Source: Botryllus schlosseri (Eukaryota). Taken from it: a DNA stretch of 64,000 nucleotides. The stretch's first letter is position 1. The number at the start of each line of letters is the position of its first letter. Positions 1 to 64,000 of the stretch are shown here, piece after piece. The translations under genes and the position numbers were made by a program. The stretch is from assembly GCA_051294905.1 (NCBI GenBank), contig CM119371.1:23686001-23750000 (forward strand), in the 5' to 3' direction. The notes under the pieces are model-generated. The model was not told where the DNA came from. It saw only the letters and a list, made by a program, of their open reading frames with translations, and ran no database searches.

Positions 1-125
1 GTGACTTGACTTGACTTGACTCGAGTCACCTCCAAAAATCGATTGACTTGACTTGACTCGAGTCAAAATGAGCAATGACTCGAAATGACTCGTGACTCGA
101 AGGTAGTGACTTGATCCCAACACTG
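1..125. mobile_element. End of a GACTCGAGTC-rich MITE (terminus ...ATCCCAACACTG)
   Basis: Dense TGACT/GACTCGAGTC motifs ending in GATCCCAACACTG. The same terminus occurs at 17090-17101, and a reverse-complement match to 1-60 lies at ~13688-13790. Confidence 0.55.
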
Positions 126-1141
126 ATACGGAGTAACCAGTATGATTTCACGAAGTATCGGTGAATATAATTTAGGTAGAGGGTTGGCGTTGCTCCGTTC
201 ACACCACATTGCCGCCATTCGTCCATATCAAATAATTCATCACAGTATATATGGCTCATCATAACGTTTGAAACTGATGTTTCGCAATCTAGCATTTACT
301 TATCATATCGTAATCTAGCATGTCCATTGTCCATGGCGTGTCCAAATCCCGAAAAGTGGACTCTGATATTTTTTTAGTTTCAGAGCTATTTAGCATACCA
401 CCTTTGAAACTTTCTGGACTAAAAACATGAAATACATGTTCTGCTTTCAGAAGTAGTATTTATATTTCACTTTCAATTCCCAGTATCATATACTTTGAGT
501 TATAATTATTATCAGTTCTTTTGTCTGGATAACATACATGTTTAAGTATAAACGCAAGTGTAGTAATCCCTTTAATTTCTGGAAATAAAGCTACACAATA
601 TGGCATTTTTACGGTCCACCATTTTTTTTATTTACGTTTACTAATCGCGCAAAGTGTTTACACCGTATTCCATACAACTTCTCCGTATTGCTCTTCGACT
701 AAACTACAGGCCTTGTAGTATGGGGAGCGGCGTCATATCATGCTATTTTCTAAAACGTGCTGCTCGAGAAAACAGTGCATTAGCATCACATTTTCATATC
801 AATACTATCATTTTCATCCCATGATGTGGACGAATACTTATGCTATCGAAAATTGGATACCTGTTGGTATGCATCAATATGAATCAAGCTCGTCACCTTT
901 CGCATAGCTCAATTTGCACCTTTTTACAATCCATGTGAACGAATTAGGATCGTTTTCATAACTACTTACTTACTTGAGTACTTTTAAAGTCAGTAAATTC
1001 TACTTCTACTTCAAGTAGTTTTAGGTTGCTCATGGAAGAAGTACTTCTACTCGTACTTGAGTAGATTTTTTTCGTCGCTACTTCTACTTCTACTTGAGTA
1101 GATTTCTTGACTACTTGGATTTCTTGACCACCTCTGGTAGT

Positions 1142-2035
1142 CAGACATGTACATCAACCTACTTATTTAGTTACTAAAACTATGTAGTTCTAGTTGTGGA
1201 TTTGAAAAAGTGAATGGTTTCTGGTTCTAGTTGCGAATATTTGAAAATGAGTAGTTCTAGTTCTAATAGCAGATTTTGAAAAGTTGATGTTCTAGTTCAG
1301 GGCCGGCCAACCCGTGGCCCGCGAGTTAATTTCCGAAATTAGTAGTATTATCAAAAATGGATTGCACAGATCGTGAACTTGCAAGGCCAATCAAAAATTT
1401 GATTAGTCTGGCCGCAGCACTTGAGATGTGATGACTAAAATATTAGTTCCGACCCAGTGGTAGGTCTATGAGCCAGTCACATTTTGGTAGATCTTCATAC
1501 ACTACAATAAAGCAGAATACTTTGCGATAGATAAATCAAAAGTAAAAATTTTCTACACGCTTGGCGCAATATCTTGTCACTCGATTTCTTGCTTTTAATA
1601 TTGTTACCCCTTTGTGAAAATGAAAGAACGCCTAATCTATCAGATTGAGTCTAACTATATATATATTCGCGACCTCACGTTTTCGCTCGCAGAATGACCG
1701 TCGACTATGAAACCTAGGCACAAAATGATTGCCGCATGTTGGACGAAGCTTTCGATATCGATATGTCCAGGTGCCGAATAGTCCAGTCCTTGCAAACTGA
1801 GCCCAGCAATATACAGCAGGCTAGCAATATAGTCAAGTGACAATATTATGAATTTATCAACTTCAAAAAATTTTCGTGCTTCGCGCGGCTAGTGGCCGGC
1901 AGAATAGTTCGTCAATCGAATGTGTTGATTTGGCTGAAAAGGTTGGCCACCGCTGTTCTAGTTGCTAGTTTGAAAAATTGAGTAGTTCTTGTTGAAGTTG
2001 CGCATTTTGAAATTCCAGTACTTTGTACAAGTCTG
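1142..2035. mobile_element. MITE with CAGAC(A/T)TGTACA termini and GTTCTAGTT-rich interior; hosts the 1298-1955 element
   Basis: CAGACATGTACA at 1142 and TGTACAAGTCTG at 2024-2035 are inverted. Internal repeats resume on both sides of the nested insert. Confidence 0.55.
1298..1955. mobile_element. Non-autonomous hAT-type MITE
   Basis: TIRs CAGGGCCGGCCAAC / GGTTGGCCACCGCTG with a perfect 8-bp TSD TTCTAGTT (1290-1297, 1956-1963). Related sequence at ~15290-15976 and ~16166-16430. Confidence 0.8.
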
Positions 2036-2112
2036 AGTGTTGTGGGTGGATAAAAAATTACCACAGCAACATTTGTACCAAACATGCATTTGCTGCATTC
2101 GAGTTTTTTCAG

Positions 2113-2600
2113 GATGACTTCATGATTGGGAGCCAGAGAGTTCCGTACTAGCCTACATAACTGATGACGCAGCCTATCCCTTTCAGCCCCGGCTCATGCT
2201 GGAGCCTTTTCCCTGAAACACAAACAGAGTATAAGCTAAAGCTAATTTCAAACATGTAATATAAATTTCCTTTCTGCTGCCCTTAAAATTCACAATTGCT
2301 TTTTCAGAAACTTGGCAAAGCACACATGAAGGTTGAAAGATTTTGGTCGACTGAAGGCGCGGTGTTCAGCTTTTCTCATAAACTGCAATCCGCTAAGGCC
2401 AGAATGATACAGAGGATGGTATACGCAATGAAGACAAGACCTGGTGGTGATCCAAGTATCGCTGGCCCTGACGTCGGAAATGCCCTGTGTGACTTTCTCA
2501 ATAAACAATGCTCTTGCTTAACCAGATGTGTTTGTGCTGTTTCATTTTATTCATGAGAGAAACTATAACTTGATGCACAATTGCACAGTTCCGCCTTTTC
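2113..2600 (+). pseudogene. Decayed PIF/Harbinger (DDE_Tnp_4-like) transposase fragment
   Basis: Manual translation gives ...VPY/AYITDDAAYPFQPRLMLEPFP* and then KLGKAHMKVER/FGRLKAR. These match the Harbinger motifs GDxAYPLxxWLMxPF and SxARxxVExxFGxLKxR. Stops, frameshifts and TTTTCAG acceptors are present. Confidence 0.6.
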
Positions 2601-3226
2601 ACCTTTTTCATCAGTTTCCTCCATCTAGACCTGCGGAAAGATCAAATTAAGTTATCTTGCCTAACCTTGCATAACAAAGGAATGACTTGGTTGTAACAAG
2701 AAAATGAAGGCATAGGTGAAAACCAAATTATGGCTTGGATGATGTACGATGGCTTACCAGCCCGTTGGTACAATTTGAATTTTGGTTAGTGAGTCAGAGC
2801 TAAGGACATCATTCTATGCTGTGCTGCCACTATCAAAGCAGATGTTACTAAATCCCCTTTTCAGTAGGCGTATATGACGGTCACTAACCTACACACAGCA
2901 TATCCGTGGTTAGAAACTTGCCTTTGATGTAACAAATTTGGTAAGGGTTAAGATCACCTACCAAATTAGTGTTGAAGTGCTAACGTTTTCAGGCAACTCA
3001 CCCAATGCTGCATCATTTGGAGATGGTGTTCTACCTTTTTAGCCGTGCTCTGTTTACAAAACCACAGAAAAAAGAAGCTGACTAGTAGTCAGTGACTACG
3101 TATTGTGAGCATACAGAATATAAATCCAAGAATAATGCATTCCCAACACCATTACCAAGAAGATCAAAATGCCGCAGGTATCTGACCACGAAATACCAGC
3201 AGCCTGAATGAACAGCGCGTTACGGT

Positions 3227-3740
3227 TAGGGCTGGGCAAAGTCGAGTACCTGAGTGATTCGATTCTGAATCACGTAATATGCTTCGAGTCGAGTCGAGTA
3301 ATCGAGTATCACTCATTATGACGTCATAACAAAATGTAATACGTCAAAGTTCAAATATGTACCATTTATGCCACCACAAAGAATATAATGCCTGTTATCC
3401 TACTTATAAATGATACTTTGGTATTTTTCGACCATACCGATTTCATTCCACTTGGTGACAATGTTGTGGGATAATCATGACTTCGGAAATGTGCTACGTC
3501 CAGTAACCTTCGTAGCTTTGTACGATATGTTTCATGCTACGATACCGCCAATCAAGGTTTCAAGGCTTCAACAGTGGATGATAGTATCGAAATTATAATT
3601 CTAGATGATAAATTAACTTTCAGTGGCGATAAGCGTATAATTTCAGTACTCGAAAAAATCGACTTTTGCTACTCGACTCGAATCATTAAAATTAGTACTC
3701 GATTCAGATTCGAGTACTCGAATCATTGTGCCCAGCCCTA
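3227..3740. mobile_element. hAT-type MITE
   Basis: TIRs TAGGGCTGGGCA / TGCCCAGCCCTA with a perfect TSD GTTACGGT (3219-3226, 3741-3748). Confidence 0.85.
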
Positions 3741-4936
3741 GTTACGGTAACTAAAAGATTGATTGACAGCGTTCCGGGAACCCAGCTGCGCCATTCGTGT
3801 TCATACTCAGTCGGTCCCGTAAAAATCTCCGAAAATATGAGCGTTCATACCGCCCCGAATCACCAGTGTTATGTTCACATAGAGGGGTTCCGGTAAACAT
3901 TTTCGAGAAATGTTATTCCCGGAACCCCGGTATGAAAAGGGCCTTACTTTCGTGCGCGCTTGCTCCAGAGCTGCTCAGATGGCCTGGCTGCGTCACAATA
4001 CCAAACTCCGTTACAATGCAACATTCGAGACTTATTTTTTTTCCAGAACCACGAGCAGAATAAAATTTATATTTTCGCAACAAGCAGCGCGGTATCTTTC
4101 GATTGACACCCGTTTTATCAAATTTAATGCTCGGCAAGTCGGTCAAAAACTACAGTCAAAATGCCTTTGACCAGATTAAAGTGTGACTTAGGCCAATTTC
4201 ATGGAGCCGCGAGATTTGCTTGTGTCCACACCAGACATAGGGTGATTACTTCACGAATGTAATCGATTGCGATTACGATTATTTGTGAATCCCACGATTA
4301 CGATTACGATTACGATTACAGCAAAATCAGGAAGTAGTCGATTACGACTACGATTACATTTTAAAAGTAATCACGATTACTCACGATTATATTTGTTTTG
4401 CTTCTTAGAACTAATTTCATAAGAGATATTGGAAGACAATATAAGGCTTCCGATGAAAAGGTCTAATGAATAACAACTTTCTTTATAAATCATACGTTAT
4501 TTGCTTGTTGCGTCATAATGCACCCATTGCCCAACTCTATGCAGGACTATTCGTCGCACCTAACGATTTGCATTCCTGCCAGGTCCGTAACTGAAACCCT
4601 CCAAACTCCCCAGGACCGGGAGCGAGCTCTATTGGGACTCAAAAGTATTTCGTAAATCAACATAAATTATTATAGAGTATTTTCAAGAGAGTCAATAACT
4701 TGAAAATTTTCGTCGAGCTTCGGGATTCAATTTCTTTAAATAGCTTGATTTTGAAATGCATACCTCTCCCCCTCAAGAAAATAAAGCATGCCTAATTTGT
4801 AGGAATAGGCATTTCGGTGGCGGTCATTGCCCCGCCACGACACACCAAAAGAAGTATGCAATTTTGACCAACATTCAACTCCACACAGTGTGCTACCAAA
4901 GAATGACCTTGGCTAAAACTTTGGGTATGTGTCCAT

Positions 4937-6515
4937 TAGGGTTGTCCAACATTCCATAGATTATTGATAAAAAATAACAATGAGCCCAAAAGAAGCTCAC
5001 GGGAAAGCCGTTAAGATTTCGGCCAAAGCGTTTTAAAGTAGCTGCCCAAGAATGGGCGTGCCACCGACCATAGCACGGCGAGATGACTAGTAATCAAATA
5101 ACCACGGCTCCTGATTGGCTAATTGGCTATGCTTCAATGATCACCTCAGCAACAACTTGCTGATTATGTGCTCACCTCAAGGAGTCTGCTACCCGTGGGG
5201 ATTCTGAAATCGCGTTGTTGGTAGGTTGGCAGATGATGATTTAAGATTAATTCAGGACATGTTAAGGTACGAAATACATGATGAACAATCAACAGCTGCT
5301 TCACAAAAACATCTACAGCATGACTGCTTTATTGTGAAGGAAACGGCTGTAGCCTACATGCCGTGTTTTCATCGAGGGAAAGCAAAGACGCTTATGCAAG
5401 TAGTGAACGAATTCCCCGTTTCAGAAGGGATCCATCATCAGTGAATACAAATATAAAGCTTGACCATGACACTATACTTTGTGTGAGCTTATTGGACTCA
5501 AGTTGTAGTATATAGTTGATATTTTGAATGCTCTAGGGATTGACTGAATCAGCCGGTTGTGCTTGGCAGTTATACTTACAGCAAATTGAATTCACATGTA
5601 AGTGTTGTCAAAGTCCTTAATGATGCTGCAGAAAAGAGGTGTAAAGTAAGCACAATGCTGGATATCATGTCCAAACTATGCTGGATACTATGCAGTATAG
5701 TCTGTGATTATCTTTACACCTATTTTCTGCGGGATCAATAGGGACTTTGACATACCACATTGGGTATAGCCTGTGCGAGTGTGCGTTATCATTAGGGACT
5801 TTAGCAACACTTACAATTGAATTCAATTTACTGTAAGCATCTGATGAGTGCCAAGCATAACCCGCTGATTCAGCCGATTCCAATATCATTCAAAACGTCA
5901 CCTATATATTACAGCTTGAGCCTAATAAGATCACACAAATTACGGTATCGTGTCATTGTTAAGCTTTATATTTGTGTTCACTGATGATGGATCCTTTCCA
6001 AACGGGGAATTCGTTTACCGCTTGCATAAGCGCCTTTGCTTTCCCTCGATGAAAACACGGCATGTAGGCTACAGCCGTTTCCTTCCAATAAAGCAGTCAT
6101 GCTGTAGAAGTTTTTGTGAAGCAGCTGTTGATTGTTCATCATGTATTTCGTACCTTAACATGTCCTGAATTAATCTTAAATCATCATCTGCCAACCTACC
6201 AACAACGCGATTTCAGAATCCCACCGTTAGCAGACTCCTTGAGCACATAATCAGAAAGCTGTTGCTGTGGTGATCATTGCAGCATAGCCAATTAGCCAAT
6301 CAAGGGCCGTGGTTATTTGATTACTAGTCTTCTCGTCGTTCTATGGTCGGTGGCACGCCCATTCTTGGGCAGCTACTTTCAAACGCTTTGGCCGAAATCT
6401 TAATGGCTTTCCCGTGAGCTTCTTTCAGGCTCATTGTTATTTTTTATCAATAATCTATGGAATGAGACACAATCACGGGGTATTTTTAAGATTTTCCAAA
6501 TTTTGGACAACCCTA
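4937..6515. mobile_element. Foldback hAT (hATm-like) element with ~675-bp inverted arms carrying a transposase remnant
   Basis: TIR TAGGGTTGTCCAA / TTGGACAACCCTA with TSD GTGTCCAT (4929-4936, 6516-6523). Arms ~4951-5625 and ~5787-6463 are reverse complements. ORF pieces DDLRLIQDMLRY and VKVLNDAAE resemble hATm-type NDL.../VVNDAAER motifs. Confidence 0.8.
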
Positions 6516-6904
6516 GTGTCCATTGCCAGTCGCCGCGCTCTGTGGGCGTGACGAATAGTCCGGTCCTTCCAATCTGAGCCCCAACAATGCAAATGCCACC
6601 CGAGGCACTCACAGATGAATAAAGACATGACAGTTTGTGTGTGCGTCTCATGAAAGTTTTTTTAGTCAGCTACGTTTGGGCGACTGCAGTATCTTTTGAT
6701 TATATAAAAGACGGGTGGCCACGAATTAATAACATACAACAAAGTAATTATTATAACAACAAGCCAGATGCAATAATTATGAATTGCGTGCCCCCAGCTC
6801 TGTCGATAAAAATGAATGAATAGCAATATTATGCAATTACCAATATTATTGACGACGGCATGGCATCAACTTGAAAACTGACCACCCTATGGGGCTCCAA
6901 TACC

Positions 6905-7439
6905 CAGGGTTGTAATGCCTCGAGTCCGACTCGAGTTGCGATTTGTTGGTGACTAGACTTAACTCGAGTCATTTTTTCAAATGCGTAAATTGACTCGACT
7001 CGATTTTGCATGACTCGAACCAAGTCATATGACTCGAGACTCGAACGACCAAGAAATACATTCCATGTAACTTCAAAGAATAGTAAAGTTACCGCATTAT
7101 TTGTATTTTGTCTATCAGTCCAGATACTTGGAAATAGGGCCGTAAACTGTGAAAACTGATGAAAATCACAATCTTATGAATACGAGCCATTCTATTTCAC
7201 TCGAGCAGAGTTGAAAAAAGTGGGTTGAACCGGATTGATATGAAACTGATCTGTGAACATTACGACTTAGACTCGTACTCGAGTCAAACACTATGACTCG
7301 GACTCGACTCTAAACTAGATGACTTGGACTCGGACTTGACACGGGGGTGAATTGAAAATGACTCGAATTGACTCGAGTCAAAACTACAAAAGTGAGATTG
7401 ACTTGTGACTCGGAACATTTTGACTTGGTTACAACCCTT
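6905..7439. mobile_element. hAT-type MITE with GACTCGAGTC-rich subtermini
   Basis: CAGGGTTGTAA / TTACAACCCTT termini with TSD CCAATACC (6897-6904, 7440-7447). Confidence 0.8.
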
Positions 7440-8852
7440 CCAATACCAACGTTTGGAGTGGGGGACGAATTGCTGTTTTGGTCCTGATTGTACCTACAGC
7501 CCACGCTAACATGGTGTATCAGCGAATGGCTATGGCGACAGTTGAAATGTCGAGTGAAGAATTGTGAAATAACGATTGGCGCCCGTTTCAAGTAGAGTCA
7601 TATGAGAATAAAATAAAGTGAACTTGCTATTCTACCTTTCACTTAATACATATACTGCAAGCTGCCGTTACGAGAAACGGGAAAGAACGGCTTGGTTATG
7701 ATATTATCAGCAGCTGTTTATTTAAACCATCGTAATGTTCTATTTAACGAGTACAAAATTTCAAATCTTTGTCCGGTGTACGTACAATACATAGGCTACG
7801 TATACTACATAGATAGGCCTACTGCTCGCCAAGCAGCAACGGCCAAACTGCGTTTAACTAAGCATAACCAAACATCAATAGCCTACATATGTTACTATTT
7901 GAAACTATAGGCAGAGTGGTGATTATTATCTTGCTGCGAGGTTGTGGCGTCTGGAGTGTATTGATAACCTGATATACAGCATGGCTTACATTTCTCTAAC
8001 AATCACACAACAATGTACATCAAATATATATTTACTACGCGTGGATACTTCTTACGCAAGGACGAGCAAAGCTAATACTTCTGACGTAATAATGAGCAGT
8101 GGCGTTTGAAAATCAACCGTTTGCGCTATTAATAACCTGGTATAATATCTATTCTTGTTCACGAATGTTCGGTTATGTCATATTCATTGTACAAATAAAA
8201 AGTAATCGTTCTTTCACAAAGAAATCGATTAGATATGGGAAGTAGTCGATTACGATTACGATTACTTTGGATTTTTTTGGAATGTAATCGATTGCGATTA
8301 CGATTACTTGAAAATGCTGTAATCGTCGTAATCGATTACGATTACTAATCGCGATTACCCCATGTCTGGTCCACACCATATAGGACACTATGATCAGAGT
8401 GAAGCTGTTCTCAAATCCACAACATATCCTCGCCATTATCGGCGAGAAATGGCTTTGAAGTGACATTGCTGTCGTTAAAATACATTCAATAAAAACGATT
8501 TATTCCTTGTATATGTGGATAAATGGGCAAATAATGTATCGATTCAGCAATCCGGCCCGCCAAGTACTGAATTTTCCTATATCCGGCCCGCCGACTGGAG
8601 AAGTTGCCAGCCCCTGGCCTATGTGGTATCTATATGTTATAATTAATATATATCAAGTGCAACAACAGTTCTACTCAAATAGTTATAAATGTGATGATTC
8701 TTTTCTTGCCAGGCCTAAATTTATACAAGTGTGAATCACATTTTGACGATGTGTGTTTACTGATGGTCTGCTGGATCGGCTCACTTTCAATAGGACAATT
8801 CACTCCCGCCAAATAAGGCATACTTGAAAAGACATAGAATATCCCTATATAA

Positions 8853-9532
8853 TAGGCTTACCATATTTCGGAAATGAAAAAAGAGGACACTTTTTCAGAA
8901 ATTTCAGACAAGCAAAACTGGAGAAGAATTCTCAAAAACAGGTAAATTTCACCCGCTTCATGATCGGTTGACTAAAAAAAAAAAAAAAAAAAAGGTCTTC
9001 ACTTCCGCTCAGATCTCAAAATAACGTTTTTTACTCTACATTGCCAGGTGGATGACTAAAAAAAATAAAAAAAGGTCATCACTTCCGCTCAGAGCTCAAA
9101 AACACGTTTTTCACTCCACATTGCTAGGTGGATGACTAAAAAAAAAAAAAAGGTCATCACTTCCGCTCAGAGCTCAAAAACACGTTTTTCACTCCACATT
9201 GCTAGGTGGATGACTAAAAAAAAAAAAAAGGTCATCACTTCTGCTCAGAGCTCAAAAACACGTTTTTCACTCCACATTGCTAGGTGGATGACTAAAAAAA
9301 AAAAAAAAAAAAAAAAAGGTCTTCACTTCGCTCAGAGCTGAAATCACCGCTTTTTCCTCCGAAATACCCGCCGGAGCTTCACTTCTGCGCTAATTTCCTC
9401 TATATCTGACCTAAATTTTCAAAAAAGAGGACAAAATCTAAAAAAAAGAGGACAAAAGGGCGTCCTCCGAGGACACTTTCAAAAAAGTCAAAAAAGAGGA
9501 CAAATCCTCAAAGAGGACGTATGGTAAGCCTA
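8853..9532. mobile_element. hAT-type MITE with an internal tandem array
   Basis: TIR TAGGCTTACCATA / TATGGTAAGCCTA with TSD CTATATAA (8845-8852, 9533-9540). A partial inverted copy starts at 49629 and a related fragment lies at ~27410-27750. Confidence 0.85.
8968..9340 (+). repeat. Tandem array of ~78-85-bp units with variable poly-A tract
   Basis: About 4.5 copies of GACT(A)nGGTC(A/T)TCACTTCCGCTCAGAGCTCAAAAACACGTTTTTCACTCCACATTGCTAGGTGGAT. Confidence 0.9.
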
Positions 9533-11932
9533 CTATATAAATGCTGCGGCCAGTGGCGTCGTCAAAACTGGAAAACTGGCCCGCGAGTACACTTGAGTTT
9601 GAGACCTCTGTCCTAGACCGTGGTGTAAGCCTACTTCAGCACTACGGTACTGGGGACTTCTATCTTACAGGGGCGTTATATCTCAAATTATATGAAGAGG
9701 AGATCAGTCAAAAAAGTTGGCGAACGTCTGATCAATTGTATTCGAGATCTTGCGCCTACAGTAATATTATGCTGGTTAACGGGAGATCGTAAGATGTCAA
9801 GTGAATAAATCGTTGGAAATGTACTCTGCTGTCAAATTGTACATCATAAAGTCCGGATTGACATGATCCGTTTACGCTGACCCACTGCGATTATGTCCAT
9901 AATGTAATCTGATAATGATGATTCTGGAGCAAACATGTATACTTAGGTATTTGACTCGATAATATTTAGTTACTCACTCCCTCTCAATCGCCGTTAGTGA
10001 CGTAGAAATCAATATTTGGAAGTGTTAACCATTGAGTCCATTGTTATTTGAAGTATACGCTTGATTCAATCGCCGTAACTATTCTTTCGATAGTAAGTGT
10101 GTAAATACTGTGGTATTTGTATTTCGTGAAAGGCTTAAAGTCTAGCGCAGTTTTAAACTGACATGTCCTCCTACTAATATATGCTAATGGTGAATCTCTC
10201 TTCAGGCAATCAATTTACGGAGAATTACATGTATAGAAGTTTAGACGGAGGATACGTACTAAAGATATGTGATATAGATAAAAGCATACTATATCTAGGT
10301 AAAGCGATTCTGTATATAGGATTGTAGAGGTACGAACAGATGATAGAATTCACTATCGTAAAAATTCCAGGACACTATTGTGCAGTCCTTCTACTTTCGA
10401 GATAAACCCTCTTGTTATTCAGCATTGAGTCAAATTTTTATAAGTCAGGGGCTTCCAAAGGAGGGGTCGCGATCCCAATGGAGTCGTGGTCTAGTCTCGG
10501 CCCAGCAAACACAGAACCGTAAAAAAACCTTTCGGGATGGTTTCGAATGGTTATTTTAGGGTTTCGATTTTTATGTTTCAGAGGTATGTTTAAAATACGT
10601 AGGAAAAATGATCTTGAGGATCAAATTATTCTGTATGAATTCCAATTTGGTGGTAAGTATTCTGATGTGGGAAGCTATTTGGAGCCTGTAGATACCGTTG
10701 CGTTTTGATAGAGTGCTGCCATCAGTATAAATTCGTGTTACTTGGTCGAAAACCTTATTTTCTGATTTACCGTCATCATTATATACAGCCTATATTCATT
10801 GTCTCGTGAGTCTCGTCTGTTTCGCTAGCTGAGCATGAATTCCAGTTTTATTCCGAGTAAATATAACTAAATAAGTCGAATGGGTGCACTTAACTATACG
10901 TGGTTATCCGAGCGTGACTTCTAGATTATTCTGGAAATTTGAACCGCGCTTCGCGCTTCGTTCGCGGGATGACTGTTTCGTAATGTGGTTGTAGTTGTGT
11001 ATGTTAAATTCTGGAAGCTGGAATTGCGACTGGTACCGGATGTGGGTAAAAACTAGGTGTACGGTACATAGTTGAGCGAGTAATATGCTATTTTGAAGGA
11101 ATACCCTGTAGTTTATGACTCCGAGACCTGTTTGACTTGCTGCAAACAGTTCGAAAATTACGTCTATTTCGGTGGCTGTAATAATAATAATACAAGCATT
11201 TTCAGCTATTTATAACATTATAATGTAGCATGTTATCAGGGACAATCACCGTACCGGACTGCATACTATATGAGTTGCTCAATGGCTTGGTCGTCTGCAG
11301 TTATCCACGTAAGTTTCTAAAATTATGCTTATATGAGTCATTTTCGTATCATATTATGATAACATACCGTAACATGTAGGAGATTATATGACACGGCCTA
11401 CTGGGTATAATCTTAGCGCTGGCGACCAGCTGTACCAACTACTTTTTCACTGATTCCTAAAATACTAATTAAAATCTCGTCCGGGCACTGAAACCCCCTA
11501 AAATCTCCCACAAAGTTGGAAATTTTCATTTTACTGAGCAATAGGGGCGCCCGAGCTGAATGCCGATTAACATTTGGTACGCACGGTACCGATTGTGACG
11601 CCATGCCATTGAGCGTCTCGGCAAAGTCAAGCCGTGCTCCCGGTGAGGCCGTGACCCTCTGAGTATGTTGCTAGAGATTGATGTGATGCCAATATACGTC
11701 CTATTCGAGTAGTTTTAGTATTTCGCGTCGTAGCGCATTTACAAATTTGAGAATACAAATGATAGCACTGAAGCCAACGCATATTGTAGAATTTACTATC
11801 AACATCAACGTGTACTTATTTGAAGCTAGCTGGCCAATTTACAAAACAATTATATAGTTCCATTCGGGTCTTGATGGTTCCTAAATTTTATTTGAATTGG
11901 CAATATTGGAACGTAGTTTTAGGTGTTGCAAC

Positions 11933-12106
11933 CAATGTTCCCTGTAAGCTGCTCAAGTGTGCAATTGCGACATGCTGACACCGTATCTGGGCACAGAAAA
12001 TTTAAGCTGCGCACAAAACATCAAAGTGATGACCTTTTTTTAGTCGCTACGCACTGTTGTCCAAGTTGATTGCGTGCAGACTCTTGAAAAATTGGAGGGA
12101 ACATTG
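11933..12106. mobile_element. Short hAT-type MITE (CAATGTTCCCT termini)
   Basis: TIR CAATGTTCCCT / AGGGAACATTG with TSD GTTGCAAC/GTTGCAGC. Same family as 29560-29752. Confidence 0.75.
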
Positions 12107-12399
12107 GTTGCAGCTACTTTGAGTTGGTTGCATCGCATCAATCGTTGTAAACGCGAATACGTCCTAAAATGCAAGTAGCCTACTTTCATATTTTTTGTCG
12201 CGCATATAAAAATTTGGACAAATAGAAATGAGAACACACCAGTTATTCTCTGCGATTAACCGACTGATTAACAAAACGGCTCATTCTCATAATTCATTCA
12301 GCTAAGTCCTAAACGGCATCCCAACCAAACCAAAAATGGCATAAACAGTGGTGTGTGATCTAAGTGGTTTTTGGCCGCCATGTTTTGATCGGCGTCGCA

Positions 12400-12670
12400 G
12401 ATATCGCAAATGTATGATTTCAAACTGCCGAACATCCCAATTATAGGTACAATTTATCTATCTATGATGCACTATAAACACTGTTTCGTTAATTAGCCTG
12501 TTATGCGCAGAGAACACCTAGTGTGTTATCGCACTGGTGTCTCATTCACATTAGAACTATGTTATAATATTGTCAGTTCCGATGAAATTTATGACCCACA
12601 AAGAGCCGAATGGATTCATCTGCTACGTGCAAGGAAGTACGCATCTATATCGAATTCCGCAGTGATATGC
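12400..12670 (+). pseudogene. Possible decayed, spliced THAP-domain remnant (transposon-associated)
   Basis: Pieces RKCMISNCRT, TGVSF and DPQRAEWIHLLR...NSAVIC follow the order of the THAP consensus (CxxxxC...SFHxFP...W...C..H). Splice-like sites flank the last piece. Confidence 0.3.
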
Positions 12671-14819
12671 GTAGGTAGGCTGCATTTGTATAATCAAAAT
12701 TCGTGGATGCGCGATGATGCGAAATGCAAAAACTACTCGACGTATTCGGGTCACATTGAATTATATGTCGCAAAATACTCTGACAATCATGGGAAACACA
12801 GCTCGACTTTGCCGAGACGCTTGTTGGCGTCACAGTCGAAAAGAGACTTTATTCGACTATTGTCTACGGGCGATACAATTGTTAGAAACAATGTAGATTC
12901 GGACATTGAAGGTTATTTTCGGGGGGTTCCAGTGGCCAGACCAAATTTTAATTTATATTTTCGAAATCAATGTGACAGTAGCTTTCGATTGAGACCGGTT
13001 AAACAAAATTTTGAGCTCGAGTTGCCAGCGCTAAGATTACCACCTACTGCTTTCGATTTCAGAAACAGCAGCACTGATTTTTTTCGGAAGAGCAAGCAGA
13101 TGCGTAAGAGCTGGAAAAATTGGTAAACTTCTTGACCGGAAAGTGAATTAAACTGTTCTACAAAAAGATTGTACCGCAGGTATGAGGCTGAATATTTCTA
13201 ATACTTCTGAGACTTATGGCTAGCAAAACATGATATACAATTGCAGTTTAAAGTTCATCCAACGCAGAAGCAACTTCCCACTTGGCAGACCGGACTGTCA
13301 CAATATCACACTGAGACGATCGCAAAAGTGGATTTACATACTTTCGTAGTATTCCCTCGGTATGTCTAGAATTTTTAAACGGACTGACTTTGATAATTAT
13401 ATTGATATCAAAAACTCAATCTCAAACCAAGTATCAATGTTTGATTCGTGGATGTGAAGCAATAACTGCAACTGCTGTACCCAGAATCCCTCAATAGGGT
13501 TCTTTAGAGTAATGAGGTATCTTCAGTAACTTGAGACTATATTTTCATGCTTTGCGGGGATAGTTATGTGCACTAGATTCATTTTAATATTCTGAAAACA
13601 ATGTGGGGGTCGAATATCCGCATTTTAGTTTCATGACCAAAAGTATTTAAGAACCCCTGTAGATACGATACCGCCATATTGTATATTTTGACTCGCGTCA
13701 AGTCAGGTTAATCGATTTTCGAAGGTGACTCGAGTCAAATCACTCGATTTTTGTATGTGACTCGAGTTGAGTCAAAATTCAAGTCAAGGTGCCTTTTCGT
13801 CGTATGAGGCATGATTATGTCATTGCATTTTGCTAGCTGTCTGAAACAGATTGAGCGGTAATTGACTCTGAGCCAATGAACGAATATAGAGTTAAATATA
13901 CGCGCAAGAAGACGCTGTATCGCTCACATATACGCAGAACTGTTAAACTGCGTAAGTAATTGCACAGCCTCAGTATATAGAACTTCTAGAACTGGTAACT
14001 TTACCAGCCAAAATAGAGAATAGAGAAATAAATTGATAAGATGCAATACATTACCCTTTCACAAACAGATATGATACACCATGCGTTAGTACAACGACGA
14101 AGCCGTTTCTGCTAGTGCGGAATAGTGTTGTTGCACACAGGCGAATAGCTTATTTTGAAAAAAAAACAATAATTTGAAACTGACATCAATTTCAGCATTC
14201 AACCGTCAGCCACGTGTTGCACATCTATCCGTAGATTAGTTATCAATACCTATATCTATAGCTACTGTTCGGTCAACTGGAAAGTTACACAGCACATTGC
14301 ATTGAAATAGCAGTGACGTAACGTTAGCAGTCTTCTCACAACTTTTCTGCAATCCTAGTTAAAACTCCAGACTCAAAGCAAGAGGCTTGGATGCATGATT
14401 ATGCATTTTTGTTTTACTTCTAATCCAATTCCTGGTTTTCCTGTAAAGGCGACTGTATGCCTATTGTGTGAAACAAGCCAAGCTTGCTGTACGGTACAGA
14501 CATTTGCTATTCTCATGTCCTTAATAAGAATGGACCATGATTAGGAACTTGATGCGATGTCCGAGTTTTCTCGAATTTAATCATTTTAATCTAATTTGTA
14601 TACAAACTGTAGCTATAATTCTAATTTAAATCTAATTTGCAGACAACTGCTGTGCAGCTATAATCCTTATTCTACTCTGATTCGGAAATATATCTAACTG
14701 TAATTCCAATCTAATCAGGAAAAGCTAAAATATTTCTAATTGTCCAAGTCTTTTTGTGAAGTCCCTGTCGGGTATGATCGTTGCACTTGAATAATTCTGT
14801 TTGTATATTATGATTTCAG

Positions 14820-14979
14820 ATAGCTGGATTCAGCTCAGTTGGAGGCGACGCAATTGGCCAATCTGTCAGATCCATCATGAAAAAGGTCGCTACTACCCGT
14901 GTGTGGAGCAGTTACAGCCGTGTTGGAAAATCTGGGAAGGAGGCTTTTAACAAGCTCGCGTTGTACAAGATCATATATA
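14820..14979 (+). CDS. Isolated 160-nt exon encoding a DUF4806/BEN-like segment (probably transposon-derived)
   Basis: TTTCAG acceptor, open frame IAGFSSVGGDAIGQSVRSIMKKVATTRVWSSYSRVGKSGKEAFNKLALYKIIY, then GTGAGC donor. It resembles the GG...VRxxM...WSxYSxxGxxGKxxF pattern of DUF4806. Confidence 0.5.
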
Positions 14980-17900
14980 GTGAGCAACATTTACGTTTAC
15001 CTTCGAACCTATCTATATGTGTTCAGTAGCCTACCTTACACCCCATGTAAATGTTGAGCTAGCTCAGTGGTTCTCGAACTTTTTTGACAAGCTACCTTGA
15101 CAATAGCTAAAATTTTCGCCACCTCCCCTTTATCGTCATATCAAAAATATTAAAACGAGCAGCCAGAATATTAGCGACCCCCACACATTGTTTGGCGGCA
15201 TGCAGGGTATTCTGGCTACACTATGTTACCAGCCTGAACTATCGCGTCTCCAGCAGGACTGTCGTGTGTGCGCAGCGTGTGCGAATGTTAGCCTGACCGC
15301 GGACTTTAGGCTGTTGATGACTAAAATATCAGTTCCGACATGTTGGCGTAGCCAGGAGCCATCTTTGTATATGACCATAAAGTAGAATATCTCGTAAAGG
15401 ATTTATTTGTCTTGATATTTTTTTAGCGCTGCGCTCGATTTATTGCCAATCGATTTCTTGCTTTTAGTATTGGTGTCTCCTCCTGAAACGTCTTATTTAC
15501 GGAATTGATATTAGCTATATTGGCAAATATGCGAGAACGTGTCGTCCGACATACGACTTCGCGTCTGCACTCGCGAAAAGATCGTCGGCGATGAAACCTT
15601 TGCACAAAGTGATAGACGCACTTTCACTGAACTCTTCGATATTGATACGTCCAAGCGTTGATTAATCATGTCCTGGCCAAATGAGCCCAGCAGTTTACAG
15701 CGTCGACCCACAATATATGCAACTAACAATGTTTTATTGACCTAATTCTTTCATTAACTTTAATAATATTTTCGCGCTTTGCGTGACTAGGACATGTTTT
15801 CATGACATAATTGTTAACGATTTTGATGTGTGGTAATATGAGTCCTTTTTTACCGTTACCTATAATCCGGTTCGTTCCTATCGAACGACTAAAAAAGCAC
15901 ATCAACATTCAAGTGGCCCACGCAATGGTTTGGAAATCTCATGTGGCCCGTTGGCCGAAAAGGTTGGCCACCCCTGATGTACGGTATCAATAAATTTTTG
16001 TCAATCATTATTCAATCGATTAACCAATTCAGTGTCATGGTTCAGTTATTCAAATGTAATACGATGTAATGTTATTCAACAGAATGTTATGTAATTTAAC
16101 ATTGCAAGTCTATTATGGTTAGTGCAGGGGTGGCCAATCGTTTTCAAAAGTCTATTATGGTTTGTGCAGGGGTGGCCAACCTTTTCAAATTTTTTCAAAG
16201 TTCACGAAACAATTAGGTCAATGAAATAATGTTAGTTGCATATATTGTGGGCCGTCGCTGTATACCGCTGGGCTTATTTGACCAGGACATGATTAATCAA
16301 CGCTTGGACATATCAATATCGAAGAGTTCAGTGAAAGCGCGTCTATCACTTTGTGCAAAGGTTTCATCGCCGACGATTTCTTCGCGAGTGCAGGCGCGAA
16401 GTCGGATGTCGGACGACACGTTCTCGCATTCCATTTTGCTGGGTAAAAGACGGATTAATCGGTCATTTATCTTCAATCAAATAATATAAAGTTAAATATA
16501 AATGCAAAAGGCGTTTTATCACTCACACGTAGAACTGCTAATAGCATATGTGAGTAACTTTATAGCTACACGCTACGTTCTATTATCAGCCGAAATAGAG
16601 GATCGAATACGAAGCCTCGAGAAGTTGCAATAAATTGATAAGGGACAATATACTACCCTTCCGTGAGAATAGGGACGCATAGACAATATTCGTTCGATTT
16701 AAATTATACAGGAGAGTTGGTAAAAGATAGCACCGCGCAATTTAACCATTGTGCTGTCTGAGAAACAAATATACCTTGCTAACCGAATAAACTACTACTA
16801 CGACGACAACGCAAGCATAAGCTGTGACCGTTTCGTTTGCGGTCAATTAAATTATGATGTAACAACAGGATCAGTGAAAGGTGCGATCAGTGAATGGCTG
16901 TTTGCTCTCACAAGTGATACCGGCATATCGCAAAAAATCCCAACGTACATAAGATATAGGGTGATTTAATTGACACCGTTTACTTGATTACTTGAAATTG
17001 ACTCGTGAATTTTACTCCGAGTCACGAGTCAATCCATATATCTCGAGCGCCGAGTCGAGTCAAGTCATTTTTGCAAAGTGACTCGAGTCATCCCAACACT
17101 GCGTAGTACTAAGAGCTATCTAAACAGGATCGAGCATGTCTTTAACATTCAATGTTGTTGTTTCTCTGTAGGGTTCTATGGGGAAAAAGGCAGAAAGCAG
17201 CGTCTTATCCTCGTCATCAGAAGATGAAGGAGACACAAAATCAGTTGGCTTGATTATTTTTTCATTCGCTTCTTTGACATCGTTTCGTTCTGAATTATTT
17301 TCTTTGAGTTTCGTTGACACTGTTTTCTGTATGAATTATAAGTTCATCAAAGGCAATGTGTACTGTGATACGTGTATGTGTCCGCAGCCACCCTCAGGTA
17401 TGCCTAAATATGGGAATACAGGGATGTTAGTATCTCAGGATGTTTTTCTGACCATCGATTGTACGTTCTCAAGCATTGTAGATACACAGTTTTATCTACG
17501 TTTTATTAACGATCCCGATTTGCGTGAAGAACGCGTTAAAACGCGTCGACACAAAAACCGACTTAAAACTATCCTGCTAGTCTTTAATATGAACCAAATA
17601 AAAACGTTTTTTTAACCTCAATGGGCTGTTTCGTGTTTGCTGGGGGGGTCCCGGAGAAGAATATTAAATCCCAATGGCTATTACAAGAACGCCAATTACG
17701 CGGATGCTATAGGCGTCTAATTTCTGAATATTTTGGATCATTTTTCAAAAAAGAAGAAAGCACGACCCCTGAGGAATGCGCACCGGTACAAACACGGTAT
17801 CGGATCAGTTGAAAATCATCTGAAGTCGCCACTTATTATAACTTAAGGGTATATCGGGGGAATAATAAAAATCACTAAGAGATTAATTTTTTTCATCCGG

Positions 17901-18124
17901 ACAAACTACAAGTGGCCAGTAGTGCTATGTGTTAACAACTGTATAATACATACACACACGCTCGGCGCGGTCGTATAACGTATAGATCGATAACTGTGTT
18001 TGGCGTGACACAGAGTACCATTTTAATTGACATCTATATGCTTGATTTAGCTGTATATTCTCTTTTTGCTCTTATTCTGTCTTATTCTGTCTATATTCAC
18101 TATGTATTTCATAGACTTCTAGAC

Positions 18125-18920
18125 CAGTGTTTCGCAACGTTTTTGTCTCCGCGGACCCCCTTCCGGCCCTCACCGACCCCTGCGGACCAAAAAATCTTTT
18201 GTTCCAATTTAGTCCAATTATCGTGAAACAGTGCAACAGTCACCTTTTTCCTACAAATAATTCCTGTAGGCTAGTTATAAACGGCAATAAAATGACTTTT
18301 CTTGATAATAAAATCATACTATTTATGTAGAAATTGGGTGGACTTAGATTATTTCAAAGCGCATTTCTGCATTTCTTTATTACGTGATCGTGTATTCAAA
18401 TCCCGCGCCTTCGATTTGATACGAATGAGTACCGAAAATCCATTTCCGTGAAGATAGGTGGTGGCGAATGTAGTAATTAAGGGCAATGCTTCCAATGACT
18501 CCATTGCGCATGATTGAAACGGTGCCAAAATAGGGCAAGAGATTTCTTAATGAACATACAACGTCAAGCCTAGTCATTTCTATCTAGTAGCTCAGCTTGA
18601 AGTTATTCTGGAATAGGGCTTATGTATATCACATGAGAAAATGGGATTTTGAAAACAGTTCGAATCAACCCCAACAAACATCTATAAACAGCAATATATT
18701 TGTGTCAGAAAGCTATAGTAAATTAACATGAGTTTGCACAGTCATTTCATCCGAGACGGCGATTCTGTTTATGTGAGTCATCAAGTTTTAGCTGTAATGA
18801 AGCACAAACTGCCTCGTGATTCTCCTGATATAAATATATATATAAAGTAGGTTATCAACTGTTTGAACATTTCGCGGACCCACTGGAAATGATTCACGGA
18901 CCCCCCGTTGTACACTACTT
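18125..18920. mobile_element. hAT-type MITE with GCGGACCCC subterminal motifs
   Basis: Degenerate CAGTG termini with a perfect TSD TTCTAGAC (18117-18124, 18921-18928). Confidence 0.7.
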
Positions 18921-19299
18921 TTCTAGACGAACAGCCTAGGTTATTTACTGCAATATAGGATTATGCTATCTGGCAGTAGACTACCCCATCGAAGCAGACG
19001 ACACGATTTTCTGTATACCTGCGTTGCGAAAATCAAGGATTGGGGTCAACATGAAAATATACTGGTAATCATGGAGACTCGCGCTTCAGTTTATTCCACA
19101 TGATAGACTCGTTGGGTTCCAATTTAAATCATGTACGGCGTTTGACGTAAATGTACAACAACCGAGTAAAAGAGTCTTTCGCTACTATGTCCTTACCTGA
19201 TAGTCGTTAGATCACCATTTATTTGTCCCGTGTTGAAATGATGACTGTTTTGGTTGATTGATGATAATGAACATCAGCAATGATATTATCAGTTAGTTC

Positions 19300-19960
19300 G
19301 TCCAGGAACTGTTTCTATGTAAACAGCGAAAGTGTCGAAGTCAGATTTTCATTAGCATGTTTACATAACGCTTTTGATATCTGCGTTACACTCCCAAATT
19401 TTACTAACGCATACATGGGCGAGAGATTATAGTCATTCGAGATTCGAATTGATTTCGAAAGTTCTTTGAGCAAATAGCTAATAATGGATTGAATGGATAT
19501 ACCCTTCAAACAGTCAAACCCGATTCACCGTGTGTGCATAAACTTAATTACTCACTGAAGCCTAGGATAGGCGTAGCATAACGATTTCTCGGTGCCTTTA
19601 CTGTGAAGCATTGAATGAATTGTTTTCATAGATCTGTCAACGGCAACACATAAATATGTGGGTCTCATTTGGTCTGCCATGCCATTTCTACGGTTAGGCA
19701 AAATGTTCGATTCCGATTGTAGTATAAAGCGTTGAATCGAGTGGAGTTTTCGTGTCTCACCCATTACGACATCATTGACATTGGTGATATTTGACAAAGT
19801 AAAAGTTTTTCCTTATAGTCGACTACAATTAAGATATGTTCAGTTCGGCCTAATCAGGAATAACTTTGTATAATTCTTCCATCCCAATCGATTTGTAGTT
19901 TTGTTTAGAACGCCACTTAGGTAATCGAGTCAGTCCGAACATTATTGGCGTATTTGTAAA
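19300..19960 (-). pseudogene. Possible decayed hATm-like transposase remnant
   Basis: Minus-strand pieces LQIDWDGRII and RTEHILIVVDYKEKLL resemble the HWDGK / xRLxILV...EKLL motifs. Many stops and frameshifts. Confidence 0.3.
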
Positions 19961-20359
19961 ATGTCTTTTCATGCATCTCGGTTCATGATGTTCGTTTCTG
20001 GTTGGGGGTGAAGGTAATGAACTGTACATAATTGACTGTCATTTGACCTTTCAGCAGCGCTAAATTATGATGAACATGGGTTCGTCTTTTCATTCATATT
20101 TGCAGTTGTTACAGATCATTCAAAGGACATGGCAGGTCGGATAATACCTGCATCATTATATAAATATATCTGAAAACATCCCACCTATCCACCTATCAAG
20201 TCGGCAGCTACGGAATAAAAATGCTGAAAATTGGCCTGGTGTACATGACGAATTCCACAGTACTAGAAAAAAATCTATAAATACTCTGGACGCACCAGAC
20301 TTGCCGAAGCAGCCAGACGCAAAAGACGCGTCGCGCTTCTTATTGAGAATATAGTAGAA

Positions 20360-22355
20360 CAGTGATTCCCAACCGCGGCCCTGAGGGCCGCATGCGGCCC
20401 CCAGCTTGCCTTCTTGCGGCCCCCAGAAAAATATTGAGAAATCGACTTTTGCTTGGCTTGGAGTCTGGAGTTTTCAATTAGGATTGCAGGAAAGTTGTGA
20501 GTAGACTGCTAAGATTACGTCACTGCTGTTTCAATGTAATGTGCGCTAACTTTCCTGTTGAACGACCAGTACCTACAGTTATAGATATAGGTATTGACAG
20601 GACCGTAACTGCCGCACCTCAAGCCCCCCAATTGGAGGGAGCGAGCTCAAAGGGGGCCCAAAATTATTTAGTGAATTAGCATAAATTATAGAGTATGTTA
20701 TGAAATTTTATTAAAAATTTTTTCGCGCTGCGCGCGATTTCAAATCTCAAAATACCTTAATTATTGGGTACTCTTCCATCAAGATAAAATACGCAACATC
20801 TATACAAGTGGGCATATCGGCGTTGGCCATGACCTCGCCACGACGCACGAAGACATATAAAGTTTCAGGCCATGTAACATGCGACTCCAAGAAGTGTGCC
20901 AGAACGATCGGCAGCGAGGAAACCTTGGCCGTAAAGGACTGCCCTTACGCTGACCGAAAATTTCGTTATGTATATACAAAATACATATAGGAAGCCTATA
21001 ATTGACCATAGGCGCCTAAATGACTCGCGCCGAATGTTCCTGTCTTGGCAATCTGAACCTCACGAGACAAATAGGCTACCATCCCACAGGGAATAATTAT
21101 ATGCCAGTGAAGAACTACCAATTTGAAATCGTGTGCATCTTTTAGTTTAGTACGTTTGGGCGATTCTATATTTTTTGATATAGCAGACTGGAGGTCACGA
21201 AATAACATCATGTAACGAAATCGTACCAACGTGTCCGCCCGTCCGAATATGTTTAATTATTATTCACGGGCGCTACAGTTTCCAAAACACTTCACTCAGC
21301 TCTACCGGTAAATCTGATTACGTGAGCAGAGAGGACAAGTAATTGATAGATATATTTATGCAATTCCCGATCTTAGTGACCTATTTTATTTTGAATTATC
21401 GAAAATTTTCGCACTCCACGCTGGCTCACTAAACGGTGATCCTGATTTCGTGGCAGAAGCGAGCAACGGGACTGGGGGTTGGTTTATCACCCTATGTGAG
21501 CTCAAGACCTAATTGTTTTGGGGGGCCTGACGAAGTGCTGTTTCGTTCCTGCCAAAGGGTATACGCTCGAAGATGTTTAATTATTATTGAGTGGTCTTAC
21601 CTTTTCAAACACAACTCACTCGGCTCAACCGGTCAATCTGATTACGTGAGCAGAGAGAGGATAAAAATTGATACCATATATATGCAACTGCCGATTATAT
21701 TGACCGATTCAATCATGAATTATCAAAAATTTATCGCGCTTCGCGCGATCAGTCGAGAGATGCTGCCTAAAACGGACACCCGATTTAGATGATAAATAGC
21801 GGTAAACAGCCATCTAGCCTGAGGGGGGTCTGGGGGGCTTCGAAGTTAGGTTTATCACCCTATCATGGGGGGGCCCAAGAGCAACGTTTGGGGGGGGCTG
21901 ACGAAGTGCTGTTACGGCCCTGGGTATTGATAACTAATTTACGGATAGATGTGCAACAAGTGACTCACGATTGAATACGCCGAGATGCGGACTGCTTAGC
22001 CGGCAAAAAGCAGCATAATTGGTAGTCCTATAGCTCGCGACCCAAGCGTTCGAATAATTTGATATGTCGGTGTTTATCGAAAGCAAATGTCGCACTGATT
22101 CCAAAAATACGAATTGAAATCTCGCCAGGGCATTAAAACCACTCCGAAATAGTCAGCAAAGGTTAATTGTTCTGAACAACGGGAGCGCGGCAACACAAAG
22201 GCCAATGGCGTCAAGCGAATGATCGGAACAATGCCAATTTTCATATTTTGGTGACTATTTTGGGTTCCTTTCAATGCCCTGGTATTCGTGCGGCCCCGAC
22301 CGTACTCTGAAATTCTAAATTTGGCCCTGCCACCGAAAAAGGTTGGGAACCACTG
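20360..22355. mobile_element. hAT-type element (CAGTGATTCCCAA termini), copy 1
   Basis: TIR CAGTGATTCCCAA / TTGGGAACCACTG with TSD TAGTAGAA (20352-20359, 22356-22363). Confidence 0.85.
20598..21922. mobile_element. Nested hAT-type element (CAGG(A/G)CCGTAAC termini)
   Basis: CAGGACCGTAAC / GTTACGGCCCTG with TSD GGTATTGA (20590-20597, 21923-21930). Confidence 0.85.
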
Positions 22356-22493
22356 TAGTAGAAGAAACAGAAGTCAATAACCAGCGACCATACATACCAA
22401 AACGACTGCTTACTACTGCAGAATACTGCATGTAAGTACTTTACCAGTGATGGTATGCCGTCTGGTATGTATCTTCACATCCTGCCTCTAGTG

Positions 22494-23323
22494 CAGGGCG
22501 AGCAACATACGGCCCGCGGGCCGGATCCGGCCCGCAGACAGTTTTCCGTCTTACATGATAATGTGGCCCGCGGCCCCAGTCTTCCAGGATTCCCTACTAC
22601 ATGTTTAAATACATCGGATTTTAGTCACCATATTTTATTATACACATGTATGCGCAGCGAGCGAGGGTGGAGCTAACGCGTAAGTTCGTCGAAGCGAGAA
22701 GATTTGCATTATCGGCATTTACGATGTACTTAACCCAAATGTCATTTGTGGTAATCATGGTGTTTGTCGACTACAATGGTCAGGTCATTTACATCACGCC
22801 GACATTTCTTATTATTGATTCCGTAACCGTCGAGTTGTAACACGGCCCACTTCTAACCTTTTGCAAGACACCGCTTATGCCAGTGGTCGCCAACTGAAAA
22901 CGGGCCGCGGGCCGCATGAATTTAATATCGAGGTAAAATAGGCCCCACAGTTGAACAATCTCGCTATCTCGTCTTCAACTAAACTCTAATGAATTGATAT
23001 TTGGTAAATTTGGGGTATCGGGCTTATCGAACGCCTTGAAATCTTCATTGTGGATTGCACAGTGTGTTGATTCATCAGAGAGAAGCAGACATGGTGGTGC
23101 CTGTATGACAATGCTGTTCTCAAATCCACATTGTCTTCGTCATTATTGGCGAGAAATGGCTTTAAAACTACATTGCTGTCGTTAAATTACACTCATTAAA
23201 TACGAATTATTCCTTGTTTATGTGGATAAATGGGCGGATAATGTATCAATTCAGCAATCCGGCCCGCCAAGTACTTAATTTTCCTATATCCAGCCTGCCG
23301 ACTGGAGAAGTTGGCCGCCCCTG
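22494..23323. mobile_element. hAT (Charlie/Buster-like) MITE with GGCCCGCGGGCC subterminal palindromes
   Basis: CAGGG...CCCCTG termini with TSD CTCTAGTG (22486-22493, 23324-23331). Its 3' part recurs at ~8400-8616. Confidence 0.8.
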
Positions 23324-24030
23324 CTCTAGTGTAAAGTCACCTTCCAATATCACATATTTCTTCTTACAACTATTATACAGCCAGAAACAACTAAAAGTGC
23401 TTTTATTCAGCAACTATTTCATATATTCTTATCCGCCAGCTATTAAATCCATAGAGGCACACTTTCGACTGAGCTCTGACGACAGGCACGGGAAATTCCT
23501 CTGGGCTAACTTTCCGTACAGAAGCAAAAGAGCCGTGAAGTTGACCCGACGATAACCATAGCGGTCTGAAAATAAACTCAGTAAACTAAGCGAGAAATAG
23601 TACGATGGAAACCTGCGCGGCAACAATCGCGTCCGGGAAACATGCATGAGTGAATCCGCGTTTTGAGAAAATACGTAATGATGTTCAGGTATCATTAGAA
23701 AGAAGCACTTTGACCAGCACATCTTACTGAGTGGACGATAACATTGAAAAGTAGATATTTAGTTAACACAAACCAGTATCGTCATCATACCCGATCGAGT
23801 TAGCAAGCAGATCTAATGTTATATGACAAGATTCGTTCAGAACTCATTAGCAAGGATAGTCTGCTCTGTAAGATCGTGACTATTTCAAAATCACAACTAT
23901 TTTCTGTCGCCATATAAATTTTACTGGTGTCAACACAAATTTGTCAATACGACAGCTAACTATATATAATAGGATAATTGCTGATTTAATAATCGGATTT
24001 TACAATCCGAGAAAATCTCAAATTGTATCA

Positions 24031-24091
24031 ATGGCAGAAGGAGGTCACGACCCGACTAGTCGCGGCTTATCATCGAATCCTAGCATCGCAA
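24031..24091 (+). CDS. Candidate first coding exon of a host gene (MAEGGHDPTSRGLSSNPSIA)
   Basis: TCAATGG start context, 20 codons plus 1 nt, then a GTGAGT donor at 24092. Lies in non-repetitive sequence. Confidence 0.55.
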
Positions 24092-24592
24092 GTGAGTGCT
24101 TTTTTTCACATTATGATCGTAAATGGAAAGATTAGTCGTTACCTAATGCTCACATAGCGGTCGCTTTTCAATGAATAGCCCACATCTTTCCTATATTTGA
24201 AAATTACTGGACGGATGGCGCTGTGACGATAATAGGCATAGTCCTGATCTGTACTGATGACTTAGCCTCGACGGGAGGCAATTCCGATGCTTCATGTTCA
24301 GAAAATAACCCATATTCGTTAATTACCAGTTTCCATTACACATAGTTAACCATCATGAAGCTCCTGAATTGAAAAAAATCCTACGCATTAACGAATACCC
24401 GCGTTGCTAGGAATTTCCTTATGCTGCGTAATACTTCGTATTTATAATTTTATAACTTATTCCTGCTGTCGAGCCTACCGAAATTGTTTTCAAAAGATAA
24501 TCACATCCTCGTACGCATGTATATCTGGAATCAAGTGGTATTTGTTATGTATTACAATATTTATTAAAATCAGATGATCCATTTTCATGCAG

Positions 24593-24682
24593 TTTTGGCG
24601 AAAGGAGATCACGTCACTCAACATTTTGAAAATGCTACCGTGAACGCTGTTGCAGGAGACCAGTACAACCCGGTGATCAACG
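24593..24682 (+). CDS. Candidate second exon (90 nt, phase 1-1): ILAKGDHVTQHFENATVNAVAGDQYNPVING
   Basis: TTTTCATGCAG acceptor and GTAAGC donor. Splices in frame to the 24031 exon with no stops. Confidence 0.55.
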
Positions 24683-25971
24683 GTAAGCAGAGGTGATCAG
24701 TAAAATGTACTTGTACTGTTTCGGAGTACGCAAGTGGGGTGTGCCTATGAGTGAACTACTTACTCAACTTTACCAATCAGAGTACTTTCCAATCTTTAAT
24801 TCTCCACTTCGACTTCAAGTAGATCTGAAAAGTCTAGTAAATCCTCACTTATACTCGTAATTAAGGGGAAATTTTTACAACAATAATTGTGCTTCCACTT
24901 GAACACTTACATGGGCTTCTTTGACATTATCTGATGCTGATACTAAGTTATACTGTACAAAGGTGCAATTAGCGCGATATTGACGAATCAATAAAGCAAG
25001 ACATTTGCGCCACGCGAACATGGCCATGGAGACGGGGTGTAGAGATGTTTTGCACGATTAAGGAAAATTTAACATATTATTGCTTTCAGTACCATATCAA
25101 TTGAACAATAATTTCTTTATTCCGAAGACTTATCGTATGCACCTTGTTTACATTAAGCATATGTCCTCCTTTAGGAGGATTTTGTCCTCCATTTTCTGGA
25201 AATCAAAAATTTTATCCGAAAACGCCAAAATATCCTCCTCTTGGCAATCAATACTCATTTAAAGCTTCGACAGTCATGGTAATGGGCATAAATAACGCGA
25301 AGTCTGCAATTCGGAAGTTCGCGCAGGCCATTCAGGAGTGGGACTGGAATTATCATCCTTTTTCAATCAACACAACATAAGTATAGGTAAAAAGTATATA
25401 AATCGAGAGTCGAGTCAGAAAGACGACTTTATTTTAGTCAACACAACAAGAAATTATAGTACAAATCTTAGAATCAGCAGTTTTCTAGTCCGGTAATCGG
25501 TCTTTTATGATTTGTAATATATGTCCTCCTTTCCGGATTCCAAAATATGGTCGCCCTGCCTTATTAATATAGCAAAGTATGAAGTGGCAATGTTATTAGT
25601 TGTGACAAGAGCCGTAAACAAATTTATCTGTACTGTTAACCATTTGCTCGTCATATTAAAGACAATGCGAGTGAATCAAATTATACACGGCACAGAACAC
25701 TCTGGAAAGGCGCTGACCCTTTTTTAGTGAAGACCTTATTAGGTATAGGCTCTAATTAGATACGTTGAAGGAGCTGATCTTTATTGCAAACACACCTTAC
25801 GAAATTTAGAGTTGGATCATGGATCATTTTCAAATCGACAACGAGTCACGAGCAATGTTTCCTCTAATTTTTGACGAGTCAGCGCACACTCACCAACTCA
25901 ATGCGCAGACCCTTGGACAACAGTGCGTAACAACTAAAAAGAGGTCATCGTTTCGGATTTTTTGTGCGCAA

Positions 25972-26365
25972 CATTAATTCTGCCATCGGCGAACATCTGT
26001 TGGATAATCCGATTTGTGCGAATAATTATCGAGACGACCGATTTCGAATCGTAGGGCGAGGCCGTTCACAATTCCATTTGTGTGCCTTGGAATCAACTTT
26101 TATCAAAATACACCAACCAAAATTCTGTCAACAAAAGGAATTCGTGTACCACCTAAAAATAGTACATTGAACGCTCTCTCATTCGAAATTTCATGCTGGT
26201 GACGTCATATTTTGTGATACGATTGTTGATATACAATGTTCTTTCCAATTCTCTACTAGTTGCTGACGATTACCCCTGAAGAGTGTCAGCCGAAAATATT
26301 CGGGTTCATTTCAATATGAATATACTATTTAATTGTACGTGAAAATAGTGTATTTTTAAATGTAA
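25972..26365 (+). mobile_element. 5'-truncated Penelope-like retroelement (GIY-YIG C-terminus plus pLTR)
   Basis: SAIGEHLLDNPICA...LESTFIKIHQPKFCQQKEFVYHLKIVH* is a typical Penelope endonuclease tail and is followed by a hammerhead. It truncates a CAATGTT-family MITE that starts at 25853. Confidence 0.8.
26262..26305 (+). ncRNA. Minimal type I hammerhead ribozyme (Penelope-associated)
   Basis: ACCC-CTGAAGA-G-TGTCAGC-C-GAAA-ATAT-TC-GGGT. Conserved core, stem I ACCC/GGGT, palindromic stem III AATATT, and loop II GTCAGC complementary to upstream GCTGAC. Confidence 0.8.
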
Positions 26366-26463
26366 CCAACGTCACTCATGGAACTGACGAGTAAAACATA
26401 CACAACATAGCAGTAATACGCATCCATTTCTATTTTAAACCACTATTGTAGGACAGTACAGTT

Positions 26464-26793
26464 TCATGTTGTGCGGAATGTTGGAGTCTTTAAAATGACA
26501 ATTTGGACGTAAAATGACTTTAGTAAGGAAAATGAGCGCTCCACGGACGCTGATGTGGGTTGACACTTCTGCAGTTTTGCATACAGCGCTGATGAAATGT
26601 CTTGCCTTTGTAGCTCCATAATTTGTTTCATATCGTTTTTGTCCACTCGCTTCTTAATGTAATTTTTGAGCTCAAGAGGAACTTTACTGAAATCAAGGGC
26701 ATTTAGATCAGCATTAGCCGCTCTGATGGTGTACGTACAACTTTCCATTTTCTGTATCAAGTTTGAAATATTGTTGTAGTGTTTGGTGACCAA
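26464..26793 (-). pseudogene. hAT transposase C-terminal (dimerisation domain) remnant
   Basis: QPTSASVERSFS motif. A TAGGGCCATTTAAAGTC terminus with ATGACT repeats lies upstream on the same strand (ending at 29226). Confidence 0.7.
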
Positions 26794-27130
26794 TTCTTCA
26801 ATTATTTATTATCGTGGTGCCCATCGTAAAAACTATTTTATTCAAATCCAAATGTATTTGTATATAACTAGACCAAGATAGAACTTTTTAGCCTGCCTAC
26901 CCACTGACTGAACTTCAAATGACGTCCTACTTCAGTGCACAGAAGTAAAACAGATTGTGTAGCAACACAATGCAATGTGTGACCTCATAATGCAATGTGT
27001 GACCTCATAGGTCTGTGAATGTAATGTGATGTAGGCTAACCTTACGGCTTGCCTTCGTTCAATCAGAAATTGCCCTACTTTCTTAGTGCTTAATTGCTTC
27101 ACCGCCTAAATTGGCACTTTTTATTTAAAG

Positions 27131-29041
27131 CAGTGATTCCCAAGTGCGGCCCCGAGGGCCGCATGCGGCCCCCAGATAGCCTTCTTGCGGCCCCCAAGAT
27201 ATATTAGGAAATCGATTTATGACAAAAAATAAAATTTATATTTATAAAATACTTTTGTATGGCTTGGCCTCTGTAGTTTTTAATTATAGAATTGCAGGAA
27301 AGTTGTGAGTTTAGACTGCTAACGTTACATCACTGCTGTTTCAATGCAATGTGCCCTAACTTTCCAGTTGAACGAGCAGTAGCCATAGATATAAATAGGT
27401 ATTGATAACTTTCAAAACCGGAGTAAAATCCTGAAAACATGGTAAATTTTTCCCACTTCGTGGTCGCTTGACTAAAAAAGAAAAAGAGGCTCAACTCCTG
27501 AAAAATACAGTTTTCTTTCACATTAACAGGTAGTTGACTGAAAAAAAGGTCAACTTTCCGGTCCAGCTCCCGAAATAGCCGCCCTAGCGTTACTACAGTG
27601 CCGACTTAATGTATATGGATCAGTCGAATTTGGCCCTATGTAATCAAAATCCTCAAAAAAGAAGACATTTGAGCGTCCTCCGAGGTCAATTTAAAAAAAA
27701 TCAAAAAAGAGGACAAATCATCTTAAAAGAGAACGTATGGTAACCGTATGATAACTAGATGTGCAACACGTCACTCACGGTTGAATACGCCGAGAGGCAT
27801 ACTGCTTAGCAGACTAAAAGCAGCATAATTGGTAGTCCTATAGTCAGGGCCATAACTGCCGCAACCCAAACCCCCCATTGAGGGGGCCGAGCTCGAAGGG
27901 GGCTCAAAATTATTTCGTGAATTAGCATAAATTATAGAGTATTTTTTGAAAATCCATGTGACTTTTTCTAAAATTTTTCGCGCTAGACGCGATTTCAATT
28001 CGCCACATATCTTAATTATTGGGTACTCTTCCCCAAGAAAAAATACGCAAGATTTATAGAAATGCTTTTATGCTGACCAAAAACTTCGAAATACCAAAAA
28101 CTTTGTTATATATGCAACACACATATAGGTTTAATTGTCCATAGGCGCCTAAATGACTGGCGCCGAATGTTCTTGTCTTGGCAATATGAACCTCACAAGA
28201 CAAATAGCACCCCACAGGAAAAAAATTATATGCCAGTGACGAAATACCAATCTGAAATCGTGTGATCTTTCAGTTTAGTAGGTTTAGGAAATTCTACATT
28301 TTTTGATATAACAGACAGGAGGTCACGAAATACCATCATGTAAAGAAGTCACACCTAGGAGTCCGCCCGCCCAAAGATGTTTAATTTTACGGGGTCTGCA
28401 GTTTCAAAGACACCTCTCACTCAGCTCTACCGTTAAATCTGATTACGTGGGCAAAGAGGACAACCATGCAATTCCGGATCTTATTCACCGATTTTATCGT
28501 GAATTATCGAAATATTCGCGCCTCGCGCTGCCTCACTAAACAGTACAACTTTAATTTCGTTGCAAAAGCGAACAACGTGATGCTGGGTCAGTTTATCACC
28601 CTATGGGAGCCCGGGGTCCTGACGAAGTGCTGCTACGTTCCTGCCAACGGGTATACCCCCGGAGATTTTTAATTACTATTGAGGGGGCCCACTCAGCTCT
28701 ACCGGCAAATCAGAACACGTGAACAGAGACAGGATGAAAATTGATAGCAATACATGCAATTCCCGATCATATTGACCGATTCAGTCATGAAACTAAAGAA
28801 ATTTCTCGCGCTTCTCGCGTTTAGGCGAGAAAAGCTGATTCACTCAACTGACACCCAATGCAGCAGATGAGTAGCGGCAAACAGTGTACGGTTTTGAAAT
28901 CTCGCCAGGGCAATAAAACTACTCCGAAATAGCCATGGTGACTGTTTGGGTCTGTTTCATAGCCGTAGTATTCGTGCGGCCCCGACCGTACTCTGAAATT
29001 CTAAATTTGGCCCTCACACCGAAAAAGTTTGGGAACCACTG
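27131..29041. mobile_element. hAT-type element (CAGTGATTCCCAA termini), copy 2, with different nested inserts
   Basis: Same TIRs and interior as 20360-22355, with TSD ATTTAAAG (27123-27130, 29042-29049). Confidence 0.85.
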
Positions 29042-29559
29042 ATTTAAAGTATATAACAATATGACTTTATAACTAAAATATGACCTAACCAAGAAAATAT
29101 GACTTTATATGACTTGATAACTTTCTTAATATACCCCATAGAGACGTGGTTTTCGCGTTAAAATTGATTTCACGACTTACTGATGCACAGAAAAAAATAT
29201 GACTTTAATGACTTTAAATGGCCCTAGTTATGGCGATTGTCTTGCTGTATATTGTGGGTTCGATTTCCGACATAACATATCGATTCAGCGCTAGACATTT
29301 TTCACGTCTTATACTTTAGCTGACAGTTTCTTGAGGTATTCTCATTGAAATGACATTGTAAAGTGTTTGAGTTCATTTATTTCGTAAAAGAGCATGATAT
29401 ATCGATGATGTACGATAACGCTGGTCAACACAATTTTTGTTGATTTCGATCTGATAGTTGTTTTTGGCTAACGTTTGGACGCTGAATTCAAAAATGAATT
29501 CGGTTTTTCTCTACCACGTCAAGTTTTTCGGTTAGGCACCCACCACATAGGCTCATAAC

Positions 29560-29752
29560 CAATGTTCCCTCTAATTTTTGACGGGTCTGCGCACACTCCA
29601 CAATTCACTGCGCAGACCCTTGCAAAACAGTGCGTAACGACTAAAAAAAGGTCATCACTTCGGATTTTTTGTGCGCAACGTAGATTTTCTGTGCGCAGAG
29701 ACCGTGAAAGCACTGCGCTTTTGCGCACGTGCGCAGCTTAGAGGGAACATTG
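29560..29752. mobile_element. Short hAT-type MITE
   Basis: TIR CAATGTTCCCTCTAA / TTAGAGGGAACATTG with TSD CTCATAAC (29552-29559, 29753-29760). Confidence 0.85.
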
Positions 29753-30217
29753 CTCATAACCCACATAAAAGTACTACTTTTAGTATTATGTATTTATTTT
29801 ATAAAACGTTTCAAAACCACGAGTGCTCGAACGTATAGGTCAATAGACTCCAAACATTTGCACCGCTTTATTTGGTTGATTTGAACTGATATTGCGTCTG
29901 CAGGACAAATAAAGTTCGAGTTTCAGGGTTCAAATTTACGCTAATAACTCATAATTCTTTGGGATGTCCCGAGCAATAGTCAGCCAACATATCGAAGCTA
30001 CAATCTATTCTGGCATCTTACTATCATCATTTTCAGAAATTGGGGAATGGGAATGCTAATTTCTCTTTGCCCCTCGCAGACTATGCCAAGGTTTTCCGGT
30101 AGATTATTTAGATATTTTATATTTTTTGAATGTCTGCTGTTCGACGAAATCATATGGCAGTGGCACATGAGTAGTTAATATGATCGGTCGTGACTTGGTG
30201 TTTTTAACATGGGGCTC

Positions 30218-30480
30218 TTATGGGCGGGGTGGCACGGTGCCGAGAAACCGGGGGTGGCACGGTGACCCGTATCTCTTATGGCGGGGGTGGCACGGTGCCA
30301 TTGTGTCTTATGGCGGGGGTCGCATGGTTACCTTTTCGGGTATAGGCTGCGGCGGCACGGTTCCGTGAAAACTCGTGGTGGCATGGTTACCTTTTCAGGT
30401 ATAGGCGCGGTGACATGGTGACCTTTCAGGAGAGATGATTTGACTAACGTTGTGGGTATAGGCGCGGCGGCACGGTGTTG
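30218..30480 (+). repeat. GC-rich subterminal repeats (GGC(A)CGGTG / GGTATAGGCGCGG motifs)
   Basis: Recurrent GGGGTGGCACGGTG, CATGGTTACCTTTTC and GGTATAGGC units, mirrored at ~48980-49240. Confidence 0.75.
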
Positions 30481-30738
30481 AATATGTATCAAGTAAATAG
30501 TCATGTGATTGGTCCTTAGTTAATGTGTATATCGTAAATTATTATATATGATGGCATAGTTCAGTCGTGGCAAATGACCGATCGTGTTCTAAGTCTTTCC
30601 TCGCTATTGATTGCTAGCTGAATAATACTTCAGATCGGATTATTCGCACCTTCCGTACCGCTGTTTCACACCTACAGAATAGTCTGCTGTTCACAGTCGC
30701 AGCAAGAGTCACAAGTATACACATTACACATTCATTTA

Positions 30739-31209
30739 TTACTCTGAAATCAAACTCTTCACAAAAGCACGCACAATCGTATCATTCACTTTTTTATCAT
30801 CACCAAAATTATTCAAGTATTCCTTGGCTGAAAATCCTTGAGCTCTTTTTATCAAGAATGCTATAGCATGATCTCCGCACACATCCGAAGTTTTACTTTG
30901 TAACTGTTTCCCAGTCACAGAAAATTCATCCGGCTCCAGGAATTCTATGATCTGAGGTTTTAGTGGTCCGAAACCTAGTGAATCATGAAAATGAGTATCG
31001 TCATCTCTGTACACCCAGTGAGATCCAGGCAAACTCGATTCATCGTAATTAATGGTGATAGCGAATTTTCCGTTAGTTGGTTTCTTTGGTAACTGGTCTA
31101 TCGGATAAGTCCCTAGATATAGACTTTGTGTGACAGGGTGGTTATAGAGAATATCATTAATCTCAGACAGAGCCGGCGTAGACGGCGGTTCGAATATCAA
31201 CAATAACAA
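30739..31209 (-). CDS. Polinton-type adenain-like cysteine protease, left-arm copy (no in-frame ATG)
   Basis: INYDESSLPGSHWV (His), HDSLG (Asp) and QLQSKTSDVCGDH (Gln, Cys) match the Polinton/adenovirus protease pattern. Confidence 0.8.
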   Translation of the reverse strand: MLLLIFEPPSTPALSEINDILYNHPVTQSLYLGTYPIDQLPKKPTNGKFAITINYDESSLPGSHWVYRDDDTHFHDSLGFGPLKPQIIEFLEPDEFSVTGKQLQSKTSDVCGDHAIAFLIKRAQGFSAKEYLNNFGDDKKVNDTIVRAFVKSLISE

Positions 31210-34200
31210 CGGTCACAAATTAACACTTCAAATGTGTGTGAAATAGTTTGCAAAACCCAGCGATCGCTGACAAGATAATTTCTCGGACATAATCATCTTT
31301 CGCGACTTGGTGTTAAAGACATCGATCGCTCACGCGGTGAAATTTTCGTAAGCAGTTTGTCACAGAACTTGATTTTACTCGTAAGATTTAATAAGTAACG
31401 AATATCAGACCGTCAGTGTCGGTAACTCGAATAGCGATAGATTGTCACTTATTTCTGATCCAACCCTAATCATTTGCGAAGTTGGCGTTTATTCAAAAAG
31501 GTGCGAAATAATTGTAAATCCTACGTCACTGACACGATAATGCGTCATGCATCACAATCTAGTCATAGTACGGTGTCGGAAACCTTTCGCGAGATGTTCT
31601 ATAGGTAAATTGAGAAAATCCGAAACGAAATATTTTGACTTTGGCGTAGTGTGAATTGAAATAGGATTGACAAACATGACTATCGACTTTCCCACAGTCC
31701 CATATTGATATTATACGCACATTGATTTGAAACAAGTAATGGAACATTGCAACTCTATTCGCGATCCGACTTTTCGTTTGTCAAAGAGACATCTTACCAT
31801 ACTCAAAAGAATTATTCATAATATCAACCGGTGTTAAAAATATAGTTTTCACTTACTTGATTATACCACTACAACTCGCAAACTTGAATTAATAATAATT
31901 ATTCATATGACGATAATTTTTATTCAACTGTAAAGTCCGTTACTACACTGCAAGATAAAGTATTTACTAATCGGTACATATACGACTTGGCATAACCTAT
32001 TACATTTTGAGCATACGAGATTTAAATGTCTGAACAATAACTGAGAATTAAATGATCACAATAAAATCCGTACATTACAGCGTAAAAGATGTTGGAATGT
32101 CAGCAACTCTGTACGGTCATATAGTTACTACCACTAATTTACCCGGCCAACTCGTCATGATCATTCCTGAAATCTACAAAAACATGACCACTGACTAGAG
32201 TTAACCACAAAATAGCATCGAATTTTAAATCCAGTTGTAGCTTACGTATTATTTGAATGCGGGTTATGTTTTGTTATAATTGGGTGTACGGATAAAGTAT
32301 TAGGTCTCGATATTTTAACATTTTGCCATACTCAGTCAATCAGGAAAACATTGTCAAGTCAATCCGTTTGTAACTTACCCGACCAACTCAAGCAGTCAGC
32401 CAAGCATACACGAGTCCATACAATCACTAAAACCTAAAACCCATAACAAGCTCGGTTGTATTCATATCCCAACGCATCTTTTTCATTCAACTTGAGAAGT
32501 GGTTACTATTCTGTAAGATAGAGGAATTACTACGCGGTATATTCTGCAAGACAAACTGATTATTACTCGGTATATTTTGTAAGACAAAATTAATTACTCT
32601 TCGGTACAGGGGACTTGAGCTTAACATAATATGTTTGAGTATACGAGATTTGAAAGGTCGAGCAACGTAGTTAAGAATTCATTTCTTATACGATCAAACG
32701 CCGGTGCTACATTGAAAGTTATGTTGTAAACATCCTTATTGACACATCGATTTGACATATGTAATAGTTGATCATGACTTGATTATTAAATTATTCGCGT
32801 TAATTAGACCCGGTGTTGTGGTAAAGGTTATGACAACAACAAACTTTTCACTACCGTGGTTATTAACATATTGATTTGTAAAACTATACTTGTCTGAAAT
32901 GTTCTTGATTTGAAAGATATTCCACGTTGGTACAAATCACTCTGCGTATTATGGATATCAGAAAATATTTTTACAAATGTATAGTTGTTTCCAGTAACCA
33001 AGACTAAAGATGACACAACAATTTCGTTATTCAAACATTGAACACCCGATGCAAAATGCTTTATTAGTCAAATTCGTGACGGCTAATTGAAACGACTACG
33101 TATAGAGTCAGTATATCACAATTTCATGTCGTTACTATTGAATCCAGCAATTGATACAATTTGTTATCGGAGTTGTGACAGGAATTGAAACATATGCACT
33201 TTACAGAGTGTGAAAATATCACTTTTGGATATCGAGCGTCGTTTGAAGCGTGCGACCAATACTCAATTACATCCACACTCTCTGTCGTAGGCGCTAAATG
33301 TAAAAAACATTACAAGGTTACACTTCAAGGCTTTGATCACCTCAGAAGCGATCTGGAATATCTTCAATGGGTGCACCTTATTCTATTACACTTGGGTAAT
33401 ATACAAAACTCATAGCGGTATTTAAATCGAAATATGTCCTACACTGAAATCTACAAAAATCTGTTTGTATTGTCGTTCATAGTAGTGATACCGATTTGGA
33501 CCGCCTAAAATAATTGTCATCAGACAATTAACCAGACCACTAAAAGTCGTTGTCATCACAAAAACAATTCGCATACCGTTTGCTAAATGTGTCCTATAGC
33601 TAGGCGTACTAGAATTATTTGTAAAACACACACACACGATCAGAGAAATTAGAAATCTTCCTATTGTAATTCGTCAAAGTAGATGTAATTACAGTCACTA
33701 AAAGACCTCACTTGTATGTGATTGAATCACTAGCAATTACCCCACTAAACCGGATTCCAAAGAAATTTTACTCACTCGACGGATATGAAACAAGGTCGCG
33801 TACTCGGTGTAGATCGTTTTTCTAAAGGTAAATCATATATGTCCAGCAGAAAACAATTTTCACTCACCTGGAAATGAAACCGAAGACTTCATTCAATATT
33901 TTGTTTGTGTCAAATACTTTGCAATGAACACATTTGAGTGATTGAGCTTTACATCATCAGGCTGTCATCTGTAAATCACGGTTACATCATTCTTGTAACT
34001 GTATCGTTTACCTAACCGAGTTGTATGCACAGTTTGATATTTTTGCCATTTAGCGATTGTTGAACATACCACTTCGAAATACTCCATTGATCTTAATTCC
34101 CTTTGTCGTGATAACCGAAGTAAATTATTTTTTTTTTCGAATTCGTAACAACCGACTATGACATGACGAATTTTTGAAAAGTTTTACTTAGAAGGTTGGT

Positions 34201-35809
34201 TGCATATCGCGAAAAATAATATACCACTCATATTGATACTGATTCTCACCGAACTCGATTGTGATCAATGTATGCTTTATGCGCTCGGATTCATTTCGGT
34301 ATGGTTAAACATTGAACCTCGATAGATACGAATTGACACCCACCCAGCCAATGTCATACCAAGTAGTTATTTACAACAACCAAGACACAGAAATTTGTTT
34401 TATCCGTTTCGATTTTTTTACTAGAGCTACTCATCACTTCGGTTAATACGATCTAAATTTAAACTCCGTCTATAGTTTTGCTGGATAAGAATTATGTTAG
34501 TGTAAATAATTTTCACTATCTTGGGTTATGAACTCAGTGTGTTAGCGATCATTCAATATTTTGTAGTATCAACTAGCTACTTCGTAGGATACGAATGATC
34601 ATCCCTACAACTCTTACAAAAGTACGAAGTATATTTAGATCACACAAAGTAATCAACTTTACTCGATATCCTCACACTACGAAACTAAATGTTTGGTTAC
34701 ACTCTACAAACTGTTTTTGATGTCACATGAACTTTTGTTAGATGAATGGTCACGCATCTAAATATTCAAATAATCCAACACACCTTACAGAAATATCATA
34801 GTTCTTGTAACAAAGTTGTATAAGTATAATGTTTATCGTGAGTCCTACATAGCCATGATATCCGTCCGAGTTTGACTTTTAGAAAACATTATACCGACAT
34901 CGTGACATCTTTCAAAAACAAATCCATTGCCACTGCTTCAGAGACCTACCAATGATATTGCAGTAATACAGTTACTTCCACAAAAGAGTATGTATTCGAC
35001 TTACTTACCACAAATCTAACGCACAAAACAATTTACTTTACTAACGAGAAGCGCCGAGCCTCACATCAAAACAACTAGAAAGTGGAACTATATTAAAAAA
35101 CGTCGCTAACCTTTGTGCACCAGCTGTAAATCACACAAGCAACATGTTTCAAGATTCTGGTTATTGAAAAACGTTAAAGTGTTTCTCCTGCACCAAGTCG
35201 TTATGTTGACGAAAGCGTATATTGTAATACCATGATCGATTTGCATTCGTTGGTCACAAACTGCCACTACTCTAAATAATTATTTTTCACTCAAACACAA
35301 AAGCATACTTGTCGCCAATCGTTTTCATCAAGCACGAGTTCAAGAAGCTTACTTACTACGACATGAATTGTTATTTTTATGTTGTGTAAATAGGTAATAA
35401 TTTATTTTAGTAACACTACATCAACATCATCGAGTTGTGCGAATAGATTTACATGTGGTTTTAGTCGAAGTACACAGCACGGTCTAATGTAGATTCATCT
35501 CTATTGTACAGCAACTCGGTAATCGAAATGCATTAACATTTAAACAACGATCTTGGTTCGTCACCCGAAAAATATCTTTACTGTCGCAACACTCTGACAC
35601 TCTACACAAGATGTGTAAATCCTTTTCACACTCATAACAATACACTAACGGGATACCGACGTCAAGCAACAACGTTTAACAACATCACTGACACTGAACA
35701 TACGATTCCTACCCAAGTAAAAATATCATTTTCACCAGGAGGTCAGCCGTTACTTGTGTACAATTACCATTTCCCTTTGGAGATTTATCGTTTACCCCAG
35801 TGTAACAAA

Positions 35810-36000
35810 ACCATTTTCACTTGGAAATATATGTTTTCCCTCAACAACAATCCTTTTTCACTTGGAAATCTATTTTTTCCCTGGGTAACAATCCTTTTTC
35901 ACTTGGAAATCTATTTTTTCCCTGGGTAGCAATCCTCTTTTCACTTGGAAATCTATTTTTTCCCTGGGTAACAATCCTTTTTTACTTGGTGGTCCGTCGT
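35810..36000 (+). repeat. 41-42-bp tandem repeat (CACTTGGAAATCTATTTTTTCCCTGGGTAACAATCCTTTTT)
   Basis: Unit starts at 35818, 35859, 35900 and 35942, with degenerate copies over ~35700-36120. Mirrored at ~38685-38875. Confidence 0.85.
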
Positions 36001-36887
36001 TTACCTGAGTAAAAATATCATTTTCCTTTGGAGATCTGGCGTTTACCCAGTGTAACAATACATTTTCTCTTGGTCATCTAGCTTTTCCTAGAGTAACAAA
36101 ACCATTTTCATTTTGAAATCTGACAAACACACCTGACAATTTGGTATTTGTTGTATTGACGATAGTTTGAAATAGATTACAACGAACAGTGACGGAAATA
36201 TACACCATCAACAACTCCAATACATTTGTGTAATCGCATATTCACTTGTGCTGATGCAACCCATCAAAATCATTGGTTACCCACATGCAATGTGCTGTAC
36301 ATCGACGTGTATGTTTTAGAAATTGGACAATAGGTTTCGACATGTCTGCGATGTCCGGGTTCTTGCTTTGGATTTTCCAGAGTCAAAATGTCTGAATAAA
36401 ACACCTCCTCGACGATGGTTGGTACGTGGATATCGGTGGTCGGAAAACGGTTGGATTTATGTCGCCCATCGCGATAACAATTCCGGGTCGAGTTTTCTCC
36501 CACATGTTTACTATATTGTGTCTTTATTGGTCAATGTATGTCTCGACATTCAGTTTGAAATCGGAAACCCTGATAAAGTACGTAACCGGATCCGGATATC
36601 AACCCTGAATCGATAAACCAACGAACAATATTCAAGTAAACATGTTACACCCTGTGTTTCCACGAAAAAATACCATCCAGACATACGTCGCGCTTGTTTG
36701 CCCACAAAAGTATACGCGTAAATGGAGGTGTGTGACATTGCATGCAATGTGTTGGTGTTGGTATACAAACATCGGGGAGTAAGCCTTCGATCTACAGACA
36801 TTATCATAGCCGGTAATTTTGATGCAGATCGAATGTCACCCGATAACAATGTCATACCAATAAGCCACATTGCAATGACTCTGAGTC

Positions 36888-37797
36888 CGCGCTATTACAT
36901 CGATATTTCGGCGCCGGTCACTGATTTACTCGATGGTGTTATCGTGTTGTTACATTGCAAGATAGTCATGACCCTATCTCCAGACAGATCACCCAGACCA
37001 ATTGGATACATCGAACGATATCTGTCGTGTTGTCCGAAGTTTTCTGCTGCAGCGTTTGACCAAGGTGAACTATCGAAGTACGGGTGTTCCAAATGATTGC
37101 GATCAGTCTTTTAGTCACGATGCATGGACGTCGCTACTCCCACATAACGACTCCAGATAAATATCGTGAACGGTGATTCTGTAAATCTGGGACTGGTACT
37201 GTGATCCAATAAGGTGTGTTTCTGTGAAAACTGCAATCGTACACCGCAAATAGAACACTACCTCGTGATTTCACACGTAATCATAAAACACACTTTCGTA
37301 AGGGTTTGTCCAGTTTCGAAACGGTCATCACCACAAGAGATCGGTAACATTTTGAAACGACATCATCACAAGGATATTGACATCGATTCTGTTGGTCATA
37401 TCGAAGAACATGTCAATCCGTTTTAGAATGTACCGTTTTTCAAGTTCCTGCACCATAGTGTTACGACACAGACAAGATGCGATGGTGGAAATAATAAAAC
37501 ACGGAAGGCACACTTTGGTGTTATTTGATATGGATTTTACACCAGACGAACCTCACATTCGAGCGATGCATTTGAATGGCGATTGTATTATTGATGTCCA
37601 AGGAACAGAAATGTATCGATTTATCGGTTTCGTACGTATCCAACAAAAACCTGGGTATATGATTGTGCAGTGTGCACGGTTCGCGTATTTGACTGTGATC
37701 ACAATATTGGTATGTACTGTATAGTTCACTTTCACTGTCGTGCGAATAACCATGTTACGGTTCCATGTTTGTGTGTCTGTATGTCATGCTTCAGATT
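36888..37797. other. 910-bp unique spacer (loop) of the palindrome
   Basis: Arm identity ends at ...GACTCTGAGTC (36887) and restarts at GACTCAGAGTC (37798). Confidence 0.9.
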
Positions 37798-40700
37798 GAC
37801 TCAGAGTCATTGCAATGTGGCTTATTGGTATGACATTGTTATCGGGTGACATTCGATCTGCATCAAAATTACCGGCTATGATAATGTATGTAGATCGAAG
37901 GCTTACTCCCCGATGTTTGTATACCAACACCAACACATTGCATGCAATGTCACACACCTCCATTTACGCGTATACTTTTGTGGGCAAACAAGCGCGACGT
38001 ATGTCTGGATGTTATTTTTTCGTGGAAACACAGGGTGTAACATGTTTACTTGAATATTGTTCGTTGGTTTATCGATTCAGGGTTGATATCCGGATCCGGT
38101 TACGTACTTTATCAGGGTTTCCGATTTCAAACTGAATGTCGAGACATACATTGACCAATAAAGACACAATATAGTAAACATGTGGGAGAAAACTCGACCC
38201 GGAATTGTTATCGCGATGGGCGACATAAATCCAACCGTTTTCCGACCACCGATATCCACGTACCAACCATCGTCGAGGAGGTGTTTTATTCAGACATTTT
38301 GACTCTGGAAAATCCAAAGCAAGAACCCGGACATCGCAGACATGTCGAAACCTATTGTCCAATTTCTAAAACATACACGTCGATGTACAGCACATTGCAT
38401 GTGGGTAACCAATGATTTTGATGGGTTGCATCAGCACAAGTGAATATGCGATTACACAAATGTATTGGAGTTGTTGATGGTGTATATTTCCGTCACTGTT
38501 CGTTGTAATCTATTTCAAACTATCGTCAATACAACAAATACCAAATTGTCAGGTGTGTTTGTCAGATTTCAAAATGAAAATGGTTTTGTTACTCTAGGAA
38601 AAGCTAGATGACCAAGAGAAAATGTATTGTTACACTGGGTAAACGCCAGATCTCCAAAGGAAAATGATATTTTTACTCAGGTAAACGACGGACCACCAAG
38701 TAAAAAAGGATTGTTACCCAGGGAAAAAATAGATTTCCAAGTGAAAAGAGGATTGCTACCCAGGGAAAAAATAGATTTCCAAGTGAAAAAGGATTGTTAC
38801 CCAGGGAAAAAATAGATTTCCAAGTGAATAAGGATTGTTGTTGAGGGAAAACATATATTTCCAAGTGAAAATGGTTTTGTTACACTGGGGTAAACGATAA
38901 ATCTCCAAAGGGAAATGGTAATTGTACACAAGTAACGGCTGACCTCCTGGTGAAAATGATATTTTTACTTGGGTAGGAATCGTATGTTCAGTGTCAGTGA
39001 TGTTGTTAAACGTTGTTGCTTGACGTCGGTATCCCGTTAGTGTATTGTTATGAGTGTGAAAAGGATTTACACATCTTGTGTAGAGTGTCAGAGTGTTGCG
39101 ACAGTAAAGATATTTTTCGGGTGACGAACCAAGATCGTTGTTTAAATGTTAATGCATTTCGATTACCGAGTTGCTGTACAATAGAGATGAATCTACATTA
39201 GACCGTGCTGTGTACTTCGACTAAAACCACATGTAAATCTATTCGCACAACTCGATGATGTTGATGTAGTGTTACTAAAATAAATTATTACCTATTTACA
39301 CAACATAAAAATAACAATTCATGTCGTAGTAAGTAAGCTTCTTGAACTCGTGCTTGATGAAAACGATTGGCGACAAGTATGCTTTTGTGTTTGAGTGAAA
39401 AATAATTATTTAGAGTAGTGGCAGTTTGTGACCAACGAATGCAAATCGATCATGGTATTACAATATACGCTTTCGTCAACATAACGACTTGGTGCAGGAG
39501 AAACACTTTAACGTTTTTCAATAACCAGAATCTTGAAACATGTTGCTTGTGTGATTTACAGCTGGTGCACAAAGGTTAGCGACGTTTTTTAATATAGTTC
39601 CACTTTCTAGTTGTTTTGATGTGAGGCTCGGCGCTTCTCGTTAGTAAAGTAAATTGTTTTGTGCGTTAGATTTGTGGTAAGTAAGTCGAATACATACTCT
39701 TTTGTGGAAGTAACTGTATTACTGCAATATCATTGGTAGGTCTCTGAAGCAGTGGCAATGGATTTGTTTTTGAAAGATGTCACGATGTCGGTATAATGTT
39801 TTCTAAAAGTCAAACTCGGACGGATATCATGGCTATGTAGGACTCACGATAAACATTATACTTATACAACTTTGTTACAAGAACTATGATATTTCTGTAA
39901 GGTGTGTTGGATTATTTGAATATTTAGATGCGTGACCATTCATCTAACAAAAGTTCATGTGACATCAAAAACAGTTTGTAGAGTGTAACCAAACATTTAG
40001 TTTCGTAGTGTGAGGATATCGAGTAAAGTTGATTACTTTGTGTGATCTAAATATACTTCGTACTTTTGTAAGAGTTGTAGGGATGATCATTCGTATCCTA
40101 CGAAGTAGCTAGTTGATACTACAAAATATTGAATGATCGCTAACACACTGAGTTCATAACCCAAGATAGTGAAAATTATTTACACTAACATAATTCTTAT
40201 CCAGCAAAACTATAGACGGAGTTTAAATTTAGATCGTATTAACCGAAGTGATGAGTAGCTCTAGTAAAAAAAACGAAACGGATAAAACAAATTTCTGTGT
40301 CTTGGTTGTTGTAAATAACTACTTGGTATGACATTAGCTGGGTGGGTGTCAATTCGTATCTATCGAGGTTCAATGTTTAACCATACCGAAATGAATCCGA
40401 GCGCATAAAGCATACATTGATCACAATCGAGTTCGGTGAGAATCAGTATCAATATGAGTGGTATATTATTTTTCGCGATATGCAACCAACCTTCTAAGTA
40501 AAACTTTTCAAAAATTCGTCATGTCATAGTCGGTTGTTACGAATTCGAAAAAAAAATAATTTACTTCGGTTATCACGACAAAGGGAATTAAGATCAATGG
40601 AGTATTTCGAAGTGGTATGTTCAACAATCGCTAAATGGCAAAAATATCAAACTGTGCATACAACTCGGTTAGGTAAACGATACAGTTACAAGAATGATGT

Positions 40701-43474
40701 AACCGTGATTTACAGATGACAGCCTGATGATGTAAAGCTCAATCACTCAAATGTGTTCATTGCAAAGTATTTGACACAAACAAAATATTGAATGAAGTCT
40801 TCGGTTTCATTTCCAGGTGAGTGAAAATTGTTTTCTGCTGGACATATATGATTTACCTTTAGAAAAACGATCTACACCGAGTACGCGACCTTGTTTCATA
40901 TCCGTCGAGTGAGTAAAATTTCTTTGGAATCCGGTTTAGTGGGGTAATTGCTAGTGATTCAATCACATACAAGTGAGGTCTTTTAGTGACTGTAATTACA
41001 TCTACTTTGACGAATTACAATAGGAAGATTTCTAATTTCTCTGATCGTGTGTGTGTGTTTTACAAATAATTCTAGTACGCCTAGCTATAGGACACATTTA
41101 GCAAACGGTATGCGAATTGTTTTTGTGATGACAACGACTTTTAGTGGTCTGGTTAATTGTCTGATGACAATTATTTTAGGCGGTCCAAATCGGTATCACT
41201 ACTATGAACGACAATACAAACAGATTTTTGTAGATTTCAGTGTAGGACATATTTCGATTTAAATACCGCTATGAGTTTTGTATATTACCCAAGTGTAATA
41301 GAATAAGGTGCACCCATTGAAGATATTCCAGATCGCTTCTGAGGTGATCAAAGCCTTGAAGTGTAACCTTGTAATGTTTTTTACATTTAGCGCCTACGAC
41401 AGAGAGTGTGGATGTAATTGAGTATTGGTCGCACGCTTCAAACGACGCTCGATATCCAAAAGTGATATTTTCACACTCTGTAAAGTGCATATGTTTCAAT
41501 TCCTGTCACAACTCCGATAACAAATTGTATCAATTGCTGGATTCAATAGTAACGACATGAAATTGTGATATACTGACTCTATACGTAGTCGTTTCAATTA
41601 GCCGTCACGAATTTGACTAATAAAGCATTTTGCATCGGGTGTTCAATGTTTGAATAACGAAATTGTTGTGTCATCTTTAGTCTTGGTTACTGGAAACAAC
41701 TATACATTTGTAAAAATATTTTCTGATATCCATAATACGCAGAGTGATTTGTACCAACGTGGAATATCTTTCAAATCAAGAACATTTCAGACAAGTATAG
41801 TTTTACAAATCAATATGTTAATAACCACGGTAGTGAAAAGTTTGTTGTTGTCATAACCTTTACCACAACACCGGGTCTAATTAACGCGAATAATTTAATA
41901 ATCAAGTCATGATCAACTATTACATATGTCAAATCGATGTGTCAATAAGGATGTTTACAACATAACTTTCAATGTAGCACCGGCGTTTGATCGTATAAGA
42001 AATGAATTCTTAACTACGTTGCTCGACCTTTCAAATCTCGTATACTCAAACATATTATGTTAAGCTCAAGTCCCCTGTACCGAAGAGTAATTAATTTTGT
42101 CTTACAAAATATACCGAGTAATAATCAGTTTGTCTTGCAGAATATACCGCGTAGTAATTCCTCTATCTTACAGAATAGTAACCACTTCTCAAGTTGAATG
42201 AAAAAGATGCGTTGGGATATGAATACAACCGAGCTTGTTATGGGTTTTAGGTTTTAGTGATTGTATGGACTCGTGTATGCTTGGCTGACTGCTTGAGTTG
42301 GTCGGGTAAGTTACAAACGGATTGACTTGACAATGTTTTCCTGATTGACTGAGTATGGCAAAATGTTAAAATATCGAGACCTAATACTTTATCCGTACAC
42401 CCAATTATAACAAAACATAACCCGCATTCAAATAATACGTAAGCTACAACTGGATTTAAAACTCGATGCTATTTTGTGGTTAACTCTAGTCAGTGGTCAT
42501 GTTTGTGTAGATTTCAGGAATGATCATGACGAGTTGGCCGGGTAAATTAGTGGTAGTAACTATATGACCGTACAGAGTTGCTGACATTCCAACATCTTTT
42601 ACGCTGTAATGTACGGATTTTATTGTGATCATTTAATTCTCAGTTATTGTTCAGACATTTAAATCTCGTATACTCAAAATGTAATAGGTTATGCCAAGTC
42701 GTATATGTACCGATTAGTAAATACTTTGTCTTGCAGTGTAGTAACGGACTTTACAGTTGAATAAAAATTATCGTCATATGAATAATTATTATTAATTCAA
42801 GTTTGCGAGTTGTAGTGGTATAATCAAGTAAGTGAAAACTATATTTTTAACACCGGTTGATATTATGAATAATTCTTTTGAGTATGGTAAGATGTCTCTT
42901 TGACAAACGAAAAGTCGGATCGCGAATAGAGTTGCAATGTTCCATTACTTGTTTCAAATCAATGTGCGTATAATATCAATATGGGACTGTGGGAAAGTCG
43001 ATAGTCATGTTTGTCAATCCTATTTCAATTCACACTACGCCAAAGTCAAAATATTTCGTTTCGGATTTTCTCAATTTACCTATAGAACATCTCGCGAAAG
43101 GTTTCCGACACCGTACTATGACTAGATTGTGATGCATGACGCATTATCGTGTCAGTGACGTAGGATTTACAATTATTTCGCACCTTTTTGAATAAACGCC
43201 AACTTCGCAAATGATTAGGGTTGGATCAGAAATAAGTGACAATCTATCGCTATTCGTGTTACCGACACTGACGGTCTGATATTCGGTACTTATTAAATCT
43301 TACGAGTAAAATCAAGTTCTGTGACAAACTGCTTACGAAAATTTCACCGCGTGAGCGATCGATGTCTTTAACACCAAGTCGCGAAAGATGATTATGTCCG
43401 AGAAATTATCTTGTCAGCGATCGCTGGGTTTTGCAAACTATTTCACACCTATTTGAAGTGTTAATTTGTGACCG

Positions 43475-43945
43475 TTGTTATTGTTGATATTCGAACCGCC
43501 GTCTACGCCGGCTCTGTCTGAGATTAATGATATTCTCTATAACCACCCTGACACACAAAGTCTATATCTAGGGACTTATCCGATAGACCAGTTACCAAAG
43601 AAACCAACTAACGGAAAATTCGCTATCACCATTAATTACGATGAATCGAGTTTGCCTGGATCTCACTGGGTGTACAGAGATGACGATACTCATTTTCATG
43701 ATTCACTAGGTTTCGGACCACTAAAACCTCAGATAATAGAATTCCTGGAGCTGGATGAATTTTCTGTGACTGGGAAACAGTTACAAAGTAAAACTTCGGA
43801 TGTGTGCGGAGATCATGCTATAGCATTCTTGATAAAAAGAGCTCAAGGATTTTCAGCCAAGGAATACTTGAATAATTTTGGTGATGATAAAAAAGTGAAT
43901 GATACGATTGTGCGTGCTTTTGTGAAGAGTTTGATTTCAGAGTAA
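43475..43945 (+). CDS. Polinton-type adenain-like cysteine protease, right-arm copy
   Basis: Same motifs as the left copy with two substitutions (HPV>HPD, LEP>LEL). AATAAA overlaps the stop (TAATAAA). Confidence 0.8.
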   Translation: MLLLIFEPPSTPALSEINDILYNHPDTQSLYLGTYPIDQLPKKPTNGKFAITINYDESSLPGSHWVYRDDDTHFHDSLGFGPLKPQIIEFLELDEFSVTGKQLQSKTSDVCGDHAIAFLIKRAQGFSAKEYLNNFGDDKKVNDTIVRAFVKSLISE

Positions 43946-44139
43946 TAAATGAATGTGTAATGTGTATACTTGTGACTCTTGCTGCGACTGTGAACAGCAG
44001 ACTATTCTGTAGGTGTGAAACAGCGGTACGGAAGGTGCGAATAATCCGATCTGAAGTATTATTCAGCTAGCAATCAATAGCGAGGAAAGACTTAGAACAC
44101 GATCGGTCATTTGCCACGACTGAACTATGCCATCATATA

Positions 44140-44395
44140 TGTTATGTTCGTGCATTTACGTTCGGTGTCGTAGAACTCTTTCTTTCTATAGGATTAGTAA
44201 TTTCAGCCAATCATTATTTCCTCGTGTGTCATGCTTGTATTTATACCCTGTGTTCTGTTGTCTCGTGGTCTTTTCATTTAACTGTACTCTGGATCGTGTC
44301 GCTGCCTTAAAGTCATACTGCTGTAAAATATACTGATTTCGTATTGCAACCTCGTCGTATTGAGTTATTGTTCAAACAAGATCAAGAACATAACA
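44140..44395 (+). repeat. 5' LTR
   Basis: TG...CA with 10-bp terminal inverted repeat; identical by eye to 48651-48906. Confidence 0.95.
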
Positions 44396-44397
44396 AT

Positions 44398-44415
44398 TGG
44401 TGTCAGAAGTCGGAT
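44398..44415 (+). promoter_or_regulatory. Primer-binding site complementary to the tRNA-Leu 3' end
   Basis: TGGTGTCAGAAGTCGGAT, 2 nt after the LTR. The complement of the tRNA-Leu(CAA) 3' end is TGGTGTCAGAAGTGGGAT. Confidence 0.85.
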
Positions 44416-44445
44416 TCATAGTTATTTCTGCGACGAAGATACAGC

Positions 44446-47400
44446 ATGGATTCGGGTATACTGAAGCTGCTCGAGAAGCAACAGGCAATGATGGCGAGCC
44501 TACATGAAACAATGGCAAATCAAAAAGCTCAGCTGGAGCAGCAAAATGCTCAGCACAAAGAAGATATGACGCAGCAAAAGTTGCAGCATGAGGAAGCCAT
44601 ATCGCAATTAGCACAGAGGTTGAGTCCCGGTACGTCAACATCTGAAGCTACAGCTCCCAAGTTTGATTCGTTTGTAAAATCGAAGGAGAAATGGGACCAA
44701 TATCTGCAACGATTCAACCACCACCTTGCAATTTACGGCATTTCCAATATGGAGAAGAAAAGAGCGTGTCTACTCTCATGGGTTGGACCTGAAACGTACT
44801 CGCTCCTACGTAATTTGTTTGGTGCTGCTGATGTCAGTGCGCAAACTTTCGAAGCGTTGACCGAGAAGTTGTCTACACACTTCAAGGACTCCATTCATGT
44901 GCAAGCAGCCAGGTACGAATTTTACAATTGCAAAATGCAGCCGGGACAATCGTACGCCGATTGGATCGCTACTCTACGCGGAATCTCCAAGGATTGCAAC
45001 TTCACATGCTCAAGAGAAGGCTGTGATCAAAGCTACGTTGATGAGCTAATGCGCGATCTCATCATTAAAGAAACGCCGCACGCGGATGTGAGACGGCATT
45101 GTCTAACACAAACCAATCCATCCCTTGACGACGTTCTCAAAGTAGCCGCAACACACGTGAGAACGCTGGAAACCGATAGGGTTATCCAGGGCGAGAGTAG
45201 CGGAAAAGACACTTCCATCGTCAACAAAATGACGGGAAGTTATCAGAAGGGGAGAAAACCTTCCAAATCCATCCAAGGCAATTTCCCGGAAAGACTGAAA
45301 TCCTGCAGCCGCTGTTTCATCGATCACCAGAGAAAAGACTGTCAATATCGACATGCAGTATGTCAGAAATGTGGTCGTAAAGGTCATATCAAACCTGTGT
45401 GCATGTCTACCAAACCTAGTATCACGCAACAGGTCACATCCGTCAATTTCTGCTCAGTGCCACTCCTCTCTTTCGACATCGATCAACTGTATCGACGTGT
45501 AGGAAACCAGCTCTGGATCAACTCCAGCATCAACGGCATTCCGTTGCCGACACAGTGGGACACTGGTGCACCCTCCGCCATGGTGGGATTGACTGGGTAC
45601 AAAACTTTGGGCTCTCCGAAACTCTCAGCATACCATTGCTCTTTCGTAGCGTATGGCGACAAGCCACTGAAAGTGAAAGGTATTTGCACTGTAACTGTGC
45701 AGGTGGGTTCGGAAGTTCGAGTTGGCTTAAAATTGGTGGTTCTCGACGAGCACCGTGGGCAAAACATTTTTGGTCTCGATTGGAGCGATGCTTTCTCCAT
45801 GACCGCTAAGGGAACGTCTGCTTTGGATGCAATTTCTTCGCAGATGGTCAAATCGCAATCATGTAATACTATTGACATTTCTGATTCGAACGACAAATTG
45901 GCATCTTTTCAGTCCAAATATCCCTCCGTTTTCTCTAATGTATTAGGACGATGCACCAAGACAAAGGTGACAATTCACTTGAAACCTAATGCCAAGCCCG
46001 TATTCAACAAGCCACGCCCTTTGCCTTTCGCAAGGCAAATCGCTGTTCAAACCGAATTGGATAGATTAGTCAATCAAGGTATCCTCGAACCAATCAATTA
46101 CAGTGATTGGGCAGCACCAATTGTTGCCGTCACTAAATCTAATGGATCAGTACGCATTTGTGGTGACTTCAAAGCATTGAATCAACAGATTCAGATAGAT
46201 CAACATCCCCTGCCCTCCTTGGATGAAATCCTTCACAAGTTACAGGGTGGTTGTATTTTCACGAAAATTGATCTTGCCGATGCTTATTTTCAGCTTGAAT
46301 TAGATGATGATGCGAAGAATTTGTGTGTCATCAACACGCAATTCGGTCTATTCCGTTATCGACGCATGTGTTTCGGAGTCGCATCTAGTCCCGCAAATTT
46401 TCAACGCTGTATTGATGCCATGATCGCCGGCTTACCCGGTGTTGCTAGTTTTATCGATGACATAATCGTTACTGGCATTGATGAACGCGATCATTTTCGC
46501 AACTTATCGCTACTCTTTGAGCGCCTCACCGAATACGGTTTCACCGTCAACTTCGCTAAATGTGAATTTTTCAAAAGTAGTATCGAGTACCTTGGTCACA
46601 TAATCGACAAGGACGGCAAACGCCCGTCTCACAAATCCGTTGAAGCAATCAAACAGTTGCCTAAACCTCAGGATGTTCGCCAGCTACAGGCATTCCTGGG
46701 CAAAGTCAATTATTATCGCGCGTTTATTCCTAATTTCACGAATAAAGCCGCTGCCTTGTACCGTCTTCTTCAAAAAGACGCGGAATTCATTTGGAATGCG
46801 GACTGTGACGCAGCTTTCCGCATTCTCAAAAACGCCGTAATCGACGCTACGCAGTTAGCTCATTATGATGTAAACAAGCAGCTCATTTTGTCAACTGATG
46901 CTTCTCAATTCGGAATCGGCGCTGTCCTCTCAATCGAGCACAATGGCGAAGAGAGACCGATCGCGCACGCATCGAAAACACTTTCCGATTCGCAAAAATC
47001 CTACTCTCAAATGGAGAAGGAAGCTCTGTCAATCATTTACGGAGTCACTAAATTTCGTCAATTCTTGTATGGTAGAAAATTTACGCTCGTAACGGACCAC
47101 AAACCGCTTTTAGCTATTTTCTCGCCGTACAAGAAGATTCCCGTGATTACAGCGCAACGCTTACAGCGATGGGCACTAACGCCCATGGCTTATCAATACG
47201 ATATTCGCTATAAACCGACTAATCAGCACGGAAACGCCGACGGTTTATCTCGCCTACCAAAGGGTCCAGACCCTGAGTTTGACGAACTGGAAATTCGTGA
47301 AAACGCGGAGATCGTTCACGCTATTAATATGGCATTCGATGGCTTACCGTTAACTCGCAATGAAATTCGCGACGCGACGCTGAAGGACAAAACCATGAAA

Positions 47401-48357
47401 CTAGTAAAATTATCTGTCACTCATGGTAATTGGAATCCAAAGACGCACATTGATGATTTTTCTTGGTTTTCGACTCGCAAACATTCGCTTTCTCTGCACG
47501 AAGACATAGTCATGCTCAATATTGATGGTTTTCAGCGCGTAGTAATTCCGCAGTCACTTCGCTCGCGAGTCTTATCATTGTTGCACGAAGGACATTGGGG
47601 TATCGCGAAAATGAAGCAGATGGCTCGACGCTACATCGCATGGCCTTCTATTAATCGCGACATTGAAAATCTCGTTAAGAGTTGCGACGATTGCCGTAAG
47701 GTAATGAAAGCGCCTGATCGTCAGTATCGCGAATGGCCTAAAACTTCTGAAAGCTTTGAACGAATTCACTTGGATTTCGCAGGTCCAATAAACAATAAAA
47801 TGTTTCTTGTCATCGTCGATGCGCATTCGAAATATCCTTTCGTTAAAGTAATGAATGTCGGTTCTACCACAACCTTGTGTGTGGTCAACGCTTTGAGGGA
47901 CGTCTTCGCTATCGAAGGCTTGCCCATAACAATTGTCACGGATGGCGGGCCGCAATTCACATCGAATGAATTCGATACGTTTTGCTCTAATTTGGCAATC
48001 AGCCATATCGTATCACCGTCTTTTCACCCTGCCTCGAACGGGGAAGCGGAGCGTTTCGTCCATACTTTGAAAGCTGGATTAATAAAAAATTGCGACGGGG
48101 GAAAAGATCTCAACTTCGCGCTCCAAACACTTCTCGCAACGTACCGATGTGCACCGCACCCGGGCATAGACTGGAAAACGCCTGCCGAGATTTTACATGG
48201 TCGACAGCCGCGCAATTTGTTGAGTTTGTGCTCGCCCTTCGACAAATCGAAACCCGTTACGCCTAGACAATCAGTCACTCATTTTGAGATTGGTTCCTCG
48301 GTTTACGCTCGCAGTTACCGAAGCGAAGCGGACCAAAGTGGGTTGCTGGCGTGGTGA
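44446..48357 (+). CDS. Gag-Pol polyprotein, single ORF, C-terminus frameshifted
   Basis: Zinc knuckle CQKCGRKGHIKPVC, protease WDTGA, RT (RICGDF, DLADAY, FIDD), RNase H (TDAS, EKEAL, TDHKPL), and integrase HHCC with D-D-E (LDFAG, TDGG, NGEAER). Confidence 0.95.
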   Translation: MDSGILKLLEKQQAMMASLHETMANQKAQLEQQNAQHKEDMTQQKLQHEEAISQLAQRLSPGTSTSEATAPKFDSFVKSKEKWDQYLQRFNHHLAIYGISNMEKKRACLLSWVGPETYSLLRNLFGAADVSAQTFEALTEKLSTHFKDSIHVQAARYEFYNCKMQPGQSYADWIATLRGISKDCNFTCSREGCDQSYVDELMRDLIIKETPHADVRRHCLTQTNPSLDDVLKVAATHVRTLETDRVIQGESSGKDTSIVNKMTGSYQKGRKPSKSIQGNFPERLKSCSRCFIDHQRKDCQYRHAVCQKCGRKGHIKPVCMSTKPSITQQVTSVNFCSVPLLSFDIDQLYRRVGNQLWINSSINGIPLPTQWDTGAPSAMVGLTGYKTLGSPKLSAYHCSFVAYGDKPLKVKGICTVTVQVGSEVRVGLKLVVLDEHRGQNIFGLDWSDAFSMTAKGTSALDAISSQMVKSQSCNTIDISDSNDKLASFQSKYPSVFSNVLGRCTKTKVTIHLKPNAKPVFNKPRPLPFARQIAVQTELDRLVNQGILEPINYSDWAAPIVAVTKSNGSVRICGDFKALNQQIQIDQHPLPSLDEILHKLQGGCIFTKIDLADAYFQLELDDDAKNLCVINTQFGLFRYRRMCFGVASSPANFQRCIDAMIAGLPGVASFIDDIIVTGIDERDHFRNLSLLFERLTEYGFTVNFAKCEFFKSSIEYLGHIIDKDGKRPSHKSVEAIKQLPKPQDVRQLQAFLGKVNYYRAFIPNFTNKAAALYRLLQKDAEFIWNADCDAAFRILKNAVIDATQLAHYDVNKQLILSTDASQFGIGAVLSIEHNGEERPIAHASKTLSDSQKSYSQMEKEALSIIYGVTKFRQFLYGRKFTLVTDHKPLLAIFSPYKKIPVITAQRLQRWALTPMAYQYDIRYKPTNQHGNADGLSRLPKGPDPEFDELEIRENAEIVHAINMAFDGLPLTRNEIRDATLKDKTMKLVKLSVTHGNWNPKTHIDDFSWFSTRKHSLSLHEDIVMLNIDGFQRVVIPQSLRSRVLSLLHEGHWGIAKMKQMARRYIAWPSINRDIENLVKSCDDCRKVMKAPDRQYREWPKTSESFERIHLDFAGPINNKMFLVIVDAHSKYPFVKVMNVGSTTTLCVVNALRDVFAIEGLPITIVTDGGPQFTSNEFDTFCSNLAISHIVSPSFHPASNGEAERFVHTLKAGLIKNCDGGKDLNFALQTLLATYRCAPHPGIDWKTPAEILHGRQPRNLLSLCSPFDKSKPVTPRQSVTHFEIGSSVYARSYRSEADQSGLLAW

Positions 48358-48617
48358 CGGAAATACTGGGGCGTGTTGTGTACATCATAAAAACAGATCA
48401 TGGGTATTGGAGGAGGCACAAAAACCAACTCCAACCACGCTTGATTTCCACTGGTCATGATACAGCCGCACAGGAAGTTGCTCAGCCTCAACAGTCCCAA
48501 GCTGAGCAACCATTGGTCAGGAATAGGGCACAACGTCCTGCAGCTAGCCCTGCTCGATCGTCGGGCAGACGTTATCCTCTGAGAAATAGGAAACCCACCG
48601 ATTTCTATAGACCGTAA
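48329..48617 (+). CDS. Out-of-frame integrase C-terminal domain (GPKWVAGVVTEILG...RRHKNQL)
   Basis: Becomes continuous with the main ORF if one copy of CGAAG (48319-48328) is removed. Confidence 0.75.
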
Positions 48618-48640
48618 ATGTGGGCAACCCTCTAACTTAC

Positions 48641-48649
48641 AAGGGAGGA
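48641..48649 (+). promoter_or_regulatory. Polypurine tract
   Basis: AAGGGAGGA just upstream of the 3' LTR. Confidence 0.8.
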
Positions 48650-48650
48650 C

Positions 48651-48906
48651 TGTTATGTTCGTGCATTTACGTTCGGTGTCGTAGAACTCTTTCTTTCTAT
48701 AGGATTAGTAATTTCAGCCAATCATTATTTCCTCGTGTGTCATGCTTGTATTTATACCCTGTGTTCTGTTGTCTCGTGGTCTTTTCATTTAACTGTACTC
48801 TGGATCGTGTCGCTGCCTTAAAGTCATACTGCTGTAAAATATACTGATTTCGTATTGCAACCTCGTCGTATTGAGTTATTGTTCAAACAAGATCAAGAAC
48901 ATAACA
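48651..48906 (+). repeat. 3' LTR
   Basis: Identical by eye to the 5' LTR. Confidence 0.95.
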
Positions 48907-50102
48907 ATATATATTAATTTACGATATACACATTAACTAAGGACCAATCACATGACTATTTACTTGATACATATTCAACACCGTGCCGCCGCGCCTATAC
49001 CCACAACGTTAGTCAAATCATCTCTCCTGAAAGGTCACCATGTCACCGCGCCTATACCTGAAAAGGTAACCATGCCACCACGAGTTTTCACGGAACCGTG
49101 CCGCCGCAGCCTATACCCGAAAAGGTAACCATGCGACCCCCGCCATAAGACACAATGGCACCGTGCCACCCCCGCCATAAGAGATAAGGGTCACCGTGCC
49201 ACCCCCAGTTTCTCGGCACCGTGACACCCCGCCCATAAGAGCCCCATGTTAAAAACACCAAGTCACGACCGATCATATTAACTATACTCACATGTCTATC
49301 AGGGTTACATGGGCATCCTTATTGTCGGACCACTAAGAGACACATTATTTCAAAGCTTATACATATGGTCCAATCGTGCTTGTGATATTGCAACAATTCA
49401 ATGTTTCTGTATTATTCTCAATGTTGCTGTAGCATTCAGGTTGACTAACTGAGTGTGCTATTGGTAATGCACCCAATATATTGCCATTTTGAAGAATGCT
49501 ACACTATAGGATCCGTTTTTAGTTACCAATAGACATTTGCCATTCTTTTGAGTTGTAAATCTGGATTCCCAACTCCTTTAGCAACCCATGGTAACAGTTC
49601 TATACCAATGACAGTGTCACGGCAATACTAGGCTTACCATACGTCCTCTTTTAAGAGGATTTGTCCTCTTTCTTGACTTTTTTGAAAGTGTCCTCGGAGG
49701 ACGCCCTTTTGTCCTCTTTTTTGAGATTTTGTCCTCTTTTTTGAAAATTTAGGTCAGATTTAGAGGAAATTGCGAGTGATATGCCGCAAATTAGCGCAGA
49801 AGTGAAGCTCCGGCGGGTGTTTTGGAGGGAAAAGCGGTGATTTTAGCTCTGAGCGAAAAGAAGGCCTTTTTACATCACTAGGCCTGCTATCCCTAATATC
49901 TTCATCTTGATCCCAATTATCGAGCGTAGAGGAGTGTCAAGTTACACTGGGTAAGATGAATGGGGCATTGGACCTATAGCTGATAGTAAATGTAATGTTT
50001 ATTTTTCCTTCATATCCTGCAGTTTGCAATTAATATGAGGCTGAAATATCCTCGGATGACTGTATCTTCTAACCAAAAATGGATGAAAGAATCGGCCTAG
50101 AT

Positions 50103-51033
50103 CAGTGGTTCCCAAACGGTGGGGAATTCCCCACTGGTGGGGAATGCAATGGTTTCCGGTGCGGAATAGACGCGTTTGTTCAAAATTATCTACAGGAAAG
50201 TCTTCATATTCACGGAGAGACCTGCGCAATTACCGTTATCAGTTAACTTTTTTGGACATTTATGTCACTTACTCAATTTTTTTTGGCGCTGCGCGCGCGA
50301 TTTCCTATTGCTTACTATTTTGATTATTAGGTACCCTTCCCCTACGAAAATACATAGAATTTATACAAATGGAGACTTCGGCGTCGCCCATTACTGCGCC
50401 ACGACGCACCAAGACATGAAGTTATAGGCCATGTAACATGCGACTCCGAGAGGTATACGTACCAGATCGATAAGCAGCGAGAAGACCTTGGCCGAGAAGG
50501 AATGCCCTTGTGGTGACCGAAAACTAACTTCGATATATATACAATATACATATATGTTTATAGGGGGCTAAATGGCTGGCGCCGAATGTTCCTGTCCTGG
50601 CGATCTGAACCCCACAGGACAAATGCCATCCCGCAGAGAAAAAATATTTGCCAGTAAAGCAATACCAATTCGAAATCGTGTGTGCCTTTTAGTTTTGGCG
50701 ATTTCAATATCTTTTGACATAGCAGACACGAAAAAGCATCATGCAACGAAGTCAATATATCAACGGGTCTGCCCGAAGATGTTCAATTCATATTTAGGGG
50801 TCCTACCTTTTCCAACACACCTCACTCAGCTCTACCAGTAAATCTGATAACGTGAGAAGAGAGGGGATGAAAAATTGATAGCAAAATATACACAATTCCC
50901 GATCATATTGACCGATTCAAACATGAATTATATGAAAAGTTTCGCGCCTCGTGCGTTTACGGTCCCGGTGGGGAATGAAGGCTCGGAATAAATCTGAAGT
51001 GGGGAATAAAGACAAAAAGGTTGGGAACCACTG
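50103..51033. mobile_element. hAT-type MITE (CAGTGGTTCCCAA termini)
   Basis: TIR CAGTGGTTCCCAA / TTGGGAACCACTG with TSD GCCTAGAT (50095-50102, 51034-51041). Confidence 0.85.
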
Positions 51034-53469
51034 GCCTAGATCGATACCAGTACCTTTTTTCCTGGTAAATCAATTGACCCCTTGGATATATAACTTCTAT
51101 GATAAAAGTGTGGATTTATATATGCTATGAAAAATTAACATGGATAAATTCGTGAAATTTTGCATATTTTGGGCATATGTTGTAGAGCAAAAACTTGACG
51201 TGATAGAAGAAAACCAGCGGTATTTTTGGAATCAGCACGCCAAAATTAGCCCAAATCAAGTCTAAAATCGAAGTCAACAAATTTTTCATTCAAAATTGTT
51301 ACCCAGTGTTATCGAAGCCGATATTTGGTACTTTCTCAATTATCGATATGGACCTATGAACGCCGATATCGCGACCGATATTTTACATTAAAAAAAATTC
51401 AAAAATATTGCAAATTCGATGGTCCGTGTTCTCAATCTCAAGATATCGACGACGCAAAGGGCGATACGTGACAGATTTACTCTTGCACGACGAATTTAGC
51501 TGGGTAAACATGCAGAGAAACTATGCTTCTTGCATCACAATCTACCTTAATGGACTGATCTGTAATTCTGTTTCACGTTTTGCTTTTTGGGTTATCCCAA
51601 ATTTCAATGAATGTACACAATTAGGCAATAAGTCTTCTTAATTTCAGTTTTCTCGTTTGTTGTTCAGCTTTCTGTGACAGGTACAAGTGCCATCTTGCCT
51701 AATATACAATATTTTTTGCGAAATGGTTCTCTGCTCCTTTCATAATAATATCGGTCTTGTAAGTGTGTCGATAATCGGTATCGGTATTGGCCTGCAAAAA
51801 TCAATATCGGTCGACCTCTACATATGATTTGTTATTACACGACCTCTTGACCTGCTGCAGGCCATTAGGCACGATCACTATAGTGATATTGTGAGTGTTA
51901 TAATGGTACGACGTGTACTATGGCGCATGCAGGGAAGGTGTTGAGCTTCGAAATCGAATCCTTCTGTAATGCGAATTCGATCAACGATCAATCTCCAATG
52001 TTCATGTCGATAACAACTCATTTTATAATGTCCATCATAAGCCATAACAAAGATGTTCGTTGCAGATGAGTTCATAGAAATCACTACGAAGGCAATGTCT
52101 CGCTTCCGCAGCACTTTGAATGGACTTTATACATCGAGTGGTTGACAATTTGCAATGCAAGCAGTGTCAGGTTACTGTATGCAAGCGAGTACTGTTGGTC
52201 GAGGGACTAGTTTATCGTATATGACTTTCGCCGGTTTCGCAAGAAGCGATAGTGATAATTCAAAAGCTTAAAACTACAGTTATAACGAACCTATAGTGCC
52301 GATTTTAGCATTTATGGGCACATATACATCGGTGCTATCTCTAGCCACATAGTGAAAATGCATATCGTCATTACAACGCACGATATATGTCGGTATATGA
52401 TAGCCCCTCATTTATCGATTACACACGGACAAGTTTGCGGAGGTATATACTTGAAGTATTATTGAAGTTATTGGGATTTATATGTGACTATTAGGTGCGA
52501 TGCTGATATTAACATTTTATGTTCATGTGGTCTTCGTAGAAACAATCTACCAACGTGGATAACCAGTAGAACTTAGATATATCCCGTTCCGATTGATATT
52601 GTTGATGCTCTTGACGTTAATACAGTACTAGTAAGGAATTCTGCTACCGGCTTTCACAAGCGGCTTTGATCGATATGGACATAGCTAACATCGGTTATGT
52701 TGGCATTCATGGACGAACTTTTACAGGTGCTGTCCGTCAGAGCAAACTGAAAATAAATATGCTTACTGCTACGTATTATATATATCGTTATATACTGCAG
52801 CTTCACGTACATAGGCCTACACATGGACAAGTTTGTGAAGGGAATATAGAGGCTGCGTAAGATAGTAGTTATTCGGATTTATACTTAAATATTATACATT
52901 ATTTTTATATTAGGAAAATGGTATGTGCTCTTCACAAAAGCATTCCATCGATGTCGATCTGAACTGGAACTCAAACTTAGTATGTATCCCGGCCGTTAGC
53001 TGTTGGGGATTGGTCGATGCATTTGACGCTAGTATGGTAGAATGCAGGAACTCTCCTTTGGGGTTTCAGAAACGGCCCTTAGCAGCTTGGGCTAGAGATC
53101 CGTAATTTGACGACACGGACCATTTTCAACATCTATTTATCGACTTTGATATCGTATTTTCCCAACATTTTCGACATGATGAACATCTCATATGAAGATA
53201 TGTATGTACCCTAGGAACAATAGCTATTCTAAAACAAACCGCAACTGGCTAGACGGATTATTGATAATTCGGAATTCCAAGAAAATGGATATATTTTGTT
53301 AATATTCGCGATTGGAAGCCAACCCCAAATTCTGTAATTTGTGTGGTCCTCTTAGCATCAAAGTACCATTTTGGGTAAAGAACTTGTAACAAACCGTAGC
53401 TTGTAATTCTAATACCAATTATATGCAGTGCTGGCAAAAAATCTTGAAATCAGTCGGCCCAAAACACTT

Positions 53470-53790
53470 TTGCAGCAACAAATATGTTCATATTGCCAAA
53501 TTTGTTCCACTCGAAGCTTTTCGACTGACTCTCATCAGGATCGAATTTCAGTAAATGAGGTTAATAAAATTCGAAATGAAGAAATAATTTTGTCGTTGTG
53601 ACGTAATTATGACAAGTACACAAAGTCGAGAACGGCAGATAACAGCACACGGTTACGGTACCAGACACACAAATTTGGGTATAGAATAGCAAAAAGTCAA
53701 CACAAGACTAATGCAATATTTCCAGGGTGTAAAGATATTCTTTCAAGCTCTGTATCTGTGCAACAAAGTCTGATTGATGAATATGTGATT
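53470..53790 (-). mobile_element. Decayed Penelope-like 3' end
   Basis: Minus-strand HIHQSDF...KEYLYTLEILH* (stop at 53708-53710) parallels KIHQPKF...KEFVYHLKIVH* at 26100-26170 and is followed by a hammerhead. Confidence 0.65.
53508..53552 (-). ncRNA. Second minimal hammerhead ribozyme (stem I weakened)
   Basis: Minus strand reads ACTGA...ATC-CTGATGA-G-AGTCAGT-C-GAAA-AGCT-TC-GAGT, with palindromic stem III AAGCTT and loop II TCAGT complementary to upstream ACTGA. Confidence 0.7.
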
Positions 53791-55379
53791 AAGTCGTTCG
53801 CGTTCGTATAATGCAGTGCTACCAAACCTTTCTTTCGGTTCGCGACCCACTTTTACCGGGATGCTTCATTATGCGACCTACCATGAGATATGCCGAACAT
53901 AAAAGAATGTACTTCAACGTACAATGAATCGTGTGAGCATAGTGTAGGGTTACCATATTTTTGTGGCACAGATTCCGGACGTTATTTAGCGCCAACTATC
54001 GAATTTTAACAGGAGGTATGAGCACATTGTCGATTAATATGACGTCACAATCGCAGAGCTTTTTCCATCTACTATAGATAGTCACGATTCGGTTCAGGAG
54101 TATGGGATTGTGTGTTGTAAGTTGTAACCAGGGCCGAAGTCACATTTTTACAGCCCCCTGGCGCCCAAATGAATACTGATCTTGGGCCCACCGTAGAGTA
54201 ATCGATGCAACTTCTGGGGGCTTACGATATGCATCTGGTCGTCAAATGATTTGAATGAATTATGTCAATAATATTGGTTCTTCCATATATTACTGAATAA
54301 CTTTGATCCTCTCTCCGCCCATATGATCAAATTTAGCGCTAGAGCTGATGGATGATGATGACGACTTGGAAAATGCGAGAAACGTAATTGTACATCGTTA
54401 AGTCATGTTCATGTCACACTGATAAAATTAGTTATCAGTCTAATGCCGGTGCGCACTGCACTACTGAGATATGTAAACATCGCACATTCGGGGGTCTAAT
54501 TCTAACCTTTTCTGGTCGCGACTCCATTTCCAATTTGAAAATGTTCCGTTGTCCAGCTCAAAATTTGATGAGCTGATTACTAATTAAAGGTCGGCACATT
54601 TGCCCATACTTACTCACGGCCTATTTTGGAAGCTGATTACATTCAACATCTTCGCGAACCCTAGAACAGTGCTCTTCAACCTTTTTCGTCGTGGTACACC
54701 CTTTTAACATTTTCTCAAAACTCGTACACCCCTGACCATATAATACACCGATAACGCAGAAAGCCGCATTTTGATTACATATACAATACGTCCGGATTCC
54801 AGCGCGGAGTTGCCACGGCCCATGGACAAGAAATACTCATAGGAAATTTGATACTGGGAACTTAAAACCGCGGAGAGCCCTTGTGGTGTTCTGTACCTTC
54901 ACTTATTTCTTGAGATATGCCTTGCGTAAATTTTCTTATTGTAGAAGCAAAACATCCCAGCAGGCTTACAATATATAATTTATGTACCAAAATCGCGAGT
55001 ATAAATGTCAAGAAAAGATACTAGAATCATGTGTGTAGTCGCGCGGAGCGCGAAAACTTTGCCCCTTGAATGGATTTCATCGAAAATGTTGGTAGTTTCA
55101 CATATTAGTGTCAAAACTTTATTCATTCTCAGCTCACGTGATCAGATTAACCCGTAGAGTTGATGGAGGTTGTCTTCGAAAATATTGGGCACAATATTAT
55201 TGATGATGCATCTTCCGGTTTTTATTAATCACTTAGTTGCATGTTGTTATTTCGTGACCTCCCGCCAGCATTGTTTGTATTGTTATTAATAATATTTCTA
55301 TTACAAATCAATGACAGTGGCGATAATCGCATGCTTAGAATTTGTGCGCCACAACAGTGCATCTCCTAAAGTTTAGTGT

Positions 55380-55642
55380 CTTTGCTTTGGGTAATGAGGA
55401 CGACTTTCGCTTGCACGCGCACTCCCACTCTTCATTCTCTCTAGCTAACGTGCGTCCACTGCCAGGACTTTGCTGTTGACTTTGGAGCTCGGCTCACTCT
55501 TCTTTTAGGCTTTTCAAGACGCTAGGACGGCGACGAGGAGCAGCCTAGATCAACCTCCGACACGTAGAAACAAAACATGGCTGAGCCGAGACTCGAACCA
55601 GCAATCATTGGTTGTATAATGACGGACGCCAGCACACGCTAA
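55380..55642 (-). mobile_element. Possible tRNA-derived SINE fragment
   Basis: Minus strand has TTAGCGTG...GGTTCGAGTCTCGGCTCAGCCA (B-box-like, tRNA 3'-half-like) followed by a GC-richer body. Confidence 0.3.
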
Positions 55643-55963
55643 TTTAAATATGTGTAGAAGGTCGCAAAATAATGGTTTTGCGGCTGAATGAGGCCGTACG
55701 TCCGATGAACATTTGAGCAAGTCTGCAACGTATAGGAAATCCTAAATACGAATCAGGGATCGAGGTTACTGGACCGCCATCTAACACAGTGGTTCGCAAA
55801 CTCGACCCCTGGCTGCGCAAGCATATATTCTGCGCTATTCATAAGCTTGCCGCATGAAGCACCAATTCAAAATGTCTGAGCTGTAGCGGTGGTTTCCTCG
55901 AGAATCCTCAGACAGACATCGCAAGCTCAACACACGCTAACTCCACCCTGCTCTACTCGAAAA

Positions 55964-56342
55964 GGGTGTCCGGTCAGTACCGAGAATGCTATTACCGAGG
56001 ATGCTAATACCGAGAAGAACAATACCGAGAATGGACATTACCGAGAATGGACACCACCGAGAATGCACATTACCGAGAATGCAATACATGCAATGCAGGC
56101 ATGTTATGCATATGAACAGGTTGTGTGTGTGCAGTGCATAACGGCGTTGCCACATACGGTTTCGGTTCTCAGGTATAAATTTGTCGACAACGTCCGTTAC
56201 ATTAAGCCAGGCATGCTCGGTATTGTCCGTTCTCGGTAATATGCATTCTCGGTAATAGCATTCTCGGTAATGTCCATCTCGGTAATAGCATTCTCGGTAC
56301 TGTCCATCTCGGTAATAGTATTCTCGATAATAGTATGGAACC
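55964..56342. mobile_element. Foldback MITE built from ~14-16-bp ACCGAGAATG repeats
   Basis: ACCGAGAAT arrays on the left and ATTCTCGGT arrays on the right, with flanking direct repeat CTCGAAAA (55956-55963, 56343-56350). Confidence 0.75.
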
Positions 56343-57237
56343 CTCGAAAAAGAAGTAATAAGTCCATTACCAAATGTTAACTGATGAGAAACATTTGCTT
56401 ATGACATCACATTGTACGATATTAGACATCCAGTCTATCTGTTTTGAAGTGTAAACTGGCGTATTTATTGTGATAGCTATAGTCATCGTATCATCGGTTC
56501 ATCATAATGTGGATATGGTACACCCCTGTACACCCAATCCGAGTGGTACACACTTTAAAAATTATGGTAGGCCTACCCCCTACACCCCACCCTGGGGTGT
56601 ACGAAACACCCGGTTGAAGAGCACTGTCATATTGCTCATTAACATGTGCGTCAACCTGTACTGACGCATAAACCAGCCTTTGTGATAGCTAGCCATCGGC
56701 TCATTGTAATTCGGATCTGGTACACCCCTGTACACCCCATCCGAGTGGTACACCCTTTGAAAATTCTGGTACACCCTAGGGTGTACGACAACCCCGGTTG
56801 AAGAGCACTGCCCTAGAATAAAGGCAAACTACCCCCAGATTTAGAACCACGATCTTTGAATAAAGCATCCTAACGGCCTAAACCGACTCTATGAATATAC
56901 CGTTATCTTGTGATTGCGATTACCATTAGACTTATTTTTGTAAATGAATGCTGTTTTTATTTATTTTAGATCGCAGTTTTCGTGCGAGGGTGGTAGTCCC
57001 CATATTAAAATCAAAATACGTAACACTAAATCACGCGCAGCGCGAAGAAAAATGTGATGTATCAAATCTGCCCAAAATTATATTGTTTATGTTGATTTAC
57101 GAAAAAATTATGAGCTTACTTCAAGCCTTCGAAATTCCCGACATTTAGGCATATTTTAGAAATTCCTCCCGGACGCAGACTCAACAGTGAAATTCCGGAC
57201 ATGTCCGGGAAATTCCGGACGTATGGCAACCCTAGCC

Positions 57238-57821
57238 TAGTGTCCTATATGGTGTCGACACAGGCAAATCTCACGGCTCAGTGAAATTGTATCACACCAC
57301 AACTTCCATTTGGCTACAGGCAATTTGACGGTCATTTATGACCGGCTTGCCGAGCATTAAATTTGGTTAAACGGGTATCAATCGAAAGCTGACTCTGCAC
57401 TGATTACGAAAATATAAATTTTATTCCGATCGTGGCCCTGGAACTCCCACAATCAGCCTCGAATTTTTCATTGTTATAGAGATTGGCATTGGGACGCAAC
57501 AATGATGAACAATGTGGTCTGGCTCTTTTTCTCTTGAGCTACTCTCTCGTTTCGCCAGACAGCATTGTTGCATCCCAATGCCAATCTCCTTAACAATGAA
57601 AAATTCGAGGCTGATGGTGTGAGTTCCAGGGCCACGAGAATAGAATTTATATTTTCGTAATCAGTGTCAGCTTTCGATTGATACCCGTTTTACCAAATTT
57701 AATGCTCGGCAAGCCGGTCAAAAATGACCGTCAAATTGCCTGTAGCCAAATGGAAATCGTGACGTGATACAATTTCACTGAGGCGTGAGATTTGCCTGTG
57801 TCGACACCATATAGGACACTA
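57238..57821. mobile_element. Fully palindromic MITE (TAGTGTCCTATATGG termini; possibly P-like CATAG ends)
   Basis: Two ~280-bp inverted arms meet near 57530. The true left end appears to be CATAGTG at 53938, displaced by the 53945 insertion, with direct repeat (C)GTGTGAG at 53930-53937 and 57823-57830. Confidence 0.8.
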
Positions 57822-59859
57822 TCGTGTGAGTGACGAGCACTGAGCTATATAAACACTGGAGTGCGCTACTCGCGATATTTACGTTGTCACTAGAAACAGT
57901 TGCATTGTGGGGGATAGGCTGGACGATTTAGTGCAGGAGCTTATGGAAAAACGTCCAGTTCTAAAATATATTTGATTCGTATTGGGTTTGTAGTATTTTA
58001 TACGAATGGAGCTTTGAATGAATAATCATCGTAACATTCAGGATTTGTTTCAGACCAATATCTCGTGTTTATATCTGTGTTATCTGTGTATTTCGACATG
58101 TCGAAGATATAAGTGGTTTCGACTGTTCGTGGTAAAATAAGGTTGTCTATGTGTCATCTTATGTATTTTTGTGGTTATATTCCTGATGCAGATTGCTTTA
58201 CTCGTTGTATCCAGCATATTTTACGTGTACAGAAATAACCAAGCTGTCAAAAGATGTATAATACCAGTTCAGTTATCTTTCAGATATATGTATCTATAGG
58301 AAGTAAAAGCATCTACGATTGTCAGCTTGAAGTTATTATCGGAGCGTGCCTCGGAATTACCTATCCTGGATTCAAAATCTTCATACTTCAATGGAGCTGA
58401 TGTGAATGCTATAACTGCCAGCTGTGAATATTGCTGATGGAGAAAATTCAGCATCATGGGACATATCAAAAGGCACTGCTGAAATCAACTGAATGCCATT
58501 GTGGTTATTCTACGTATTTATTGGTTCAGCGTATTTAAATAAATCCAAAAAAGATAAAGTAAAGATATGTCTGCTATGTGTGGCGATGGGGTAGTGATTT
58601 CTGTAGAAGTGACTGAATGAGTTCATTGAATGAGAGAAACAAGAAACGCATGGGTCCTTATTCAGATGTAGCTAGAATTGCCCAATTCACAGTGAAATTG
58701 GGGCTATGTTGGTTGTAACAGCAATCTGTGCACTTTGGGAGTTCATAATAAATATTAATTTTATCGAATCAAAACGGCACAAGATACAATCTAAATGGCG
58801 TACATGTATTTTATCATAATTACACCGTATTTTATCATAATTACACCTATAGCTACCCATATACGTGTGTACATGAAGCTTGGCTCGTTTTGCACTTTCA
58901 TGAAACCAGAAATTAGTTTAGATTCAAAACCAACTGGAGATGTGAACATTCCAACTCAGTTTTTCTGCCCACGATACTTGCCTACCCTACTAGATGAAGC
59001 ACTCGAGCCTGGCTTTAGATCAACCATTTCTGTGGTCACACGCAATAACGCGCTGTACTGCCTCGTCACACGAAATACCGCGCTGTACTGTCTCCTACCA
59101 AAATACTGAACTCTCGTTTTCAGTAACACCAGCTTCGGTTATGAAAAACGAATTTTTCTATTAAAACAACAACATAAAAAATAAAAACAGAGATAAATTA
59201 ATTGTTATCGACTTTACGTCGCCTTCGGCGTAATTAACGGTGATCTGAAAGTCAAATGTGGGATAAGTTAGGGCTTAATATCTGCGAACGAGGTATAATA
59301 AACGAACCGATTCTGATCTTAGTTCCAATTTAATGGAATTTCTTCTCTTCTTACGCGGCACAGGCACAGTCACATTGAAGGCCACCCCACTACGGGTCCT
59401 ACGACGACGACATCGTTTTGGGGCACTGTTCAAGATAAATGAACTAACATATGAGAAATTGTTCACTTGAAGACACATTGATCGACATACCTTGATGTCA
59501 CGACAACGTTTTTATACCAAAATGCGTATAAAATAGTAAAGAAAGTGTGTTAGCCGGTGTCTTCTACGGGTTTGAAGTATGTGTTGGATAGACTTGCTCC
59601 CTTCTTTGTTTTCTTATTATCTGTAAAGATACCAAAAACTGTGAGTACAGAATTACAATAATGAAAATTCAACGGCATGCGAAGAAAGTGGCCTCACCTC
59701 ATTCAGTGGGTTAGCCGGTGTCTTCCGTGGGTTTGAAGTAAGAGTTGGGTATGTAAATATTCTCTCTGGCGACGCAGGGTTGGCTTTACAGCTTAACGAT
59801 GGTCGATTCCAGAACCTTTGAATGGAAAAGAAAACAGCCACGAGCAAGTATGGAATAAA

Positions 59860-60090
59860 GCGATAGTTACATCGGTGTACCAGAGCACATATCATATAAA
59901 TTATATATTGACAGTTAACCGCTAAAGGTATTGGACACTGAATGCAGCCTAATGATAAAAGGATGACAGATGTAACAAAATTGTTATCCACCTTCTCAAT
60001 GACAACATCGGAAAGCGGTAACGAATTGTCATTTTCTTTTTTAACGGAAGGGTGAAGGTAATTCAACAATTGAATCACCTTGAGCCTCAT
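59860..60090 (-). pseudogene. Decayed Penelope-type reverse transcriptase thumb fragment
   Basis: LNYLHPS-VKKENDNSLPLSDVVIEKVDNNFVTSV matches the Penelope pattern LNxLHPxLKFTxEKExxNSLPFLDV...TSVYRKPT. Confidence 0.7.
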
Positions 60091-60491
60091 TATTGAACAT
60101 ATGGCAAAGGTGTCAATCGCCGTAACAGAACCGGCTTAATGAAATAACATTAATGCCCAATCTGTGCTAGTAGAGAATATATTTTAATGGAAGCCTATAA
60201 AATACGCATGATCGAAAAAACACCTAAATACGTTCTATAGCCTAGATCAGGGGTGGGCAATTATTTTTCTCCGCGGGCCAAATGAGAAGTAGAAAATACA
60301 TTGGCGGGCCAAATGATTTTTTTTTTAGCTAAACTCTGCAGCGTATTTTAATTTTATTTCTCAATTTCATGCTGCTCAGGTAATGCGTTGATGTTATATA
60401 TTTGCCGTCATGATTCGAAACAATGTCAAACTCGAAGCATTTTCAACTCTCTTTAAACCCGTATCCACGTTCTACTATTAAGACACTAAAA

Positions 60492-60798
60492 CAGTGGTTC
60501 TCAAACTTTTTAGGCACGCCCCCCTTTATGACAGTGAAAAAATTCGCGCCCCTTTATCATGATATCACAAAATATGAAAAAGAGCAACCAGAATGCTAGC
60601 AATCCCGACGGATAGTTTTGATGGCACGGATGGTGAGGACTGTTGATGAGAGAATTTTGTAATATCAAAGTCGAACAATACAATGAGAATGACTATGAGC
60701 TGGGGGGTAAATCGAGCCTAGGGCGAAAAATGTTTAATTTAACCTCGGTTTCGCGCCCCCTTAAGATGCTTTCACGCCCCTCGGTTTGAGAACCACGG
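60492..60798. mobile_element. hAT-type MITE (CAGTGGTTCTC termini)
   Basis: CAGTGGTTCTCAAAC / GTTTGAGAACCACGG with degenerate TSD CACTAAAA/CACTTGAA. A related 5' end lies at 15065. Confidence 0.6.
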
Positions 60799-61889
60799 CA
60801 CTTGAATGTATTGGGGATAGGAAGCCTACAAATCTTATTGTCTTGGTCGCTGCCTTTCGAGCAGTGTGCAGCTTGAATAGCCATATGATGTTGAACGAAG
60901 CTTGCAGTTTTTCTGAAATTTGTCTGTCTTCGTGTTTTTGTGTAAATACCTACTTTAATTAAAATCCTAAATCTCTGCGACATATATGCTCGACAAAAAC
61001 TAAAAGGTACACCCCTGACTACAGTACACAATTTCAAATATCACTTTCTGAAAAATGATCAGAGCAGATGACCGACGATCTTGCTGGCTCCCAGTCTTTT
61101 CTTCTAATACATTCTATCCATCTTTCTTTCAGGGAATCATTGGTAGGAAAGCTGCGTTGTAGAGAACATTGTATCAGTTCACAAGTAGGCTAATTCTATG
61201 ATACGAAGCACACCAAATTGACCATTCTCTGTTATGAACGATGATAAAAGTAGCAGGAACATATGTGGAATTATCTTGTTTGATTTAGATATATCTGTTA
61301 CTTTCTACCCCAGAAGGATAAACTATTAGGTAACTTTTTAAATCTAAAGCCAAAGGTAAACCTAAAAAAACATCTTACGAGACAAATCGAACGTCTCGCA
61401 CGTACAAGGCTATAATGAACTCGGCCACGGAATTAGCAATTTGAACTTTAGTGTGAGCATCTGGCACCAGAAATATAGAATTATTACTCAACTATGCTGG
61501 ACAAAACCGTGTGGCCCTCAATTATACCTTTCCTTCTAGTCCTAACTCCAACCTTCACGACAATTTTAAGCAAGGATTGAGTACTAAGCAAGTTATTGGC
61601 TGAACTGCCCATACAGAATACAAACAGTGACCTGGCTGGTCATGCTATTACAGGTATACTGATGAACTGACATGGTGCTGAGACTGCTGATATAGTCTGC
61701 TCTGATCATACCAACATCCATATACTTGTGACAAAATGTTCTGGTATAATGACACTTTAACATGGCCTAATCATTAATGCTGTGGCTTATCTGGACATTG
61801 ATTAACTGTGATGGTCAGGAAATATTGAAAATAGAAACTGATTCTTCAAAGATAGTCTTGCTGCCCTGCATATTCTGCCATTCACTCAC

Positions 61890-62050
61890 CGGTGAAATGT
61901 TCTTGGATGCCGACGCTTTACCAAAGACTCTTCATCGCTACTACCATCGCTATTACTTCTCATATATGACTCCGTGGATACCTTTTTCTGCCTTTTACTG
62001 CACCCATAGGCGCAACAAACGCTACCACCAAAACGAGATGTCTTCGACAT
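61890..62050 (-). CDS. First exon of a THAP-domain-like gene (transposon-associated)
   Basis: MSKTSRFGGSVCCAYGCSKR...RTFH(R) ending at a GTGAGT donor. CxxxxC and FHR match the THAP N-terminus. No intact downstream exon was recognised. Confidence 0.55.
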
Positions 62051-64000
62051 GTCGAAATACACAGATAACACAGATATAAACACGAGATATTGGGCTGAAA
62101 CAAATCCTGAATATTACGATGATTATTCATTCAAAGCTCCATTCGAATAAAATACTACAAACCCAATACGAATCAAATATATTTTAAAACTGTACGTTTT
62201 TCCATAAGCGCCTGTACTAAGTCGTCCAGCCTATCCCCCACAATGCAACTGTAACATGGTGACAACGCAAATTTGCTTAGCCGGAGATGGCAGTAGTTCG
62301 GGGCTTGGTGACGAGTTATATTAGACGCCCACTAGTGACATTGCGCGGCAGATTGAGAATAAGAATGCTCGTCATAGTGGATGAGAAAGCTAGTATTCAA
62401 GTATTAATTCGTCGTTTACGTCCAACATAAAAGGTCCCGAGTATTGTTTGCCCATTACAATGAGGCTGGATAGTATTTTCCTATCACCTTTTGCAATTTC
62501 AAGGCACACATAAAAACTCACACTGTCCAATTTCGCACTCCTATCAAAATTACTGTCACGAAAATCTGGTTAACCATTTACTGTAAGCACGGAGGGATGG
62601 CTTTATTTTAGAAGAGGAGAAAGAGTATCAGCCTCGTAAAAAGATTGGGTTTTCGCATTTTTGGCAAATTGAATAAAAAACTGTATTATTTAGAAATTTT
62701 TCGGAACCCACCTGAAATAACTTCGCGACCCACAGACGGGTCGCAACCCACCAGTTGGGAAGCACTGGTATAAGGTACATTCAATCGAAAATCGTCACCA
62801 ACGATCTCCGCAGATGATCATTGATTTACAGCATTGAGTTTTGTAGCCAACCACAAAATCAATCAAACAAGCAAGACTAATTATTCAGCGACACTAAACG
62901 AGCGTAAATTAAGAGCACACATTCAAAACGTACGCACTACGAGGAATACGAAGATTTCTAATAGAAATCGCCTGGTTAGGGTTGTTTCACTGATTGATTC
63001 TGTCCTTTTCTTACAAAATGCGAATATGACATACCGTATATCCTGTTGCCAATATACACACGACGAATACAATCTTAATCAGTGCGGGTTCTTAAACTGG
63101 GTGACGTGAAAGCATCTGAGGGGAGTCGCGAAGCTGCCTGGGCGAAATGATGATTGTTTAACTAGTAATGAGTTTAATTTGTGCTGAAACTTCCAAATTT
63201 CAACAATGGCGATCATCCTAAGAATATTTCGATAATAAACGTCATAATTGCGTCGTACCACCATCCTCACAAGGAATCTAGATTTTGACTGATACCGAGC
63301 CTTTCACTAATCGTAAGATGTCCCCGAATGAAGTAATTGGTGAATGTGTGTAGCTGCGTTATTGGTTTTTTCATTTAGCTTATGATCAGGTACGTTTGAA
63401 CTAAGCTGAAGTGCGGCAATAAAACGGATTATGCACCAATATCGGTATATTATCTATATCCTACGTGCTACCATCTCACAAGATCATGATCACCAAAATA
63501 AACGGCTGGCGCCGTAATTCCGATCTCGCGGGCTGCACACCATTAGTGGACTGACGGATCCCAACGGCTTCAAGTGATACCATTTCTACGCCGTTCTATT
63601 GTAATTGCAAATACAGTGAGACTAAATTTTCTATAGAATGAGTATATTTTAATTTTTTGGTATAGGGTTACAAAAAGCAGGAAATCGATGGGCACCTTAT
63701 CACACGATGCGCAATGGAAAAGTTTAAGTTAAAAGTAAATCATACTGTCGCGAAATTAGAAAATGTACGAAATGCGAGGTGGAATGGTTATTTTCGCCAT
63801 TCCTGGCTACGCCGGAGCTTTTGCTTTTTACAGGTCAACAATCCAAATTTCAAGTTCGGGCTAATTCAAGTATTGGTTGAGCTTTCAAGTTGACAATAAA
63901 TTACGTCGGCAACTCAATTTTTGATATAATAACTACTTTCGGAAATTACCGTGTCGGTCACTCAAAACCTTTTCGCAGGCCAAATGTGGCCTGCGGGCCA

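Follow-up and report, generated by a model that had tools for sequence, protein, structure and literature searches.

In the window (the 64,000-nucleotide stretch of Botryllus schlosseri DNA analysed here), the inverted-arm element at 30170-49288 is one of roughly 690 related palindromes, a family which, judged by its sequence, is very probably a long-lived, helper-dependent satellite of Polintons. We consider it highly probable that the family spreads as a satellite of a gene-carrying Polinton, in which the polymerase and integrase of the helper are likely to be used, the arms are likely to be rewritten from each other during replication, and the helper capsid is possibly involved. Enzymes of its own are absent, its ends are common with those of an autonomous Polinton, and independent insertions are many; it is thus a non-autonomous, Polinton-mobilised element, for which the shared ends and the TSD length point to mobilisation in trans. 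A literature search found no paper describing such a palindromic Polinton satellite.

Architecture of the window element

The features are collected in Table 1. The preliminary description had reported inverted arms of about 6.7 kb around a 910-bp spacer and a perfect CACATG target site duplication (TSD) between mutually unrelated flanks, and these observations were borne out (right arm with its insertion, 37798-49288). The AGT termini hold for the left end, which starts with AGTAGT, while the right terminus, AGTATAGT, carries two more bases. Furthermore, the element had been placed at 30164-49294; the palindrome stands, but this 19.1-kb span includes an unmentioned Gypsy-type retrotransposon of 4,767 bp, so the element proper measures about 14.35 kb. 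The Gypsy entered the right arm later than the element itself was inserted. With this insertion excluded, the arms of 6,718 and 6,719 bp differ in 23 columns (20 substitutions, one 2-nt indel and one 1-nt indel), and about 93% of the element is palindrome.

Table 1. Features of the palindromic element in the window
Feature	Position	Strand	Remark
Left TSD copy, CACATG	30164..30169	.	6 bp
Left arm, AGTAGT start, 6,718 bp	30170..36887	+	
Helper-derived end (TIR-like sequence and protease end of autonomous Polinton)	30170..31168	+	88-97% DNA identity
Putative adenain-type protease frame, left arm, 157 codons	30742..31212	-	methionine absent
Family-specific inner arm, ~5.7 kb	31169..36887	+	no match in the two Polinton families examined; clear selection on none of its ORFs
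41/83-bp tandem repeats, toward inner end of left arm	35760..36122	+	mirror copy 38563-38925
Unique central loop, 910 bp	36888..37797	.	arm-loop boundary common to copies with the same loop type
Loop gene	37410..37724	+	window copy matches family for ~86 residues, then diverges, ends at 104 aa
Right arm, inner part	37798..44139	-	
Mirror protease frame, right arm	43472..43945	+	
Gypsy 5-bp TSD	44135-44139 and 48907-48911		
Gypsy-type LTR retrotransposon, 4,767 bp	44140..48906	+	LTRs 44140-44395 and 48651-48906, identical
Gypsy gag-pol frame, 1,311 aa	44422-48357		
Right arm, outer part	48912..49288	-	terminus with two extra bases
Right TSD copy	49289..49294	.	6 bp

The earlier failure to recognise a pPolB, integrase, ATPase or capsid ORF in the element, suggested there to be non-autonomous, was confirmed by tblastn of the helper proteins, which gave zero matches in the window arm or loop. 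Moreover, 115 capsid homologues had no match in 20 arms, Rfam had none in the arm or loop, and the core is not explained either by another Polinton family, 39-80% identical in protein. Arm frames of 40-74 aa recur, with frame-specific selection never as clear as in the loop gene, and the inner arm behaves like stuffer. Its 41/83-bp tandem repeats are retained family-wide and were not found in helpers.

The family and its helpers

In the genome, the terminal motif has 973+966 matches (control, 0+2), and the inner-arm motif has 685+698, with inverted pairs about 1.85 kb apart predominating among the 100 matches listed. Further copies and an autonomous parent, envisaged in the preliminary description, were both found: the palindromes outnumber the helpers with the same termini, of which there are at least 83 (83 matches of a capsid motif), by about 8:1. 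At 13.7 kb per copy, an estimated 2% or so of the genome would consist of these near-perfect palindromes. Of the 31 end pairs taken from contig 1, one was a helper and 30 had the core, and a perfect 6-bp TSD was present in 27, in agreement with the earlier view that the palindrome itself is the integrated unit.

An assembly artefact from fold-back chimeric reads is hardly credible. No contig piece among those listed bridged the left junction, which would also fit an artefact, but the perfect TSDs at the 27 loci are distinct, private mutations distinguish the arms, a retrotransposon with its own TSD sits in one arm alone, and the constant loop carries a selected gene.

The helpers are 15,055-16,507 bp long, share AGTAGT ends and 6-bp TSDs with the palindromes, and encode pPolB (PF03175), an integrase with a chromodomain, a capsid protein, a protease and an A32-like ATPase (the latter below the cut-off); four of the five helpers read have the frames of capsid, ATPase and protease open. 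A PF03175 profile search of the genome gave no match, which is a false negative, as the domain is present in helpers. The TIRs of five helpers measure 443-1,120 bp and not 6.7 kb, and therefore a simple internal deletion, the alternative named in the preliminary description, is ruled out.

Helper-derived ends

Only the outer 1 kb or so of each 6.7-kb arm, comprising the TIR and a start-less protease, is derived from the helper. The protease frames noticed earlier in each arm are present, in the window copy without a methionine. Their Polinton affinity, like that of the ends, was upheld: gene-carrying Polintons of the same genome have a protease 94% identical to theirs. The Atlas feature score to adenovirus endoprotease (Peptidase_C5) clusters was 0.97, whereas no match came from sequence scans of Pfam and PDB, and the single-sequence fold reached a pLDDT of 34. 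In helpers the protease gene sits after the capsid gene; the left-arm frame of the window copy is likely a dead passenger. Helper ends were captured at varying depth: five copies hold 877-1,235 bp of the protease end, and four hold about 1.5 kb of the opposite end. Copy ends follow the helper at up to 97-98% identity. Some copies captured a 217-aa helper protein, provisionally labelled 'OB/SSB', which had no Pfam or PDB match.

The preliminary description had proposed that one end of a resident Polinton was copied back onto itself, giving a snap-back defective genome that was then integrated. The helper protease end mirrored in both arms would fit a single event of this kind, but no match to either Polinton family was found in 5.7 of the 6.7 kb of arm or anywhere in the loop, in other copies the same core is enclosed by mirror copies of the opposite helper end or of the TIR alone, and the loop gene of this old and diverse core is under selection and falls into two subfamilies. 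This proposal is thus not sustained for the window element and is quite improbable, although the distant origin of the family may have been an ancient copy-back, e.g. of a lost helper.

Even less probable is that the element is a foldback transposon (FB/Galileo or Mutator type) of other descent, moved by its own transposase, that captured Polinton-like ends. In foldback elements such as Drosophila FB and Galileo, the inverted arms are long and contain tandem repeats, and the centre is variable, a likeness to which the non-Polinton core can be added. On the other hand, the 6-bp TSDs and AGTAGT ends are identical to those of the helpers, the ends follow the helper as closely as given above, and none of the copies read has a transposase; a transposase-coding member was likewise not found among the copies fetched.

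Equality of the arms

The arms within one copy are 97-100% identical, whereas arms of different copies show a median identity of 82% over 62% of their length (190 pairs). At all 19 scoreable differences between the window arms, one arm carries the common base of the family, and the odd base is on the left nine times and on the right ten times, so the arms were identical at insertion. In L051/L052, a solo LTR with its TSD is present in both arms with one mismatch in 296 bp. Since captured helper ends as well as this solo LTR are mirrored, the arms are likely rewritten from each other.

Chromosomal gene conversion between the inverted copies, rather than extrachromosomal replication, is an improbable cause of this equality. 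Gene conversion is known from large inverted repeats, and 15 of 20 differences between the window arms lie in the outer 2 kb, where they are denser than close to the loop; this clustering may reflect a degree of post-insertion conversion. However, private mutations accumulated in both window arms, one-sided insertions persist in many copies, the window Gypsy included, and the arms of older-looking copies are down to 97% identity.

The loop gene

The loop contains a conserved gene that was overlooked in the preliminary description. Its family form has 91-93 aa; the C-terminus of the window copy is altered. The dN/dS values of 0.37, 0.29 and 0.34, against 0.7-8.9 in two shifted sense frames, indicate that the gene is under purifying selection. 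Protein identity between its two subfamilies is about 60-66%. Searches of two sequence databases retrieved nothing beyond the gene's own family, Pfam gave no match, and Atlas scores stayed below 0.9. The fold predicted by AlphaFold is all-beta (pLDDT 69 for the best model, 33-41 for four others), and Foldseek searches of PDB and of viral libraries had no match at E 0.001. A likeness to small heat shock proteins in weak Foldseek rows was not accepted, and a kinship with the helper ATPase (E 0.002, one subfamily only) conflicts with the all-beta model and is likely due to chance. RNA reads over the loop are sparse (7-23 per run). Two copies at different loci lack the gene, and the loop protein is therefore likely a satellite factor able to act in trans.

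Length of the copies and possible packaging

The 22 copies chosen as single-block span 12,123-14,741 bp, or 77-93% of the helper length; in the contig-1 sample, 15 of the 30 core-bearing copies qualified as such. Arm pairs from different copies have a median of 4.9 kb of unaligned sequence, yet they differ by only 362 bp in length. This steady length despite the turnover of arm sequence may reflect a capsid size limit. Adenovirus genomes below 75% of normal length are reported to rearrange, and a 15-kb gutted adenovirus vector was packaged in dimeric form, direct as well as inverted (PMC4189039). Tentatively, the family may be a naturally occurring 'gutted vector' that belongs to an animal polintovirus, in which a doubled 7-kb half-genome would fill the helper capsid, the ends would be refreshed from the helper, and the orphan 91-aa protein would bias helper replication or packaging toward the satellite.

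Alternatively, the family could be an intracellular non-autonomous Polinton derivative that depends on the helper and is never packaged, its length being set by the geometry of replication or integration or by common descent. This account, which we regard as plausible at somewhat below even chances, departs from the satellite mechanism set out below only in its fourth step. In its favour, the helper is known here from genomic sequence, and some copies are short (3.3-11 kb; the ones inspected are either lopsided or show a junction found once among 40 scored candidates). Against it, length is constant while kilobases of arm turn over, the helper capsid, ATPase and protease frames are mostly open, and the two copies without the loop gene stay at 13.7-13.9 kb.

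Proposed mechanism of the satellite

We hypothesize that the satellite spreads in four steps. First, the helper polymerase and integrase would very probably act in trans on the common ends. Second, the displaced single strand would probably fold onto itself, forming a stem of 6.7 kb and a loop of 0.9 kb, with the duplex end of the stem as origin. The opposite arm would be the template on which incomplete strands are finished or repaired, and changes in one arm would thereby be lost or mirrored before the next insertion. Third, it is rather likely that recombination with co-replicating helper DNA brings in fresh helper ends, which the second step mirrors, and the window protease would have been acquired in this way. 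Fourth, with a chance just short of even, a packaging size window would keep the length at roughly 77-93% of the helper, for which the doubled arm is the stuffer.

Relation to known systems

Copy-back defective-interfering genomes and the hairpin or palindromic derivatives of the yeast linear plasmid pGKL1 also carry mirror copies of one end on either side of a small unique centre and depend on a helper. They are transient and consist entirely of helper sequence, whereas the window family is old, integrates and has a core that is not helper sequence. The phage satellites P4 and SaPIs are integrated, helper-dependent, equipped with small genes of their own and tied in genome size to a capsid; the window family differs in being eukaryotic and palindromic and in lacking its own integrase or replicase. 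Non-autonomous derivatives of Polintons, like MITE-like non-autonomous DNA transposons, keep the ends, are moved in trans and outnumber autonomous copies. The interior of the window family, in contrast, is no subset of the helper, has not shrunk and has its own selected gene, the palindrome makes up most of the element, and the ends are swapped with the helper. Autonomous Polintons/Mavericks resemble the window element in (AGT)2 ends, 6-bp TSD, putative adenain-type protease and the 13-25-kb size class.

In the cited sections of the anole survey, no non-autonomous derivatives are reported for Polinton (PMC3014272). Polintons/Mavericks are defined by (AGT)2 or (AG)3 termini and a 6-bp TSD (PMC8097293), and their TIRs are given as 46-1,447 bp and 100-1,500 bp (PMC8097293, PMC10748475). 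The window element differs from the autonomous forms by the absence of protein-primed PolB (pPolB), retroviral-type integrase, packaging ATPase and capsid and by its 6.7-kb arms, beyond that reported range of 0.05-1.5 kb. Helper-dependent (gutted) adenovirus vectors likewise have a protein-primed linear genome with only the helper ends and stuffer, and their short genomes form inverted dimers that reach a packageable size (PMC4189039); these vectors are non-integrating laboratory constructs, while packaging of the window element is putative.

Implications

Surveys of Polintons, as far as the cited sections describe them, pick candidates by core genes (PMC8097293, PMC10748475), so palindromic satellites would be missed. 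The family bears on the replication mode of Polintons and on virion formation by animal Polintons. The mirrored passengers would be a trace left by replication through a folded-back intermediate, and that an element with so few genes keeps close to the length of its helper suggests a packaging limit. The family permits direct observational tests, namely for hairpin or protein-capped extrachromosomal DNA and for particle-protected DNA. If the gutted-vector reading is true, the length band would be genomic evidence that the helper Polinton makes particles.

Structure and abundance of the palindrome

The palindrome in the window is one of hundreds in the host genome of 495 Mb. Self-comparison confirmed the two inverted arms of ~6.7 kb and the spacer that the preliminary description had read from the sequence, and the target site duplication (TSD) was found at both flanks. 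As to the AGT-initiated ends, the left one reads AGTAGT, and the right one is two bases longer. The arms differ in 23 columns when the Gypsy insertion is removed, and the palindrome without this retrotransposon is ~14.35 kb long. The Gypsy element has a 1,311-aa frame with reverse transcriptase, RNase H and integrase domains. The frames suggest a break of gag-pol near the integrase C-terminus, despite the identical LTRs.

Features of the palindrome and its flanks (window positions)
Feature	Position	Length	Remarks
Left arm	30170-36887	6,718 bp	Starts AGTAGT; from self-comparison
Central loop	between 30170-36887 and 37798-49288	910 bp	
Right arm	37798-49288	6,719 bp once Gypsy is set aside	Inverted relative to the left arm; two extra bases at terminus
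TSD	outside both element ends	6 bp	CACATG
Gypsy-type LTR retrotransposon	44140-48906		In right arm; identical LTRs; 5-bp TSD
Second short frame	48288-48617		Overlaps the last part of Gypsy gag-pol
Flanking inverted repeats	4950-6464, 15529-16429, 57238-57821		Smaller, unrelated; foldback or MITE-like

Searches with the terminal 400 bp and the loop gave many further copies with distinct TSDs as well as autonomous gene-carrying relatives, here called helpers. The first-look candidates numbered 2,339 for the terminal 400 bp, 1,098 for the loop and 502 for the protease; scoring covered 40, 40 and 150 of these, respectively. Exact-motif counts are firmer and represent lower bounds: at least 973 + 966 terminal matches (0 + 2 in the reversed control), including a few double counts or unpaired ends, at least 685 + 698 inner-arm matches and at least 83 matches of the helper capsid motif. 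From the first 100 terminal matches, 31 end pairs were fetched as a contig-1 sample, leaving aside the window, two pairs already fetched, one pair of 55 kb and, from a nested triple, the two outer pairs. Of the 31, one is a gene-carrying Polinton, and 30 have the family core (inner arm and loop). Perfect 6-bp TSDs flank 27 of the 31, one TSD has one mismatch and three fail. By eye, the perfect TSDs have a central CG in 15/27 and a central CA or TG in 8/27, which suggests, at this level of inspection, a pyrimidine-purine target preference common to palindromes and helper. Palindromes are also nested in one another (L071-L074, L075-L077), either by chance or through a preference for their own sequence, and three nested end pairs occur at one place on contig 1 near 16.77-16.81 Mb.

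Helpers and the origin of the arms

Five fetched helpers share the family termini and have TIRs of 443-1,120 bp around a non-palindromic interior. Their products include pPolB (PF03175), a chromodomain integrase, an ATPase (A32 match below threshold), a protease that scores 0.97 in Atlas against clusters of adenovirus endoprotease, and a 423-aa protein that we take to be the Polinton major capsid; some of the 115 homologues of the latter are named F54H12.2-like. Four helpers measure 15.1-16.5 kb, and the fifth, with a disrupted protease, 18.3 kb. Given the short TIRs of the five helpers, the palindrome did not arise by simple internal deletion from a parent with long TIRs. The Polinton TIR ranges stated in the literature are 46-1,447 bp (PMC8097293) and 100-1,500 bp (PMC10748475). 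Between helpers (L053 vs L062, L065, L069, L123), the polymerase region is 80-91% identical in DNA and the structural module 96-98%, which suggests polymerase swaps. A second Polinton family (L166-L167) has the gene order of the main helper at 39-80% protein identity.

The preliminary description proposed that one Polinton end had been copied back onto itself. This origin was not borne out, as the helper match in the window arm is limited to arm positions 1-999. Neither the inner 5.7 kb nor the loop matched the helper in blastn or tblastn, and no match to the second family or to the 115 capsid homologues was found. Other copies with the same core captured the helper protease end to 877, 1,015, 1,167, 1,226 or 1,235 bp, and some end in TIR sequence only. 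Four copies (L059, L083, L126, L138) carry the opposite helper end to ~1.5 kb and differ in their loops; the captured stretch holds a frame of 214 codons that is open in three of them. It appears that copies exchange modules by shuffling. Wherever copies were compared, both arms contain the captured end. The window protease frame lacks a methionine. In one subfamily (L093-L096, L099, L100, L103, L104) the protease is a 192-194-codon open frame whose upstream methionine comes from non-helper sequence, and it could be an expressed variant.

Arm identity and length

Arms within one copy are 97-100% identical, whereas arms between copies reach a median of 82% over 62% of length (20 copies). Of the 20 window arm substitutions, 19 could be scored against other copies, and in all 19 one arm keeps the family's common base, the odd base lying in the left arm nine times and in the right arm ten times. 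Therefore, the arms were still identical when the palindrome inserted, and they have drifted apart afterwards. In another copy, both arms (L051:830-1125, L052:7955-8250) contain a solo LTR with a 5-bp TSD, with one mismatch in 296 bp; it belongs to the Gypsy family of the window insertion (94% identical). This LTR is evidently a chromosomal insertion into one arm that was later mirrored to the other, and the arms are evidently rewritten from each other. The outer 2.06 kb of the 6.72-kb arm holds 15 of the 20 window substitutions (window 30170-32222; binomial p 6e-5, with the boundary picked after the fact). This clustering counts against a purely replicative account and perhaps reflects conversion nearer the loop.

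The 22 single-block copies (15 from the contig-1 sample, six earlier matches and the window) measure 12,123-14,741 bp, with a mean of 13,694 bp, or 77-93% of the mean helper; two added later measure 13,692 and 13,690 bp. Arm pairs between copies have a median of 4.9 kb of unaligned sequence, yet differ in length by a median of only 362 bp, and loops are 864-984 bp in 21/24 copies. The copies outside the length set carry insertions or deletions on one side. Seven short copies examined appear lopsided or centrally deleted, and among 40 scored candidates the junction of the single near-symmetric short copy recurred at no other locus. In adenovirus, rearrangement is described for genomes shorter than 75% or longer than 105% of the normal length, and a 15-kb gutted vector is described as packaged in direct and inverted dimers (PMC4189039). 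By analogy, a packaging limit is a plausible cause of the narrow length band.

The loop gene

Of the 43 fetched copies that match the start motif of the loop gene, 41 yielded a frame of 91-93 codons whose start and stop are fixed; in a few further copies it is broken or truncated. It forms two subfamilies, A and B (about 60-66% identical). Across 40 gap-free copies, the dN/dS within subfamilies is 0.37 for A and 0.29 for B, and the value between the two is 0.34; the pairwise values are not independent. Shifted sense frames give 0.7-8.9; in the codon-aligned antisense frame the ratio is low too, which is to be expected. The window gene is family-like for about 86 residues and then diverges. Database searches found no relative of the protein outside the palindrome family, and its best model, all-beta (pLDDT 69), had no significant fold match. 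Four RNA runs of 1.3-1.9 billion letters each gave 14, 23, 21 and 7 reads over the loop, with the highest density in the first half of the gene in three of the runs, and expression in these runs is at most low. Two copies at different loci (L083/L084, L114/L115; 13.7-13.9 kb) share a 339-bp loop without the gene, so the gene is not needed in cis.

Proposed mechanism and significance

No contig piece bridging the left junction was present among the matches listed, as would suit an assembly error that produced the palindrome. However, private mutations in both arms, a retrotransposon with its TSD in one arm only, many distinct TSDs and a loop gene under selection make such an error very unlikely. 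It is likely that the palindrome is a helper-dependent Polinton satellite. Its sequence footprints suggest that helper polymerase and integrase would act on the shared ends, that a displaced strand would fold into a long stem closed by a small loop and be completed on its own opposite arm, and that recombination with the helper would refresh the ends. With less weight, the helper capsid may set the length. Racket-shaped intermediates have been invoked for Polintons. They have likewise been invoked for protein-primed linear plasmids (PMC1864894). Among the papers listed by full-text searches of the Polinton/Maverick literature, which include PMC6431247, PMC8097293, PMC3014272 and PMC10748475, none was seen to describe a palindromic satellite of Polintons; prior entries for non-autonomous long-armed Polintons may exist. 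If the packaging is true, the palindrome family would represent a new class among the satellites of eukaryotic viruses.
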